DNA of 64,000 nucleotides from Prorocentrum cordatum (GCA_963575745.1 CAUYUJ010000213.1:1-64000), one strand, 5' to 3'; counted from the first letter of the stretch, positions 1 to 64,000 are shown. Translations and numbers: made by a program. Notes: generated by a model not told the origin, from the sequence alone.

Positions 1-139
1 CACGGGCGCTGCCGCCGCGATCGCCAGGCCCTCGGCGATGGAGTCGAGGCATTTCCCGTCGCGCGTGCATGCCACTAGTCCCTTGTCGAGATGATAGCGA
101 ACTGTGGCGCGGCGCGCAGGGCCCCCTTGACCTCGCCAC

Positions 140-570
140 GGGGGGCGCCTATACAGGCGGCGCGCGCGGCGGGGCGCGCCAATGGCCCAGGGCCCCTTTG
201 GCAGGATGGTCTTTATGTCGCATTGTGGGCCAGAGCCAGTTACATCGCTGGCCTTTCCTGGGCCCCGCGCAGACTTCGCCGCGGTCTGAATTGCATGATT
301 TGTTTAGGATCTGCAGGTGTGTTGGTTGCCTCTACATGTGCATGCCGATATTGTCGCCTCGTGGAAGCCTTCCATTTGGGCGCAGATTTCAGTTGCATTC
401 TAAGGCGCCCAACTACGGACCTTCGGGGAGCCGCTTGGAAGAAGCGCGACGACCTCGGCGGCCATGGAGAGACCAGTTCTGTCACCCACGTTCGGTGTTA
501 CCAGCCTGCCCGACACGGGCGCGACCATGACGGCGCTGGCCAGGGGCAATTTTCACAGCGATGGAGATGG
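140..570 (+). pseudogene. Degenerate RNase H domain, probably a non-LTR retrotransposon relic
   Basis: Across frameshifts the motifs occur in RNase H order: AYTGGA (~YTDGS), AGWS, GPAQTSPRSEL (~GPxQTxxRAEL), VHAD/CRLV (~TDCxxV), DLRGAAW, VTHVRCY (~V.HV.AH), RGNFHSD (~GNxxAD). Confidence 0.6.
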
Positions 571-2935
571 CCTTGAATCCGTCCGGGGCAGTCTTGAGTG
601 GTTGCAGCAGGCCCCCTCGCCTCGCGCGGCCTCGCGGCCGCGTCGAAGCGTCCGGCCGCCCCTGGAAGATCTAGGCAAAGAAGCCTGCCAGTTGTCGCCT
701 CGCTGCGATTCCGAATCCGTTTGAACTTCTTCTCATGGCTGCACTTCTGGCGGTGCTAGTCTTGCTCGAGAGGTACCCGAACTCTGGCGAAGGTGGGCCG
801 TTTCCTAGCTTTGCTCTGCCCTGCCCGCGGCGCGGCGCCTCGTGGCGCGCAGGGGAGCTCGGCCTGTCCCAGTGCCCTCGAGGTTCCCGGCGGCGGCGGC
901 TCCCAGGGCGATCCTGGCAGCGGGGGGCAACTGGCGGCAGTTTCGGTCTCGTCGGGCGCCGAGGTCGACATCTCATCTCGGCCCGTCCTCCTCCGGCCCG
1001 CGCGCGCCCTGGGGCGTCGGGCCCAGGGGGCGCGGGAGTGGAGAGGCCGAAACGAACCTCGCCCCGAAGCCTCTCTCGGGGCCGCGTCGTCAGGCCTGGG
1101 CCGCCTGGGGGCGCCGGCCTCGCCCGGCGCTGGTCGCCGTCGCCGGCGGCCAGGATTGCGCGGCCACGAGTTCGCACTGATCCAGTCGTGCCCATTTGCG
1201 CTCGCGATACGGTTGAGTCGGCACAGGCGGGGGCGGTCCAGGATGTTGATCGACCGCCTCCTTCGGCGTTGAGCCCCCCTTCATCCAACCGCGTGAAGGG
1301 CCGGCCTTTGTGCCTGATTCTGCGCGCAACGTTCGGCGGCGCACGGGGTCCGTCACAGGGGCTCCTTGGGGGATGCCCCCCTCTCAGGCCACCGTTCCAA
1401 CACCGCTCCTCCTTGGAACTGGCATGTTTCACTCTGCGCATGCTCGGGGCCATTTCCCTTGGGCCTCTTCTGGGTCCGTGGTCTTCCGCGTGCGATGTGG
1501 GCGCTACGACGCTGGCCCAGCGGGCCAGCGTTTGCTCGATTGCCCCCCCCCCAGCTCGGAGAGCATGCTTGTCGGGACCGGCGCTTCTTATCGGACGGCA
1601 GGCATCCGATCGACGAGGGGTGGCCAGGTCTTCGTTTCGTTCCAAGTCATCGGCCACTCGTGGTGAGTCGATCCTGAGGTTGGCTGGCTCAGATTAGAAA
1701 GGGGGCTTGCCTTCTGGGCGCGTGGGCTTCTCGCGGCCATGTGGCCGGCCTCGGACCCTTGGCCCCGAAATCTGTTCGGTCCTGGTGCCCGGCCGCTCTT
1801 TCGACTCGTGTGGTTTTTGCCTCGGCGGCGGACGAGCGTCGATGGCGGGGGAGGCGCGCGCGCGCGCGCCGCGCGCCCCGCCGCACCAACAGCTTCGGCA
1901 GCAGGCTCGCCGCGCCCGTCCATGCCTCCGCCGCCGCTGTCGTGGGCTCGTCTCTCTTGCCATGATCTACGCGGTGGGCAGGTGGAGCATCCTTCGAGTC
2001 CCCTGACGGGGGTCAGCTGATCTCCGCCGCTGAAAAGTGTATGTCATGCGCGTCGCGCGACATTTCCCTGCAGGGTCGCATCCTCCTACCGATCCTCCTC
2101 CTCCTCCCTCCTCCCTCCTCCCTGTTCGGACTCTTCCTTCCTGCTCCCTCTTCCGGTCATTCTCACGCATGGGCGCGTGAGACCTTGCGCTGCGGGTGCC
2201 TTCGCCAGGCCCCGGGACCGTCACGCAGGGAGTCATGACGAAAGGCCGGCCCCAGGGAAGTGGCCCAGACCTCGTGGGCCCACGCGTCGAACAGATTTTG
2301 AGCGGCCAGGAGTCTCACACAGGGAGTTCCTCCTACCCGCAAAGTGCCTACTCACCAACGTTTGGAAAACAATTGTTGGCTTCGATGTAATTGATCGTAC
2401 ATCCCCCGCGGCGGATCCAGGCCGTTTGTCAGTACTTACTTTGTGAATGGCGGAGAAATTCGGGGGCCCCCACCACAGAGAGACAATCGGGGCGAACCCC
2501 CCACCCTTGAGCGGTGCCATGTCGGAGCGTCGCCCCCCCGGGTGGGGGGGGGCGACCCGGCGGCTATGGCACGCCCGCGCACCACCCAGTGCAGGGCGAC
2601 GCTCATGCGTGCCACCGTTCAGGGGCGCCCCCCCTGACTGGTTCTCTGCGGCGGGGGTTCCCGCGTTTCTCCTCCGAGTGTTCCCGCTCACACAGGTTCA
2701 GGGGTCATCGTAAGCGCATGCAGGATTCAATCATGGGTACAGTCTGCGCGCGTGGGCCATCTTTCATGGCATCACCAGTGCAAACACAGTGCGCCCGCCT
2801 CCCTGTGACGCTGCGTAACGCAGTTGCGCCGCAGCGCAGCTTCGCCAGCTCGTCCGAGGAAGCGGCGCAGCAACGCCAGGGCGTGGCACATCTGCAGTGT
2901 TGCATATGTGTTGCGATGCGTCGTTGGGGCATCTT

Positions 2936-3090
2936 TAGGGGGCCACATGCGAACCCTACCCCTACCCCCCCACGATTTCTGAGGGGGAGGGTGGGGTTCA
3001 CTTTGCTCGGGAGCTCTCGAACGAAGTGAGCCTCACCTTCCCCTTCAGAAATCGTGGGGGGCAGGGGTAGGGTTCGCATGTGGCCCCCTA
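2936..3090. mobile_element. Hairpin MITE, family A, 5-bp TSD ATCTT
   Basis: Near-complete fold-back: TAGGGGGCCACATGCGAACCCTACCCCT...AGGGGTAGGGTTCGCATGTGGCCCCCTA. ATCTT at 2931-2935 and 3091-3095. Confidence 0.9.
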
Positions 3091-3212
3091 ATCTTGGGTG
3101 GTGGTGGTCTTTTCTGGGGAGCTGTTGGGCCGTGTTTTTTTTGCTCTGGACGTGTCTGGAGTCGTCGAGGCGCGGTCTTGGGTCGTCTGCTCCAGAGAAC
3201 TAAAGCTGCCTT

Positions 3213-3375
3213 TCAGGAGGGGAAAAGACACACAGACACAATTCACTGTCGATCCCCAGGAAGATATGGGAAAACATGGGAAGTTGGGGGGAAGACGAAA
3301 ACCCAGAAAATATGACAACATATGGGGGAGCCTGCTATTTGTGTGTATTTATTTGTGTGTCCCAGGGCCCCTTTA
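3213..3375. mobile_element. MITE family B (TCAGGAGGG...GGCCCCTTNA), 5-bp TSD
   Basis: Homologous to 18149-18305, 22686-22843, 51461-51622 and 58370-58533. Flanks GCCTT/GTCTT. Confidence 0.8.
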
Positions 3376-3731
3376 GTCTTGTTCCGTCTGAGGTTTTTTG
3401 TTGGAGGTGGCCTGTTGCACCGAGGCTTCTGTTTTACATTGCGCCAAATTGTAGGCAAGCAAGGGCTTGGGCGGGACGGAGAGGAGAGACGGCAAGGGAG
3501 GGCGGGGGATCGGGGATGACGGAACAGGGGCGGGAGGGATGTAGGGACGGGAGAGGATGGAAGGGAGGGAAGGAGAGGATGGAGATTGACGCTGGACGGC
3601 GATGGTATATACGTGGCAGTATGCGCTCGACTACGGTTCTCGAGAGGGGCAGTCTCCGCAGCCAGGGCCCTCGCCGCCCCAGCGTGTGCCCAGCCGCGGG
3701 TCGCTCCAAGGAGGGCCTCGTCTTCGTGAGT

Positions 3732-3862
3732 CTTGGCATCGCTCGGACGTGTCCATGGTTTTCTCGGCGACAGCCATCGAGGCTCATCCTTGATCATTTG
3801 GCGAAAAAAACACGCACGAAATCGAACAATACACGAGGAATGGACGTCCGAGCGATGGCGAG
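3732..3862. mobile_element. MITE family C (TIR CTTGGCATCGCTCGGACGT), 23-bp flanking direct repeat
   Basis: TIR pair visible. AGGAGGGCCTCGTCTTCGTG(A/C)GT at 3709-3731 and 3863-3885. Other copies at 8266-8398, 23042-23171, 23181-23563, ~35593-35719; partial at ~22490-22585 and ~50745-50790. Confidence 0.85.
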
Positions 3863-4654
3863 AGGAGGGCCTCGTCTTCGTGCGTCGAGGAGAGCCCGCA
3901 CCCCCGCCCTCGGGCGGCAGCCGGCAGAGGGCCCCCGCGCAGAGGCCGACAGCGGCGAGACGCGAGGGCGGCCCCGCCGGCGGAGCCTCGGCGGCGGCTG
4001 GGCCGCGGCGAGGGCGATCGGCGCCGGGGCACCCGACGGCCACAGCATGGCATCGGCCTCGGCCTTGGCCTTGGCCAGGCAGCTCTGGAAGAGTCCGTCT
4101 CGTTTTGGCACATCGGGTTTCTTTTCTGAGAGCATGTTTCCTTGTTTCGGGGATGGACAGGCCCCCCTTTAGTAAAACGTGGTTTAGTGAAAACGACCTG
4201 AGGCCCAAACCTGGCGGGCGCAAGCCTGGAAAATACCGGCCACGGCGCCCTCTCGAGAACCGAACACGGACAGTTCACTAATCGACGTGTCACTGTCGGG
4301 GGTTCTGTCCACCCCCGATTGTCCTCAGAACAAGTTTGGGTTCTAAGAACATGTCGTGGTAGGGCTACAGGAATGCTGGGACGGCCGGTCCCCGCTCAGG
4401 ACGGCCCCGTCGCGGCATCGGCTCTGGCCGGGCCCCGCCTCGGCCCGAGCTCGGGCGCGCGCCGCCCGGGCACGGCCGGCGAGGCGCGCGTCCCGATGCC
4501 AGGGCTGCCCTGGCCAAGAGCGGGTATGCGTGACAAGCAAGCAGTGGCGAAGCGTCCTGGCTCGCCTATAGCCCCTCCAAAGAATGTTCTAAGAACCTTT
4601 TTGTGGTTTCCACGAAATGTTCTTAGAACATTTCTGGCGGAGTCTGTCTTTCGG

Positions 4655-4860
4655 CACGAACGGGATGGGTACGGAAAGAATGGGTACAATGCCCAACAGC
4701 AGTTCCTGTCCACTTTGAACAGGGCTCGCTTTCCGCGCCGCCGCGGCCTGTGTCAATTCGAGACAGAGGGCCGCCTGCCCAACAGCGCCCGCTGTTGGTT
4801 TGGGACAACATTTGTTGTCTGGCATTGTACCCGTTTTTTCCGTACCCTTTTCGGGCGACC
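4655..4860. mobile_element. MITE family D (TIR GGGTACGGAAAGAATGGGTACAATGCC)
   Basis: Long inverted ends; closely similar to 6410-6619. Confidence 0.8.
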
Positions 4861-5527
4861 AAAATAATGGTTCCTGCGTCCAAGGGCGCCTCGGGTCTTT
4901 AGGGCGGGTCTTCTGTTCCAAGATGCGCCCTGCGTTGTCAGGATGCGGTCTGCGGGTATGTGGTGGCGGTGCGCACGTTCCCTCTCCCGTGCCGTTGTGG
5001 CCGTGATGCCGTTCTCGGGGCGGACGAGAGGGGGGTGAGAGGAACGTTCGATGAGCAAGCCATGACAAAGATAACATGTCGGAGGTCCACGCAGATTTCT
5101 CGGATCGGCACTGGACCGCAGGCCCCAGCGCCGATCCGAGAAGATGTTTGTGCAATTTGTTGTTCTTCTAGGGGGGGAAGTCACCACCTGCATCGGGGAA
5201 CATTGGAAAAGCACATGTGGATCCCATACCCCTTCCTAACCCCAAACGTGGGTTGTCTGGTCAGGTTGGGGAGGCCAGGTAGCTACTCAGGAAAGGGACG
5301 GCTCGGGAATCTGATTGATGCAACTGGTTTGCCCCGCCAGTCGCGTGCGCCACCCCGCGCAGGCTGCCGATCCCGTCCACGAAGCAACTGGACCGCGCGC
5401 GTAACTTCGGCTCCGCCTACGAGAAGCAGGACCGGTCGGCGGCCAGAAAGCACGCCCGCGCCCACAGGCCCGCCGTTCTGCCATGCTCCTGCCGCTTGAG
5501 TCGGGCCAGACGAGAGGGGGGGATAGG

Positions 5528-5615
5528 CAGGGGACCACATGACATGCGAACCCAACCCCTGCCCCCCACGATTTCTGAGGGGGAGGGTGGGGTAGGGTTC
5601 GCATGTGGTTCCCTA
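5528..5615. mobile_element. Internally deleted family A MITE, 5-bp TSD ATAGG
   Basis: Same CACATG..CGAACCC/GGGTTCGCATGTGG ends as 2936-3090. ATAGG at 5523-5527 and 5616-5620. Confidence 0.8.
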
Positions 5616-5776
5616 ATAGGAGAAGGAGGGCATCAGAACTTGCCGCATGCAGCCAGTTTCGGCGCCGCCGCCGGGCCTACTACTCGATGCATGGGCGCCC
5701 CTCTCGGCGCCCTGGAGGCGCCAGGAAGACCAGCTGCGTGAGCTGATTCTCTTCTTCACCCGTTGCTATCCTACCC

Positions 5777-5966
5777 TTAAGTCGGGCCTGTCCCCCTACA
5801 GGGGGTTTTCGACGAACAATAAAAGATACCCAAAACATAGTCACAAAATAGTCCAAACATAGTCTGGGGACTATTTCTGGATTATTTGTTTACCTTGTCG
5901 GGGTATTTTTAGGGCATTTTTTTTTTTCGCCAAACATCCCCCTGTAGGGGGACAGGCCCGACTTAA
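5777..5966. mobile_element. MITE family E (TIR TTAAGTCGGGCCTGTCCCCCTACAGGGG), 8-bp TSD TCCTACCC, hAT-like
   Basis: Perfect ~28-bp TIRs with TCCTACCC on both flanks. An 8-bp TSD is typical of hAT elements. Confidence 0.9.
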
Positions 5967-6079
5967 TCCTACCCTTTCGTTCCCGCCGATTGAGTCCACT
6001 GCCCTTGCTCGCACCCCCGCGTTCCCACCCCTGCTCCCTCCTCCTGTGAGGGTGGAGGGAGGTCGAGAGTTGAGGGCCG

Positions 6080-6205
6080 AGGAGGAGGAGGAGGAGGAGG
6101 AGGCGGAGGACGAGGGGGAGGAGGAGGAGGAGGAGGAGGAGGAGGAGGAGGAGGAGGAGGAGGAGGAGGAGGAGGAGGAGGAGGAGGAGGAGGGAGGAGG
6201 AAGAG
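6080..6205. repeat. (GGA)n microsatellite; similar GGA/CCT tracts at ~6925-7040, 14478-14572, 41938-42080, 45480-45700
   Basis: Direct reading. Confidence 0.95.
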
Positions 6206-6409
6206 GAGCAGTATGAGTATGGATTCTCAGGAGGACGCAGGAGATGGAGGAGGGAGAGGAGGAGGGCTGGGGAGGACGAGGGGGCCAGGCCGAGAAGGAG
6301 GGGGAGGGACTTGGCCGTGAGGTGAAGGGCAGGCGCGGGCGGGCACGGATGCCCGGGAGGGCAACGAGGAGGAGCAGGAGGGCGAGGTGGCCAGGATTGC
6401 GGAGGAGCA

Positions 6410-6619
6410 TCTGGACGCCCGAAATGGGTACGGAAAGAATGGGTACAATGCCCAACAGCAGTTACTGCTCAGTTCTGAACAGGATTTGCTGTCCACGCCG
6501 CCGCGGCCTGTGCCCATTCGAGACAGAAGGCCGCCTGCCCAACAGCGGCCGCTGTTGGTTTGGGACAACATTTGTTGGGCATTGTACCCATTCTTTCCGT
6601 ACCCATTTCGGGCGTTCAA
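6410..6619. mobile_element. MITE family D, flanked by GGAGCA
   Basis: ACGCCCGAAATGGGTACGGAAAGAATGGGTACAATGCCCAACA is inverted at the other end. GGAGCA on both sides. Confidence 0.85.
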
Positions 6620-7792
6620 GGAGCAGGCCCCTCCCCGGGCATTCCCCCCCCCACTCCCACCCTTCCTCCCGCACCACAGGGCCAGCCATGGCTCAGCCCG
6701 AAATCTGGGACCGGCACGCGCTCCCCCTTGGGCCATCGGGAGGCGCCCGCGTGCGGCCTCGCCTCCCGCGAATTCGGCGAGTGGGGAAACATCACGGACC
6801 GCACACGGGTGCCGTCGGAATTGCCACAGGATCTTTGCGTGGCCCTGCGGCGAGAGCACCGTTTCGCCTGCCCTCGCGTGGCCAGACTCTCAGGTGAGCT
6901 CACGAGGCGTGCGCCGCGGGGCAGGAGGAGGGAGAGGAGGAGAAGGAGAAGGAGGAGAAGGAGGAGGAGCTGAAGGAGGAGGAGGAGGAGGAGGAGGAGG
7001 AGGAGAGGAGGAGCGGAGGAGGAGAGGGAGGGAGGAGGACCCCGTTTCCTCGCGCAGATCGTTCCCTCCCGAGCGGCGCGCCCGCCCCCGAGGAGTGGCA
7101 GGACATCTTCCGCGTGGGGCCGGGGGGGGGGGGCGGGGCGCTTTGCCAGGCCTGGTCCGGACCTGGCCCCAGGGGCGTCCCGCCTGCTGATGCTCCTGCA
7201 CTGCCAGTGCCGCCAGCCGTGGGCAAGATCTACACGCCAGTCGTTGAAAGTATGCATTTTGTGGAATGTATGATCCAGGGCGTCTCGGACATTCTTGGGA
7301 GGGGACGCCAGATGGAGCCTCCAGGGACCAGATATTCATCCATATCCAGTTCGCCTCGGGTTTCTTCTGAGGGAAGCCAGGAACTCCAAGCTGCAGTGGA
7401 TGTGGGCACAGGTCTTGCCCGCACACATTTCCCCCCTTTCGGCAGCAAAGCGTGGGAGCGCCGCATGCCATCGCAATGCCGTCTAGAGTGCTCTGGCGTG
7501 CGCTAGCGTCTGGTAGTCGTTGAGCAAGTGCCGATGTAATGCCGATTTAGCGTCGCTTTGCGTCGATTAGCATCGATTTAGCGTTGATTTGCGTCGCTGG
7601 GCGTCGATCCACAAAAGCCAGCAAGATGATGGCACTGGAGGCTCCCATGAGTTTCCACCGAAACCTCCCCCCAGGCCACTCGCGGGCGGGGATTACGTGA
7701 CCAGAGACCCTCACAGATCGATCGGGCACGAACATAGACAGAGACATGTGGTCCAGGGCTCTAGCCGTGAATCGGATCCCAGGGGCGGGCAG

Positions 7793-8004
7793 GGATTACA
7801 GTCAAAAACCTTAATAAGGACGCGCGGCGATGCTCAGGGTACCCTTGCGTCCTTGCTCTGCCTTGCTCTTGCGGCTCGTCCTTGGCCTCTTTCGCTTGCC
7901 CGCTGACGGGGTTTTCGTCGTCCGCCGCCCCAACAATCCCAACTCGGCTTGCAAGGGTCTTGCGTCCTTACCGCGCGTCCTTATTAGGGTTTTTGATTGT
8001 ATCC
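7793..8004. mobile_element. TIR element (GGATTACAGTCAAAAACCTTAATAAGGACGCGCGG inverted)
   Basis: ~35-bp inverted terminal repeats with 2-3 differences. No clear TSD seen. Confidence 0.75.
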
Positions 8005-8265
8005 ACATCGAGAAGGCCACGTCCGAGTGATGCACAGGGCGGTCTCGGTAAGACTGGTCCGGCCTCGAGTTTGCGATGGGCGTCGGGCGCGAGGCGCCTT
8101 GCGTCTCTGTGCGGGTGCCCCGCGCGGTTTTCGCCCCCTGCTCGTGGGATCGCGCCTCCACTGGATTCCGCCTCGGCATTCAGACGTGGGATGGCGTGGA
8201 TGGGGATTCGCTCGTTTCCCACCGCTTCCACAAACAATTTACCAGCCTGAGACATCTCCCTACCC

Positions 8266-8398
8266 CTTGGCATCGCTCGGATGTGTGCATATTTTTTTCT
8301 CGGCGACGGCCATCGAGGACCATCCTTGATCATTTGGCGGGAAAAACACGCACGCAATCGGAGAATGCACGGGAACTTAACGTCCGAGCGACGGCAAG
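8266..8398. mobile_element. MITE family C, 31-bp flanking direct repeat
   Basis: CAA(T/C)TTACCAGCCTGAGACATCTCC(C/T)TACCC at 8235-8265 and 8399-8429. Confidence 0.85.
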
Positions 8399-10377
8399 CA
8401 ACTTACCAGCCTGAGACATCTCCTTACCCCTATGCATGGCATCGCCTTATCTCGATGCCGATCTTGGGTGCGCCCTCGGCCTCTGCAGGCGCATCCCTGA
8501 GGTTGCCCATGCCGTTTGGCTTGCCAATCTTGAGGGTAGCGATGCGTTCGAGGCTGGCCAACAGTGACACCCGGGTCCTGAACGGAAAGGGGCCCTGCCC
8601 TCGAGCCGCACTGGCGCTGTGCTCTACTGCTTGCCGCCCTCTCTGCGCAGCGCGCAAGCGGACCGCGAAGCTGTGAGCGACCAAACGTGCAAGTCAGGGC
8701 TGTCTCAACGGCGCTTGGGGCATTCCTTGCCCGAGGGCTTTGCCAGGGGGGGGCTTCGCCAGGGGGGGGGGGCTTGAGAGTGCTGTGACGTCGGTCCTCG
8801 GTGCTCCAGAGCTTCCAGGCCGATCACCACCTCGAGAGCCACAACCGAATACCATCTCTGGAAATGCCGATTGCTAAATCTGGGGGATGGGTTTGACATT
8901 GCAAGGGCTTGTCTTCAGTCCGTCCATGAAGGCCAAGGTCGGGTGAGGTCGGGTCAGCGATGCCCTTCTCAGTGTCGTGTTCAACGACGCCCACGGTGAC
9001 CAAGATGCCGATGATGTCGATGTTGCGTGTTGGGTTGATGGGCTAATTTGTCAACCGATTGATTGATACGCAGACTGCTTGGTCAGAGTTAGGGGGCCCG
9101 AGCGGTCTACACTATTTTTGGGTGCGTGGTTGGAGTGGGATACCGCGGTGCGGATTGTCGTTTTCCGTGTTGTACTTTATTGATGTCGGCGGCGAGGGCG
9201 TTTCTGGGAGATCGGGGGGAGGGAACAACACAACACACGTTCCCTTGCTTCTGATTCTCTTCAGGATGCCATCTGAGTTTCATGATAATATCGGATGTTC
9301 TGGCTTCGGGAGGGTGCCTGAGTATTCCAGGGATCTTTCTGGATTCCCGGGGATTCCTGATCATTTCCGCATGATTTTTCAGACATCCTCACGAATGCTG
9401 AGGGCTCCCTTAGGCTTCCTCAGGATACCCCAGGAACCCTTATGATTCCTCAGCATCCGTCATACTATTCTCAGTCTGCCCCTCATGACTCCTCAGAATG
9501 ATTCGTCAGGACTTCACAGAGTCCCAAGGACGCCTCCAGATCTTTTCTTGAATTCGTGAGGCTTTGAAGGATTGCTCGGGATGGCCGACGATCTCCTGTA
9601 ATCCAAGAGATTCCACCCGATGTCTCGGGATTCCTTTGTATTCCCGGGAATTGTTGAGGATCTAACAGCCCTTGAGGATCCTTCAGGGCCCCCCTCAATA
9701 ATCCAGCAGAACTCATAGGCTTATCAGGATTCCATCTGATTCTCGAGGATCTGTCATTCCGACGAAGGGATCTTCCAACATGTTCTGCATGTATTCCAGG
9801 GCCGTGCTGGGTCCCAGGAGGGCGCGTACACCATGCTGGGGCCCAGGATGGCCCTGGCTAGGCACTGGTGGTGATGCACGAGAGCCTATTGCGCTATTAT
9901 CTATCCCTCGCCCCCTCCTCCACAATGCGCCGTCAGGAAGCGGCTTCTTTCATATGTTTCTTATGCTTTTGGACGGGGGCTTGTGATAGGCAGGGCCGGT
10001 GGCGTCCACATTTCTCATCGTACCTCCGACTGCTGTGTAAGACGGGCAGTTGCGGATTTGGGTGAGGGGGCGAGCGAGTAATCCGAGAGGGGCCGCTTAG
10101 GACAGCGAGGGGCGCTGGGGCCTCCCAATCCTTCTCCGGAGGGTTTCGGCTCAGAGTCCCAAGGGCGAGCTTGCCCACCCGACAATGTCTCCCACCCCAA
10201 ATAAGACAAACATGGAGAAGTGTAGCTGAAAAATACGCAGCAATACCCGCCCGTGCGATGAGTGAACATATCCACGCTGGCGCTCACATGGGGTCAAAGG
10301 CGTTTCAATCGTCTAGGGGTCTTGGGGCTGCCATGTATTGTCTTGTTTGTAAGTACAACATATGAACATTCGGGACC

Positions 10378-10655
10378 CTCCTGCAAGGTGACCCGAGGCG
10401 CACCCCTGGCCGCGGAAACGGTCAAGAGGGGGCGCCTGGGGCGGGCGTTCAAGGTTGAAGCCTTCACATCCTCCTGCAAGGTGGCCCGAGGCGCAACCCC
10501 GGCCGCGTGAAGCGATAGGGGGGGGCGCCCGGGGCGGGCGTTCAAGGTTGGAACCCTTACATGTTCATGCAAGGTAACCCGAGGCGCCCCCCCGGCCGCG
10601 TGAAACGGTCAAGGGGGGCGCCCCAGGCGGGCCGTTCAAGGTTGAAGCCTCCACA
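10378..10655. repeat. Three diverged tandem copies of a ~93-bp unit
   Basis: TGCAAGGTRRCCCGAGGCGC...GTTCAAGGTTG recurs at ~10382, ~10475 and ~10568. Confidence 0.8.
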
Positions 10656-11069
10656 TGGTATGCTGGAACATGCGTAGGTATTTCCGTGCCAGAAACAAAC
10701 GAGAGCTATATGGATCTGGAACGTGTAGGAACAACCGGGAGTATCCGCTATCCTACGACACAACAGGGCACTCCGCAGTGCGAACGGCCGTTCGCGTCAC
10801 ATGAGTGCTTAAGCACATCCACATTTCACGCCACATTGGTCCTTGAACATATGTTCGAAATGGTCGAGATGCCGGGAGCAGGATGTCCAGTACATTAACG
10901 CACACATGCACGTCGGGGAGGAGCATGCAAGCCCTAGATGCATCGTTCCTGTTGTTTGGTGCGCGCCCGTCAACCGGATCTGTCATGAACCATAGGGGCT
11001 CGAAAGAAAAAAAAGGCCCAAACGCAACGCAATTTTCAGCCGATACGAACAAGCTCCCGTAAGCCACGC

Positions 11070-14000
11070 ATGGCGTTGGATATTGATGCTCGGCTTGACA
11101 ATCAGCTTCGTAAGCACGGTGTCGACGACGAGATGCTTGAGTACCTGAGGACACAACTGATGGTAACAATATGCAGATTCGATGGCCTAGCGGACTCGAG
11201 CGCCGATGTCGGCGAGGGCATTTGTACCCCTGCGGGGTTGGATGTGTCCGACAGGCCGCTGTGCCAGCCGGTAAAGGCTGCGTGGCAAGAGGCCGGAACT
11301 CTGGTAATTCGAGAGCCGTAACCACTAAAAGGGGTATGTTCGGCGATTGGGACGACCCAGTGGACCCAGAGGTGCGAGCCAAGAAGACAACCGCGTTTGT
11401 GCACTGCTACCAAATCCGTTTGCCAGCCCACCTCCTCGGAAACGATGCGCTGATGGGGCGGTTGGTGCGCGAGCACGAGCGCAAGGCCCCCGCGGTGCAC
11501 GACCTCAGGAAGGCGCGCGCCCTTGACAACCACGCCGCGCAGTACGAAACCAATGACAACAGCATGTCGGCTCACGCGTTCACCTACAAGCGCCGCGTCC
11601 TCACGAACACGATGGCATGGGCCGCCGCGCCGGAAAGAGGCGTCGGCGGAGTGGCTGGCGTTGCTGGACTACCACGAGTGGGTCGCGCTTCAGGCGTACG
11701 AGAAAAGAAACGGGCGCCTCCCCAGCGCGGAGGCCGTGGGGCGCGCGGACCAACAGACGCGCGCGAAGTGGGGGGACGCCGTACGCAGCGACAACAAGAC
11801 ACTCACGGAGGCCGCGAAAGAATGCAGGGCCGAGTGGGTCTTCCTGTTCGCCGAGCTCCACGCTGACTGGGCCGCCGCTGGCAGCTGGGACGGCGGGGCC
11901 GCCGCGGCAGCTCAAAAGGCCCGCGCAGCCCTCGAGACGGTCGCGGCCGACAGTTCTGGCAAAGAGTTCTGCAAGTTCTACAACGACGGCAAGCGCAAGC
12001 GCGGCAACCGGTGCAAGTTCAAGCGCGCCTACAACGTCGAGGCGTGCGTGGGTGAGCACCCAGCGTGCGATTGAGAGTTCCCCTCGTGACCCCCCGGCAA
12101 TGAGGAGCGGTCGCCCTTGGTAAAGAGGGGCCAGCGGTTCTCGAGTGGATATGCTTCTGCGCCGCGCGCGATGCGTCTGAGAGAGCTGGCGCTGGTGAGC
12201 CGCGGGGTGGGCTTCGGTGGCGCTCGCGACGCCCCGGCAATGGCGCGCGCGGGCCGCGCGATTGCTAGCGGCTCGCAGCCGCGGAACGCCGGCGCGGCCC
12301 TTCTGGCGCCGGAAGGCGTTGGGCCTCGGGGGTTCCTGGAACGTGTGACCATGCACCTGGGAACGCCCGATGCGCGTCCTTGGGCGCCGCGGCAGAGGAA
12401 GCGTGCCGGAGGTGAGCTGCCGATCCAGAGGTGACGAAGAAAACCAGGTTGCAAGCTTGCTCGCTCATTTCAGAATGAGCGAAAAATCTGGAGCCCGAGA
12501 GGGAGGCTTGGGCTGCCGCTCTGCACCCCGACGTGCGCCGGGTTATCGGCCACCTGCGCGGCCCCCTTCTGAAGAGGCTGGTTGGCGCGTCTGGGCACCC
12601 AGACAAGACGCACTTCGAGTCCAAGTGCGCCGGGCGGCCGGGTGCCATCTAGCAGGCTTCTGCAGGGCGGCTGAGTCTGTGGCGTCGGTCGATCTGCAGG
12701 ACCTGGGTCAAGGAGGCTCTCGAGAGGAACCGCCGGATCGTCGCCGGCGTCGGGGGCGCGGGCGACGCCGCCTCGGACCAGGCGGCCCGGTCGAAACGCG
12801 GGGGGGGGATTGCTTCTGGAGTTGTTGAGGGGCCATTCCCTGTCTCGGACGTGGACCTCGCTGACGCGGCTGCGCGCCCCAGTTTTCTGGCGTGGGGGCG
12901 CGGGCCCACGGGCGCCCGGAAAGCGCGCGACATCGAGGGCCCCGCCCAAATCCAGCGGCGCGAGTGCAACCGCCCACGCGACGGAGGCGCACGCGCCAGA
13001 CGATCTGGATGCGGCTTGAGCCGCAGCGCGCTTCTCGAAGGAGCACCGGGGTGGTGGACAGCCCCTCGCTGGCTTCGCATGCGACTGCAGCGGCGCATTC
13101 CTCCGAAGTCCGCTGACCCCAGAGCAGATGCAGTGGGTGTGGTCGGCGACGTGGCACCCCGGGCGGCTCGGGCCGGTTCTCCGGCGCAATTTGGGCCAAG
13201 TGTTTGGGGGCGCTGGGTCAGAATTTGATGCGCTGCGCCAGGGGCCCGGCGGCGATGCGCGCCGTGGCGAGGCATGCCTTCGCCATTCCAACGCGTCACT
13301 ACAGCGACGACTCTTGGTGCGTGGATCGAGCCTGCGCATCATCCTGCGCGCGGTTCTGCGGGGCCTGGCTGCGCGAGCAGTTGGGTGGGGGCTCGATCAT
13401 CAGAAATTGCCCCTGCCAGCCGGCGCGTGGAAGCTGCTCGGGGCAGAACTCATGATTGACATCCCTCGGCTTGTCGCTCGGTTGCCAAATCAGCAAGCAG
13501 CCGCGCTAATTGGCGACGTCGACTATTACCCGCGGAGCGGCTAGCTGCCTGCTGCAGAGGGGCCCCCCTCAGAGGCCGCTCGGAGTGGGCGCGCTCATTT
13601 CTCTTTGGCCGCTACGCTTCCGCAGCGCCGGTGCCGGCGAGGCGTCGGCAGTTCGATGGCGGCGGGGGGGCGGGCTGGCCAGGTTCCACCAGTGCCTCGC
13701 CGCGCTCGTTCCGGCGCGCTCTGCGCGAGCAGTCAGGCCGAAAAGTATTTTTCGACCTCGGATCGTGGCCCGTCGCTGTTACAGTGAGCGACGGGGAAGG
13801 CACGGGGCGAAAGGCAGCAGGCATCTGAGAGCCGCGCGACCCAGACTTCCGGCCAACGCTCACCGACATTGCGGTACCAGAGCCTTGGATGATGCGGTGG
13901 CTTGGGCACGACCGTGTGATCGCCATCCAGGAGATCGAGGCGGTGTGTCCCTGCTATCGTTGGCCACTTGGCCGACGTTATTGCGCAGGTGTGTATGGAT

Positions 14001-14180
14001 TCACTTCATCGACAGCGATTCCGCGAAGTACTCCTGGATCGAGGGTTCGTTGAGAGCCGTTCGCGCGAACGAGATCGTGCACGCTATTTGGGAAGAGTGC
14101 AGGTCCAGATCCATCTATCCGCGATGGGAACGGGTTCCCTTAGCAGATGATCCCGTCGACAGCTTCGCGCGGAGATCTCG
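11070..14180 (+). mobile_element. Decayed DIRS/Ngaro-type retrotransposon (gag-like + RT + RNase H)
   Basis: Gag-like 11070-12074 ends in a degenerate CCCH-type finger (FCKFYNDGKRKRGNRCKFK...EHPA). RT motifs DDLDAA (~13000), QFG..VW (~13190), HYSDD (~13297), LLG (~13435). DIRS-type RNase H: SDGEG, IQEIEA, WIHFIDSDSA, ERVPLADDPVDSFAR (~13785-14170). Many stops and frameshifts; no tyrosine recombinase seen. Confidence 0.8.
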
Positions 14181-15291
14181 TCGACCTCCGGCGAGCAGCG
14201 GTGGGTCGTCGTGGACCCTGCGTTGCCGGACATCTGGAGGCGGGACGCAGGCCAGAGTTCAGTTTGGGCATATCGCGAAGGTGACTGTCCCAACGAGAGC
14301 CTTGAGACAAAAGAAAGGGCGACAGATGGGACCCCAAACAGGGTCCACGTAAGTGCAAGCGCTCTTTGGGGAATCACAGTGCTCCGTGGACCCCAGACTG
14401 TGTCTGCGCGGCGTAGGGCAAACGCTGTTTGGGAGCCGGCGGTGCGACGGTCGTCGTCGTCGTCGTCGTCCCCCCCTTCCTCCTCCTCCTCCTCCTCCTT
14501 TTCCTCCTCCTCCTCCTCCTTTTCCTCCTCCTCCTCCTCCTCCTCCTCCTCCTCCTCCTCCTCCTCCTCCTCTGCGCGCCCCCATCCGCCCTTTCGTTTT
14601 CCTCGGTCGTAGACAGAAAGGAAGCAGCGGGGAAGGGGGTGCGCGGACGATGAGATTTGTTTGTTAATTCCCACACGTGTTTTCGATGTATTGTTATCAG
14701 AGTGAGGAGGCCGAGCGGTCGTCCAGTGTCCCTGGGTGCGTGGTTGAAACGGGATCCTGCGGTGCGGATTGTTGTTGTTTTGCGTTGCGTTGCGTTGCGC
14801 TACGTTGCGTTACGTTGCCTTGTTGTCGTTGTCGCCCCACTCGCGTCCCAGCCCGCGACCCGCGCGCGACCCGCCCGCGACCCACCCGCGATCCACCCGC
14901 AACCCGCTCCGCGATACACCTGCGACCCACCCGCGAACCACCCCGCGACCCATCCGCGACTTGCCCGCGACACATCACACGCGACCCAACTCGCGCCCGC
15001 CGCTTCACTTTTCTCTGCAGCTGGGTGCTACAGTAGTTCGTCATTTTTCGGGCTCCTCCCCCTGCCCCATCGCGCTCCCTCGGGCCCCCCCTGCGGGGCG
15101 AGGACTCTGCGGGATGCCCAGGGCCTGGGGGGCGGGCAGGTGCCGTTCATGCGCCACTCGCAGTGGGCGCCGGACTCCGTGCCCCAGGACGAGGATTGGC
15201 GGCGCGCGCCGACAGCAGCGACAGCTGCGACGCTGATCGTGACCACCATAGCGACGACGAGGACCATGACGAAAACGAGGACGAAAACGAA

Positions 15292-15872
<581 letters not shown>

Positions 15873-16854
15873 CTTCGGAGGTGTGTTTGGCGTTGGCTGC
15901 ACGCGGTCCGAAAATGTCCACATAAAGGGCGCCTGGAAGCGTTCCGGAGCCGGCGCTGGGCGGAGCCTGGCCGGGGGGCGGGGCGAGGGTGTGGGGTCTC
16001 GGGCAGGCGGGGGGCTGCTCCGCAGGCCTCCCGCCTTCGAAGTGGCCTCCGATCCCTTTCTGATGTGCTCCTGGCCGTCCTGGAAGGCCGCCCCTTTCGC
16101 CCGCCCCCCCCGCTCCCCCCGTCCTCCTCCTCCTCCTCCTCCTCCTCCTCCTCCTCGTCGTTTTCATCTTTCTCCTTCTCTTTTTCCCCCTCCTCCTCCT
16201 CCTCCTATTCCTGTGGCTAGGTGTGCAAACGCCACATCAGGGCCCATCAGCGCACTGGTGCGTGTGTGCGTGCGTGCGTTGCCCAGCACGCGTGTCAGGC
16301 ACCCCGCCTCAGAGGGGAATGAACGCTGCACACTTTCTCTACGGCACAGGGCTGTACTCTGCCTGCGCCCGCAGCAGGTTTTCGTTCTGGGGTCTGGGTT
16401 CGTCCTGGCTGGCGGCGCTGGTTACGCAGCAGGCCTGGAACCCGAGCTTTGGGGTTCCGTAAGCCAGGCGATGCCGAATCTCCCCTTTTCATTGTGACCT
16501 TGTTGTACGGCTGTGGAGCGCCTGGTGGCGCCCTCCACGGTGACAGTGGCACAGGGGGTGCCGCCCGTGGGTTGTTTGGGCACGGGGGTGGATTCGGGTT
16601 GCCAGTCCGCCTCGACCGTGGCTCAGCCCCCCCCCCCCGCCCGCGATCGTGGGCGCAGGAGGTAAGGTGTCGCTGAGGCTAGGTGCGCAACGCCACATCA
16701 GGGCCCAACACCTCGTTCAGCGTCGGCAGCGTATTGCCGTCTCAGCGGCCCCACCCATCGGCCGCTGTGGAGAACATTTGTGGCCCAGTGCCACGAGGTT
16801 TCGGGTTAGGGTCGGGTCGGCCAACCCTTAGCCTCTCTCTTAGCCAAGTGATGG

Positions 16855-18030
16855 TCCTTCTCCTTTTCCTCCTCCTCCTCCTCCTCCTCTTCCTCCTCCT
16901 CCTCCTCCTAACCTCAGGAGGTATTCCCCCCTCGTTCTCCTCGTCCTCGTCCTCGTCCTCCTCCTCCTCCTCCTCCTCCTCCTCCTCCTCGTCCTCCTCT
17001 TCTTCGTCCTCGTCGTTGTCCTCCTCCTCCCTCCTCCTCCTCCTCCTCCTCCTCCTCCTTCGACTCCTCCTCCTCCGCCTCCTGCTCCTGCTCTCCTCCT
17101 CCTCCTCCTCCTCCTCCCCTCCTGCTCCTCCTCCTCCGCCCCCCGTCTTCCTCCTTCTCTCGTCCTGCCTCCTCCGCCCTCCTGCTCCTCCTCCTCCTCC
17201 TCTTCCTCGTCTCCTCCTCCTCCCCCTCGTGCTCCTACTCCTCCTCCTCCTCCTCCTCCTCCGCCTCCTCCTCCTCCTCCTCCTCCTCCTCCTCCGTTCC
17301 ACCTCCTTCTCTTTCTCCTCCTCCTTTTCCTCCCCCTCCTCCTCCGTTTCCTCTCCTTATCTTCCTCCTCCTCCTCCTCCTCGTCCTCGTCTTCGTCCTC
17401 CTCCTCTTCCTCCTCCTCCTCCTCCTCCTTCTCCTACTCCTTCCTCCTCTAACCTCAGGAGGTATCCCCCCCTCGTTCTCCTCGTCCTCGTCCTCGTCCT
17501 CCTCCTCCTCGTCCTCCTCTTCTTCGTCCTCGTCGTTGTCCTCCTCCCTCCTCCTCCTCCTCCTCCTCCTCCCTCCTCCTCCTCCTCCTTCGACCCTCTC
17601 CTCCGCCTCCTGCTCCTGCTCCTCCTCCTCCCTCCTCTCCTCCTCCTCCTCTCCTCTCCTCCCTCCTCCTCCTCCTCCTCCTCCTCCTCCTCTCCTCCTC
17701 CTCCTCCTCGCCCCCCCCGTCTTCCTCCTCCTCCTTCTCGTCCTGCTCCTCCTCCGCTCCCTCCTCCTCCTCCTCCTCCTCTCCTCCTCCTCCTCCTCCT
17801 CCCCCTCGTGCTCCTACTCCTCCTCTCCTCCTCCTCCTCCTCCTCCTCCTCCTCCTCCTCCTCCTCCTCCTCCTCTGTTTCCACCTCCTTCTCTTTCTCA
17901 TCCTCCTTCTCCCCCTCCTCCTCCGTTTCCTCTTCCTTATCTTCCTCCTCCTCGTCCTCGTCTTCGTCCTCCTCCTCCTCCTCCTCCTCCGTCTTCTCCT
18001 CCTCCTCATCTTCCTCCTTTTCCTCCTCTC
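16855..18030. repeat. CCT-rich low-complexity block made of two ~540-bp tandem copies
   Basis: Anchor CTAACCTCAGGAGGTAT(T/C)CCCCCCTCGTTCTCC at ~16908 and ~17449, followed by parallel interruptions. Confidence 0.85.
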
Positions 18031-18148
18031 CCACTTTCCTCGTGCGCGCCCCGCCCGCCCACTGCCTTTTTTCACCCCTCGAGGCGAGCGTGAGGTCCAG
18101 GAAAAATGGGCGGATGGTGGTGACGCGCTGGAGCAGGCGCGCAGTGCA

Positions 18149-18305
18149 TCAGGAGGGAAAACAACCACAGACACGAGCGATTGTCGATTCCCCCCCCCGA
18201 AAAGTGAACATGCGAAGAGGGGGAATACGAAGCTTAGAACATGTGTGGAAACATCGGGAATCATTCGATGTTTGTGCATTTGTTTGTGTGTCCCTGCCCC
18301 CTTGG
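18149..18305. mobile_element. MITE family B, TSD GTGCA
   Basis: Homologous to 3213-3375. GTGCA at 18144-18148 and 18306-18310. Confidence 0.8.
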
Positions 18306-19464
18306 GTGCAGGATGCCCCAGCAGCCCCCTGCAGAACTGAAGCCCTCGGACCGTTGGAGACCTCCAGATTCCTCGGGTTTGCCCGCGAGCCCTGCCAGAG
18401 GCAAGGCCCAAGAGGATCAGAGTAGTGCGATGCCCTGTCTCGCTCACGCGCCAATTGGCGCATGGCTTCTCGACTTGGCTTTGGGGTGCAGTAGGTGCAC
18501 AGGGGGCGATGGGGCAGATTGGCCGGACAGATGGGCGCGGGCAGGGAGGGCGGTGGCAAGACAGGACGAGCGGGGGACACGAGGAGGGTGCCAGGGCCGC
18601 TGGGCAGGGCAGATGGGGGCCCGCCTCTTCCGAGAGAATCACAACCCTTGCGGAAGTTGATTAATGGAGAGGAAGCATGCTGCCAGATAATTTCCAGATG
18701 TGTAAAAGATGGTTCGAATATATTATACATCTCTTAAGAACATGTTATACACATCTTAAACACATCTCTAATTCAATGATCGGATTGTTAGAATGCCCAT
18801 TGTCATGGCATCCACAACACAACCCATCAGACCACCCCAATCCAACCCGAAGGCCCTAATTCGCCCTCCGTGCCCCGTGGGGGAAAGAGGGCGTCGGGTA
18901 ACATTGAACAAGTACACGTGGAACACGTGCCCCCCCCAAACCCGAAATTTGGTCCTTCGGGTCAGGTTGGGGTGGTCTGGGAAGTAGCCAGGCCTGGCGA
19001 GGGAGTTAGGGGAGGGAGAAGGTTCCTGGAGCCGTCCTGGTGTTCTTCTGCTGGAGACCGTCATTTACCCCAAAGCTTGAGATTTGGGCCTTCGGGTTGG
19101 GTTGGGGTGGCTTGGTAGGCAGGCAGAGAAGGGAGAGGCGAGTCCAAAGGCACGAGGCCCCCCCCTTCCAAAAAAACCGTGGCGCGGAGAGGCCCGGCGC
19201 GCGGCGGGGCGCTTTCGCTGCCAAGATGCTACTGCCGATCTGCTTCAGAAGCATTCCCCCTTCCCCTACACCCTTGTCGCGTCGCCGGCCCCCTTAGTGG
19301 GCAGGGACACGATCGTTATCATTTACGTCGGGTAGCGGTCATCGCAGTGGCGGTGGTGGCAGATCTGAAGGGAGGTGGTGATAGTCGGAGTTCACCATCG
19401 TAGTGGTAGTGATCGCGGGCGCGGAGGTGGATGAGGACTGTCCAGGATTTTGGTGGCGGCATTT

Positions 19465-19512
<48 letters not shown>

Positions 19513-19552
19513 CTAGTAGTAGTAGTAGTACTAGTAGTAGTAGTCAGTAAAA

Positions 19553-19619
<67 letters not shown>

Positions 19620-19884
19620 AGAGGAGTAGTAAGTAGTAGTGTAGTGTGTAGTAAGTAGTAGTAGTATTAGTAGTAGTAGTAGAGTAGTAGTATGTAAGTA
19701 ATAGTAGTAAGTAAGTAGTAGTATAGTTTAAGTATTAGTAGTAGCAGTAGCATTAGCAAGTAGCAGTAGCAGTAGCAGTATAGTAGTAGTAGTAAGTCGT
19801 AATTAGTAGTAGTCGTCGTATAGTAGTATAGTAGTAGTAGTAAGTAGTAGCAAGTAGTAGTCCGTAGTAGTAGTATAGTAGTAG

Positions 19885-19917
<33 letters not shown>

Positions 19918-19983
19918 AGTCGTAAAGTGTAGTAGTAGTAGTAGTAGTCGTAGTAGTAGTATAGTGAGTTAGTATAATAGTAG

Positions 19984-20037
<54 letters not shown>

Positions 20038-20673
20038 ATACTAGTCGTAGTAGTAGTAGTCGTAGTAGTCGTAGTAGGCGTAGTAGTCGTAGTAGTCGTA
20101 GTAGTCGTAGCAGTAGCAGTAGCAGTAGCAGTAGCAGTAGCAGTAGCAGTAGCAGTAGCAGTAGAAGTAGCAGTAGCAGTAGCAGTAGCAGTAGCAGTAG
20201 CAGTCGCAGTCGCAGTCGCAGTCGCAGTAGCAGTAGCATTAAAGCACAGTAGCAGTACAGTAGCATAGCCAGTAGGCATTCGCAGTAGCAGTAGCAGGTA
20301 GCAGTGTAGTAGTATTAGTAGTTCAGTAGTAGCAGTAGGTAGTAGTAGTAGTAGTAGAAGAAGTAGTAAGTATTAGTAGTAGTCGTAGTAGTAGTAGTAG
20401 TCAGTAGTAAGTCGTAGTAGTAAGTAGTAGTGATACTAGTAGTAGTAGTATATATTCGTAGTAGTCGTAGTAGCGTAGTAGTCCGTAGTAGTCGTAGTAG
20501 TCGTAGCAGTACAGTAGCAGTACAGGAGCTAAGCATTAGCAGTAGCCTGTGCAGTTAGCATACAGTAGCAGTAGCAGTAAGGCAGTAGTAGTAGCAGTAG
20601 CAGTACAGTAGCAGTAGCAGTAGCAGTAGCAGTAGCAGTAGTCAGTAGCAGTAGCAGTAGCAGTAGCAGTAGC

Positions 20674-20710
<37 letters not shown>

Positions 20711-20764
20711 ATAGTAGTAGTAGTAGTAGTAGTACCAGTAGTAGTAGTTGCAGTAGTAGTAGTA

Positions 20765-20795
<31 letters not shown>

Positions 20796-20800
20796 CAGTT

Positions 20801-20851
<51 letters not shown>

Positions 20852-20858
20852 GTAGTAG

Positions 20859-20890
<32 letters not shown>

Positions 20891-20975
20891 GCAGTAGTAG
20901 TAGTAGTAGTAATAGTAGTAGTAGTAGTAGTAAGTAGTAGTAGTAGGAAAAGTATGAGTAGTAGTAGTAGCAGTA

Positions 20976-21033
<58 letters not shown>

Positions 21034-21050
21034 AAGTAGTAGTAGTAGTC

Positions 21051-21086
<36 letters not shown>

Positions 21087-21126
21087 TGTGTAGTAGTAGT
21101 AATAGTTGTAGTAGTAGCAGTAGTAA

Positions 21127-21164
<38 letters not shown>

Positions 21165-21200
21165 ATACTAGTCGTAGTAGTAGTAGTCGCAGTCGTAGTC

Positions 21201-21257
<57 letters not shown>

Positions 21258-21258
21258 A

Positions 21259-21295
<37 letters not shown>

Positions 21296-21367
21296 CGTAG
21301 TAGTAGTAGTAGTGGTAGTGGTAGTAGTAGTAGTTGTAGTAGTAGTAGTTGTTGTTGTTGTTGTTGT
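19465..21367. repeat. (TAG)n/(TAGCAG)n microsatellite with embedded poly-A (~19548-19616)
   Basis: Direct reading. Confidence 0.95.
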
Positions 21368-24131
21368 AGAAACCTGGTGGCCAGGTGGGTCTCCCGTGCA
21401 CTGGCCCAGGGTGCTGAGCAGTGTCTCAGCGGTGCGAGTTTGCCGGTGTCGGTTGATCTGCGTCGTCCCCAGAACCTCTGCCCGTTCAGCGACGATGTGC
21501 CCATGGCCGTACGACCGGATGAACTCGATTGCCCTGCCGGACGGGTGGTTTCCCGACTCGAACACTAACATGTTGCGATGCTCGCTGCTGCGAACCCGTC
21601 GTTGTCGGATCGAGCAACCCTGTGAGGGCCGTGGGCGCTGTACTCGCAGGTTGTGTTCCAATGCATGTGCGCAGGCTGGCCTGTTCTGGGGTATCTTGTG
21701 CTGGCGTCCCACTACGTCTCTTCCACTACACCCGTCCGTGGGTTTGTCCTGTCCAATGCTGGAACCCTCTGTGCTCCTTTGCAGGGGCGCGTGACAGTCA
21801 CTGGCGACCTGTGCGGAACTCTCCGGCTGTGCAGCAGCAAGCGTGCTTTACGTGGCGGTTCAGTGTTTAGTTGCAAGGGAGCCGTGTGTTTTCACCTTCG
21901 TGCTGGCAGCGAGCTCCTGGAGGGCAAAATGCCACTCCCCCTTCCTCCCGTGTCTCCTTCATATCGGCTCCTGGACCGACGTTTATTTCGGTGGCGGTGC
22001 CACGGGGGAAGCAGAAAGCAGAGCTTTCCTCCTAATCTTCATTATTTTGGGCTTGTTTTTTCGTAACAGTCATTACCGCGGGGCGAGGTGGCTGGTGACG
22101 TCACGATTCGCGCTGGCGCTGTCTAATTTCTAGACGGCGCCGGCGCGAACCGTGACGTTACCAGGTGGGGAAGGGGGAGTGGGGGCCCCCTCCCTTTGTA
22201 ACGGCCGCCCTCCTTCCCCACTCTCCATGCCCTCTAACCCCCTGCCTCATCCCCCCTCCTCCTCCTCCTCCCCGCCATCCTCCCCTCGCCGCGGCGACGC
22301 CACTGACATTGCCACGATCGCGACGCCGGCGTCGGTGGCGGCGCCGGCGCCAGCGGCGACTTCGACGGCGAGGCTGATGGTCGACGGCGGCGGCCGCGCA
22401 GCGGCCGCTGCGCCTCAGGAGGGAGAGAAACGCACAGACAGAATTGATCGTCGACTCCCAGGCAGACATGGGAAAATATGGGACTTTCGGCGAGGACCAT
22501 CGAGGAGCATCCTTGATCATTTCGGGAGAAAAACACGCACGGAAGCGAACGAAAACACAGGGAATGGACGTCCGAGCGATGGCCAGTGGAAATGGGGGGG
22601 AAGACGAAGACCCAGAAAATACAAGAACGTGTGGGGAATCCTGTTGTCTGTGTCTATTTCTTGGTGTGTCCCTGGGCCCCTTCAGTCAGGAGGGAAAAAT
22701 CACACAGACACAATTAATCGTCGATCCCCAGGAAAACATAGGAAAATATGGGAGGTGGGGGGAAGACGAAAACCCAGAAAATACAGGAACGTGTGGGGAA
22801 TCCTGTTGTCTGTGTCTCTTTCTTGGTGTGTCCCTGGGCCCCTTCGGAGGCCGCCCTTCGCGCCACGGCTCCCCGCCCGGCAGGCCGCCACCAACGGCAG
22901 CGCCGCGGCCGCAAGGCGACTCCCCGCGCAGCCGCGCGCGCGCCGCCGCGCGCGCCCGGGGCGTTGGCTGCCGCTGCTGAGCCTCCTCCTCCTCCTCCTC
23001 CTCCTCCTCCTCTTCCTCCTCCTCCTCCTCCTCAAGGGGCCCTTGGCATCGCTCGGACGTGTGCATGCTTACTTCGGCGAGGACCATGGAGGAGCATCCT
23101 CGATCATTTGGCGAAAAAGCCACGCACTAAACCGAAAAAAAACAGGGAATAGACGTCCGCACGATGGCGAGCCAGGGGCTCTTGGCATCGCTCGGACGTG
23201 TGCATGTTTCTTTCGGCCATCGAGGAGCATCCTTGATCACCGAGCCGGAAAAAAAAATCACGCACGAAACCGACAATATGCACGGGGAGTGGACGCCCGG
23301 GGGGGGATATCATGGCGGGGGGCATGATGTTTCCTCAGATTTCATGGCGCCGCTTCTTATTTCATTACGTCCCTGGCCCCCCCGCTGGGCCGCGCACATG
23401 CCGCCGGTCATGATTTGCACCCCCCCCTCTTGGACACCCCCCTCTTGGCCGCTCCCGACTCTCGGCGAGGACCATCGAGGAGCATCCTTGATCCCCGAGC
23501 CGGAAAAAAAACACGCACGAAACCTACAATATGCACGGGGAGTGGACGTCCGACCGATGGCAAGGGCCTGCAGCGGGCCGCGCAGGAGGGGGGCTCTGTT
23601 CGGCGGCGAGCCGGGGGGGGTGAGCGAGGAGGGGCGAGCCTTGTGTCGGGTCTGTCCCCCTACAAGGGGATTTTCGACGAAAAATAAATCATACCCCAAA
23701 CATGCCCCAAAAAGGCTAAAACATAGTCAACAAATAGTCCCCAGGGCGGCGGCGGCAGGCCGCGGCACAGCCCTGCCCGGCGGCGGCGGAGTCAGGGCGC
23801 GGCCGCCTGTCGCTCCCGCTGCCAGGCGGCGGCGGCGGCGGGCCGCGGCGCGGCCCTGCCCAGCGGCGGCGGGGTCAGCGCGCGGCCGCCTGGCGCTCCC
23901 CAGAGCCCCGCGGCCCCGCGCGGCTGCCGGGCGGCGGCGGCGAACCGCGGCGCGGCCCTGCCCGGTGGCGGCGGCGGCCACGGCGCGGCCCCCGCCGGGG
24001 CATGCCCACTCGGGCGCAGAAGAGTGCGAATGCGACGCACTGGACGGTGCAGTCCGCGGACCCGCGCGTCCTGAAGAACGTGGCTGCAAGGTTCGGGGTG
24101 GACGAAGAGGGGGCGCCTCGGCAAAGGGGCG

Positions 24132-24326
24132 CGGTAGGTTCGCGTCGTGTCGGCCGTCGGCAACCCCGCCGTGGGCTCTCAAGGTTGAAGGCTGAACGCC
24201 GCCAGTGACCCAGAATCGCCCCGTGTTGAACGATCCGCCGTTTCGGGAACGGCCGACCGTTCAAAGTTGAACGATCCCCGCGGTGTCAGGAACCAGCGCC
24301 GGGGTCGACGCGACGCGAACCTATCG
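24132..24326. mobile_element. TIR element (GGTAGGTTCGCGTCG...CGACGCGAACCTATC); second copy ~45953-46141
   Basis: Inverted ends and colinear similarity of the two copies (GACCCAGAA...GATCCCCGCGG.GTCAGGA). Confidence 0.75.
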
Positions 24327-25620
24327 CATTCGCCCTCGTCGCGGACGAGTGCTCCGCGAGCTGGCTCCGTGAGCTGCTTCGCCCCCCCTGTACTGCCCCC
24401 GCCCCCTTCCCCGTCCATCCCCGAAAGGCTGCCAAAAGAAGTTGCCCAAACCCGGTGGGGCCTCTCGGCGACCATCGGCGTTCGCGGGGCGGACGGCAAG
24501 ACGCTCGGTTTCGTGCTCTCCCAGCCGCGGAAGTACGACGCAGTGAGCCGGTTGCGGGGGGCCCCGAGATATACGCCACCACCACCTCCATTCCCCCCTC
24601 GCCCCCTCCTAGGAGAGAGGAAACGAAGAGGAGGGAGGAGGAGGGGAGGGCGATGGAGGGGGGAGGGGGGGAAAGAAGAGAGAGGGAGCGAAAAGGAGGG
24701 AGGTGGTGGTGGTGTATATCTTCGGGCCCCGCAGGTTGGTTGCGCTCGCGTGCAAAGCGGCGAACGCGCCCTTCGTGGCGCTGCCGGACCAGGAGCATCA
24801 GCAGCCTCCGGACCAGGAGCAGGAGCAGCTAGGCACCGGCTCTGGCCCCGCAGGCGCCGGCCCAGCCCCGGCGGCCGCCCCTCCCTGCCCTGGCGGAGGC
24901 GGCGCCAGCCCCTGCGTCCGCGACGCCGACGCCTGCGGCGCGCCTGACGCCAGCGCAGCCGCGGCGGCATCGGCGCCGCCAGCGGCAGCGGAGGCGTCGC
25001 GGGCCCCGGCGGCCGCGGCGCCGACGCCGCCAGCGGCGGTGCTGGCGCTCAAGCTGCGCGACCTGCTGGCGCTCGAGCTGCCGCTCAAGCGACGGCGCCT
25101 GCAGGCGCGCGGGCGCTCAAGCGCGCGCGGGTACGTCGCGAGGGGGGCGGTTCCATGAGGGGCCCGGGGGCGCTTGCGCGATGGGCCCCCCTGGCCCAGA
25201 TCGAAGACGCCTGCGGCGAATCGCCGCCGCCCCCGTTCTTTTCGTTGGGAAGCGTCGATGCGACCGAAAGTTTCGCCAGAGCTTGCCCGAACTTTCAGAC
25301 TATGTATTCCCGAGCCGTCGTGGACAACATTAGGGGAACGCATGGGGGAGGAAGAGGATGAGGCCTCTTGGGGGCCTACTCGGGCACTGTCGGCACATCC
25401 TGGGAGCTTCGCTGGGGTCCCTTGCGAGGCCTCTCGGGGGCCTCCCTTGGCCTTCTGGGGCCTCTGGGGACTTCTCGGGGGCCTTCTTGGCCGTCTCGGG
25501 GTGTTCCAGGCTCGTCAGACGCCGGCGGGGGCCGTCTCGGGGGCCTCTCCAGGTCGTCCTGGGGCTTTTCCGGGGCGCATCAGGGCCGTCGCGACGGCCG
25601 TCTTGGGCGTCTTGGGGGCC

Positions 25621-26195
25621 TCGTTCTTGCGAGAACGTGGACGTTCTCGCAGGTTGGCGCGCCCGCTCTTGCGAGAACGTGGACGTTCTCGCAAGATGGC
25701 GCGCCCGCTCTCGCGAGAACGTGGACGTTCTCGCAAGATGGTTCTCGCAAGATGGGGCGCCCGCTCTTGCGAGAGCGTGGGCGTTCTCGCAAGATGGCGC
25801 GCCCGCTCTTGCGAGAACGTGGACGTTCTCGCACGATGGCGCGCCCGTTCTTCCGAGAACGGGCCCCTTCTCGCAAGATGGCGCGCCCGCTCTTGCGAGA
25901 ACGGGGCGTCATCGTGGGATGGCGCGCCAATTCTTGCCACAGCGGGCCGGTTCTCGTAAGATGGCGCGCTTGTTCGTGCGGGGACGGGCCTGTTCTCGCG
26001 CGATGGCGCGCCCGTTCTTCCGAGAGCGGGCCCCTTCGCGCAAGATGGCGCGCCGGTTCGTAGGAAAACGGGCCCGTTTGCCAATTCTTGCGAGCGCGGG
26101 CCCGTTCTCGCAAGATGGCGCGCCCATTCTTGCGAGAACGGGCCTGTTCTCGCATGATGGTGCGCTGGTTCTTGCGGGAACGGGCCCATTCTCGT
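25621..26195. repeat. Tandem array of a 42-bp unit with internal palindrome
   Basis: Unit GCGAGAACGTGGACGTTCTCGCAAGATGGCGCGCCCGCTCTT; copies degenerate toward the 3' end. Confidence 0.9.
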
Positions 26196-27989
26196 CTTGG
26201 GGCCCTCTTTGGGCCGTCATGGGGCCCTCTTTGGGCCGTCATGGGGCCCTCTTTGGGCCGTCGTGGCAGCCTTCTGGAGGCCTCGTGGGCGATTTTGGGG
26301 CGATCTAGGGGGCCTTTTGGGCCGTCTTGAGGCCGACAAGAAGCAAATGCCAACATCATAAGCCAACTTATTCCAAATTAATGATATTGGCCTCTTCGGG
26401 CCTTCCTGGAGGAGCTCTTGGAAGCCTCTTCGGCCCATCTTGGAAGCCATATTGGGGGCCTCTGGGGCCGCCCTGGGCTAAGGCCATCTTATACTGTCTC
26501 GGGTGCATCTTGGGCTGTATTGGAGGCGTCTGCGAGCCATCTTAGCCGTCTCGGAGGCCGCGTTGGAGGCTTCTTGGAGGTCTTGGAGGCTTCTTGGGGC
26601 CCTTTTGGGGCCGTCTTGGGGGCTTTTTTGGGCCGCCATGGGGCCATGTCGGAGGCCTCGCGGGCGATCTTGGGGCGATCTTGGGGACCTCCTGGGCCGT
26701 CTTGAGCCGTCGGAAGAACGCAAACAAGCAAATGCCACCGTCTTGAGCCGTCGGAAGGCCGATGAGAAGCAAATGCCAAAATGCATTCGAAGCCCGAAGG
26801 GAAATGAACGGTTTTGGCTTCTGGGCTCTCCTGGAGGACCTCTGGGAAGCTTCTAGACCCGTCTTGGAGGCCTCCTGGGGGCTTCCCCGGAGTGGTTTTA
26901 CGCAATGTTGAGCCAGTATTAGGCCGTCTTCGGTTGATATTGTGCCGTCTTGGAGGCATCTTGGGGCCATCTTGGCCGCCTTGGAGAGGCCATCTCGGCA
27001 GTCTTGGAGGCATCTTAGGGGCCATTTTGGACCATCTTGGAGCCGTCCGGAGCAGAACAACCCTTTGCAACGCGGCCTTCCGTGGCCTTCCAGGACCCCG
27101 GCGGGCTGGGCCGAAGTCCCGGGGATAGTTGCGTTGGAGAAGAAACAAAACCAACACCGAAAGGGTCTAGCACGCCAGGCGCCCCTATAATGCATCCCCA
27201 GGGGGCTATCCCGCCACAGTGCCTGGGTGGTGGGTCAGAGGCCTCGTGGATGTTGGTTGGGATCTCGTGGTTTGCCTCTTCGGGTTTCTCGGTGGCCTCT
27301 TGGGGCCTTTTGGGGGGCCTCTTGGGGATTCTCGGGCGCCCCTTGGGGCGCCCCTGGCGCCCCTTGGGGGGCCCCTGGGGCCCCTCGGTGCCTGGGGGGG
27401 GCCTCTTGGGGGTTTCTTGGGGTTTTCTTGGGGCGGGAAGGGGTGGGGAACTCGAGTTCGGGGCCCCCTCGGAGGCCGCGATCCTCGCGAGCGGTGCCAA
27501 ACAATGCCCTTCCCAAAGTCTTGCGAGAAGACGCGCCGCACCCGAAGGGAGCGGTTGCAAACCCCAAGAGATTTTGGGCGCCGGTTCCCTCGACGACTTA
27601 TCCGGACTGAGTACTGAGGCTCAGAGAAAGGACCTGAGGACACACCCATTTCGCGCTTTTGGCGCGTTGGCGAATTTGTTCATGCGGGCGCGGGGAATTT
27701 CGGACCCCCGGAGCCTCTTGAAAGGAAAGGCCGCGCACTCGACGTCAGGGCAGGAGGGGGGCTTTCCGAGGAGACCGCCCCCCTCGCGCCGCCCGCGTCA
27801 ATGTCGAGGGGAGGAAAGCGACACTGACGCCAACAGGGCGCCCACCTCTAGCGAGGAGGTCCACGATGCCCCCCCGAGCTGGACATGCGGGATATCTCGA
27901 GCGGGAGGGGGGGGGCCGCACCGCCAGGGGATCCCCCCCAGCTCCTCGCGGCGTTGGTGTCGCCTTTGCTCGCCCCTATCATTGCGAAC

Positions 27990-30900
27990 CGACATCAGGC
28001 AGCAGCGGACATCCAGGCAGTAGCGGACATTGGCAAGGGCACCTTCGGCCAGGTGAAAAAGGTCGACCATCGAAACGATACAGATGGCGCTGTTCGCGTC
28101 GGGAAATATCGTCGCAACGGCCGGGTTCGCGCCGAAATCTTCTTGGGCGGCTGGGCTCCGGGGGATGTCCGGGGAGCGCCGGTGCGTTTCCCGAAACAGT
28201 GCTTGCATTTTTCGGGGTGCTGGTTTGTTCGGCGGCATGGCGGGGGCCAGTATTCCTCGAGCGCGACGCACAAAGGGGCTGTCACCACGCAGCTCGCCTT
28301 GCGCAGTTACGCCACATAGGTTGCACCAGCTAGTATTGTTTGGGGGCCACGCTGGCTGGTACAGTAGTTTTTCCCAGCCAGACAGGCCCTTCGCGCCTCG
28401 ACGCGCCCCGGGAGCAGCCAGTCAGACAGTTCCGTGGCAGCGAAGATCTTCGACGACCCCGAGGGCCCGCCGTGCGCCAAACGGCCTTCGGAGGCACGCA
28501 GGTCTCGCGCAGCGGGGGTGGTGCCAGATTGTAGGCTGTACATTCGGAGTTGATTAGTAGGCCGACACTGCAAACTGAAGGGTGCCCTTGTGTCCTGCCT
28601 ATCCCGCCCCGCGCCATCTGCGCGTCCTCTGGTTGTTCGGGGCAACGTTGTCTTCGGAAGAGTCTTGTGTCCTCTCGGGCGTCCTGCCCAATCGACTCCG
28701 ACTGTAACCGTGCCGCGCCCCGAGCCGCAGCCCGCAATCAGGGAGCCCGTCCTCCCTTTACTCCTCCTCCTCCTCCACCCCTCCCTCATCTCCCCCCTCC
28801 TCCGTCGCCCCCCCCCCCCTCCTCCGCTGGGCCCCCGTGCCGTCGCCGCCGATCTTGCGCTCAGCAGGGCGCCGAGCGAGAGGCGGCGGCGTTCGCCGCC
28901 GTCCCGCCGCGCCCCGACGTCTTGCGACTCCTGGACGTCACGATGATGCGGGCGCCCAGGGCGCCCGACCAGCGTTGGCCGCGAGAGCGGCCCGGTTTCG
29001 TTGAAGAGGCCCCCGTCGCGCCGGAATGGGCCCGCCCCCGCGACTTCGGCAGCGAGAACAGGCTCGTTCTCCCGAAACGGGCTGCGCGAGCAGGCCCGTT
29101 CTCGGCGCGGCGGGGGCTGTCTCAGCGAAAATGGGTCCACCCTCGCGACCGCGCGGGGTTTTGGGGCGCCTGGGGGCGAAGCCGGCGCTCCTCTTCCCTT
29201 TGTGCGGCGGCTCCGTGGCCGCGCTGCTCGAGGATGGTCAGGAGTGGCCGGAGGATCGGGCCTGGCAGCTGGCCATCCATGCGCGCTGCCGCGCGATTCC
29301 GCCAGCGCGGTCGGGCGTGCGTCCGGGCGGGCGAGCGAACGCCAGGGGCGGATCAGGATTTTTTAAAATCGCTAAGAATTCGATCGAATTTTCACTTCGG
29401 GTACTTCCCGCCCGGGGGCGCCCAGAACGCAGGATCGCGGTTGCAAAAACAGCGCGTTGGGTCTGGTGCTGAAGTGTGATATGACCCGACGTACGCCTAT
29501 TGCTGCAAGCGCAGTGGCGGACCTCCCTGCTGCGGGCGTTGGACCACGTGCATTCGCATAGCGTCATACACACCGACGTGAAGCCCGCTAACGTGCTCTA
29601 CCTGGCGGCAACGCCCCCGCGATTCGTCCTGGGCGATCTGGGCGCGGCGGAGGCGCTCGACCCCGCCTGGCGGGTCGCGGTGGACAGCGGCGCCGGGCTG
29701 GAGCTCCTGGAGGTTGGCACAATCTGGTACCGAGCTCCAGAACTTTGCCTCGGCGACTCCCAGTACGGATCGCCCGTCGACGCATGGGCGGTCGGGTGCG
29801 CCGTGGCCGAGGTCTTGCGGGCCGCCCCGCTATCAAAGACGCCTACGGCGAATCACCGCCAGGTTTGGAAGCGCATATGTGGCTGAGTGTTTCGCCAGAA
29901 CTTGCCAAAATCATCGGATGCAGTGTTCCCCGAGCCGTTGTTGAAAGCTTGCGGGGAACATGGGGGGAGGGGGAGGAGGAGGAGGAGGAGGAGGCGTCTT
30001 TGGGGCAGTTCTCTGGGCCTCGCGGAGGCTTCCTCTGGTTTTTTGGAGGCAAATTGGGGGCGCCCTTGGGCTTCCACGGGGCTTTTGGGGGCTTCCTGGA
30101 GGTCTCTCTGGCCGTTTTGAAGCGTTTCTGGCCTGTCTGCCGACGTCGGAAGCCGTCTTGGGGGCCTCCGGGTCGTCTGGCGGACCTCTTGTCTTGGGCG
30201 TCTCGGGGGCTTCTCGAGGCCCTCTCGGGGCCGCCCTGAGGGGCTCGTTCTCGAGAGAACGGGTTCGTTCTCGTAAGATGGCGCGCCCGCTCTTGCGAGA
30301 ACGCGGGCGTTCTCGCAAGATGGCGCGCCCGCTCTTGCAAGAACGTGGACGTTCTCGCAAGATGGCGCGCCCGCTCTTGCGAGAACGCGGACGTTCTCGC
30401 AAGATGGGGCGCCCGCTCTTGCGAGAACGTGGACGTCCGCTCTTGCGAGAACGTGGGCTTTCTCGCAAGATGGCGCGCCCGCTCTGGCGAGAACGTGGAA
30501 GTTCTCGCACCATGGGGCGCCCGCTCGTGCGAGAACGTGGACGTTCTCGCACCATGGGGCGCCCGCTCTTGCGAGAACGTGGACGTTCTCGCAAGACGGC
30601 GCGCCCGCTCTTGCGAGAACGTGGACGTTCTCGCAAGATGGCGCGCCCGCCCTTGCGAGAACGTGGACGTTCTCATAACATGGGGCGTCCGTTCTTGCGA
30701 GAACGCGGACGTTCTCGCAAGATGGCGCGCCCGCTCTTTCGAGGACGTGGACGTTCTCGCAAGATGGCGCGCCCGCTCTTGCGAGAACAGGCCCGTTCTC
30801 GTGAGTGGCGGCCGGAGCACTCCAAATGGCGACGGCGGCTTCCCAAAAATGCCATCTTGGGCACCCCCGAATGCCATCTTGGGCACCCCGACTGTCATCT

Positions 30901-31560
30901 TGGATACTCCCTCGGGCCCCTGGATCGGGGACGGCGGCTTCCCGGCGCAGAGCATCGTCGACCTGCTGTTCCAGATTTGGAGGCAGTTCGGGCCGCCAGC
31001 GGTTGGTGGCTACCTCGAAGGTCTGGCGTCGTCGTCAGGGGCCTGGAAGGTCGGGCCGCCGGCGTTCCCGAGCCCGGCGTTCCCGGGCCCGGCGTCCGGC
31101 GGCGCCCCCGGCGTCGCTGGCGCTTGCACCCGGTCCCTGAGCACGGGGGCGCTGCAGCTCGTGGAGCCCCTCCTGGAGCCGGAGCCTGGAGCCCGAGCCC
31201 GAGCCCGAGCAGCCGCGGGCGTCCGGGGCAGGCCCGACCGGGCCGACGAAGACGACGACGACGACGACGACCGGCGGCGGCGGCGGCGGCGGCGGCGGCA
31301 GGCAGAAGACCGGTCGCTCTCCAAATCCTGCCTCATCTCTCCACTTCTTCTCCCTTCCTTCCCCTTGCTTCGCCCGCTCCCCCCCTGCGGGTGTGCATTC
31401 CCCAGGATGAAGCTGGTGGCCGGCGAGCTCGCTGCCGAGCGAGGGCCGTTTTCGCTGGTGGCCGGCGCGCTCGAAATCGAGGTCTTGGAGTGGCTCCAGG
31501 CCGACCCCTGGTGGGGCGCAGCCGCCAGGCATGAGGGGCCTTCCCTCCGCGCCGCTACCA
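27990..31560 (+). CDS. Fragmented (multi-exon or interrupted) Ser/Thr protein kinase, CDK/CMGC-like
   Basis: Subdomains in order on separate segments: IGKGTFGQV (~28029-28055); AEREAAAFAAVPPRPDVLRLLDV (~28870-28940); LFPLCGGSVAALLEDGQEWPEDRAWQLAIH (~29190-29280); LLRALDHVHSHSVIHTDVKPANVL..FVLGDLG..GTIWYRAPE..YGSPVDAWAVGC (29527-29832); FPAQSIVDLLFQIWRQFG..LVEPLLEPEP (~30939-31190). The VAIK lysine was not located, so it may be a pseudogene. Confidence 0.75.
29527..29832 (+). CDS. Kinase catalytic-core exon (subdomains VIa-IX)
   Basis: HTDVKPAN, DLG, GTIWYRAPE, DAWAVGC in one open frame. Confidence 0.9.
30243..30802. repeat. Second array of the 42-bp palindromic unit
   Basis: Same unit, about 13 copies. 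Gives 14-aa periodic spurious ORFs (LLRERGRSRKMARP). Confidence 0.9.
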
Positions 31561-32211
31561 TGAGTTTGAGAGAGGGCCCCCCCCGCCCACCCTGTCCCCG
31601 TTATCCTCCTTGTCTGTTCGCCCCTCCCCCGTCCTCTTCCTCCTCTTCCAGTTTGATCTCCCCTGGCTCCTTGCCCCCCGCCTCTCCTTCCCCCCCCCTC
31701 GCCCACCCCGGCCGGGAGGAGGAGGACGAGGGGGGCGAGGAGGGGGAGGAGGAGGAGGAGGACAGGAGGGGAGGGGGGGGAGGAGGAGGATGAGGAGGAC
31801 GGGGAAGGGAAGGAGGATAGCGACGCGAACGTGGGAACGGAAGAGGAGGAGGAGGAGGAGGGGGAGGAGGAGGAGGAGGAGGAGGGGGGGGAAGGAGGTG
31901 GGGGAAGCGGTCGATAGAGGAAGGGGGGGGGGGGGGGGAGGGGGCGGGCAGGAGAAGGGGGAGGCGGAGGACGGGGCATGGAGGAGGAGGAGGACGACAA
32001 GGACGAGGAGGAGGAGGATGCGGTGTAGAGGACGAGGAGGGAAATGATGATGATGATGAGGGGGAGGAGGAGGAGGCAGAGGAAAGGGGGGAGGGCGCGG
32101 AGGTGGAGGGGGCAGGGGGAGAAGAGGGGGGGGCCCCCCGCGTCTGATGATATGACACCGGAGAAAACCCCAATCGGATTTTTGTCGGGTTTATATGACT
32201 ATTTGGCATTT

Positions 32212-34235
32212 GGGCCATAGGACTATAGGGCTATAGGGCAGTTGGGCTATTGGGCTATTGGGCAATAAGGCTGTAGGGCTATTGGGCTACAGGGCATATA
32301 GGGCTACAGGGCGAAAGGACCATAGGGCCATAGGGCAACAGGGCTATAGGGCTATAGGGCCATAGGGCCATAGGGCTATAGGGCTATAGGGCTATAGGGC
32401 TGTAGGGCTATAGGGCTATAGGGCTATAGGGCTCTAGGGCGGCTATACCATAGGGCTACAGGGCTATACGGCTATAGGGCTATAGGCTATGAGGCTATAG
32501 GACTCTAGGGCTATAGGTCTATAGGGCTATGAGGCTATAGGGCAATAGGACTATAGGGCTATAGGGCTATAGGGCTATAGGGCCATAGGGCTATAGGGCT
32601 ACAGGGCTGTACGGCTATAGGGCTACAGGGCTATAGGCCTATAGGTCTATAGGGCTACAGGGCTACAGGGTGATAGGGCGATAAGGCCATAGGGCTACAG
32701 GGCTACAGGGCTATAGGGCTAAAGGGATACAGGGCTATAGGGCTATAGGGCTATAGGGCTACAGGGCTACAGGGCTATGGGCCTGTAGGGCTATAGGGCT
32801 ATTGGGCTATAAAAGGCTACAGGGCTATAGGGCCATACGGCCACAGGCTATGGGGATATTTGGCTATAAGGCTATAGGGCTATGGGGCTATAGGGCTATA
32901 AGGCTACAGGGCTCTAGGGCTATTGGGCTATAAGGCTACAGGGCTATAGGGCTGTAGGGCTATAGGGTCATAGGGTCATAGGGCTATAGGGCTATATGGC
33001 TAAGGGGCTAAGGGCTGTTGGGCTATCGGGCTATAAGGCTATAGGGATATGGGGCTATAGGGCTGTAGGTCTATGGGGCTACAGGGCGATAGGGCCATAG
33101 GGCTACAGGGCCATAGGGCCATAGGGCTATAGGACTACAGGGCTATAGGGCTATAGGGCTATAGGGCTATAGGGCTATGATGTTGTAGGGCTGTAGGGCT
33201 ATTGGGCTGTTGGGCCATAGGGCTACAAGGCGATATGGCCATAGGGCTATAGGGCTATTGGGCTACAGGGCTACAGGGCTATAGGTCTATAGGTCTATAG
33301 GGCTATAGGGCTATAGGGCTACAAGGCCATAGGGCTACAGGGTTATTGGGCTGTTGGGCTATAGGGCTAGGGGTAGTAGGGCTATAGGGCTATGGGGCCA
33401 TAGGGCTACAGGTCTGTTGGGCCATAGGGTCATAGGGCTGTATGGCTATAGGGCTACAGGGCTATATGGCTATAGGGCTATAGGGCTATGGGGCTGTAGA
33501 GCGATTGGGCCAGAGGGCTATAGGGCTATAGGGCCATAGGGCTACAGGGGTATAAGGCTATTGGGCAAGAGGGCTATAGGACTATAGGGCTATAGGGCTA
33601 TAGGGCTATAGGGCTATGGGGCTATAGGGCTACAGGGCTACATAACTATAAGGCTATTGGGCGATTGGGCTTTAAGGCTCTAGGGCTATAGGGCTGTAGG
33701 GCTATAGGTCTATAGGGCTATAGGGCTGTAGGTCTGTTGGGCTATAGGGCTATTGGGCTACACGGCTGTAGGGCTATAGGGATGTAGGGCCATAGGTCTA
33801 TAGGGCGATAGGGCGATAGGGTCATGGGGCTACAGGGATATAGGGCTATAGGGCTGCAGGGCTATATATTAGGGCTATGGGGCTGTCGGGCTATAGGGCT
33901 ATTGGGCTATTGGGCTATTGGGCCCTAGGTCTACAAGGCCACAGGGCTATTGGGCTCTTGGGCTATAAGGCTACAGGGCTATGGGTCTATAGGGCAATAG
34001 GGCCTGTGGGCTATAGGGCGATAGGGCTACAGGGCCATAGGGCTACAGGGCTATTGGGCTATAGGGCTACATCGGGCTATAGGGCTATAGGGCTATATTT
34101 ATATGGCTATAGGGCCGTAGGGGTACAGGGCCATAGGCCTAGAGAACCATTGGGATACAGGGCTATAGGGCTATAGGGCTATAGGATTCTTATAAGGCTA
34201 TGCGGCTACAGGGCGATAGTCCCCGGCTACAGGCT
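32212..34235. repeat. (GGGCTATA)n octamer satellite, about 2 kb
   Basis: Direct reading; variants GGGCTACA, GGGCCATA, GGGCTATT. Confidence 0.95.
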
Positions 34236-34376
34236 AAAACAATACTGTACTGTTCCCTACCTAGGCTCTGCCCAGAAGGGTTCTTACTCTCTTAGCTTAA
34301 AACGGCCCGGCAGTGCACAGTGCCCGGGCGGTTCCCCCAGTCCCCGCCCCGCGGTTCCCCAAGTCCCCAGGGAGCA

Positions 34377-34733
34377 TTAGCTTTAGCTTTAGCTTTAGCT
34401 TAGCTTGAGCTTAGCTTTAGCTTAGCTTTAGCTTAGCTTTATCTAGCTTTAGCTCAGCTTTAGTTTAGCGTTGGCTTAGCTTTAGCTTAGCTTCAGCTTA
34501 GCGCTACCTTAGCGTTAGCTTAGCTTTAGCTTAACTTTAGCTTAGCTTCAGCTTAGTTTTAGATTTAGCTTTAGCTTTAGCTTAACTTTAGCTTAGCTGT
34601 AGCTCAGCTGTAGCTCAGCTTTAGCTTAGCTTTCGCTTAGCTTTAGCTCAACTTTAGCTTAGCTTTAGCTTAGCTTTAGCTTAGCCTTAGCTTAGCTGTA
34701 GCTTCGCTGTAGCTTAGCTTTAGCTTAGCTTTA
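34377..34733. repeat. (TTAGC/TTTAGC)n satellite
   Basis: Direct reading. Confidence 0.95.
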
Positions 34734-36260
34734 CTGTTACTACTAATGCTGCTTTCCTAGGGGCTCCAACGCCTAGGTAGGGTCGCACTGGGATAAGTTT
34801 ATTTTTGTTTGGGGTATTTTTTATTTTTCGTCGAAAATCCCCCTGTAGGGGGACAGGCCCGACTTGAGGCGAGCCTCTTCGGGAGGCTCGAAAGGCCCCG
34901 GGACTTCCGAGGAGCTTCCTGGGCCTGCTCCGTACGACGCGCACAGAGCTGTTCGGGAGGCCAGGGGTCCGAGGATGCCCAGGCCTTCTGGCTTCCCCCC
35001 CCCCTCTCTCGCCGCCGAGGCAGGTCAGGTGTGCGTTTGGGGGCTCTCCGAGGGCCCACGCAGCTTCAAGCTGGTTCGATGCCAACGCAACTCGAGTTCG
35101 AGTCCAGCTCGGCCGAATTCGACGGACGTTCGACGCTGCGTCGATGCGTGAGCGGAGGGGACGGTCCCCAGAACAAGGATCTCAATCAGGGGCGGGGAGA
35201 GTTCCACACCCTCTTGTGAGTCAGGCCAGTGTTGCCTCACACGCACGACTCAGCCGTTCGCTTGACTTCGCTTCACTCCCGCTCGCCGACAAGAGATCGA
35301 GCAGAGGCGCCAACAAATCGAGACGCTTTCTTCCGCCAGTTTTGGCCTCTGGGGGCTGTCGTTGTCGCTGCTCCCTGAGAGCCGTGTATTCTAGGTGTTT
35401 TTTTGACCGTGACCGCTTCTCCGTCTTGGGCCGCCATGCAGGTGGCCGGGTGTTCTGCAACTCGTGCGGGCTGCCAGTGTGCACAAACCGTGTGCGGCAA
35501 CGGCCCCACGAGGGACGGGAGAGGTCGAGCAGCGACGCGTGGTGTCGTGGCTCGAGGGGTCAGCGCCCCTCTCCCATTTCTGGCCGAGCATCCCTTGGCA
35601 TCGCTCGGACTTGTGCATTTGTTCTTTGGCGAGGACCATCGAGGACCATCCTGGACCATCGAGCAAAAACAACACGCACGAAACCGACAAATGTACGGGA
35701 AATTGACATCCATGGCGAGATCCCCCCCCCTCTTCTTATGCTCCTCGGGATCAGGGCGCCGCCACCACGACAGGCCGTCTTTGCGGCTGGAGCGTCCACG
35801 ACAGCCTCGCATCGAAGGCCCGGTACTGGACATAGTACCTAGTCTGAAGCATCGGAGAGACTCTGAGAGGGGAAGGGAGGGTGCTGGAGATGCTTCGGTG
35901 ATTGAGAAACCCATGGGCACCGGTACTGCACCACCAGAGGGACATCAGCATGCATAGCCTCACTGACGTACTCCCTCCCTCTCCTTCCGCTCTCACACCA
36001 AGAACAGGGAGGAAAAACGGCAGAGGAGGGTAGGAGAAGCGCTTCCATAGGTCTCCCTTCTGGGCATAGGGCCTATTCTGTCGCCAGCCGCCGAATCGGC
36101 TCGATCCTGAGCTTACTTGGAGGCTGTGTGCTTAGATGGCAAGCGTGTTCAAAATGGCACCATACGCTCCTGCCTTGCAGACTACTGGCCTGCCTCCCAA
36201 TGGTGGTGAGGTCGTGGGTGTCCCTTGTGCTCACCATGGAAGTGCTTTGCTTCGGACGGG

Positions 36261-36417
36261 GCCAGGAGGAGGACAAGTCCGTTCCGGAGCGTTCTGGAAC
36301 GCTCTTAGAGCGTTCTGGATTGCTTGAGAAGGCTGCGGAGTCCGAGACATCTTTCAGAGCCGCAAGATCTGAGAGATTCTCGATTTATCCTCACCCGAAT
36401 TTATCCTCGTCCTGGCT
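36261..36417. mobile_element. Short TIR element (GCCAGGANGAGGA...TCCTCGTCCTGGC); second copy ~47110-47270
   Basis: Shared core CATCTTTCAGAGCCGC.AGATCT.AGAGATTCTCGATT.ATCCTCACCCGA. Confidence 0.7.
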
Positions 36418-38690
36418 TCCTTCGTCTTACTCTAGGTGCTCGATTGTTGACCTCCTCGTCAGCGCAGCCATCAACCTACCGCGCAGAAGCCCGGCAGAGG
36501 AAGGAGGACCGCGGGAGGGCCCCCAGAGGCCCCCGAAGGGCCTCCGAGCTGGACGCCGGCAGTGGGTGCCCAGCTGAGCTCTCTGTGCGCGCGGGGCCCC
36601 CGCGCGCGAAGAAAAACCGCCCCGCGTCCGCGGGCGGTCGCGGCCCTGCCGCTTGCGGTTGCAGGAGGACGACGGTCCGCGGCACCGCGGACCGCGAAGC
36701 ACCACTCAAAATGGCCGAGGGCGGATGAGGAGAGAGAGGGGGGGTCCTGAGAGGTTGAATTCTGAACCGGCGCTGTATCCCTGGTTGGCATCTGGCCTAA
36801 TGTGGCTCCCTAATCTTGCTTTATCCATTGTAGTCTGGCGCAGTCCGGCCCAGTCCTGCTGACTCCGTCTTCACCCCAGGCTTAAATCCGGCCCGATTTG
36901 GCGCAATGGTTCCCCAATCGGGTTTAATAGCCATTAACCTTTCTGACGAAGACCTCCCAGTCGTTTGCCTGCAGGTTGGCACCAACACTAGTATCGGCAG
37001 TGTGCCTCCTCCGAGGGAAGATGATCCCGATCTCGGTGAAAGCGGTAATACTTGGGCTACTTGGGCTACTTGGGTTTCTTAGGTGGCCGAAAGATCCCCT
37101 CAGTTTCAGGCTTCAACTCCAGGGAGCTTCAGGAGGGGAATCTACATGTGTGTATATATATATATATATGTTCAGCACACATACACGTCGATTCCCGTGA
37201 ACATGTAGAGAATATGGGAAGTGGAGGGGAAGACGAACAGCTTTTACACAAATGTAACATGTTCGGAAGTCTGGAATTTGCGGCTATTCAGTTGTGTGTC
37301 CTTGAGCCCCTTTCAAAGTTGCCTCCCAGGGGGTGGGGCCCCGCGGCCGACGCGGCAGAACATGGCGCGCGGCGGCCCTGGGCGCAGCGAGCACGTCGTG
37401 GCCGCGGCGCTCCGAGCTGGCTGGGCCAAGTTCGGGGCCCCGGAGTTGGACGAGGCTCCGCGGAGATCGGAGGAGAGACGTGGTCGGGCAGGTGGCAGTG
37501 GGCAGTCACCTACATGGTGGTGGAAGACGGGCCCCTTTCTTCTCCCCCCATTGAGGTCACCCCCCATTGCCACATGCCCGAGTCAGAGGAGAAGCGTGGA
37601 CCACCGCCACCGATAACCCATCTGTGCGGAGCCGACCCGATGGGTTCTCGGTGGCGGTGGTCCGCTTGTCTCCTCCGAGGGGACCCCTGGAAACCAGGGT
37701 CGAGGGTCGCATCCCAGACATGATCGCGTCATGAAGGAGGGCCTGTCTTTCCCGAAGCTCAAGCAGGTCCACTGGCATGGCATTCCCCCCTCCTCCTGCC
37801 TGGCATTCCCCCCCCCCTCTCTCCGCTGGCTCTTTTGCAGCACTGTCGGGCCAGAGAGAGGCGTGCAGGGGAGCCCCGGCTTTCGTGCAGTCCAGATTCG
37901 CTTCCGGGGCCTCGCCACGTCTCCCCCTTCCCCCCTCCAATGCACGTCAACCTGACAGAAGTTCGGGTGCATCTCCTGGGAGGTCAACTTCTGATGTTGC
38001 CCTGGTCCGAAATCCGGCATACTCCGGCTCAATCCCGCTTCATCCCGTTTCCTCCCGCATACTAATCCCGCATGATCTGGCCTAATCCCGCTTCATCCCG
38101 TTTCATCCCGCATATTAATCCCGCTTCATCCGGCTTGATCCCGCTCAATCCGTGGCCCACTCCGGCGTAACAGCTCCCAAATGGGGCTTGATCCTCCATA
38201 TTTTTTTCGACGAGAACCTCCCAGTAGTTGCCTCCCAACAGAAGCTGAAGAGGAACCAGCCCCGGGGAAGGGCTGTCAGCCACGCGCAAAGGGGGTAGGG
38301 GGAGGGGGGAGGGCTTGTCAGAAGCATTCCTGCTTCTCAGAAGGCGCGGGCCTTGTCTATAGACATAGGGCTGGCGCCTTCTACGAAGCAGCCTCGATCT
38401 AAGAAGCCTTCCCCCCCACTTGTGCTTGACGCCCAGCAGGGCTGGGATCTCCTGGGGGGGCCTCATCGAAAACATCGAGGCATCGCACGTCTTGTGAGCT
38501 GACCGTGCCCCTTGTCCCTGTCCTTCCAGCGTTCTTATTCCGTGCTCCGCCGCAGAATACACATGCACCCTCCATTGGGTTGTTCCTGGGCCTCAGAGGA
38601 GTGTGACGGTGTGTAAATCACCACTGAGAGCCAGCGACTTTATACACCGCCACCCTCCCTGAAGGCACATGCAAAGTTTGTCGGAGGGTG

Positions 38691-38734
<44 letters not shown>

Positions 38735-39063
38735 CATATATATACATATATATACTCTGATGGCGTGTGTGCTTCGATCGCGGCGCTGTTCCTCATGTCC
38801 AGCCTCAAGGTAGTGTGGGTGGGCGGGAGTCGTCGGGCCCAGGGGCCGAGAGCGGAGCCTAGACGAGAAGCTTTCCCCCGGCAAGAGGCCAAGACTTCCT
38901 GGGGCCCGCGGACTGAAGACGCGACCCTCCTCGGGTAGGAGATCGACTGTCGAATCGATCTGCCCAAGAGGCTGTCCTTCCAGGGTCCGGCGCTAACACG
39001 GGTTATCGGACTCCCCCCCCCTTCCCCGGATAGCCTCACCCTTTCGGTTGAGCAGGTTTAGAC

Positions 39064-39257
39064 TGAAGTCGGGCCTGTCCCCTCTACAGGGGGATCTTCG
39101 AGGGAAAATGCAAGATATCCCCAACAATATCAAAAAATAGTCCAAACCTAGTCTGGGGACTGTTTTTTTAGTATTTGTTTTACCTTTTTGGAGTATTTTT
39201 GGGGTATTTCTTAGTTTTCGTCGAAAACACCCCTGTAGGGGGACACGCCCGACATAA
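39064..39257. mobile_element. MITE family E, TSD GTTTAGA(C/T)
   Basis: Same TIR and AT-rich core as 5777-5966. Confidence 0.85.
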
Positions 39258-41994
39258 GTTTAGATATCTCTTTAGGCACTCCCGGACGGCGCCCGCAGCG
39301 CGACGGTTAGGTCATCAGCCGGCCCCTCCCCCCGCCGGACAACCCAGTGGTTGCCGATCCAGGAAATATATCCCGAACTCGTTTGCTCGTGGACTCAGCG
39401 AAGCATATGCAGCATGTTTCGCAGATCTACGGAGCATGCGGTGTACGTTTGGCAGATTCGATGAGCAAGCAGCTCTGGGGCAAACCAGTTATGTAGTCGA
39501 CCTGTGCTTCGAGTCGTGTTGCACATGCGGCCATACGGGAGACCATGGGCCACGGGCCGCCGCTTGGTATGTAGGACCCTGCAAGACAAGTTAGTGAGAG
39601 AAATGCATCGTCGGATGTCTGGATCCTCGTCTGGGGACCGGCTGTGTCGCTGTGGTGACGGTCCTTGGATCCCGGGTCGTGTGACCTGGTGCCGAACATC
39701 TGCCAGCGCAAGTTGTTCGAGTCGCGAAAGGTCTGGGTCGTCACCTTCAGTTCTTCAAAACGGGTGGGTTGGCAACTAACGTCAATTCGGCAAGTCTGGC
39801 TGAGGAGGTGTCTGGAGGCCTACGGAGGCATCTGCCCCTCCCTCTTTTTATTCCACCTCTCCGCTGTCCGCCTCCCTCTTCGCCCCTGGCCTCCTCCTCA
39901 GCTTGGGCCAATTCTCTCACGGGAAAGGGGACGCTGTTGCTCATCATTCCCGCGTGTCGCGTCCCCAGCCTGCTGCCCTCTTATGATTCAGCGCCGCGCA
40001 AATGCACTTGCGTTGACGATGAGAACCCTTGGGCATTCTGTGAGAGCCCGGGTAACTACCTGCAGCTCCTCCTCTTACCCAGTTTGCACTTCTTTCTTTT
40101 CCTTCCCCTTGCCCTCCTTACAGTTCCCCTCTCCTCTTCCGCCAAACCTGCAACACTTCTGCAGCTGGTTGTACTCCTGCTGCTAGTTGTAGTACCGTCG
40201 TCAACTACTCCCCTGGGAATGCACCCGATCGCGCCGCTCTTTCGCCAACGGCCTCATACCTACCTTGCCCTCCGTGGCCCCCAGAATTTCCAGCCGACGT
40301 AGGGCGCAGACGGTAACAAGCAGGAGGTTATGAAAGACTAGGTGGACGATGTGAGGAGGAGGAAGCGGAGGGGGTTTGACTGCCGCCCTTGGGAGGAGGG
40401 CGTCGCGTCGGGCTTGTCCCGGTTCTCACCTCTCCTGGGGATGCGCGCCGGATGCTTCTTGCCCTCCGCACAGGCCACTCGCGAGTATGTGAGAGGCTGT
40501 CGCCACCTCCTGCGGTCGTTCCCGCGCCCCTCAATTGTCGTTTGTGGGTACTGTTCTCCTGATGTTTGCCCTTCCGCCTGCTGTCTCCTCCCTGGCCCTC
40601 CCTTCTCCTTCCTCCTCCTTTCCCATCCTCCGCGTGCGCCGACCGACGTGACGCAGCTGATCGCCTCTCGCTTCCCAAGTTGGGCGAGCTCTGGATCGCG
40701 GTGGCGGGACCAGACATTTGCGGGGCCGGCTCGGGCTCGGCAGCGAGCTTCTTTTCAAGCCACCAAATTCCAAGGGTTTGCCCAAGCGACGGCTTGGTGG
40801 CACCCGCCAGGGGGCCTCGCGGACACTGTCGGCGTCGCTTGCGCAATCTTAGCCCGGGGGGTGGGTGGTCAGCTTGGCAGGACGGGTGGGAGGGGGGGGG
40901 CAGGGGGAAGAGCTACGCCGTGGCAGCTCTCAATCCCACCTCTGCCATGGCAGCCAGCGACGGGGAGGAGGAGGCGGTGGAGGCGGAAGGGGGGACGGGA
41001 GCACGAGCTGCCGGTGGTGGCGGAGGAGGAGGGACGAGCAGGGACAAAGAAGAGTAGCCAGCGGCGGAGGGGCACGAGGGCTTGGAGGAGGCAGACGTAG
41101 CGGCGAAGGGGGTGGAGGCCGACGGGGTCAACGCCAGCAGCCGTGCCGGGCGCCGGGGGCGATCCGGGTTCTCGCGGAGCTCTCGCGGCAGATCCGAGCG
41201 TTCCTATCTCCATCCAGCGGGGTCCTGCGCCGCCCCGAGCTCTCCTCTATTCTGGGACGGGGACTTGTCCATACCCCTGGGGGATCGATTCTCAGGGAAC
41301 TCGGCATGCGGTGGATGTGGACACATACGGGCCCTGGGAGGCCCAGACATACCAAGATCCGCCGCGTGCCGCGGTCTCCGAAGATCGATCCACCGGCCGA
41401 TAGTGATGCATGACTTCTCCCCGATCATCTAGCTTTCGAGTAGGGGATCGGCTAAAGAATTTCGTTACCCCAAGATTGGATTCTTCGTCGAACATACGAA
41501 CTGTCTGTCTGCAGTCGATCACCCACTCAAATATTTATCCAATTTCGATCCTCCCCCCCGTCCTCTTGTTAACCCAAGGCAGCGGACGCATCCCCCCCTT
41601 TTGCGGGGGCCCCCTCCTGCTGGGCGCGCCTCCCCCCCGGTGCGTCGGACGCGGCCAGCGCGGACGCGTGCGAGGGGGAGTTGGTGGTGGCTGACAAAGT
41701 TGACGACGAAGCCAACCGTGAAGATCGGCGCCCCTCGCACCTGCTCCCTCACCCCTGTGGAGGGGAGGAGGCAGAGGAGGAACAGGTACCCATGGAGCCA
41801 TGCTTCATTTTCCCCTTAGTAAGCCTCCTGAGAGGTCTCTCATCGCCAACGCTGGGTTCGGCTTGAAATTCTGTTCAGAACGCACCCTGGGAGAGGGCCG
41901 GGGAGTAGCGGTATCGGTACTTTTTTGGTTTCCCCAGAGGAGGAGGCGGAGGAGGAGGAGGAGGAGGAGGAGGAGGAGGAGGAGGAGGAGGAGG

Positions 41995-42066
<72 letters not shown>

Positions 42067-44544
42067 AGCAGGAGGAGAAGGATCAGGAGGATGTTGGGTG
42101 TGTGGACAAGACACATGATGGGGGAGCGGGGGTGGGGCGAGCAGGAGCGGGAGGAGTGGGATGCGTAGGAGGAAGAGGGAAGAAGGCAGGAAGAGGGACG
42201 ACAGGAGGTGGATGACCGAGGAGGAGTTGAGGGAGAGGGAGGATCAGGAAGAACAGTAGGAGGAGGAACGCGAGGCTGCAAATGAGGAGGAGCAGGAGGA
42301 GGACGGAGGGACTATGAGGGGGAAAGAGGGAGGAGGTGCAGGGAGGATCGACGGGAGAGATGCGGTCGCGGAGCGTCGGGCAGAAGCAGGAAGAGGAGCA
42401 TTTCCGGGAGGACGAAACGGAGAGGGTTCACCGCTGATACTCGGAAGCCGCCCCTGCCGCCACGGAGCGGGCGTTCGAGCACAGTGGCCCCTCTCTCTGC
42501 ATCGCCGGCGAAGGTGGAGCAGCTGGGCCCCCTGCTGCTGGAGCAGGGGCTGAAGGAGAAGCAGGCCCCGACAAGGGGGGTCATCGTCGGCAATCGTCCT
42601 TGGATGGGCTTGGGCTTGCGCACGGGTGAGCATTGATGGACGTTGGTCATTGAAACAAAGTTCACAGGGTTTCTCGCCAATTTCGTCCTCCCAAAGCTTT
42701 TCCCTGCGACCCAGGACCATGAAACAATGGCTCTGGATGATAATCCGATTCTGGGGAAGGACCCGTTTCCACCAGGACCCACTTATGATTTCATGCCATG
42801 GCAGAGAGCCCTCGTCTCACCACGCGAAGCGCCCCAGAGGCGTCGCCGGAGTCGGCGCGGTGGTGTTGAAGTTGCCTCGGACGACCCTTGTTGAGGCCAG
42901 GCTGGGCTACCTCCAGGGGCTTTTCTTTGCGTTGCCCGAAGCCCGAAGCGTGGAAAATGCTCCTCGCCCTCGTCGTCTTCGTGGTTGCCCTCCTTGTCCT
43001 CATCCTTGTCGTCAACGTGCTCGTGCTCGTGGTCGTCGCCCCCACCTCCCGCCCGCTGTGGCGCGACTTTGGCCAGCTGGATTCAGAAGGAGGTGACAGG
43101 GGGTCCAGAGCGGGAAAGAGGATTTGTTGGAGCACGTTTGCTGCAATTCCTGCTTCCTGTCTCTCCCCTGTCCCCTCCCATCAGCAGTCCCTTTTGCTCA
43201 CGCTTCCACTGTTCAGTGGTTTCTAACCCTTGGCTGTAGCGCCATGCCGCACTTCGAGAGGTCCCTTTGCCTTTTGTCCGTCTCGGACGTCCCCTCGTGA
43301 CCGCGCGCCGACTGTTGGGCACATCAAAGGAGCGTTCAGTCGTTCACGTGTTCGTGAATGCCTGCAGCGTGTTCCCAGTCCAACGCGATGACGGACGTTA
43401 AACCGGGGGGGGAGGGGGGGCGGTGGGCCGGTGATGCCACGTTCCGCGCCTGCGCCGTCTGGGAATGCCCAGGGACGGCTCGAGACACCTCGGCACCTCG
43501 GAGGTCAGCGCCAGTCGTGACGTTGCCTAGCGGGGAGAAGCGAGGGGCGGCCAGGGCGGGTAACGGCCGCTGTCGCGAACAGAAGACAGCAACGATGTTT
43601 TGAGCGTTGCTTCCCGGGTTTCGCCGCGCTTCGTCGAGGTGGTAGTGAAGCGGCGCGCAGGTCACCGCAGGGGGTGACGTCCTGGGGTGGCCGTGAGGGC
43701 GCAAATTCTCACGCTTGCGGAGCCGATTGCGAAGGGAGAAGTGGTGCATGTGCGACGCTCCCGTTGACGAAAACACATCGCGGGGTCCTTGGGTAGGTTT
43801 CTTCATGTCAGCCGACATCTGATTAGTATGGTTGTTCGCAGCAGACCTCGCCCCGCTCACAGGCCCGTGACCCCCGCAGTTGCGCCCGTCCGGTGCAGGG
43901 ATCGGGCGAAGCGCCGAGCCCTCCCCATCAACACGTCCAGGAGGTGTGCTCTGCACGGGGCTCGAGCTGAGCGGTGGTTGGGCGTTTTCGTAGACCCTTG
44001 TTGTTGTTTTGATGCCGTCCTGCACCAGAGGCGGAACGAAGACAGAACGAGGAAACAACACAAATCAAAACGAAGACGGAAGACATTGCTCAGCTCGAGC
44101 CCTGCCTCGACACGAGCGGGGGACGCGTGGATTGGTCGGACGGCCAGGCGGGGAAAGAGAAAGGGGGAAGTCTGCGGCCTGCAGCTGGCTTTCAGCCTGG
44201 CCGCCTGGAGCTCTTTCTCTTTGCACACTGGCGGAGGTGCTGGGAAGATCTGGTCCTCTCGTCCCACCCGAGTGGAAGGAGGGAGTGGAGAGGAGGGGAG
44301 GGAGGAGATGAGGGAGGAGAGGAGGGGGGAGGAGGAGGGAGTGGAGGGGAGGAGAGGAGGGATGCGAGGGGGAGGCGGAGGGAGGGGAGGAGGGAGGGGC
44401 CGGAGGACTTCCTGGTCCTCCTCGTCGTCCCCTTCCTGGTCGTCCTCCATTCCCTGTTCTTATAGATAACTCCTCCCTGTCGCACCCCGAGGCTGGTCGA
44501 AAGGGCGGGCCGGGCGTTTCGCCTGATCCTCACCAGTTATGACT

Positions 44545-44892
44545 CGAATGCTGCAAAGTCGGCAACAGTTTCACGGATTGAGGGCGGGTCGTTTTCAACA
44601 TGTGGTTCTCGCTTTAGCGCCGCGCGCATTCGTTTTAAACATTTGCAAGAGTTTCGCGGCTCGAGGGCAGGCCGTTTTTCAAAATGTGGTTCTCGCTTTA
44701 GCGCCGTCGTTTGAAACAAGTTTGAGGAGATTCACGGATTGATGGGGGGTCGTTTTCAAAGTGTGATTCTCGCATTAGCGCTGCGCACACTCGTTTAGAA
44801 CAATTGCAAGAGTTTCGCGGATTGAGGACGGGTCTTTCAAGATGTGGTTCTAGCGCCGCTCACATTCGTGTCAAACATTTGCAAGAGTTTCG
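44545..44892. repeat. Diverged tandem repeat with ~70-90-bp units
   Basis: AGTTTC(A/G)CGGATTGAGG...TGTGGTTCTCGCTTTAGCGC recurs about four times. Confidence 0.7.
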
Positions 44893-46179
44893 ATGTGTCC
44901 CAGGTCTAACGTACCAGACATATGTTTAGTGGAACGATTCAGGATATCCAGGGCGCAACAGTTTCGTTGATTCGTTGTGTTGCAGTCCCAGGAATCGTGT
45001 TTTGACACGATTCAAGATCGCCAAGTCGTAACAGTCAGGTTAATTCGGGCGTTGAAGTCCTGAGAGGGGTGTTTTGGCACGTTTCAAGATGTTCACAGGG
45101 TTGTCCCCCAACGGGGCAATGCCCTCAGTGGAAACGACCCCTTGTGGGGGCCTGTGAAGAGGGATCTTGGAGGGAGGGTGCACCCCAACATCGTCGACGA
45201 GTCTGAGGCTTACACTGGTCCTCCTCCTCCTCCTCCCCGACCCTCCCTCCTCCTCGATCCTCACTGCTCCTTCTCCCTCCACTTCCTCCTTCTCGACCCT
45301 CCTCCTCCTCCTCCTCCTCCTCCTCTTCCTCTTTCTCCCCCCCCCTCCACCCCGGCACCCGCTGCGGCAGCGGCCGCGGAAGGTGGCCGCCCTCGCCAGG
45401 GCCATCGCCCGCCTCGGTTCCGCCTCGGCGCCGGCACGGAGCAGGGCCGAGGCCTCGGCGGCTGGAGAGCAAGGAGGGAGGGAGGGGGGAGGAGGGAGGA
45501 GGAGGGAGAGGAGGAAGAGCAGGAGGAGGAGGAAGAGGAAGAGGAGGAGGAGGAGGAGGAGGAGGAGGAGGAGGAGGAGGGAGGAGGAGGCAGGAGGAAG
45601 AGGAGGTGGAGGAGCAGGAGGAAGAGGAGGAGGAGGAGGAGGAGGAGCAGGAGGAGGGAGAGGAAGGACGAGGAGGAGGAGGAGGAGGAGGAGGAGGAGA
45701 GGGTAGGGGGTGGAGCTTATCTTTCACGAAGATCCTACAGCCGATCACACCAGTGACCCTGGTTGTCTAGTTTGATCAGCCTCTCAGGGCCAACCGGCCC
45801 GGGGTGGGGAGGGCTGCGTCCGGCCCACCCGGGAGCCACCCCTGGCACGCCCCGCGCGCCAGGGAAGGGGGATCCAGGCGCCGATCCAAGAGATCCGTGT
45901 GGAGCTCCGAAAGTTTATGTTCACGTTGTTTCTTGCATCTCTAAGGGTGGGAGGGTAGGTCTGCGTCGTGTCGGCCAGAGGCGACCCCGCCGCAAAGCGT
46001 TCCACGTTGGACGCCGCCGCAGACCCAGAACCGTTCGATGTTGATCGATCTGGCATTTCGGAACCGGCCGATCGTGCAAGGTCGAATGATCCCCGCGGCG
46101 TCAGGAGCCATCGCCGCGTCCGACACGGCACGAACCCGCGGTAAGTGCGTTACCGCCATGTCCTATATTAGATATTGGT

Positions 46180-46935
46180 ATATGTATGCACATGCTTATG
46201 TGTATATATGTACGTGTGTAGGTCGGTAGGTAGGCAGACCTGTGTGTTTGTATGTATGTTTGTATGTCTGTATACATACATGCATGTATGTATGCCTGTA
46301 TGTATGTATGTCCGTATTTTTTATTTATGTATATATGTATTTCTGTACTTTTACATGTATGTATGTATGCATGCATGTATGTATGTCGGTAGGTCGGTAG
46401 GTATGTATTTATGTATGTGCGTATGTATGTATGTATGTATGTATGTATGTATGCATGCACGCACGCACGCACGCACGTATGTATGTATGTATGTATGTAT
46501 GCATGCATGCATGCATGTATGTATGTATGTATGTATGTATGTATGTGTGTGTATGTGTGTATGTATGTATGTATGCATGTATACATGCATGTGTGTATAT
46601 ATGCATGTATGAATGTATGTATGTATGCACAGATGTAAGTATATAAGTATGCATGCATTCATGCATGCATGCATGTATGTATGTATGCATGCATGTATGT
46701 ATGTATGTATATATATATGCGTATGTATGTATATGTGTATGTATGTATGTATGTATGTATGTATGCATGCATGCATGCATGCATGCATGCCTGCATGTAT
46801 GTATGTATGTATGTATGTATGTATGTATGTATGTATGTATGTATGTATGTATGTATGTATGTATGTGTGTATGTATGTATGTATGTATGTATGTATGTAT
46901 GTATGTATGTATGTATGTATGTATGTATGTATGTC
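46180..46935. repeat. (GTAT)n/(GCAT)n microsatellite
   Basis: Direct reading. Confidence 0.95.
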
Positions 46936-49166
46936 TGTTGGTATGCTGGTCTGTCTATATGTGTGTGCATGTGTCTCTCTCTCTCTCGTTGACCCCCTTC
47001 CATATTACGTTGTTGTTGTTCATGCATGCGCGCACGTGTGTCGTAGCCCACCTGGAACTCGGAGATGCGCAGTCGGAAAAGAAGAGTGAGGGGTGGTAGA
47101 TCTGGCGGGGCCAGGACGAGGATCAATCCGTTCCAGAACGTTCCGTAACACCCTCAGATCGTTTTGGAACGTTTCCAGAAGACCGCGGCCTCCAGGCATC
47201 TTTCAGAGCCGCCAGATCTCAGAGATTCTCGATTCATCCTCACCCGATTCTTTTCTCGGTTCGTCTTGGTATGGTATGAGTTCAGGGGCAACGGCAGGGA
47301 GGATGAGCATAGGGGGGATGCATCGACCCCCAATCGCCCATGGAACGCCGATATGGGCCCGGCCCCCCGAATCCTCCAAGACAGCTCAAATCAGACCCCC
47401 CCAAAAATGTGACCCCCCCACTTTATCATGGAATCTGGTGCAGTTGTTCATGCCCAGGAAGAGGTGAGTAGCTATGGCAGGACCACGTCTGCTGCCGACC
47501 GCATCGGTGTATATGACCAATGGGAGGGGGCCAAATGGGCTGGCATCGTCTCTGGGCGCGCGGCTGAAGTTGAATTCCACGCTCACGATTCTCGCCATTG
47601 TTCTTGCCCGTCCCATGACCGGCGACCTCGCCGACGGCCGTCCGCTGACCAGCACAGCCCACTGAGCGTGCCTCCCCTCGACGTGCGTCGTGCCTGCAGT
47701 GCATGCGTCGTGCCTGCAGGTCGGAAACATCGACCTCTTCCCCACTGCCTCCTCCTCCTCCTCATATGCTCCTCCTCCTCCTCCTCCTCCTCCTCCTCCT
47801 CCTCCTCCTCCCTCCTTTCCTGCTTCCTCGTCCTCATCGTCTTCCGCTTCGCTCCCCCCTCCCCTCTCTCTTCCTGCCCCCATCGCCGATATGGGCCCGA
47901 TAGCCCGCCATGCCTTGGAACGTGCGGTCTTGCCATCGGGGGCCTGCCGGTCGCCGATTTGTCGGAAAATGTACTGCCGATTTCAGGTCGATGTTATCCC
48001 CCCCCTAAGTTGGCCATCCCCCCTGTCTTTCCCCCTCAGATGGGCAGTCCTTGTCATCGGCCGAAGCTCCTCATCGCATCAGCGATCGTTGGCTGGTCGG
48101 ATCGTCGAGGCACCCCATGGCTCGAGGTTTGCCAAGAGGGGGTGGACGACTAGGGGGGCGTGGATATCATGGCCAGAGCCATGATGTCTTCCCAGATGTC
48201 ATGTCCCCTCCTTCTGTTGATCGCTTCGCTCATTCCGCCGGCCCATGATGTGGGATCGCTGGCTTGCCCGCGCGTTCGTTGCCCTTGTTGCGCTGGTGGG
48301 CGGTGGTCGTTTTCCAGGGGCGTTTCGTCAGCAGTGTTGGAGTTGGAGCAATTCCGGTGTAGTTATTGGGGGGTGGCTTGTGTGGGGGCTGTCATGGGTA
48401 TGTGGCACCATCGTGAGTTGGGCTTGTCACCCATGGAGTTGTGCTTGTGACCCATGGAGTTCCGCTGTTGGGCCATTCGAGTGCTTGTTTTGGGACTTTG
48501 TTCCGCCCGCTCTACGGGTCCCCCGTATGGCCCACCTGTTGGAGCTGTCTTCGGGGCCTCTTGGGCCGTCTTGGAGGCCTCTTGGGCCGTCTTGGGGCCA
48601 TCTTGGGCCGTTTTGGGGCCCTGTTTGAGCCTCTTGAGCCGTCTTTGGGCGATCTTGGGCCGTCTTGGAGCGCTGGAAAACCGAAAAGGCGAGAGCGCAA
48701 ACATCCTTCAACAATCCAGGGGAAATCTATATTTTTTGCCTCCAGGTGCCCTCTTTGGACCCTATTGCAGGCGTGTTCGGGCATCTTGGAGGCCTCTTGG
48801 GCCGTCAGGAGACCACAGTGAGCGTCTTGGACGTATCGGTCGGCGACTCAGAGCCCTCTTGGACCGTCTTGGGGACCTCTTGGGTTCCTCTTGGTGCGCT
48901 CTGTGGAGCCTGAAAGGCCATCTCTGATCCGACGTTGCCTGGCTTCACTCGGGGTACTTTCGTTCGGGGACTCCAAGGGCCGCGTCGCGCGCGCGAACTA
49001 AAAAATTATTGTACCAGTTGCAGGATTTCTTTACACGCCTCAAGCCCCTTGGACCGGCGAATTTCAATACGTTCCCTGGTCCCCCCCCTGTTCCGCGCAC
49101 GTGCGTCGGGCAACGATTTTCGACCACCTCTTGGACGCCCCCCTTTTGAACGCCCCCAATGGCGAG

Positions 49167-49336
49167 GCTGCTTCGCCGGCGTCCACGGCGCTTGTCAGCA
49201 GAGGCGGCGGCGAGCCGGGCTCGATGCTCTGCTGCGTGCCTGATATCATTTTGATGTACATGGGCAGCACCGATCTGCTACTCAAGGGCACCACGTTCTC
49301 GCTTGCCAGGGGCCACCGCTACGGCGTCGTCGGCAG
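49167..49336 (+). CDS. eEF3-like exon: start of ABC1 to the Walker A N-half
   Basis: LCCVPDIILMYMGSTDLLLKGTTFSLARGHRYGVVGR, followed by an AG|GA donor. Confidence 0.85.
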
Positions 49337-52300
49337 GAATTCGCAGAAGCAAAAACAGCATAAACATACACTTTCGGAGCTTCGCGCGGGTTTCTTGAAT
49401 CGGCGTTGGGCACCCCCCCCAGCGGCGCTTCTGGCGCCGCCCCTGGCGCGCTCCGCTCTCCAGGGAGGGGGTCCTGCACCGATTCAAACAAAATCCACGT
49501 GGGGGTCCGAAAGTCCGTGTCTTCTTATTCTAGGAATGGCACGGGCAAGACCACGCTCATGCAGCGCATCTTTCGGTAGCAACTCTTGGGAGCATATCCT
49601 CGTACTTTTCTGGAGCGCATTGCGTTGATCAGCGTCTGGTGCTCGATGAGTGCGCCGATTTAGCTTCGGCTGGCGTGGCTGAGCGTCAGGGCCCGTCGAC
49701 TCAGCGACAAACAGCGTCGAGGAGCGTCGACCAGCGTCGAGCAGCATCGGTTCGCAATAGCCCACAAGATGGTATGGGGAGGCCCCTCCGAGCTGCCGCC
49801 GAAGCCTCGCGGACGGGGCCATTGCGGAGCTCGCCGCCAGCGGGCTGCGGTTCGTGCACATCCGCCACGAGGCCCTGGGCGACGAGGCGGACCTCGCCGC
49901 GCCCGCCGAGCACTTCGCCCGCGGGGTGGTGTGGCCGCCCGGGTGCCCCCGCCCGCCCGCGTACGCGGAGGACCCGCTGGAGCTCGCCTTCGAAGAGGTC
50001 AGTGCGCCCCTGGCCCTGCAGGGTCCTGCAGGATGCGGCGCCCTGGCCGACCCCCGTTTGCATTGACCCCCGTCTCGAGGCTCCCGACGAGGCAGCACGG
50101 GCAGGGGCCCGGGGCGGAGGAACAAAAGCGGGAGGTGAGCCGCAACGGCGGCCACCCCCAAGCGGGGCAGCGCGGACAGGGCCGAGGCCACCCTGCAAAG
50201 CGCTGGGGCTGCGGGAGCGGGCACCACAGCAGGAAAAGTCGCTTAGATCGTAAATCACGAAAGCTTCGCCCGTCTTTGGATTGAGTGTACCTCGGCGAAT
50301 GGCGCCCAGTGGTGCCCAAGAGTGTTCAATCGCGCTCCATAGCGGTTCTTAGCGCCCAAATGACGCCTATTTAGGCCCAGCAGCGACCAATAGCTGGAGC
50401 TCGTCTTCGAACAGGTCACCTTCGAAGAGGTCGCCCTCGAAGAGATCGGCTTGGAGCCGTCTGGGAATCTGAGGTGGCCCAGCCTTGGATCCAGCCAGCA
50501 AGAAGGGCGGGCAGGTTCGAGGTTCTGGGTTCGGGAAGGTATTTCTTTACCTTTCCGTCTCTGGGGGCCGTTTTTTCGGGCCCCGGGAACGTCAAAAACA
50601 GTCCGGCCGGGGTGGACATTTGCACCAGATGGGCGTGGGGGGGGGATCCGGAGATAAATTTTGAGCGGTTTGGGCTTCAGTCCCTCTCCTGACCGATTTT
50701 CTGGGGTCCCCACCAGTTCAGTCCCCCCGGAGAGCCTCTACCCAAAATGATGAAAGAACACACAGGAAATGGACGTCCAAGCGATGGCCAGTCTCCCGAC
50801 CGCCTCCAAAGGTCGGCTTCTCCGAGGAGCTCCGGCGCAGGCCGCTCCGGGAGCTGTCGGGCGGCTGGCGCGTGCGGCTCCTGCTGGCCACGGCGGTCGC
50901 CCGGCGCGCGGACGTGCTGCTGCTGGACGAGCCAACGAACCACCTGGACAGCCAGGCGAAGGACTGGCTCGCCTGGTGGCTGACCAGCGACCCACGAGGC
51001 GTGTTACGTTGCATCTTCGGGGGACCTGGCCTGTCCCCAAAATTTGCGTCTTTTCTTATACCCGACACGGGCTCGATGCGGACTCGACGCGGATTCGGCG
51101 TGGATTCGACGCGGATTCGACACGGATTCGACACGGATCCGACGAGTCCGACATGGATTCGACACGGATTCGACGCGGAGCAGGCCGCGACGGGACAGAC
51201 AAGGTCCCCCGAGGATGCAACATAAGGCGTGACCAGCATGCTGGTGTCGCACGACCGGCAGTTCCTGGACATGGATCAGGGGCAACGATAGGGGGGACAG
51301 GCACAGGGGGGGATACATCGACCCCCGATCGCCCATTGGTCGCCGACAGGGGCCCGATAGCCCGAACCTGCCCAGGAAGGTGCGGATTCACGATCGCAGG
51401 CCTATCGCTGATCTATCGGCGATGTATCGCCGATTCCAGGTCGATGCATCCCCCCTATGCTCAGGAGGGAAAGAAACACACATACACAATTACTGTCGAC
51501 TCCCAAGAAAACATAGGGAAGTATGGGAATTGGGGGGGAAGACGAAACCACAGAAAATATGAGGAAATATAGGGAATCATGTTATTTGTGTGTATTTATT
51601 TGTGTGTCCTTGGGCCCCTTGATATGCCAGTCCCCCCCTATCGTTGCCCCTCAATGGAAGACGAACAACTTGCGTAACCACCAGCTTCCGGAGCTCCGCG
51701 CGGGTCTCCTGCATCGGCGCTGGCCCCTCCCCCCCTGGCGGCGCTCCCAGCGCCGAGACCCCGGCCAGGGGCGGGAGCCCTCCGCCGGTCCAGGAGATCC
51801 GCGAGGAGCTCGGGACGTCGAATGCGTATGCAGTTCTAGTCGATGCTGTAGGACTCCGAAGGCTCGGGGGCGGACAAGAGGGGGGTGATGACTAAGGGGG
51901 GGGTGGATATCATGGCGTGGGCCATGATTATTTTTCCCCAGATTTCATGGCGCCTCTTCTTATTTCATCACGTCCCTGGCCCCCCCGCTGGGCCGCGCAC
52001 ATGCCGCCTGTCATGATTTGCCCCCCCCCCTCTTGGACACCCCCCTCTTGGCCGCTCCCGAGAAGTCTAATGCGTACGCAGTTCTAGTCGATCCTCTGGG
52101 ACTCAGAAGGCGAAAACCCACCCCCACCCCCAGTCCCGAGGCCTATCCCCGAGCCGGTGATTCAAGGGGTCGGGACTGGGGGTGGGGGTGGGTTTTCGCC
52201 TTCCCAAGGACAGCGTCTGCACGGACGTCATCCACTTCGAGGACTGCCAGCTGAGATACTACGCTGGCAACTTCTCGCGCTTCCAGGAGCAGGCTGGGCT

Positions 52301-55300
52301 GGTCGGCGACGCGGCGGCGGAGGCCGTGTTGACAGTGCGCGGCGGCGGCGGCGCTGCGGCGGCCGCAGGCGTTCGGTCGTCCGCGCGCGTGCCAGCGGTC
52401 GGCGCCGAGCGCGCGGTTGAGACCGTGCCGCCGAAGATGTTGTTCCCGATCCCAGGTAGATCGGAGGAGGGCCATTCTCAGAGGAGGGCAAGGCAGTTAC
52501 CCGTACCGCTACCCTCGCCTCCTTTTCCCCCTCTTGGGCCTCCCGGGAGGCCCTGGTCGCCGCCGGCGGAGTCGCCTCGCTGGTCAGAACGCACCCGGGA
52601 GCGGTCTGGGGAGTAGCGGTATTGGTGCTTTCTGAGTTCCCCACGCTCGATGCTCGTTCCTGGGAGCCTTGGGCGGCGACATTGAGGTCAGCCGTTATTT
52701 GTATCTGGACCGCGTTGAAACTGCATGTGGCCCTTCCTGTTCCTCCTATCCCTCCTCGTTCTTCTCGCCCTCCTTGTGAATAGGCGAATCTGGTTCAAAT
52801 CTGGTCCCGAATTCGATCCAGGTCCAGTCCAAATCAGGCCCAAATGGGACAGCGTTGGGGGCCAGGCAAGTTCCCATGGAACGGGCACCACAGGGCCACT
52901 CGAGAACGGCGGCCCTCGTTTGCCTTTTTCGTTCTTGTTGGGACTCGTGGAGGCTTCTCGTCGCCACGACTGGATCCGCGTCGGAAAACGGGTCGGGATG
53001 GGCTCTGCATGGGCTGGGCCTGGCGACCGGTTTTGAGCGGATGTGGGCTTGGCGGGAGGGCGGCCGTTCTCTCTGACGACCTTCCTCCGAGTAGAGTCGA
53101 GGGCGTGTCTAACTCCAAGAAGAGTGTGATAGACATCAAGGGTGCCTCGTACAGATATCCGAGCGCGGCCAGCTATGTGTTGATCGACGTGTGTGCCAAG
53201 GTCACCATGTCGAGCAGGGTGGCCATCATCGGACCGAATGGCTCTGGCAAGAGCACGCTCCTGGCGCTGCTCTGCGGCGAGATCAGGCCTTCTCCTGACG
53301 AGAAGGGCGGGGTTGGTGAGGTCAACCGGCACAGGGCTTTGAGACTGGCGTACATCTCGCAGAGCCACGCCTTCCACCTGGCTGACTACGCCCGTTGCAG
53401 CGCGGTGCAGTACGTCCAGCACCGCTACCAGAACGGGTACGACGAGGAGCTCCAGAAGAGGCTGAACTCGCCGTCCAGCGAGACCGAGGAGGCGGCTTTG
53501 GCCTCCCTCGCCCGCAGGTTCGGGAAGTCTGGCAGCAGGGTCGAGGCGGTCGTCTCCCGCACGAGGCGCCGCGGCGAGTGGAGGTACGAGGTCCAGTGGC
53601 GGGACCTCTCGGAGAAGCAGAACACCCTGGAGCCCCTGGCGACACTGCGGCGGCTGGGCGTCGAGAGGATGGCGACGGCGCTGGACGAGCGGCTGGCGGC
53701 AGCGCAGGCCGGCACGGACGACAGGCCGCTGACCCAGAGGGAGATAGTGAAGCACTTCGAGAATTTCGGCCTCCCGGAGGAGCTCGTGGCCAACAGGGCC
53801 GTCGGCAGCTACTCGGGCGGCCAGAAGTCGAAGCTCATCCTCGGGGCGGCCCTCTGGACCAAGCCGCACGTGGTGTGTCTAGACTCGGCGGCGAGCGAGG
53901 GGGGGAAGTGAGAAGCAGAAGGCCTTTCAGAGGGCGGTGGGACTTCTCTCAGAAGCCCTCGCGCCTTCTGAGAAGCTTTGTCTGTGTCTTCGGGGAAGGC
54001 TTAAGTCGCGCGTGCCCCCCTACAGGGGGAATATCCAGAAATAATACAAAAATAGTCTGGGGACGGGTTGTTTTACTATTTTTGAGTATGTGGTGGGCAT
54101 GTTTTGGTTTTTTGTTATATTTGTCGCCCAACATCCCCCTGTAGGGGGACACGCCCGACCTAAGGGAAGGCTTAGAACACTTCTCAGAAGGCCAGGGGCC
54201 TCCCGAGCCTCTTGAGGAGGCCTTCGCCGTCTCGCTTCTTCCCCCCCCCGCCCACCGCCGACGGACGAGCCCACGAACTTCCTGGATGCCTCGGGCTGCA
54301 CGCCTGCGACCGCCGAGCGCCGCCTCCCCGGCTGCTCCGGGCCCCCATGCGCTCTGGGTGCGTCCGGCCTCGTCCTCGGGGGGCTCGGGGCGGGGAGACT
54401 CGGCGGCGAGCGAGGGGGGGACGCGAGAAGGAGAAGGCCTTCTCAGAAGGCTCGGAGGTCCCCGAGAAGTTTTCTGAGCCTTCCCCGAAGACACAGGAAA
54501 CTTCTCAGGCGCGAGGGCTTCTGAGAGGTCCCGCCGCCTTCTGAGAGGACCTTCTGCTTCTCACTTCCCCCCCCCCGCTCACCGCTGGGAGACAAGAGAG
54601 GGGAGACCGCGTGGGCCGTCAAGGGCAGGACGGGGACGTCACAGGGGTGCTTGCATGAGGAGCTGGGCGAGCGGCATGGTCGGCATGTGGTGTGGAGTTC
54701 CTACTTCCAAGGACTGGGTGGATGATTATTGTGGATCCCCCGCCCGACGGTGCCCATTTTGCGATTTTGTCCATGCGCCCCCCTGGTGCTAGCATGCAAA
54801 TTGTGTTACTAGAGCCCCCTGGCTACAGCAACTGCAGTCAGTGTTATACTTTGTGGTCTCATCGGCTTGCGTGTAAAGCAGCACATCAACATGTATATCC
54901 TGAACCCTCGATACCCGCCCTCGTCGTCTTCGACTGTATCCCCTCGGTTGTGTGTCTGCCTGACTTGCCACGTGTAGTAAGCGCAGGACGAGGAGTGAGA
55001 CAGGACAGAAAGAGAGAGATGGAGAGAGAAACTGAGAATGAGAAAGCGAGGAGGACAGCAGTGCGGGAAGGGAGCCACGAAGGGCATCGAAGGTGCTACG
55101 AGGGCAGGGACAGAGCTGCGAAAGGAAGGCGACTGCGGAACCACGATGGGCAGCGAGGGGCATCGAGGGCGGGCGAAGGGCAGCGACGGGCGACTGCGGT
55201 CCCTGACGAGCGGGTCGGGCGGGCGGATCCAGATGGTCGGGTCAATCGGACGGGTCGCTGAAGCGTGAGTCCTGCAGGCATGGCCAGGAAGTCTCCAGCG

Positions 55301-58300
55301 ATGGCGCCATTCCAAAGTAAATCTGGAGGACGTCCTGAGCAAGAGCGTGATTCCTGAGTGTCGAGGGCGTGGCGTCTGAATAATCGCTTTGAAGTCCCGC
55401 GCGAGAGCGCGATTCCTTGGAAGTCCCGAGCGAGAGCACGATTCTTCAATACATCGTGAGGAAGTATAATGCTGGAGCCGTGGTCGTTGTAGTTCGGGGG
55501 GGTCAGCACTAAATATTTTTCAGAATCGAAAGTTCGACGGCGCTGGACTGGGACTTCATTACGCTGTGCAATCCCGCTCGCGCCCGAGACCCTTCGGATT
55601 TTTGTACAAGAGCGGTCGCGGAAGGGGATGGAAGGCGATGGACGGCGATGATTAGGAGGGTGAATCGCATACAGAGGAAGGAAAGGAGGAGGAGAAAGCC
55701 GAGGACTAGGACGAGGAGTATGACGAAGAGGGGGAAACATGAAACGAGTTGGCAAAGGAGTAGGATGAGACGTGTAGTAATGATGATTCGTGTTATGTTT
55801 GAGGAGACGCCAGGAGGAAACGGTCGAGGAGGAGGAGGTGGAGGAGGGTCAGGCAGGTCATGTATAGGATGTAGATAATGAGGGTGGGAAGGGAGGCGAG
55901 GACGATAAGGAGGAGTAACATGCAGTCTAGGAGGAATAGCAGGGCATATTATGGATCTGATGAAAAAGAAAGTGAGGAGGGGAAGGGATGTGAAGGATGA
56001 CGAGGAGGAGGAGGAGTGCTAGTGATATGCAGAGGGGGAGGAGGAAGAGGAAGACGAGGACGAAGACGACGAGGAGGTCCAGGAGAAGGAACAGCACCGC
56101 CAGCACGATGATACGCGACATGGACGAGTTCGAAGGGGAGTGCCCGCCAGTACGGGGGCGTGCGGATTTCGAGACCGTTGCGGCGCTTTCCCGTGCGTTG
56201 CGCCTCTTCAGGGGCGGGGTCGTGATCGTGAGCCACAACGAGGACTTCCCTCCTCCGTCCCTCCCTTTCCCCCTCCCTTCTCCCGCTCCCGCCGCCGCGT
56301 GTTTTTTCGCCTGCTTCCCGTCCCTCATGTCCCCTCCATCACCACCTCCGTCATCGCCGTGTTTCTCCATCCCTTCATCCTGCCTCCTCCTCCTTCTGTC
56401 CATCTTTCCGCTCTCCTCCTCATCCCTTTTCCTCCTTGCCCTCCCCCCCTCGCCACCCTCGTCCGTCCCCCCCTGCCTCGTGCCCCTGCTGTTTTCCCCC
56501 CTGCCCACCTCCCCTTCCCGTCCATCTGCTCCTTTCCACCAGCTGTATCCCCTCCCTTCCCCTCGGCACGGCACGACGCATCGGCACGGCCCCCCTTCCC
56601 TTCCCCTCGGCAAGTCAATGGGCCAGTAGACGCGACTTCGAACGGGCGGAATTGCTTGCCCCGGAGATCCCCACATGCGAAGGTTGGCATTTCGTGTGTA
56701 TATACAGATATGTATCAGAAGATAGGGGGGGAATTCCGGGGGCCGGGAGCCCTGGAGCGCACTGGTTCGGTACCCTCCTTTTTTGGACCCGTCGGGGGGC
56801 GCCAGAGGCGTCAAAGGAGGGGAAGGGGGGCGACGAGAGGGCCCGAGACGGCATCGCCGCCACTACCCCCAGGGGAGGCATCAGGAGGGGGCGCCAATGG
56901 GAACATCAGGAGGGACACCCATATCAACGTCAGGTTCTTCAGGTTCAGCATTGGTCCTGACCAAGATTCCATTGATGACTGGGTGGGGCAACTTCCGCAG
57001 CTCGGCGAACTTCTCACTGCTTTGCGTCTGCTTGTGGTGCTCGGCCATGTCGGGGTCGGCTGCCGCTGCTTTGGCACCTGCGGCCTTCGCCAGGAAATCC
57101 TCTGGCCTGGCCTGCCAATGCGGTGCAGCTTGCTCCGCGCGCGCTTCGCCTCGTTGCCGGCGGATCTGCGCTGCGTTTTCTTCGGCCTCCCGCTCCAGCA
57201 CTTCGATCTCCTGAATCATGTCCTCTGTCGCCGACTGATTGCTAGGTATGTCCGCCCGAAGCTGGGCGGGCATCTTGTTGTAATCGGCGGCCTGTTGTGT
57301 CCGCGACACTTCTTCCGCTCGGAATGGGGCGCCTTGCGTGCTGGACTTGGCGGCCGCAACGCGCGACGCTGGCTTCGCAAGTCTTATTCCACTCGCTTAC
57401 GGGCGCCAGGAAAAACATGGTCATATTCGTCGGCGAAGCTAGCACATTTGATGAGCAGTCCTAAGTTGCAATAAGTTGCAATCCGTTTGTGCAACGCGTC
57501 GCGCTTGGCAGCGGGCTGGTCCTTCTCATTCTCATCCTTGTCGACCGGGTCGGTGCTCGGTGGGACGACGTCGTTTTGTTTTGTTTGTTTTTCTCGCTTT
57601 GGCGTCCGCTGACATGGTCCCGAGTTGCTGCTGCATGGCTTTCTACTCGGAGTTCCACGGCGCGGGCGTAGGCTCCCCCCCTTGAGTCAGTCCCGCCGAC
57701 TTCACAGGGTTGGAGCACGCTGCTGCTCCAAGACTGTGGCTGCCTTCCGCGCTTGGACAGTGATGAACTGCGGGGCGGCATCGCCGCATCTGCATTGAAC
57801 TCTGCTCGCCCAGTTCCTGGGGGTGCCACAGCGAGAGCCCCCCCACGTTCCGCAAGCCGGGCGAAGGCTGGCGAACCCGGGGTTGCTAAACCGGAGTTCC
57901 GGGACATTGATTGGCGCGTTGGGCTTTCTTCTGGGAACGTGTCTTCTTGTTCTGTCCCTACCTCTTTGTTAATTCAAGCTTCGCGCGGCCCGCTTAGCTT
58001 CGACCGGAAGAGGTGCGCTTTCGACTTGCGAATCCAAAAAAATGTCTTTTTGTTCCGGGAAGACCGTTTTAGCAGCCACGGATTTGCCAGCCCTCGCCCA
58101 GCTTCCGAACGTTGGCTTTGTCAGGCTTGGTGGTCGGGGGCCGTCCTGCGCCATGGCACCGGCGACGAGGACGTCGGATCGCCACCTGCGCAGGGCGGCG
58201 CACACGCTTGCGCGCCGCGGGGCAGGGGCGGCCCGCGCACTGAGGTTGTCCTGGCCCTGGGCGAACGGGCCGCACATGTTGAAGGCTGCCGCGGATGGGC

Positions 58301-59071
58301 GGTGCGTATCCGCTTGGTCCCCGCGGGGACCTCGCATCTTGAGCCAGCGTGGCCACGGACTTCGAGTGATCAGGAGGGGAAAAACACACAGACACAATGA
58401 ATCGCACATTCCGAGGAAAATGGGAAAATATGGGAAGTGGGGGGGGCGGAAGACAAAAACACAGGAAATATGGGAAAATATGAGGAGTCATGCTATTCGC
58501 GTGTATTTATTTGTGTGTCCCAGGACCCCTTTAAGTGAGTGCGACCACTGGTGAGTCTGAGTGCGAGTAAGTCTGAGCGTGAGCGCGTCTGGGTATAATC
58601 AAGTGAGTCTGTCAGCGAGTCCGAGCATGGGGCGAGTCTGGGTGCGGGTGCGGACAGGGAGGAAGAGCGGGGACTATGGAGTGGGAGGCGGAGGCACAAC
58701 GCTAACGATAAGGACTACGTGCATAGCCGGCACATCGGATACAGATGACATGCATGCGCAGCACATGAACAACACACGCCAGAGCTTTCAGTCCATGCCG
58801 GTCGGCAGTCAGGTGCAAATTAGGACGAAGACGAAGGTGACGGCGAGGGGTGCACGGATGTGGGGGAGAAGTGCTGTCAGGGAGGATGGCGGGGGAGATG
58901 GGGCGAGGCGTGGGAGGCGCAGCAGCGGAGGAGAAGGAGGTGGAGGTGGAGGAGGAGGAGGAGTAGGAGGAGGAGGAGTTGGTGGCATGGGAAGCGTGCC
59001 TTGGGGTTCCTCGCACACGCGTGCGTCCGCAGGACTTCCTCGCCGAGGTCTGCAACGAGATCTGGAGTGTG
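49167..59071 (+). CDS. eEF3: eEF3/New1-like ABC-F ATPase (tandem ABC domains, chromodomain-like insert), multi-exon, 5' end unresolved
   Basis: Manual exons: 49167-49336, 49534-~49567, ~49805-49925, 50163-50201, 50812-50998, 51227-51267, 52209-52455, ~53091-53881, 54264-54284, 56165-56242, 59033-~59071. They join to RYGVVGRNGTGKTT...VHIRHE...LQSVGF..LSGGW..LLLDEPTNHLD..LVSHDRQFLDSVCTDVIHFEDCQLRYYAGNFSRF..FPIPGRVEGV..SRVAIIGPNGSGKST..AYISQ..YEVQW..YSGGQKSK..VCLDEPTNFLDFETVAALSRALRLFRGGVVIVSHNEDFLAEVCNEIWSV, colinear with eEF3 motifs. Confidence 0.9.
50812..50998 (+). CDS. eEF3-like exon: ABC1 signature and Walker B
   Basis: VGFSEELRRRPLRELSGGWRVRLLLATAVARRADVLLLDEPTNHLD; AG acceptor, GC donor. 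Confidence 0.92.
51004..51225. mobile_element. Introner-like TIR element forming the GC-AG intron 50999-51226, TSD GGCGTG
   Basis: TTACGTTGCATCTTCGGGGGACCT...AGGTCCCCCGAGGATGCAACATAA. GGCGTG at 50998-51003 and 51226-51231. Internal GGATTCGAC(A/G)C repeats. Confidence 0.9.
51461..51622. mobile_element. MITE family B, TSD TATGC, inside an ABC-gene intron
   Basis: TATGC at 51456-51460 and 51623-51627. Homologous to the other family B copies. Confidence 0.85.
51864..52061. mobile_element. MITE family F (TCGGGGGCGG.AAGAGGGGGGT...ACCCCCCTCTTGGCCGCTCCCGA), 50-bp flanking duplication
   Basis: 51814-51863 vs 52062-52111 match at 43 of 50 positions. Confidence 0.85.
52209..52455 (+). CDS. eEF3-like exon: end of ABC1 and linker
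   Basis: DSVCTDVIHFEDCQLRYYAGNFSRF...MLFPIP; AG acceptor, GT donor. Confidence 0.9.
53091..53881 (+). CDS. eEF3-like exon: ABC2 with chromodomain-like insertion
   Basis: GPNGSGKST; RVEAVVSRTRRRGEWRYEVQWRDLSEKQNTLE; RPLTQREIVKHFENFGL; YSGGQKSKLILGAALWTKPHVVCL. Confidence 0.95.
53885..54261. mobile_element. TIR element (family G) filling the intron inside ABC2 Walker B; second copy 54400-54588 with TSD GAGAC
   Basis: TCGGCGGCGAGCGAGGGGGGG at both left ends; CCCCCCCCGC(C/T)CACCGC at both right ends. Confidence 0.8.
54001..54163. mobile_element. MITE family E, TSD GGGAAGGC, nested in an intronic TIR element
   Basis: GGGAAGGC at 53993-54000 and 54164-54171. Confidence 0.85.
54264..54284 (+). 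CDS. 21-bp micro-exon DEPTNFL (ABC2 Walker B end and D-loop)
   Basis: GACGAGCCCACGAACTTCCTG supplies exactly the residues missing between VCL and DFETV. Confidence 0.85.
56165..56242 (+). CDS. eEF3-like exon: ABC2 H-loop
   Basis: DFETVAALSRALRLFRGGVVIVSHNE; AG|GA donor. Confidence 0.9.
56881..57309 (-). pseudogene. Helical, coiled-coil-like ORF remnant, possibly retroelement ORF1
   Basis: Protein-like composition (EDMIQEIEVLEREAEENAAQ...EKFAELRKL), antisense inside an intron. No diagnostic motif. Confidence 0.3.
58370..58533. mobile_element. MITE family B, TSD AGTGA
   Basis: AGTGA at 58365-58369 and 58534-58538. Homologous to the other family B copies. Confidence 0.8.
59033..59071 (+). CDS. 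eEF3-like exon DFLAEVCNEIWSV
   Basis: CAG acceptor; 9-bp junction repeat AGGACTTCC is shared with the previous exon end. Confidence 0.85.
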
Positions 59072-59093
59072 CTCCCTCTGCTGCTGCTTCTGC

Positions 59094-59134
<41 letters not shown>

Positions 59135-60147
59135 CAGCCGCTGCTGCTGGCCGCTCCCGATGCTAATGCGGGGGCGCCGCAGGCGGCGGCAGCATACGAC
59201 GACGTCGCCTAGCGGCGATGACCACGATGAGGGTGGCGACGATGGCCCTGAAGATGACGGCGATGAGGTCGATGTTCATGTTTGTGATGGGGCATCCTTT
59301 ACGTGGACGTCGACCGCCAGCACGATCATGGATTGTGGTGGTGAAAGCGACGGCGGCGCAGTTGGCGACGATGTGACCGTGACGGCGAATGTGATAATAA
59401 TCATGGTGATGCCGATCATTGTGATGACAGGAGTTGGTTCGCCTTGATGGGCAGCACGACTACCCAACCAATTTGGGGAGAGGGGGAGGGACATGCACAA
59501 GCGCAGCACGATTGGGGGTTGCGAGTAGGGGGGGTAGGACGATGGAAACAGAGCACCACGAGAAGACGGAGGACGAGTGCGCTCTAGGTTTGTATGAGCT
59601 TACTTGGGGCTTCAGGAGGGGAGGGGAGGAAATGCGTTCTGCCCTACTCCTCCTTCCTTGTGTTCCTTCCTGGTTCACCTCCCTCCTGCCTCCTCCCCGT
59701 CCTCCTCCTCCGTGCAGTCGGCCGACGCTGCCAGCTCAAGATGCCCTTGCGTCCTGTGCCGCGCGGCCCATGCCTTCTTACACTCCTGTGGCGATGCGGC
59801 CCCCCGAGGGGTCCTGTGTCCTCTCGCGTGTCCCGTCCAATCCAGTCCCACTGTAGCTGTTTCGGTCCACGCCTGTTGGCTCAAGGACCTGTCGTCTCGA
59901 GGTGGCCTGTCCTCGGTGTCACCCCAACATACTTACACTATGTGTGCATCCCCCCCGGGGGTGACGCGCGCACCGAGCAATATTATAGTGTATGCGTCGT
60001 GGCGGGTGCTTTCTGGCCACGCCGCTCGGGAAACGCCATACTGAAATATAGGTATACTATATATATATATATAGATCTGTATATATTGTATATATACACA
60101 TTTGTGCATATATATATATATATGTATATTCGGGTCGGACGCGCGTT

Positions 60148-60227
<80 letters not shown>

Positions 60228-60501
60228 GGGAGGACATGTAGTGTTAGCATGTCTCTGTGTGTCCCACTCTCGTCTCGAGGTGGCCCGTTCGGCCCCCGTT
60301 CGCCCCCCGCCCCGAGCCTCCCGGGGCCCCCTCGCCCCTCTCTCCCATTCGGGCTCTCGCCGCGCTCCGCGCGCGCTCGGCCTCCTGCCCCCCTCGCTCC
60401 TCTGGGGGGCTCCTCGGGTTGGGGAGGACGATCAAAATGGGAGGAAGCACGTCGCCAAATACTTCGCAGATGCCTACAACATGTTTTAAACATCAAGAAC
60501 C

Positions 60502-60705
60502 TCGGGGGCGGAAAAGAGGGGGGTGATGACTAGTGGGGGTGGATCTCATGGTGTCGGCCATGATATCTCCCCAGATTTCATGGCGCCTCTTCTTATTTCA
60601 TTACGTCCCTGGCCCCCCCGCTGGGCCGCGCACATGCCGCCGGTCATGATTTGCCCCCCCCCCCCCCCCCCCCCTTTTGGACACCCCCCTCTTGGCCGCT
60701 CCCGA
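60502..60705. mobile_element. MITE family F, 17-bp flanking duplication
   Basis: TTTAAACATCAAGAA(C/A)C at 60485-60501 and 60706-60722. Further copies at ~23298-23458 and, partial, ~48135-48250. Confidence 0.85.
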
Positions 60706-60929
60706 TTTAAACATCAAGAAACATGCTTATAGCATTGGGTTGTGGAGTACGATCAGTGGAGACGAAATACGTCGCCAAATGATTTCCAGACGTCCAACAC
60801 ATGTTTTGAACGTGTTTTAAACATCAAAAACCAGTTTAGAACATGTTTCTGACATTTTTCCTACATCTTAAAATCACATGTCAAATTCAATGATCGGACT
60901 GTCAGGGTGTCCATTGTCGTGGCATCCGC

Positions 60930-63900
60930 AACTCTTGGGCCGTCTCGGGCCGTCGCAAGGCCTGAAAGAAGCAACTGCCAAAATCTTGTAATACCGATGG
61001 AGCATCAATGTCTTGGGCTTCTTCGGAGCCTTCCTGGGTCTTGAAGGCCTCTTGGAGGCCTCTGGGGCCTCCTTGGGTCGTCCTGGAGGGAACTTGGAGG
61101 CGTCTTGTACCCTCTTGAACCGTCTTCGAGGCCATTTGGACCATCTTGGGTGAACTTAGAGGCATCTTGGCCGTCTTGGATGCCATCTTGGGCCGTCTTG
61201 GAGATTTTTGTTGTGCAAGTTGTGCTCATTTCTGGGCCTTCGGGTGGCCGGCGGGACGGGCCGAAGCCCCAGGGGGAGTTCTTTTGAGAAACAACTAACC
61301 ATAAGAAGTTCAGCACGCCATGCAGCCCGGAGGCCAGACCACAGGGGGCGGCACATCGAATGGCATCCAGACCATCCCGCTACCGTGCCTGGGTCGTGGG
61401 TCAAGGTCATGAGGGATGCTTCGTCGGGTCTCTTGTTTCCGGGCGCTCTCGGGGGCATCTTGGGGGCAGTTTTGCAGCGCCTTGGGGGCCTCTTGGGGGC
61501 TTCCCTGGAACCTCTTGGGGCCTCTCGGGAGCTTCTTGGAGCCTCTTGGGGGCCTCTTGCGGCCCTCTAGGGCCTCCTGGGGGCCACTCGGGGCCAAGGG
61601 CTCGAAACGACCGTTCGGGTTCCCCATCTGGGCCCCCTTTTGGGCCCGTCTTTGGGCCCGTCTTTGGGCCGTCTTGGGCCGTCATGGGCGCCTCTTGGGC
61701 CGTCTTCGGGCCCTCTTGGGCCGTCTTGGGGCCCTCTCGAGGGCCTCTGGGGCCGTCTTGGGGCCGTCTTGGGGGCCTCGTGGGCCGTCTTGGAGCGTCC
61801 GAAAGCCGAAACGGCGAGAAGGCCAAACACCTTCAAACATCTAAGATCAATGATGTTTGGCTCTTGGCCATCTTGGTACGCCTCTTGGAATACTCTTTCG
61901 ACATCTTCGGGGCGTATTGGGGCACGCTTGGGCCTTCTCGGAGGCATCGTCGGCCCTCTAGGGTGCTTTTGGACACATGTTTGGCAAGTTGCGCTGCCTG
62001 AGGACGCGCGCGACACGCCCGGGGAATCCCCGGGGAATCCCGGGAATCCCCAGAAATCCCCAGAAATCTTGGGACATCTTTGTGTAAGTGGTGGACTGGG
62101 CCTTTAAGACCTTATAGAACCCTACACTCTGAACTTCTCAGGGCTGCATGAGCCTTGGGGCACTCCACTACGTGCTGCAGGCACGGCGGATGATTGGTGT
62201 TTGTTATCGATGGTGGCTATTTGTCTGGTATACGTTTATGTTTGCCAGTTCGTGGTGAAAGTGAACGGTGTCTTTTATTTGATGTAGTATGTTGGCAGTG
62301 GTTGCTGTTGGTGGTTGTCCTCGATGCATTTTGGCAGTGTGACGCTTGCGAAACGCTGTGTCGCCTACACCTCCATGGTGGGGTTGTCGGTGAGTCCCGC
62401 CTTTTCTATGCGTGTCGTTGTCTGCTAATTCTTTATGATATATAATGGTCTTCGGGCTCAGGTTGCCGGTCAAAAGGTCTGTTGGATGCTCGTGGAGATA
62501 TTGCGAAGGCCTGACGGCCGGTACCGCCGACCCTGAGTGGCGACGGCGACGACGACGACGACGATGAGCGCTCTCTGAGGCCTCTTGGGGGTAGTTTTGG
62601 GGCCTGTTGGGTGGCTCTCGGGGGCCGCTTGGGTGGCTCTTGGGGGCCTCTTGGCGCTTCCTGGGGGTCTTTTGGGGGCTTCTTGGAGCCTCTTGGGGGG
62701 CTTCTTGGGAGCCTCTGGGGGCCTCCTTAGAGCTTCTCAGGGGGGCGAGGGCTCGAAATGACCGTTCGGGTCCCCCGTCTGGGCTCTCTTTTGGAGCCGT
62801 CTTGGGGGGCCTCTTCGGCTGTCTTGGAGGCCTCTTGGGCGGTCTTGGGGCCCTCTTGGGTCGTTTTGGGCCCCTTTGGGAGGCCTCTTGGGCCATCTTG
62901 GGGCGGTCTTGGGGACCTCTTGGCCCGTCGTGGAGCGTCTGGAAGCTGACAAAGCGACAATGCCGAAATCTTTCAAAAACCTTAGGGAAATCTGTGAATT
63001 TTGCCCTTTGGTGTCCTCTTGGAAGTTCTCTTGGAATCCTCTTGGGGCTTTTTGGGAACATGTTTGAGCCGTCTGGAGGCTACTGCGGCGACTTGGACCG
63101 ATACTTCGGCGATTCGGAGCCCTCGAGGTCCGTCTTGGGGGCATCTTGGTTGGGGCACTTTTGCCGCGTCTTGGGGATTTTCTGGGCCCCCGAACCGCCC
63201 GGGGGGGACGTTGTATCTGGGTGGCGGCCACCCCCGGGACCCCCCCGGGACCCCCTCTCCCGGGCTACCCCCCGCCCCCCCCCTTGCGGGGAGGGGATAA
63301 AATGGAAGGGGCTTCCCTTTGACTCAACTACAACATTGCTCAATTTCGCTGTGGCTGGCGCGCTCGAGGAGGAGGGCCTGGTGAAAGTGGGGGGAGCGGC
63401 GTCGGGCCTGGAAGGGGAGGGGTAGCGGCGAAAGCGACGTCGACGATGACGACAACGACCACGACGACGACGGCGAGTCAAACGGAACAGCCCGTGGAGA
63501 TAGTTTTTGGAGGCCCCTCGGAAGCCACGTGGGGGCGGCCTTGGGGGTGTTGTGCAGGCCTCTCGTTTTTGTTTCTAGGAGGGCCCCCTGGGGCTTGATT
63601 GGGGGCCTTCTTTGGAGCCTCCTGGGGCTTCCTGTGGTGCCCTGGGGGACCTCCTGGCGGTTTGGGGGAACTATCTTGGTTATACGAGAATGCGACATGA
63701 CAGTTCGCGTTTCCCCTCTTTGGGATCTCTTGGGCTATCTTGGGGCGATCTTGGAGGTCTCCTCGGCCGTCTTGAAGCATCGGGCGCCCGAAAAGGCGAG
63801 AACTGTAAAAGAATTTAAACACCTGCGGAACATATATGATTTGGGCATCTCGGGCCCTTTTGGGGGGGCCTCTTGGAGCCTTGGGGCGTGTTGGGGGCGC

Positions 63901-64000
63901 CTTAGGCCATCTTACGGCCGGCCATCTGAGGTGTTTTGAAACGCCCTTGGGCCTTCTCGGGGGTCTTTGCGGATTCTTCGGTAGGCTTCTTAGGGCCAGG
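60930..64000. repeat. Dispersed repeat family built on degenerate GGGCC(G)TCTTGG units; also ~26190-27050 and ~48540-48920
   Basis: Recurrent ~10-11-mer periodicity plus shared landmarks such as GGGCTCGAAA.GACCGTTCGGGT at ~61600 and ~62750. Confidence 0.8.
63363..63425 (+). CDS. Candidate terminal exon of the eEF3-like gene (LEEEGLVKVGG...*)
   Basis: Would give IWSVLEEEGLVKV, resembling the last ABC strands. GCTC junction repeat, but no canonical acceptor. Confidence 0.35.
   Translation, partial: LEEEGLVKVGGAASGLEGEG

What the first reader, a model, noticed from the sequence alone, without database searches (positions are those of the whole stretch)
23641..34867. 11-kb Pack-TIR-like element carrying a protein kinase
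Seen: the two ends of a MITE family that is 160-195 bp elsewhere (5777, 39064, 54001) are 11.2 kb apart here and share a perfect 8-bp TSD GGCGAGCC. Between them lie a kinase, two 42-bp palindromic arrays and terminal satellites; no transposase is visible. Inference: either a non-autonomous hAT-like element that mobilises a kinase as cargo, or a MITE split by a later ~11-kb insertion (~23744-34785) of unknown type. Either would be a route to kinase family expansion.
Basis: partly seen in the sequence, partly recalled or inferred. Interest (0 to 1): 0.78.

Follow-up and report, generated by a model that had tools for sequence, protein, structure and literature searches.

The report
Split MITE enclosing a kinase gene copy
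In a dinoflagellate genome, the two halves of a small hairpin-shaped transposon lie 11 kb apart around a partial copy of a kinase gene, and it cannot yet be told whether this package ever moved as a unit.

Summary
A ~190-bp palindromic MITE family with 8-bp target-site duplications (TSDs) has three intact copies in the window. A fourth copy is split exactly at its hairpin loop: L arm 23641-23744, R arm 34787-34867, both flanked by GGCGAGCC.

The window matches Prorocentrum cordatum. The 11 kb between the arms looks like ordinary genomic DNA:
- a multi-exon CDK-like kinase gene region on the + strand, whose introns hold repeats;
- long satellite arrays;
- a nested, high-copy 528-bp TIR element that ends 4 nt from the R arm.
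No transposase was found.

A paralogous copy of at least 23826-31502 (86-94% amino-acid identity) lies at another locus with different flanks. It is annotated as CAK0871433.1, a chimera of a DPH5 fragment and the kinase. Only this one other near-identical protein was found, so large kinase family expansion is not supported.

I could not reach the genome. Whether the second copy carries the same arms is therefore untested. My odds are about 0.5 for in-situ filling of the MITE's hairpin centre and 0.33 for a mobile Pack-type element. "hAT-like" rests on TSD length alone.

The parts
23633..23640 (.). Left copy of the 8-bp target-site duplication, GGCGAGCC
   Evidence: Read. Identical to 34868-34875.
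23641..23744 (+). L arm of the MITE (long arm). It starts TTGTGTCGGGTCTGTCCCCCTACAAGGGG and ends ...AATAGTCCCCAG, in the family's hairpin loop.
   Evidence: (profile positions 1-105, E 1.4e-28).
23745..24002 (+). GC-rich 83-bp tandem units: unit 1 at 23745-23827, unit 2 at 23828-23910 (90% alike), and a degenerate third at 23930-24002. Confident homology to the paralogue P0001 starts at unit 2 (~23826).
   Evidence: family D11; 56 of 59 aa identical from there to 23999.
23826..31502 (+). Block shared with the paralogous locus that encodes CAK0871433.1 (P0001). It is the kinase gene region with its introns.
   Evidence: tblastn of P0001 aa 140-829 gives 86-94% identity per HSP. P0001 aa 1-139 and 830-1190 have no match anywhere in the window.
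24760..25104 (+). Low-complexity Ala/Pro-rich 'exon' of the P0001-type gene model, ending ...LELPLKRRRLQ before a GC donor
25200..26195 (+). First copy of a ~1-kb intronic repeat. It contains a 42-bp palindromic array (25625-26194).
   Evidence: 70.4% identity to 29832-30802 over 1031 columns. Boundaries. Array.
27885..28118 (+). Kinase N-lobe exon: Met at 27885, G-loop ADIGKGTFGQVKK at 28023-28061, and a possible beta3 segment GAVRVGKY up to 28118. A GT donor follows 28061.
   Evidence: (aligned to CDK-like N-termini, weak E 0.097-0.37).
28871..28948 (+). Exon AEREAAAFAAVPPRPDVLRLLDVTMM (alphaC/beta4-like), preceded by CAG
   Evidence: Matches P0001 aa ~381-406 by eye.
29185..29268 (+). Candidate beta5/alphaD exon ALLFPLCGGSVAALLEDGQEWPEDRAWQ. 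Not in the P0001 model.
   Evidence: Read. This is an inference from kinase subdomain patterns that I recall.
29512..29832 (+). Catalytic-core exon: HTDVKPANV, DLG, WYRAPE, DAWAVGC
   Evidence: Pkinase E 2e-21, profile 103-202/263. Best solved relatives are CDKL1/3 and CDK6/9/8. Also.
29832..30802 (+). Second copy of the ~1-kb repeat, with a 42-bp array at 30255-30788. It starts exactly where kinase homology stops (...AAPL), so it fills the intron between subdomains IX and X.
30927..31184 (+). Kinase C-lobe exon (FPAQSIVDLLFQIWRQFGPP ... ALQLVEPLLEPE)
31407..31499 (+). Last segment shared with P0001 (MKLVAGELAAERGPF...EVLEWLQ)
   Evidence: (94% over 34 aa).
31715..32076 (+). (GGA)n purine-rich microsatellite
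32212..34185 (+). GGGCTATA satellite, 247 copies
34255..34782 (.). Nested 528-bp element with perfect 12-bp TIRs (CCCTACCTAGGC / GCCTAGGTAGGG) around the TTAGCTTTAGC x33 array (34377-34733). It is very high-copy in run X1. Its right end lies 4 nt from the R arm.
   Evidence: (the only 2 matches in the window), and 23 (summed depth ~6e4 in bins 34144-35031 against ~6 in the unique flank).
34787..34867 (+). R arm of the MITE (short arm), ending ...CCCCCTGTAGGGGGACAGGCCCGACTTGA
   Evidence: profile 106-192, E 6e-20. The inner boundary is uncertain between 34787 and 34808.
34868..34875 (.). Right copy of the TSD, GGCGAGCC
5777..5966 (.). Intact family member, 190 bp, TSD TCCTACCC
39064..39257 (.). 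Intact family member, 194 bp, TSD GTTTAGAC/GTTTAGAT
54001..54163 (.). Family member with an internal deletion, 163 bp, TSD GGGAAGGC. It lies ~100 bp past an ABC_tran exon ORF.

Best explanation
One copy of an abundant palindromic MITE with 8-bp TSDs inserted at GGCGAGCC. Its hairpin tip was later opened and filled in place with ordinary genomic DNA. The fill consists of:
- a >=7.7-kb DNA-level copy of a CDK-like kinase gene region, introns and intronic repeats included, whose paralogue sits at another locus;
- microsatellite arrays;
- a nested 528-bp high-copy TIR element.

Likely mechanism (inferred): the ~90-bp arms pair into a hairpin or cruciform. A break or stalled synthesis at the loop, or at the stem-loop junction, is then repaired by copying ectopic templates, or the site is hit by another transposon.

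On this reading the 11.2-kb structure is a nest, not a vehicle, and the kinase copy is a by-product of segmental duplication.

What is shown: the arms, the TSD, the loop position of the break, the paralogue, the nested element, and the absence of a transposase. What is inferred: the order of events and the repair mechanism.
For: 1. The break lies in the family's hairpin loop, and the two arms still pair along their whole length.

2. At least one independent insertion sits at that same place. The 528-bp TIR element ends 4 nt from the R arm. For a random nested insertion within 11 kb that adjacency is an order-0.1% coincidence by my arithmetic.

3. The interior has no TIRs, LTRs or TSD of its own. 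No transposase domain was found in 68 of 68 ORFs.

4. The interior looks like normal P. cordatum DNA. It is a gene split by introns that hold high-copy repeats (depth bins). Its satellites resemble four other arrays elsewhere in the window.

5. The paralogue CAK0871433.1 has unrelated flanks: a DPH5 fragment (TP_methylase profile 73-182/212) upstream, and 360 aa with no match in the window downstream. The ~30 aa that precede its first shared unit are GC-rich and do not resemble the translated L arm, with about 4 of 30 identical by my count.

6. The kinase is low-copy. One other near-identical protein was found, and kinase-exon depth is 4.8-7.4 against 5.9 for the unique flank (the tool warns that depth is not copy number).

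7. Palindromes of ~200 bp are known breakage sites (PMC7999016, passages read).
Against: - No known process is shown to place >=7.7 kb exactly at a MITE loop.
- The same geometry is what a long family member would show if the short MITEs are its internal-deletion derivatives.
- The TSD is perfect.
- The L arm ends in ...TCCCCAG|G, a good 3' splice acceptor. If the paralogous locus also had this arm, a gene predictor would start an exon exactly where P0001's shared sequence begins. The P0001 evidence in point 5 is therefore not decisive.
- Age cannot order the events. TSDs of the four copies differ at 1 of 32 positions (about 1.6% per site). The two block copies differ by roughly 2-5% in nucleotides, inferred from 86-94% amino-acid identity.
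- The 14-25% divergence among MITE copies must therefore mostly predate insertion.
Confidence: 0.5

Rival explanations
1. Pack-type mobile composite. The 11.2-kb unit is a long non-autonomous member of the MITE family. It acquired host DNA between its arms and then transposed here as a unit, creating the GGCGAGCC duplication. The paralogous block at the CAK0871433.1 locus is either a sibling insertion or the donor.
For: - It has complete arms in the correct inverted orientation, a perfect 8-bp TSD, no transposase, and coding DNA inside. These meet the operational Pack-TYPE criteria quoted from PMC8903248.
- The cargo sits exactly where the loop of the short members is.
- A second copy of the cargo exists in a different genomic context.
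- P0001's shared sequence starts at the point that abuts the L arm's CCCCAG acceptor in the window.
- TSD-based and block-based ages are compatible.
Against: - It is a singleton as far as can be seen. packFinder discards singletons as possible false positives.
- At 11 kb, with a whole intron-bearing gene region plus 2.7 kb of satellites, it is atypical cargo.
- The nested TIR element abutting the R arm needs a separate coincidence.
- The outermost bases are off the family majority (TTGTG and TCAAG against TTAAG), though other copies with intact TSDs vary there too.
- No autonomous partner lies in the window.
Confidence: 0.33
2. The block itself is a discrete mobile or duplicative unit of an unrecognised type. 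It has a defined left end at the (GGC)n unit, and it landed once in a MITE loop and once next to a DPH5 fragment.
For: Shared homology with P0001 begins at the start of the 83-bp unit. The sequence to its left differs between the two loci.
Against: - The block has no terminal repeats, no TSD and no recognisable enzyme.
- Its right boundary is undefined beyond 31502.
- Only two copies are known.
- The same pattern is expected for any one-off segmental copy.
Confidence: 0.07
3. Assembly artefact. The 11 kb was wrongly placed between the halves of a palindromic repeat.
For: Palindromes and satellites are hard to assemble. Short contigs of run X1 did not visibly bridge either junction in the rows shown (tables truncated).
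Against: - Both outer flanks carry the same 8-bp duplication and the arms are complementary halves. A mis-join would have to occur twice, at exactly the loop.
- X1 contigs match interior unique parts with 0-8 differences in 173-505 nt (table 8).
Confidence: 0.05

Closest known systems
Pack-TYPE transposons of plants (Pack-MULE, Pack-CACTA, Pack-hAT; Gisby & Catoni 2022, PMC8903248, passages read)
   Same: TIRs plus TSD, no transposase, and host coding DNA between the ends.
   Different: Only one copy is known, so mobility is unshown. The cargo is ~11 kb with a whole intron-bearing gene region and kilobase satellites, rather than small gene fragments. The ends are ~80-105-bp palindrome arms of a MITE. 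The host is a dinoflagellate. A search for 'dinoflagellate' + 'Pack-MULE' listed 4 papers, none on such an element by title.
Dinoflagellate introner-like elements with 8-nt TSDs (Polarella glacialis classes 3, 6, 8, 10; Roy et al. bioRxiv 10.1101/2020.10.14.339549, passages read). Introner elements are also reported as enriched in P. cordatum (PMC10666404, passages read).
   Same: Short non-autonomous TIR elements, abundant in a dinoflagellate genome, with 8-nt duplications. One copy here lies in a gene's intron region (54001-54163).
   Different: No sequence comparison with those classes was possible because the supplements are closed. I did not test whether this family supplies splice sites.
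Palindrome-centre breakage (PATRR-type rearrangements; review PMC7999016, passages read)
   Same: A ~190-bp near-palindrome with a short spacer, and a rearrangement junction at its centre.
   Different: Here the outcome is an insertion with both arms kept, not a translocation. The arms are imperfect. No experimental evidence of fragility exists in this organism.
Foldback-type elements with long inverted arms and a variable middle domain (recalled, no call)
   Same: Long arms that make up most of the short members, and a variable middle that can hold unrelated DNA.
   Different: The arms here are not built of tandem subrepeats. No family-level evidence of variable middles was found, since the other 3 copies in the window have only a ~12-nt loop.

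Membership tests
Pack-TYPE transposon | Terminal inverted repeats of a known DNA-transposon family at both ends | tested here: met
   L and R arms match three intact MITE copies. The outer 58 bp of the arms are 93% complementary.
Pack-TYPE transposon | Target-site duplication flanking the ends | tested here: met
   GGCGAGCC at 23633-23640 and 34868-34875. The family uses 8 bp in 4 of 4 copies.
Pack-TYPE transposon | No transposase; contains DNA derived from host coding genes | tested here: met
   68 of 68 interior ORFs of >=100 aa gave only Pkinase. There is a paralogue elsewhere.
Pack-TYPE transposon | Not a singleton: further copies with the same ends at other sites (evidence of mobilisation) | not testable with these tools
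   No genome is held. Four collection scans gave 0 hits. Reads were uninformative at the junctions.
MITE | Short (<~800 bp), non-coding, with TIRs and TSD, and many copies | tested here: met
   This holds for the family. Copies are 163-194 bp with 8-bp TSDs. There are 4 loci in 64 kb. Summed depth is ~755 at 23689 against ~5-6 in unique bins (rough). The split copy itself is 11.2 kb and so is not a MITE as it stands.
hAT superfamily | 8-bp TSD | tested here: met
hAT superfamily | Short TIRs with the usual terminal motif (recalled as YARNG) | tested here: not met
   The termini read TTAAG / TGAAG / TTATG / TTAGG / TTGTG / TCAAG followed by TCGGG. The motif is recalled from memory, not taken from a call.
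hAT superfamily | Related autonomous element encoding a hAT transposase | not testable with these tools
   None was found among 344 ORFs scanned across the window. The rest of the genome could not be searched.
Dinoflagellate introner-like elements | The insertion forms an intron, using splice sites from the TSD or the element end | not tested
   The copy at 54001-54163 lies ~100 bp past an ABC_tran exon ORF, but it does not make up the whole intron. No transcript data were available.
Eukaryotic protein kinase (Pkinase, CMGC/CDK-like) | Catalytic domain with G-loop, beta3 Lys, HRD, DFG and APE | tested here: inconclusive
   The central exon scores E 2e-21 and covers profile positions 103-202/263. 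Best solved relatives are CDKL1/3 and CDK6/9/8. GKGTFG and WYRAPE are present. HRD reads HTD and DFG reads DLG. The beta3 Lys is uncertain (VRVGK). No single spliced ORF could be verified.

The most novel reading that the evidence does not exclude
This is the first gene-carrying (Pack-type) TIR transposon seen in a dinoflagellate. An 11-kb non-autonomous member of an 8-bp-TSD MITE family moves an intron-containing CDK-like kinase gene. The chimeric DPH5-kinase gene CAK0871433.1 is a second insertion, in which the arm's CCCCAG end acts as a splice acceptor. DNA transposition would then join tandem duplication and retroposition as a source of gene duplicates and gene fusions in these giant genomes.
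Probability: 0.3. Interest if true: 0.62.

Novelty: new member of a known kind. Interest (0 to 1): 0.4.

Why it matters
Dinoflagellate gene families are usually said to grow by tandem duplication and retroposition. A TIR element that carries a whole gene region would add a third route, and would explain chimeric gene models such as DPH5-kinase.

If the package never moved, the locus is still useful. It shows the loop of a common palindromic MITE acting as a preferred place for insertion of foreign DNA, with two independent pieces at one loop. It also shows that gene predictors in this genome fuse unrelated fragments and read through 42-bp arrays.

Either way, one look at a single named contig settles it.

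Tried and rejected
- **Whole genome:** none is held for this window.
- **Collection scans:** the L-arm/interior junction 23-mer against metagenome contigs gave 0 hits. The degenerate TIR 25-mer against metagenome, prokaryote-genome and viral contigs also gave 0 hits.
- **Public runs:** 3 were listed and only X1 holds part of the stretch (14% of 832 words). No RNA holder was listed.
- **Laying X1-X3:** contigs on unique parts were at most 505 nt. No row shown bridges 23641, 23744, ~34787 or 34867, and the tables were truncated, so this says nothing about the junctions.
- **Earlier notes of this scan:** nothing by place, by sequence (twice) or by words.
- **C-terminal 391 aa of P0001:** no relative but itself among the 8000 candidates scored. 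The ancestral gene architecture therefore stays unknown.
- **Spliced-leader relic** (21-nt motif, recalled): 0 matches at up to 3 mismatches.
- **Rfam on 22000-36500:** 0 matches.
- **Age argument.** I first took the arms' ~15% divergence from the other copies to mean an old MITE and a young block. I rejected this because TSDs of the four copies are identical at 31 of 32 positions, so most divergence predates insertion.
- **Second L-arm fragment left of the nested element.** The 11-mer AGGCTAAAACA at 34231-34241 scores 22, against a shuffle 95th percentile of 20 and a maximum of 26. That is marginal and I did not use it.
- **tblastn alignment of the window's GRPRHSPARR to DPH5's GRPVYEPPRR.** I judged it a low-complexity coincidence, because that stretch is a tandem copy of unit 2.
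- **Interior as a single TE.** I saw no terminal repeats in the repeat finder output, which showed 25 of 98 inverted pairs. By eye it has no poly-A tail and no Helitron-like ends.
Full report
**What is there.** The window is GC-rich eukaryotic DNA. No genome is held for it. The kinase exon is 97% identical to one NCBI protein of Prorocentrum cordatum, P0001 = CAK0871433.1. Contigs of one public DNA run match unique parts with 0-8 differences in 173-505 nt. I therefore treat the organism as P. cordatum or a very close relative. Its published assembly is 4.15 Gb, repeat-rich and enriched in introner elements (PMC10666404, passages).

**The MITE family.** A 32-nt TIR pattern has 4 matches in the window against 0 in 100 shuffles. 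BLAST and an nhmmer profile find four loci and no solo arms elsewhere.
- Three loci are 163-194-bp near-palindromes. Their DNA MFEs are -39 to -57 kcal/mol, against about -15 to -18 for shuffles.
- Their termini read TTAAGTCGGGCCTGTCCCCCTACAGGGGG.
- Their 8-bp TSDs are TCCTACCC, GTTTAGAC/GTTTAGAT and GGGAAGGC.
- The copies are 70-82% alike pairwise. Across the four copies the TSDs are identical at 31 of 32 positions. Most of the divergence therefore predates insertion, and the insertions are fairly young.

**The split copy.**
- The L arm (23641-23744) aligns to the family's long arm and stops at ...AATAGTCCCCAG, inside the apical loop.
- The R arm (about 34787-34867) is the short arm.
- Both are flanked by GGCGAGCC.
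- Joined in silico, the arms fold as one hairpin at -64.8 kcal/mol, against -16.9 +/- 3.1 for shuffles. At most about a dozen loop bases are missing.

**The interior.**
- It starts with two 83-bp GC-rich tandem units, 90% alike, and a degenerate third.
- From about 23826 to 31502 it is collinear with P0001 aa ~173-829, at 86-94% amino-acid identity per segment. From the start of unit 2, 56 of 59 aa are identical.
- It holds + strand exons of a CMGC/CDK-like kinase:
  - the G-loop GKGTFGQV (28023-28061);
  - an alphaC/beta4-like exon (28871-28948);
  - a candidate beta5/alphaD exon (29185-29268);
  - the catalytic core 29512-29832, with HTD, DLG and WYRAPE (Pkinase E 2e-21; best solved relatives CDKL1/3 and CDK6/9/8);
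  - the C-lobe (30927-31184), and a last shared exon (31407-31499).
- HRD and DFG are altered and the beta3 lysine is unclear. Function is open.
- The two 42-bp palindromic arrays lie inside two copies of a ~1-kb repeat (25200-26195 and 29832-30802, 70% alike). The second copy begins exactly where kinase homology stops, between subdomains IX and X. It is therefore an intron-filling insertion in the gene, not a structural part of the MITE.
- Further right lie (GGA)n and GGGCTATA x247.
- Next comes a separate 528-bp element (34255-34782). It has perfect 12-bp TIRs around the TTAGC array, and these are the only two matches of that 12-mer in the window. It is extremely abundant in run X1, with summed depth ~6e4 against ~6 for the unique flank. 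Its right end is 4 nt from the R arm.
- No transposase domain appears in 68 of 68 interior ORFs. None appears in 276 ORFs of >=110 aa from the rest of the window, three of which overlap the L arm.
- The only other recognisable gene in the window is an eEF3-like ABC_tran gene on the + strand at 50665-53908.
- Kilobase microsatellites also occur at four other places in the window, so the 'terminal satellites' are a property of the genome.

**The paralogue.**
- P0001's first 139 aa are a fragment of DPH5 (TP_methylase profile 73-182 of 212).
- Its last 360 aa have no match in the window and no relative in the protein collection.
- The block therefore exists at a second locus with different neighbours.
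- No further near-identical protein exists among proteins of 73-2000 aa.
- Depth over the kinase exons (4.8-7.4) is like that of the unique flank (5.9), although the tool warns that depth is not copy number.
- Large-scale kinase expansion by this element is not supported.

**What can and cannot be decided.**

The decisive datum is whether the second copy carries the same arms with another TSD. It was out of reach:
- no genome is held;
- four collection scans gave 0 hits;
- the read contigs were too short.

P0001 does not settle the matter. The ~30 aa before its first shared unit do not resemble the translated L arm, which argues against an arm there. But the L arm ends in TCCCCAG|G, a good splice acceptor, so an arm hidden in a predicted intron would give the same protein.

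Ages do not order the events either. TSDs differ by about 1.6% per site, and the two block copies by roughly 2-5% in nucleotides, as inferred from amino-acid identity.

**Why I lean to in-situ filling (0.5 against 0.33).**
- The nested 528-bp element shows that foreign DNA has entered at this MITE's loop at least once independently.
- The interior has no ends of its own. It looks like a random slice of genome: a gene with repeat-laden introns, cut off at both ends relative to the P0001 model.
- It is a singleton with low-copy cargo.
- This genome is visibly a patchwork of duplicated gene fragments, as the truncated DPH5 piece in P0001 shows.
- Palindromes of this size are known break sites (PMC7999016).

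The case for a Pack-type element remains real. By the published operational criteria (PMC8903248), every criterion is met except 'not a singleton'.

**Comparison with known elements.**
- The family resembles the 8-nt-TSD introner-like elements of Polarella (bioRxiv 10.1101/2020.10.14.339549). No sequences could be compared.
- 'hAT-like' is supported only by TSD length.
- I found no report of a Pack-type element in a dinoflagellate. A search for 'dinoflagellate' + 'Pack-MULE' listed 4 papers, none relevant by title. A search for 'dinoflagellate' + 'MITE' + 'terminal inverted repeat' listed 5 papers, none on Prorocentrum.

**Verdict.** This is a real and neatly defined structure of moderate interest. 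Its more exciting reading needs one look at a named contig.

Noticed in passing
window 34255-34782: A 528-bp element with perfect 12-bp TIRs (CCCTACCTAGGC) around a TTAGCTTTAGC x33 array. In run X1 this stretch has summed depth ~6e4-1.3e5, so it is among the most abundant repeats of the genome. Most genomic copies have T where this copy has G at 34771. No clear TSD is visible.
   Followed up: partly
window 25200-26195 and 29832-30802: Two copies of a ~1-kb repeat, 70% alike, each carrying a 42-bp palindromic array. The second copy starts exactly at the end of the kinase exon, between subdomains IX and X, like an intron-creating insertion. The public gene model CAK0871433.1 translates straight through the array (ENVDVLARWRARSC repeats).
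   Followed up: partly
P0001 (CAK0871433.1), not in the window: The public gene model is a chimera: a DPH5 fragment (TP_methylase profile 73-182/212), low-complexity exons, a partial kinase (Pkinase profile 102-191/263), and 360 aa with no relatives. One source also lists the identical sequence under Polarella glacialis.
   Followed up: partly
window 50665-53908 (+): Exons of an ABC_tran protein with a sub-threshold Chromo match. By recall this looks like eEF3/ABCF. The MITE copy at 54001-54163 lies ~100 bp past the last exon ORF.
   Followed up: no
window 15252-15872, 16855-18028, 19625-21349, 46241-46938: Very long microsatellites: (CGA)x207, (TCC)x392, (AGT)x572 and (TGTA)x175. They produce strong skews in composition (bins 16001-22000).
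   Followed up: no
window 23040-23564 and 3731-3862, 8264-8399, 22482-22586, 35592-35719; also 23299-23458 vs 51899-52061 and 60535-60705: The DNA just left of the element is built of dispersed ~130-160-bp repeats with copies on both sides of the element and elsewhere (74-93% alike). In X1 these bins reach depths of 6e3-2e4.
   Followed up: no
window 34231-34241 vs 23713-23723: The 11-mer AGGCTAAAACA from the inner part of the L arm recurs just left of the nested 528-bp element. The flank there is weakly complementary to the inner end of the R arm. This could be a remnant of a duplicated MITE centre, but the score is only marginal against shuffles.
   Followed up: partly
window 28094-28156 (+, other frame): A second alphaC/beta4-like stretch (RREISSQRPGSRRNLLGRLG, aligned to SLREISILKELSHRNIVKLLD at E 0.92). 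It overlaps the end of the G-loop exon in a shifted frame. It may be a frameshift remnant, which would make this kinase copy a pseudogene.
   Followed up: no
window 26152-27483: An intronic stretch of 10-11-bp GGCCTCTTGGG-like repeats with depth in the thousands in X1. Related stretches lie at 48538-48659, 61640-61803 and 62791-62945.
   Followed up: no

What the first reader, a model, noticed from the sequence alone, without database searches (positions are those of the whole stretch)
52456..56164. Three consecutive introns of an intact ATPase gene cannot be precisely removed with an AG acceptor
Seen: restoring the conserved residues needs introns 52456-53090 (GT..GA), 53882-54263 (GA..CG) and 54285-56164 (GA..CG). 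Sliding within the junction repeats (GTAGA, GAC, GGAT) gives no GT/GC/GA..AG pair. The first two introns are TIR elements. The nearest canonical alternatives would delete GR from FPIPGRVEG, replace the Walker B Glu (CLDSPTN) or delete FE. The intron after TTLMQR (~49568-49804, TIR CTTCGGTAGCAACTC/GAGCTGCCGCCGAAG) looks similar. The exons have no stops although the TIRs and TSDs have visibly diverged. Known: non-canonical introns with inverted or direct repeats occur in Amoebophrya and euglenids. Inference: relaxed or structure-guided splicing coexisting with GA/GC-AG introns in the same gene.
Basis: partly seen in the sequence, partly recalled or inferred. Interest (0 to 1): 0.82.

Follow-up and report, generated by a model that had tools for sequence, protein, structure and literature searches.

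The report
Transposon-made introns lacking AG acceptors
In a translation-factor-like gene of the red-tide alga Prorocentrum cordatum, four introns are small jumping-gene insertions that can be cut out exactly only at ends that break the usual splicing rule; the gene looks alive and expressed, but I saw no RNA read across any junction.

Summary
The sequence facts hold. The window is Prorocentrum cordatum. The gene is an eEF3/New1-like ABCF ATPase, ATG 37362 to TGA 59374, with at least 14 exons.

Homology fixes 10 exon junctions. Six have a G[C/A]..AG register among the best-scoring ones. Four do not: 49571-49808, 52456-53090, 53882-54263 and 54285-56164. The last three have normal donors (GT, GA, GA) but end in GA, CG and CG.

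Introns 52456-53090 and 53882-54263 are TIR elements with short flanking direct repeats. So is 50999-51226, which does splice as GC-AG.

A transposon landing in an exon always looks like this, so the anatomy alone does not prove odd splicing. The support is indirect:
- the coding sequence is intact, with GC3 0.90 against intron GC 0.60;
- 222 of 235 family-invariant columns are kept;
- no second P. cordatum copy appeared in the protein searches;
- five runs hold 0.24-0.25 of the stretch's words, matching the exon-only share of 0.246.

GA 52467..AG 53101 costs only Val to Ser. GC 54295..AG 56150 inserts seven residues.

No reads could be laid, so the junctions are unseen. My odds: precise non-AG removal 0.5, nearby canonical sites 0.25, dead copy 0.15. 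This resembles Amoebophrya introners and dinoflagellate repeated intron boundaries.

The parts
37362..59376 (+). eEF3/New1-like ABCF ATPase gene of Prorocentrum cordatum (short ~700-aa dinoflagellate form), at least 14 exons, ATG 37362, TGA 59374-59376
   Evidence: tblastn and HMM hits of dinoflagellate homologues laid along the window. Pfam ABC_tran, plus Chromo at 24 bits, just under its cut-off. PDB New1 1.5e-47 and eEF3 1.2e-41. P0121, named Prorocentrum cordatum by NCBI, is 100% identical to the big exon.
52209..52455 (+). exon ending ...KMLFPIPG (last base is the first base of the Gly codon)
52456..53090 (+). intron J6, 635 nt. It is a TIR element (TCGGAGGAGGG 52461-52471 / CCTTCCTCCGA 53080-53090) between two copies of GTAGA. 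It reads GT..GA in this register. An in-frame canonical rival is GA 52467..AG 53101.
   Evidence: Fold z -0.98.
53091..53881 (+). large exon: second ABC domain with Walker A, chromodomain insert and signature, ending ...HVVCL
53882..54263 (+). intron J7, 382 nt, GA..CG. The outer element has 24-nt TIRs (53885-53908 / 54238-54261). The flanking repeat is GAC, or TAGAC/CGGAC if 5 bp. A second palindromic element is nested inside at 54000-54164.
   Evidence: The RNA fold closes at the intron ends, -208 kcal/mol, z -8.15.
54264..54284 (+). 21-nt micro-exon DEPTNFL (Walker B Asp-Glu)
54285..56164 (+). intron J8, 1,880 nt, GA..CG, boundary repeat GGAT, no significant terminal inverted repeat. It holds a second copy of the J7 outer element and long purine-rich tracts.
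54397..54590 (.). sibling copy of the outer element of J7, flanked by GAGAC on both sides
   Evidence: 86-91% identity to the J7 ends; sequence read
56165..56242 (+). exon DFETVAALSRALRLFRGGVVIVSHNE
49571..49808 (+). intron J2, 238 nt. Its registers are TC..CC, CT..CT and TT..TC. It has a weak TIR (TCGGTAGCAACTC / GAGCTGCCGCCGA). Its removal restores TLMQRI|ADGAIAEL.
   Evidence: Fold closes at the TIR but z is -0.26.
50999..51226 (+). comparator intron J4: a TIR element (24-nt arms, 0 of 300 shuffles as good) with boundary repeat AGGCGTG. Here one register is a regular GC..AG.

Best explanation
Four exons of the P. cordatum eEF3/New1-like ATPase gene were split by small non-autonomous DNA transposons that make short target-site duplications. 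These insertions now act as introns.

The element plus one copy of the duplication is removed from the pre-mRNA, which restores the conserved motifs. Removal starts at ordinary dinoflagellate donors (CAG|GT, CTA|GA, CTG|GA). It ends at a boundary that lacks AG (GA|G, CG|G, CG|G).

I think the most likely agent is the dinoflagellate spliceosome with a relaxed demand at position -2 of the acceptor. The 3' boundary would be chosen with help from the repeated boundary sequence and, for the palindromic elements, from a hairpin that brings the two ends together.

Shown here: the insertions, their repeats, the intact and conserved reading frame, and runs that hold the exon words but not the intron words. 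Inferred: that the RNA is joined exactly in these registers, and by what machinery. For 52456-53090 alone I rate a canonical GA..AG 11 nt downstream as about equally likely.
For: 1. Homology fixes the junctions. The same method recovered a G[C/A]..AG register in the top tier at 6 of the other 7 determinable junctions.

2. Each canonical alternative breaks a near-universal feature. Val to Ser hits a site where 119 of 120 homologues have L/V/I. Glu to Ser hits a site where 120 of 120 have Glu. The third alternative is a 2-residue deletion or a 7-residue insertion at a site where 114 of 120 have residues.

3. The gene looks alive. It has no stop in 1,722 nt. It keeps 222 of 235 invariant columns (0.945; homologues 0.945-0.991). 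GC3 is 0.90 against intron GC 0.60.

4. It looks single-copy in the annotated proteome. Three searches found only P0121 at 100% identity. The next best hits are 71% or lower, and those that carry a species name are from other species.

5. Five runs of one organism label, from two studies, hold 0.24-0.25 of the sampled 31-mers of 52100-56300, and four runs of a third study hold 0.20. Exon-internal words are 1,026 of 4,171, or 0.246. Retaining intron 2 would give 0.34 and intron 1 would give 0.41. Only 8 words recur elsewhere in the window.

6. The donors match those of the six regular introns of the gene. J7 and J8 keep G as both the first and the last intron base.

7. J7 folds into one long hairpin that closes at the boundaries, z -8.15.

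8. The NCBI model P0121 starts at the first in-frame Met of the big exon. It ends with an out-of-frame read from AG 56150. That is what forcing canonical sites on non-canonical junctions would produce.

9. Mendez et al. 2015 (PMC5032977, sections 11 and 15 read) report that dinoflagellate 3' sites 'always' carry GG but only 'often' AGG.
Against: No RNA read or transcript across any of the four junctions was seen.

The word shares do not say which words are held. Most of those runs are RNA only by the tool's guess. The shares cannot tell precise junctions from canonical ones 6-11 nt away (0.245 against 0.246).

Precise excision restoring the frame is true of every transposon insertion in an exon, so the anatomy is no evidence for how the RNA is processed.

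J6 has an in-frame GA..AG alternative with an AG|G context at both ends, at a cost of 3.4 bits. J7 has a GC..AG alternative at a cost of 3 bits.

J6 in the GT..GA register does not end in G, and no J2 register starts with G. One 'relaxed position -2' rule therefore does not cover all four.

J6 and J2 do not fold better than shuffles. J8 has no significant terminal inverted repeat.

The age of the insertions rests on a few mismatches in short repeats.
Confidence: 0.5

Rival explanations
1. The insertions are spliced by the ordinary dinoflagellate rule at the nearest G[T/C/A]..AG pairs. The mRNA would then encode a slightly altered protein: QRIFRLADG, PGRSEGV, LDSPTN, and FLDTVAAL or FLDASVRGRADFETV. 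The exact-excision registers would be only a historical trace of the insertions.
For: In-frame canonical pairs exist near all four junctions. Those at J6 and J7 have the same length as the precise intron and cost only 3.4 and 3 bits. J6's alternative has AG|GA and AG|G contexts like the six regular introns. This reading needs no new machinery. The word shares fit it equally well (0.245). The published pipeline, which allows only these sites, did produce a model using GC 53888.
Against: It removes the Walker B glutamate that 120 of 120 homologues keep. It puts Ser where 119 of 120 have L/V/I. It changes the length of two tightly conserved loops. Meanwhile the rest of the protein keeps 94.5% of invariant columns. 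The alternatives at J7, J8 and J2 have boundary repeats of only 0-1 nt by my reading of the boundary sequences printed, while all ten determinable junctions carry 2-9 nt. The annotated model built with these sites is frame-broken on both sides of the big exon. The gene appears to be the only annotated copy.
Confidence: 0.25
2. This copy is a gene recently disabled by transposon insertions. It is transcribed but its RNA is mis-spliced or decays. Alternatively, the matching RNA words come from an identical, insertion-free copy that is missing from the assembly or its annotation.
For: Dinoflagellate genomes are rich in duplicated genes and active MITEs (PMC10666404, passages read). Four insertions in conserved motifs of one gene are easiest to fix if the copy is dispensable. 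J6 has a perfect 5-bp duplication and a 10 of 11 TIR, so it looks young. No whole genome was available to exclude another copy. The database gene model is a 251-aa fragment.
Against: There is no stop or frameshift in any recognised exon from ATG to TGA. GC3 is 0.90 against 0.60 in the introns. Retention of invariant columns is within the range of expressed homologues. J7 is a nested element whose 5-bp duplication matches at only 3 of 5 positions, and J2's repeats have decayed, so they are not brand new. No second P. cordatum protein turned up, and P0121's cluster has 1 member on 1 contig. The runs hold essentially all exon-internal words at exact 31-mer identity and no surplus.
Confidence: 0.15
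3. Assembly or consensus errors turned three AG acceptors into GA, CG and CG.
For: None was found. It remains possible in a 4-Gb repeat-rich draft, and raw DNA reads could not be checked.
Against: It needs independent errors at exactly three acceptors. It does not explain J2. The last bases of J6 and J7 belong to terminal inverted repeats that pair with the 5' arm (TCGG...CCGA), so the present bases are the expected ones.
Confidence: 0.04

Closest known systems
Non-canonical introns and introner elements of Amoebophrya sp. A25/A120 (Farhat et al. 2021, PMC7789003; passages read)
   Same: Both are dinoflagellate introns with 8-20-nt inverted repeats at the ends and 3-5-nt direct repeats over the exon/intron boundaries. 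Both form hairpins that join the exon ends, have no fixed terminal dinucleotides, and coexist with canonical introns.
   Different: Amoebophrya is a parasitic syndinian in which U1 snRNA was not found, and more than 60% of its RNA-supported introns are of this kind. Here the host is a free-living core dinoflagellate and the sample is four introns of one gene with no junction reads. Three of the four keep ordinary GT/GA donors.
Introner elements reported in P. cordatum itself (Dougan et al. 2023, PMC10666404; passages and Supplementary Note read)
   Same: Same species and the same definition (inverted repeats of 8-20 nt plus direct repeats of 3-5 nt within 30 nt of the intron ends), found in 2.4% of annotated introns. 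Intron 50999-51226 of this gene is a plain example.
   Different: That survey could see only introns annotated with GT/GC/GA..AG, because every mapper and predictor was restricted to those sites. Introns without AG are not mentioned in what I read. The large supplementary tables could not be opened.
Identically repeated intron boundaries of dinoflagellates (Mendez et al. 2015, PMC5032977; abstract and sections 11, 13, 15 read)
   Same: In both, 2-9 (up to 11) nt are repeated at the two ends of each intron and kept once in the mRNA. All ten determinable junctions here show 2-9 nt. That paper's 3' sites 'always' have GG but only 'often' AGG, which fits CG|G at J7 and J8.
   Different: That paper reports AGG at every 5' site. 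Here the 5' sites are CAG|G, CTA|G and CTG|G. It does not link the repeats to transposons or inverted repeats.
MITE-derived non-canonical introns of the tunicate Fritillaria borealis (Henriet et al. 2019; seen only as summarised in PMC11282704)
   Same: Species-specific introns with inverted repeats and non-GT-AG ends are reported to be removed by the major spliceosome.
   Different: It is an animal lineage whose dominant ends are AG-AC and AG-AT. Splicing there was shown experimentally; here it was not.
Canonical introners of Micromonas, Aureococcus, Polarella and Symbiodinium (PMC9860276, listing only; PMC12130899 and PMC11282704, passages read)
   Same: Transposons with TIRs and target-site duplications create introns on insertion.
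   Different: Those elements supply one splice site and build the other from the duplication, so the ends are GT/GC..AG. The four introns here have no such pair in the exact-excision registers.

Membership tests
eEF3/New1-type ABCF ATPase | Two ABC nucleotide-binding domains with Walker A, signature and Walker B motifs | tested here: met
   Pfam ABC_tran hits on 53093-53884 (4.9e-16) and 50812-51003 (1e-08). GRNGTGKTT, LSGGWRVR and LLLDEPTNHLD are in domain 1. GPNGSGKST, YSGGQKSK and CLDEPTNFLD are in domain 2 of the rebuilt protein.
eEF3/New1-type ABCF ATPase | Chromodomain inserted in the second ABC domain | tested here: inconclusive
   Pfam Chromo scores 24.0 bits against a cut-off of 25.1. 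The stretch aligns end to end with the chromodomain-bearing region of New1 (6s47) and eEF3 (7b7d).
eEF3/New1-type ABCF ATPase | N-terminal HEAT-repeat domain of fungal eEF3 (protein of ~1,050 aa) | tested here: not met
   The closest homologues are 650-747 aa, and the part before domain 1 is about 110 residues. This is the short dinoflagellate form, so I call it 'eEF3/New1-like', not eEF3.
Introner element as defined by Farhat 2021 / Dougan 2023 | Inverted repeat of 8-20 nt and direct repeat of 3-5 nt within 30 nt of both intron ends | tested here: met
   Met for J6 (inverted repeat 8 perfect, 10 of 11; direct repeat 5), for J7 (inverted repeat 24 nt, direct repeat 3) and for the canonical J4. 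Not met for J8 (7 nt at offset 13, 48 of 300 shuffles as good). Marginal for J2.
Introner element as defined by Farhat 2021 / Dougan 2023 | Belongs to a multi-copy family | tested here: inconclusive
   The J7 outer element has one sibling at 54397-54590 (86-91% identity). Its inner palindrome has partial copies near 5.8, 23.7, 34.8 and 39.1 kb. J6 has only a 72% partial match at 41802-41934. Only 64 kb could be searched because no genome is held.
Amoebophrya-type non-canonical intron | Non-GT/GC/GA..AG junction supported by RNA reads | not testable with these tools
No same-species transcript product is in the protein collection or in the metagenome contigs.
Dinoflagellate identically repeated intron boundary (Mendez 2015) | 2-9 nt identical at both boundaries, kept once in the mRNA | tested here: met
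   All 10 determinable junctions show it: 3, 6, 2, 3, 7, 5, 5, 3, 4 and 9 nt.
Dinoflagellate identically repeated intron boundary (Mendez 2015) | Splice point between GG at the 3' site and inside AGG at the 5' site | tested here: not met
   J8 has G|G at both ends but TGG/CGG, not AGG. J7 has G|G only at the 3' end. J6 has AG|G only at the 5' end. J2 has neither. The six regular introns of the gene do meet it.
U12-type (AT-AC) intron | AT..AC ends (or GT..AG) with the long conserved U12-type 5' splice-site motif; this definition is recalled, not taken from a call | tested here: not met
   No register is AT..AC. The AT..AG register of J6 starts ATCGGAGG.

The most novel reading that the evidence does not exclude
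Core, free-living dinoflagellates, and not only the parasite Amoebophrya, may have a splicing route that removes inverted-repeat transposon insertions exactly, whatever their terminal dinucleotides. The route would be guided by the repeated boundary and/or the hairpin. Exon insertions of such elements would then be nearly neutral. Published dinoflagellate gene sets built with enforced G[T/C/A]-AG rules, including that of P. cordatum, would systematically truncate or frame-break the affected genes, as appears to have happened to this one.
Probability: 0.4. Interest if true: 0.72.

Novelty: new member of a known kind. Interest (0 to 1): 0.55.

Why it matters
If the junctions are as inferred, the non-canonical introner splicing known from Amoebophrya extends to a bloom-forming core dinoflagellate with a 4-Gb genome. 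That would bear on three questions: how these genomes tolerate heavy transposon traffic, how new introns arise without ready-made splice sites, and how far the 3' splice-site rule can be relaxed.

It also has a practical side. The database protein for this locus is a 251-aa, frame-broken fragment of a roughly 700-aa conserved ATPase. Gene catalogues built with fixed splice rules may therefore under-call such genes.

If the junctions turn out canonical, the locus is an ordinary case of transposons landing in a gene, and the interest is low.

Tried and rejected
1. RNA reads. No junction, depth or strand information exists, and this is the main gap.

2. Same-species transcripts as proteins. Three searches with the big exon, in the longer, near and shorter length classes, found only the genome-derived fragment P0121. 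No transcript-derived product above 71% identity appeared.

3. Metagenome and metatranscriptome contigs. Only 2 of 562 candidate stretches were relatives, each at 55% identity over 33 residues. They were of no use.

4. Whole genome. None is held, so copy number and genome-wide element families could not be measured.

5. Generality within the window. None of 131 long ORFs outside the gene has a usable Pfam domain; there were only two low-complexity hits. No second gene could be tested.

6. Earlier notes of this scan. Four look-ups gave nothing relevant.

7. Junctions Ja (37.4 to 42.5 kb), Jc (45.4 to 49.2 kb) and J10 (59072-59319) lie in poorly conserved parts, and homology cannot fix them. J10's best registers are also non-canonical, about 10 bits above the best canonical one, but I do not count it.

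8. A U12-type reading and an assembly-error reading were considered and rated low, for the reasons in the membership and rival sections.

9. dN/dS could not be computed, because no nucleotide sequence of a close relative was available.

Full report
WHAT THE LOCUS IS

The window is GC-rich. The large open exon at 53093-53884 is 100% identical to an NCBI protein named 'unnamed protein product [Prorocentrum cordatum]' (P0121). The window is therefore from this bloom-forming core dinoflagellate.

The exon carries an ABC ATPase domain with a chromodomain-like insert (Pfam ABC_tran 4.9e-16; Chromo 24 bits, just under its 25.1 cut-off). It matches yeast New1 (1.5e-47) and eEF3 (1.2e-41) end to end in the structure database. 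The nearest relatives are 650-747-aa proteins from dinoflagellate transcriptomes at 61-69% identity.

I laid these homologues and an HMM built from nine of them on the window. The gene runs from ATG 37362 to TGA 59374 in at least 14 exons. No other recognisable gene lies in the window: none of 131 long ORFs outside it has a usable Pfam domain.

CHECKING THE OBSERVATION

For each junction I enumerated every in-frame, stop-free donor/acceptor pair within ±36-70 nt. That gave about 1,000-1,800 pairs per junction and about 4,350 at Ja. I scored the joined peptide against the nine-homologue HMM. Ten junctions are fixed by homology.

Six have a regular dinoflagellate pair among the top-scoring registers:
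- 42565-45382, GC..AG
- 49337-49533, GA..AG
- 49971-50811, GA..AG
- 50999-51226, GC..AG
- 51268-52208, GA..AG
- 56243-59032, GA..AG

Four have none:
- 49569/70/71-49806/7/8 (TC..CC, CT..CT, TT..TC)
- 52456-53090 and its five slid registers
- 53882-54263 and its slid registers
- 54285-56164 and its slid registers

The joined exons read FPIPGRVEGV and CLDEPTNFLDFETV. All nine closest homologues have P[VI]PGKVEG, and eight of the nine have CLDEPTNFLDFETV (the ninth has DMETV). Among the 120 listed homologues, 120 have Asp-Glu at the Walker B site and 119 have Leu/Val/Ile at the Val position.

- The nearest canonical alternative for the first intron is not the one that deletes Gly-Arg. It is GA 52467..AG 53101, which has the same length, is in frame, gives PGRSEGV and lies only 3.4 bits below the best.
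- The third intron also has an in-frame GC 54295..AG 56150 alternative that inserts ASVRGRA.

WHAT THE INTRONS ARE

Intron 52456-53090 is a TIR element between two copies of GTAGA. Its arms are TCGGAGGAGGG...CCTTCCTCCGA (10 of 11 complementary; 8 perfect at the exact ends; 15 of 300 shuffles did as well).

Intron 53882-54263 has 24-nt terminal arms, TCGGCGGCGAGCG.../...CACCGCCGA (88% complementary; 0 of 300 shuffles did as well). Its flanking repeat is GAC, or TAGAC/CGGAC if the duplication is 5 bp. A sibling copy of its outer part lies inside the next intron at 54397-54590 (86-91% identity) and is flanked by GAGAC on both sides. The middle of the intron (54000-54164) is a second palindromic element with partial copies elsewhere in the window. 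So this intron is one element nested in another.

Intron 49571-49808 has a weaker TIR that begins with the same TCGG...CCGA. Intron 54285-56164 has a 4-nt boundary repeat but no significant terminal inverted repeat.

Intron 50999-51226 of the same gene is the same sort of thing: 24-nt arms (0 of 300 shuffles as good) and boundary repeat AGGCGTG. There the repeat happens to supply GC and the element end supplies AG, so it can be spliced by the normal rule.

All ten determinable junctions carry a 2-9-nt identical boundary repeat. This feature was described for dinoflagellates by Mendez et al. 2015 (PMC5032977, sections 11 and 15 read).

WHAT THE ANATOMY DOES AND DOES NOT SHOW

A transposon that lands in an exon and duplicates its target always has this property: removing the element plus one repeat copy restores the reading frame. 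A given register is G[T/C/A]..AG by chance only about 1.2% of the time. The question is what happens to the RNA.

EVIDENCE ON THE RNA AND ON FUNCTION

I could not lay reads. What remains is indirect.

(a) The run index. Five runs carrying one organism label, from two studies, hold 0.24-0.25 of the sampled 31-mers of 52100-56300. Four runs of a third study hold 0.20. Two poly(A) RNA runs of 2014 hold 0.17-0.18. No run holds half or more. Words lying wholly inside the four exons are 1,026 of 4,171, or 0.246. Retention of the second intron would give 0.34 and of the first 0.41. Only 8 words of the stretch recur elsewhere in the window, so repeats do not explain the share. The simplest reading is mature RNA that matches this locus's exons exactly and lacks the introns. 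However, the tool does not say which words are held. Most of these runs are RNA only by its guess. Canonical junctions 6-11 nt away would give the same share (0.245).

(b) The rebuilt 574-residue protein (49218-59071) has no stop. It keeps 222 of the 235 columns that are invariant in the nine homologues (0.945). The same leave-one-out test gives 0.945-0.991 for the homologues themselves.

(c) GC3 is 0.90 against 0.60 GC in the introns.

(d) Three protein searches found no second P. cordatum product. P0121's cluster has one member on one contig.

(e) The database model P0121 begins at the first in-frame Met of the big exon. It ends ...VVCLDS followed by an out-of-frame reading from AG 56150. 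This is the expected outcome when software that accepts only GT/GC/GA..AG meets junctions that are not of that kind. The methods of PMC10666404 (passages read) describe such software.

MECHANISM

They read CAG|GTAGAT, CTA|GACTCG and CTG|GATGCC, against CAG|GAATTC, GAG|GACCCG, GAG|GCGTGT, CTG|GACATG and GAG|GACTTC. Two of them also end in G.

From general knowledge of spliceosome structure (recalled, not tested here), the first and last intron G contact each other at the second catalytic step. Position -2 contacts the branch adenosine. A CG acceptor therefore changes only the less central contact. Mendez et al. state that dinoflagellate 3' sites always have GG but only often AGG, which fits CG|G.

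The second intron folds into a single long hairpin that closes at its boundaries (-208 kcal/mol, z -8.15). This is the arrangement proposed for Amoebophrya introners (PMC7789003). The first and fourth introns can close at their TIRs but do not fold better than shuffles (z -0.98 and -0.26).

My best account is therefore spliceosomal removal with a relaxed 3' end, helped by the boundary repeat and, where present, by the hairpin. It does not cover everything. The GT..GA register ends in A, and no register of the fourth intron starts with G.

RIVALS

- Nearby canonical sites are used (0.25). This is cheapest for the first intron, where I rate it about even. It is costly for the others, because it removes the catalytic glutamate or changes loop lengths in a protein that is otherwise well kept.
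- The locus is a disabled copy, or the RNA comes from an unseen identical copy (0.15). The intact frame, GC3, invariant-column retention and apparent single copy argue against this. Without the genome it cannot be excluded.
- Assembly error (0.04). This is unlikely, because the offending bases are part of the inverted repeats.

COMPARISON WITH WHAT IS KNOWN

Non-canonical introns with terminal inverted and direct repeats are established in Amoebophrya A25/A120 (PMC7789003). Introner elements are reported in 2.4% of P. cordatum introns, but only among introns annotated with canonical ends (PMC10666404, text and Supplementary Note read; its large tables could not be opened). Repeated intron boundaries are known in Crypthecodinium and other dinoflagellates (PMC5032977). 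MITE-derived non-canonical introns are known in Fritillaria (seen only through the review PMC11282704).

My searches for dinoflagellate papers on introners and non-canonical or nonconventional introns turned up no report of non-AG acceptors in Prorocentrum or another core dinoflagellate. Roy et al. 2023 (Curr Biol) was not available to read.

If real, this is a new member of a known kind rather than a new kind.

VERDICT

One RNA alignment or RT-PCR would settle it.

Noticed in passing
window 53210-53887 and 56151-56225: The NCBI protein for this locus (P0121, 251 aa) starts at an internal Met of the big exon. It ends with 24 out-of-frame residues read from AG 56150 and skips the 21-nt micro-exon. 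It is a frame-broken fragment of a roughly 700-aa gene.
   Followed up: partly
window 50999-51226: This is a regular GC..AG intron of the same gene. It is a TIR element (24-nt arms, 0 of 300 shuffles as good) with boundary repeat AGGCGTG and an internal tandem array of roughly 11-nt GGATTCGAC-like units.
   Followed up: partly
window 54000-54164, with partial copies near 5770-5974, 23639-23744, 34806-35019 and 39068-39258: A palindromic element (31-nt arms, 90% complementary) is nested inside the TIR intron 53882-54263. It is dispersed in the window at 73-90% identity.
   Followed up: partly
window 59072-59319: The last determinable-looking junction (WSV | ARSWIVVVKA) also has only non-canonical top registers, about 10 bits above the best GT..AG. 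The region is too variable among homologues to count.
   Followed up: partly
window 51461-51620 and 51863-52061 (inside intron 51268-52208); copies at 3213-3375, 22686-22844, 23299-23458, 58367-58531 and 60501-60705: At least two dispersed repeat families (77-93% identity) populate the regular introns and the flanks of the gene.
   Followed up: no
window 47405-47493 (-): A marginal Rfam SNORA5 (H/ACA snoRNA) match, 32.2 bits against a gathering score of 30, E 0.007. It lies inside a long intron but on the strand opposite to the gene.
   Followed up: no
window 55670-56100 and 56250-56560; also 16000-18000: There are long purine-rich (GAGGAG-like) and pyrimidine-rich tracts. The 16-18 kb stretch has GC skew -0.5 and AT skew -0.67.
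   Followed up: no
window 49700-49750: A tandem 10-nt unit (GCGTCGAGSA-like, about 5 copies) lies inside intron 49571-49808.
   Followed up: no
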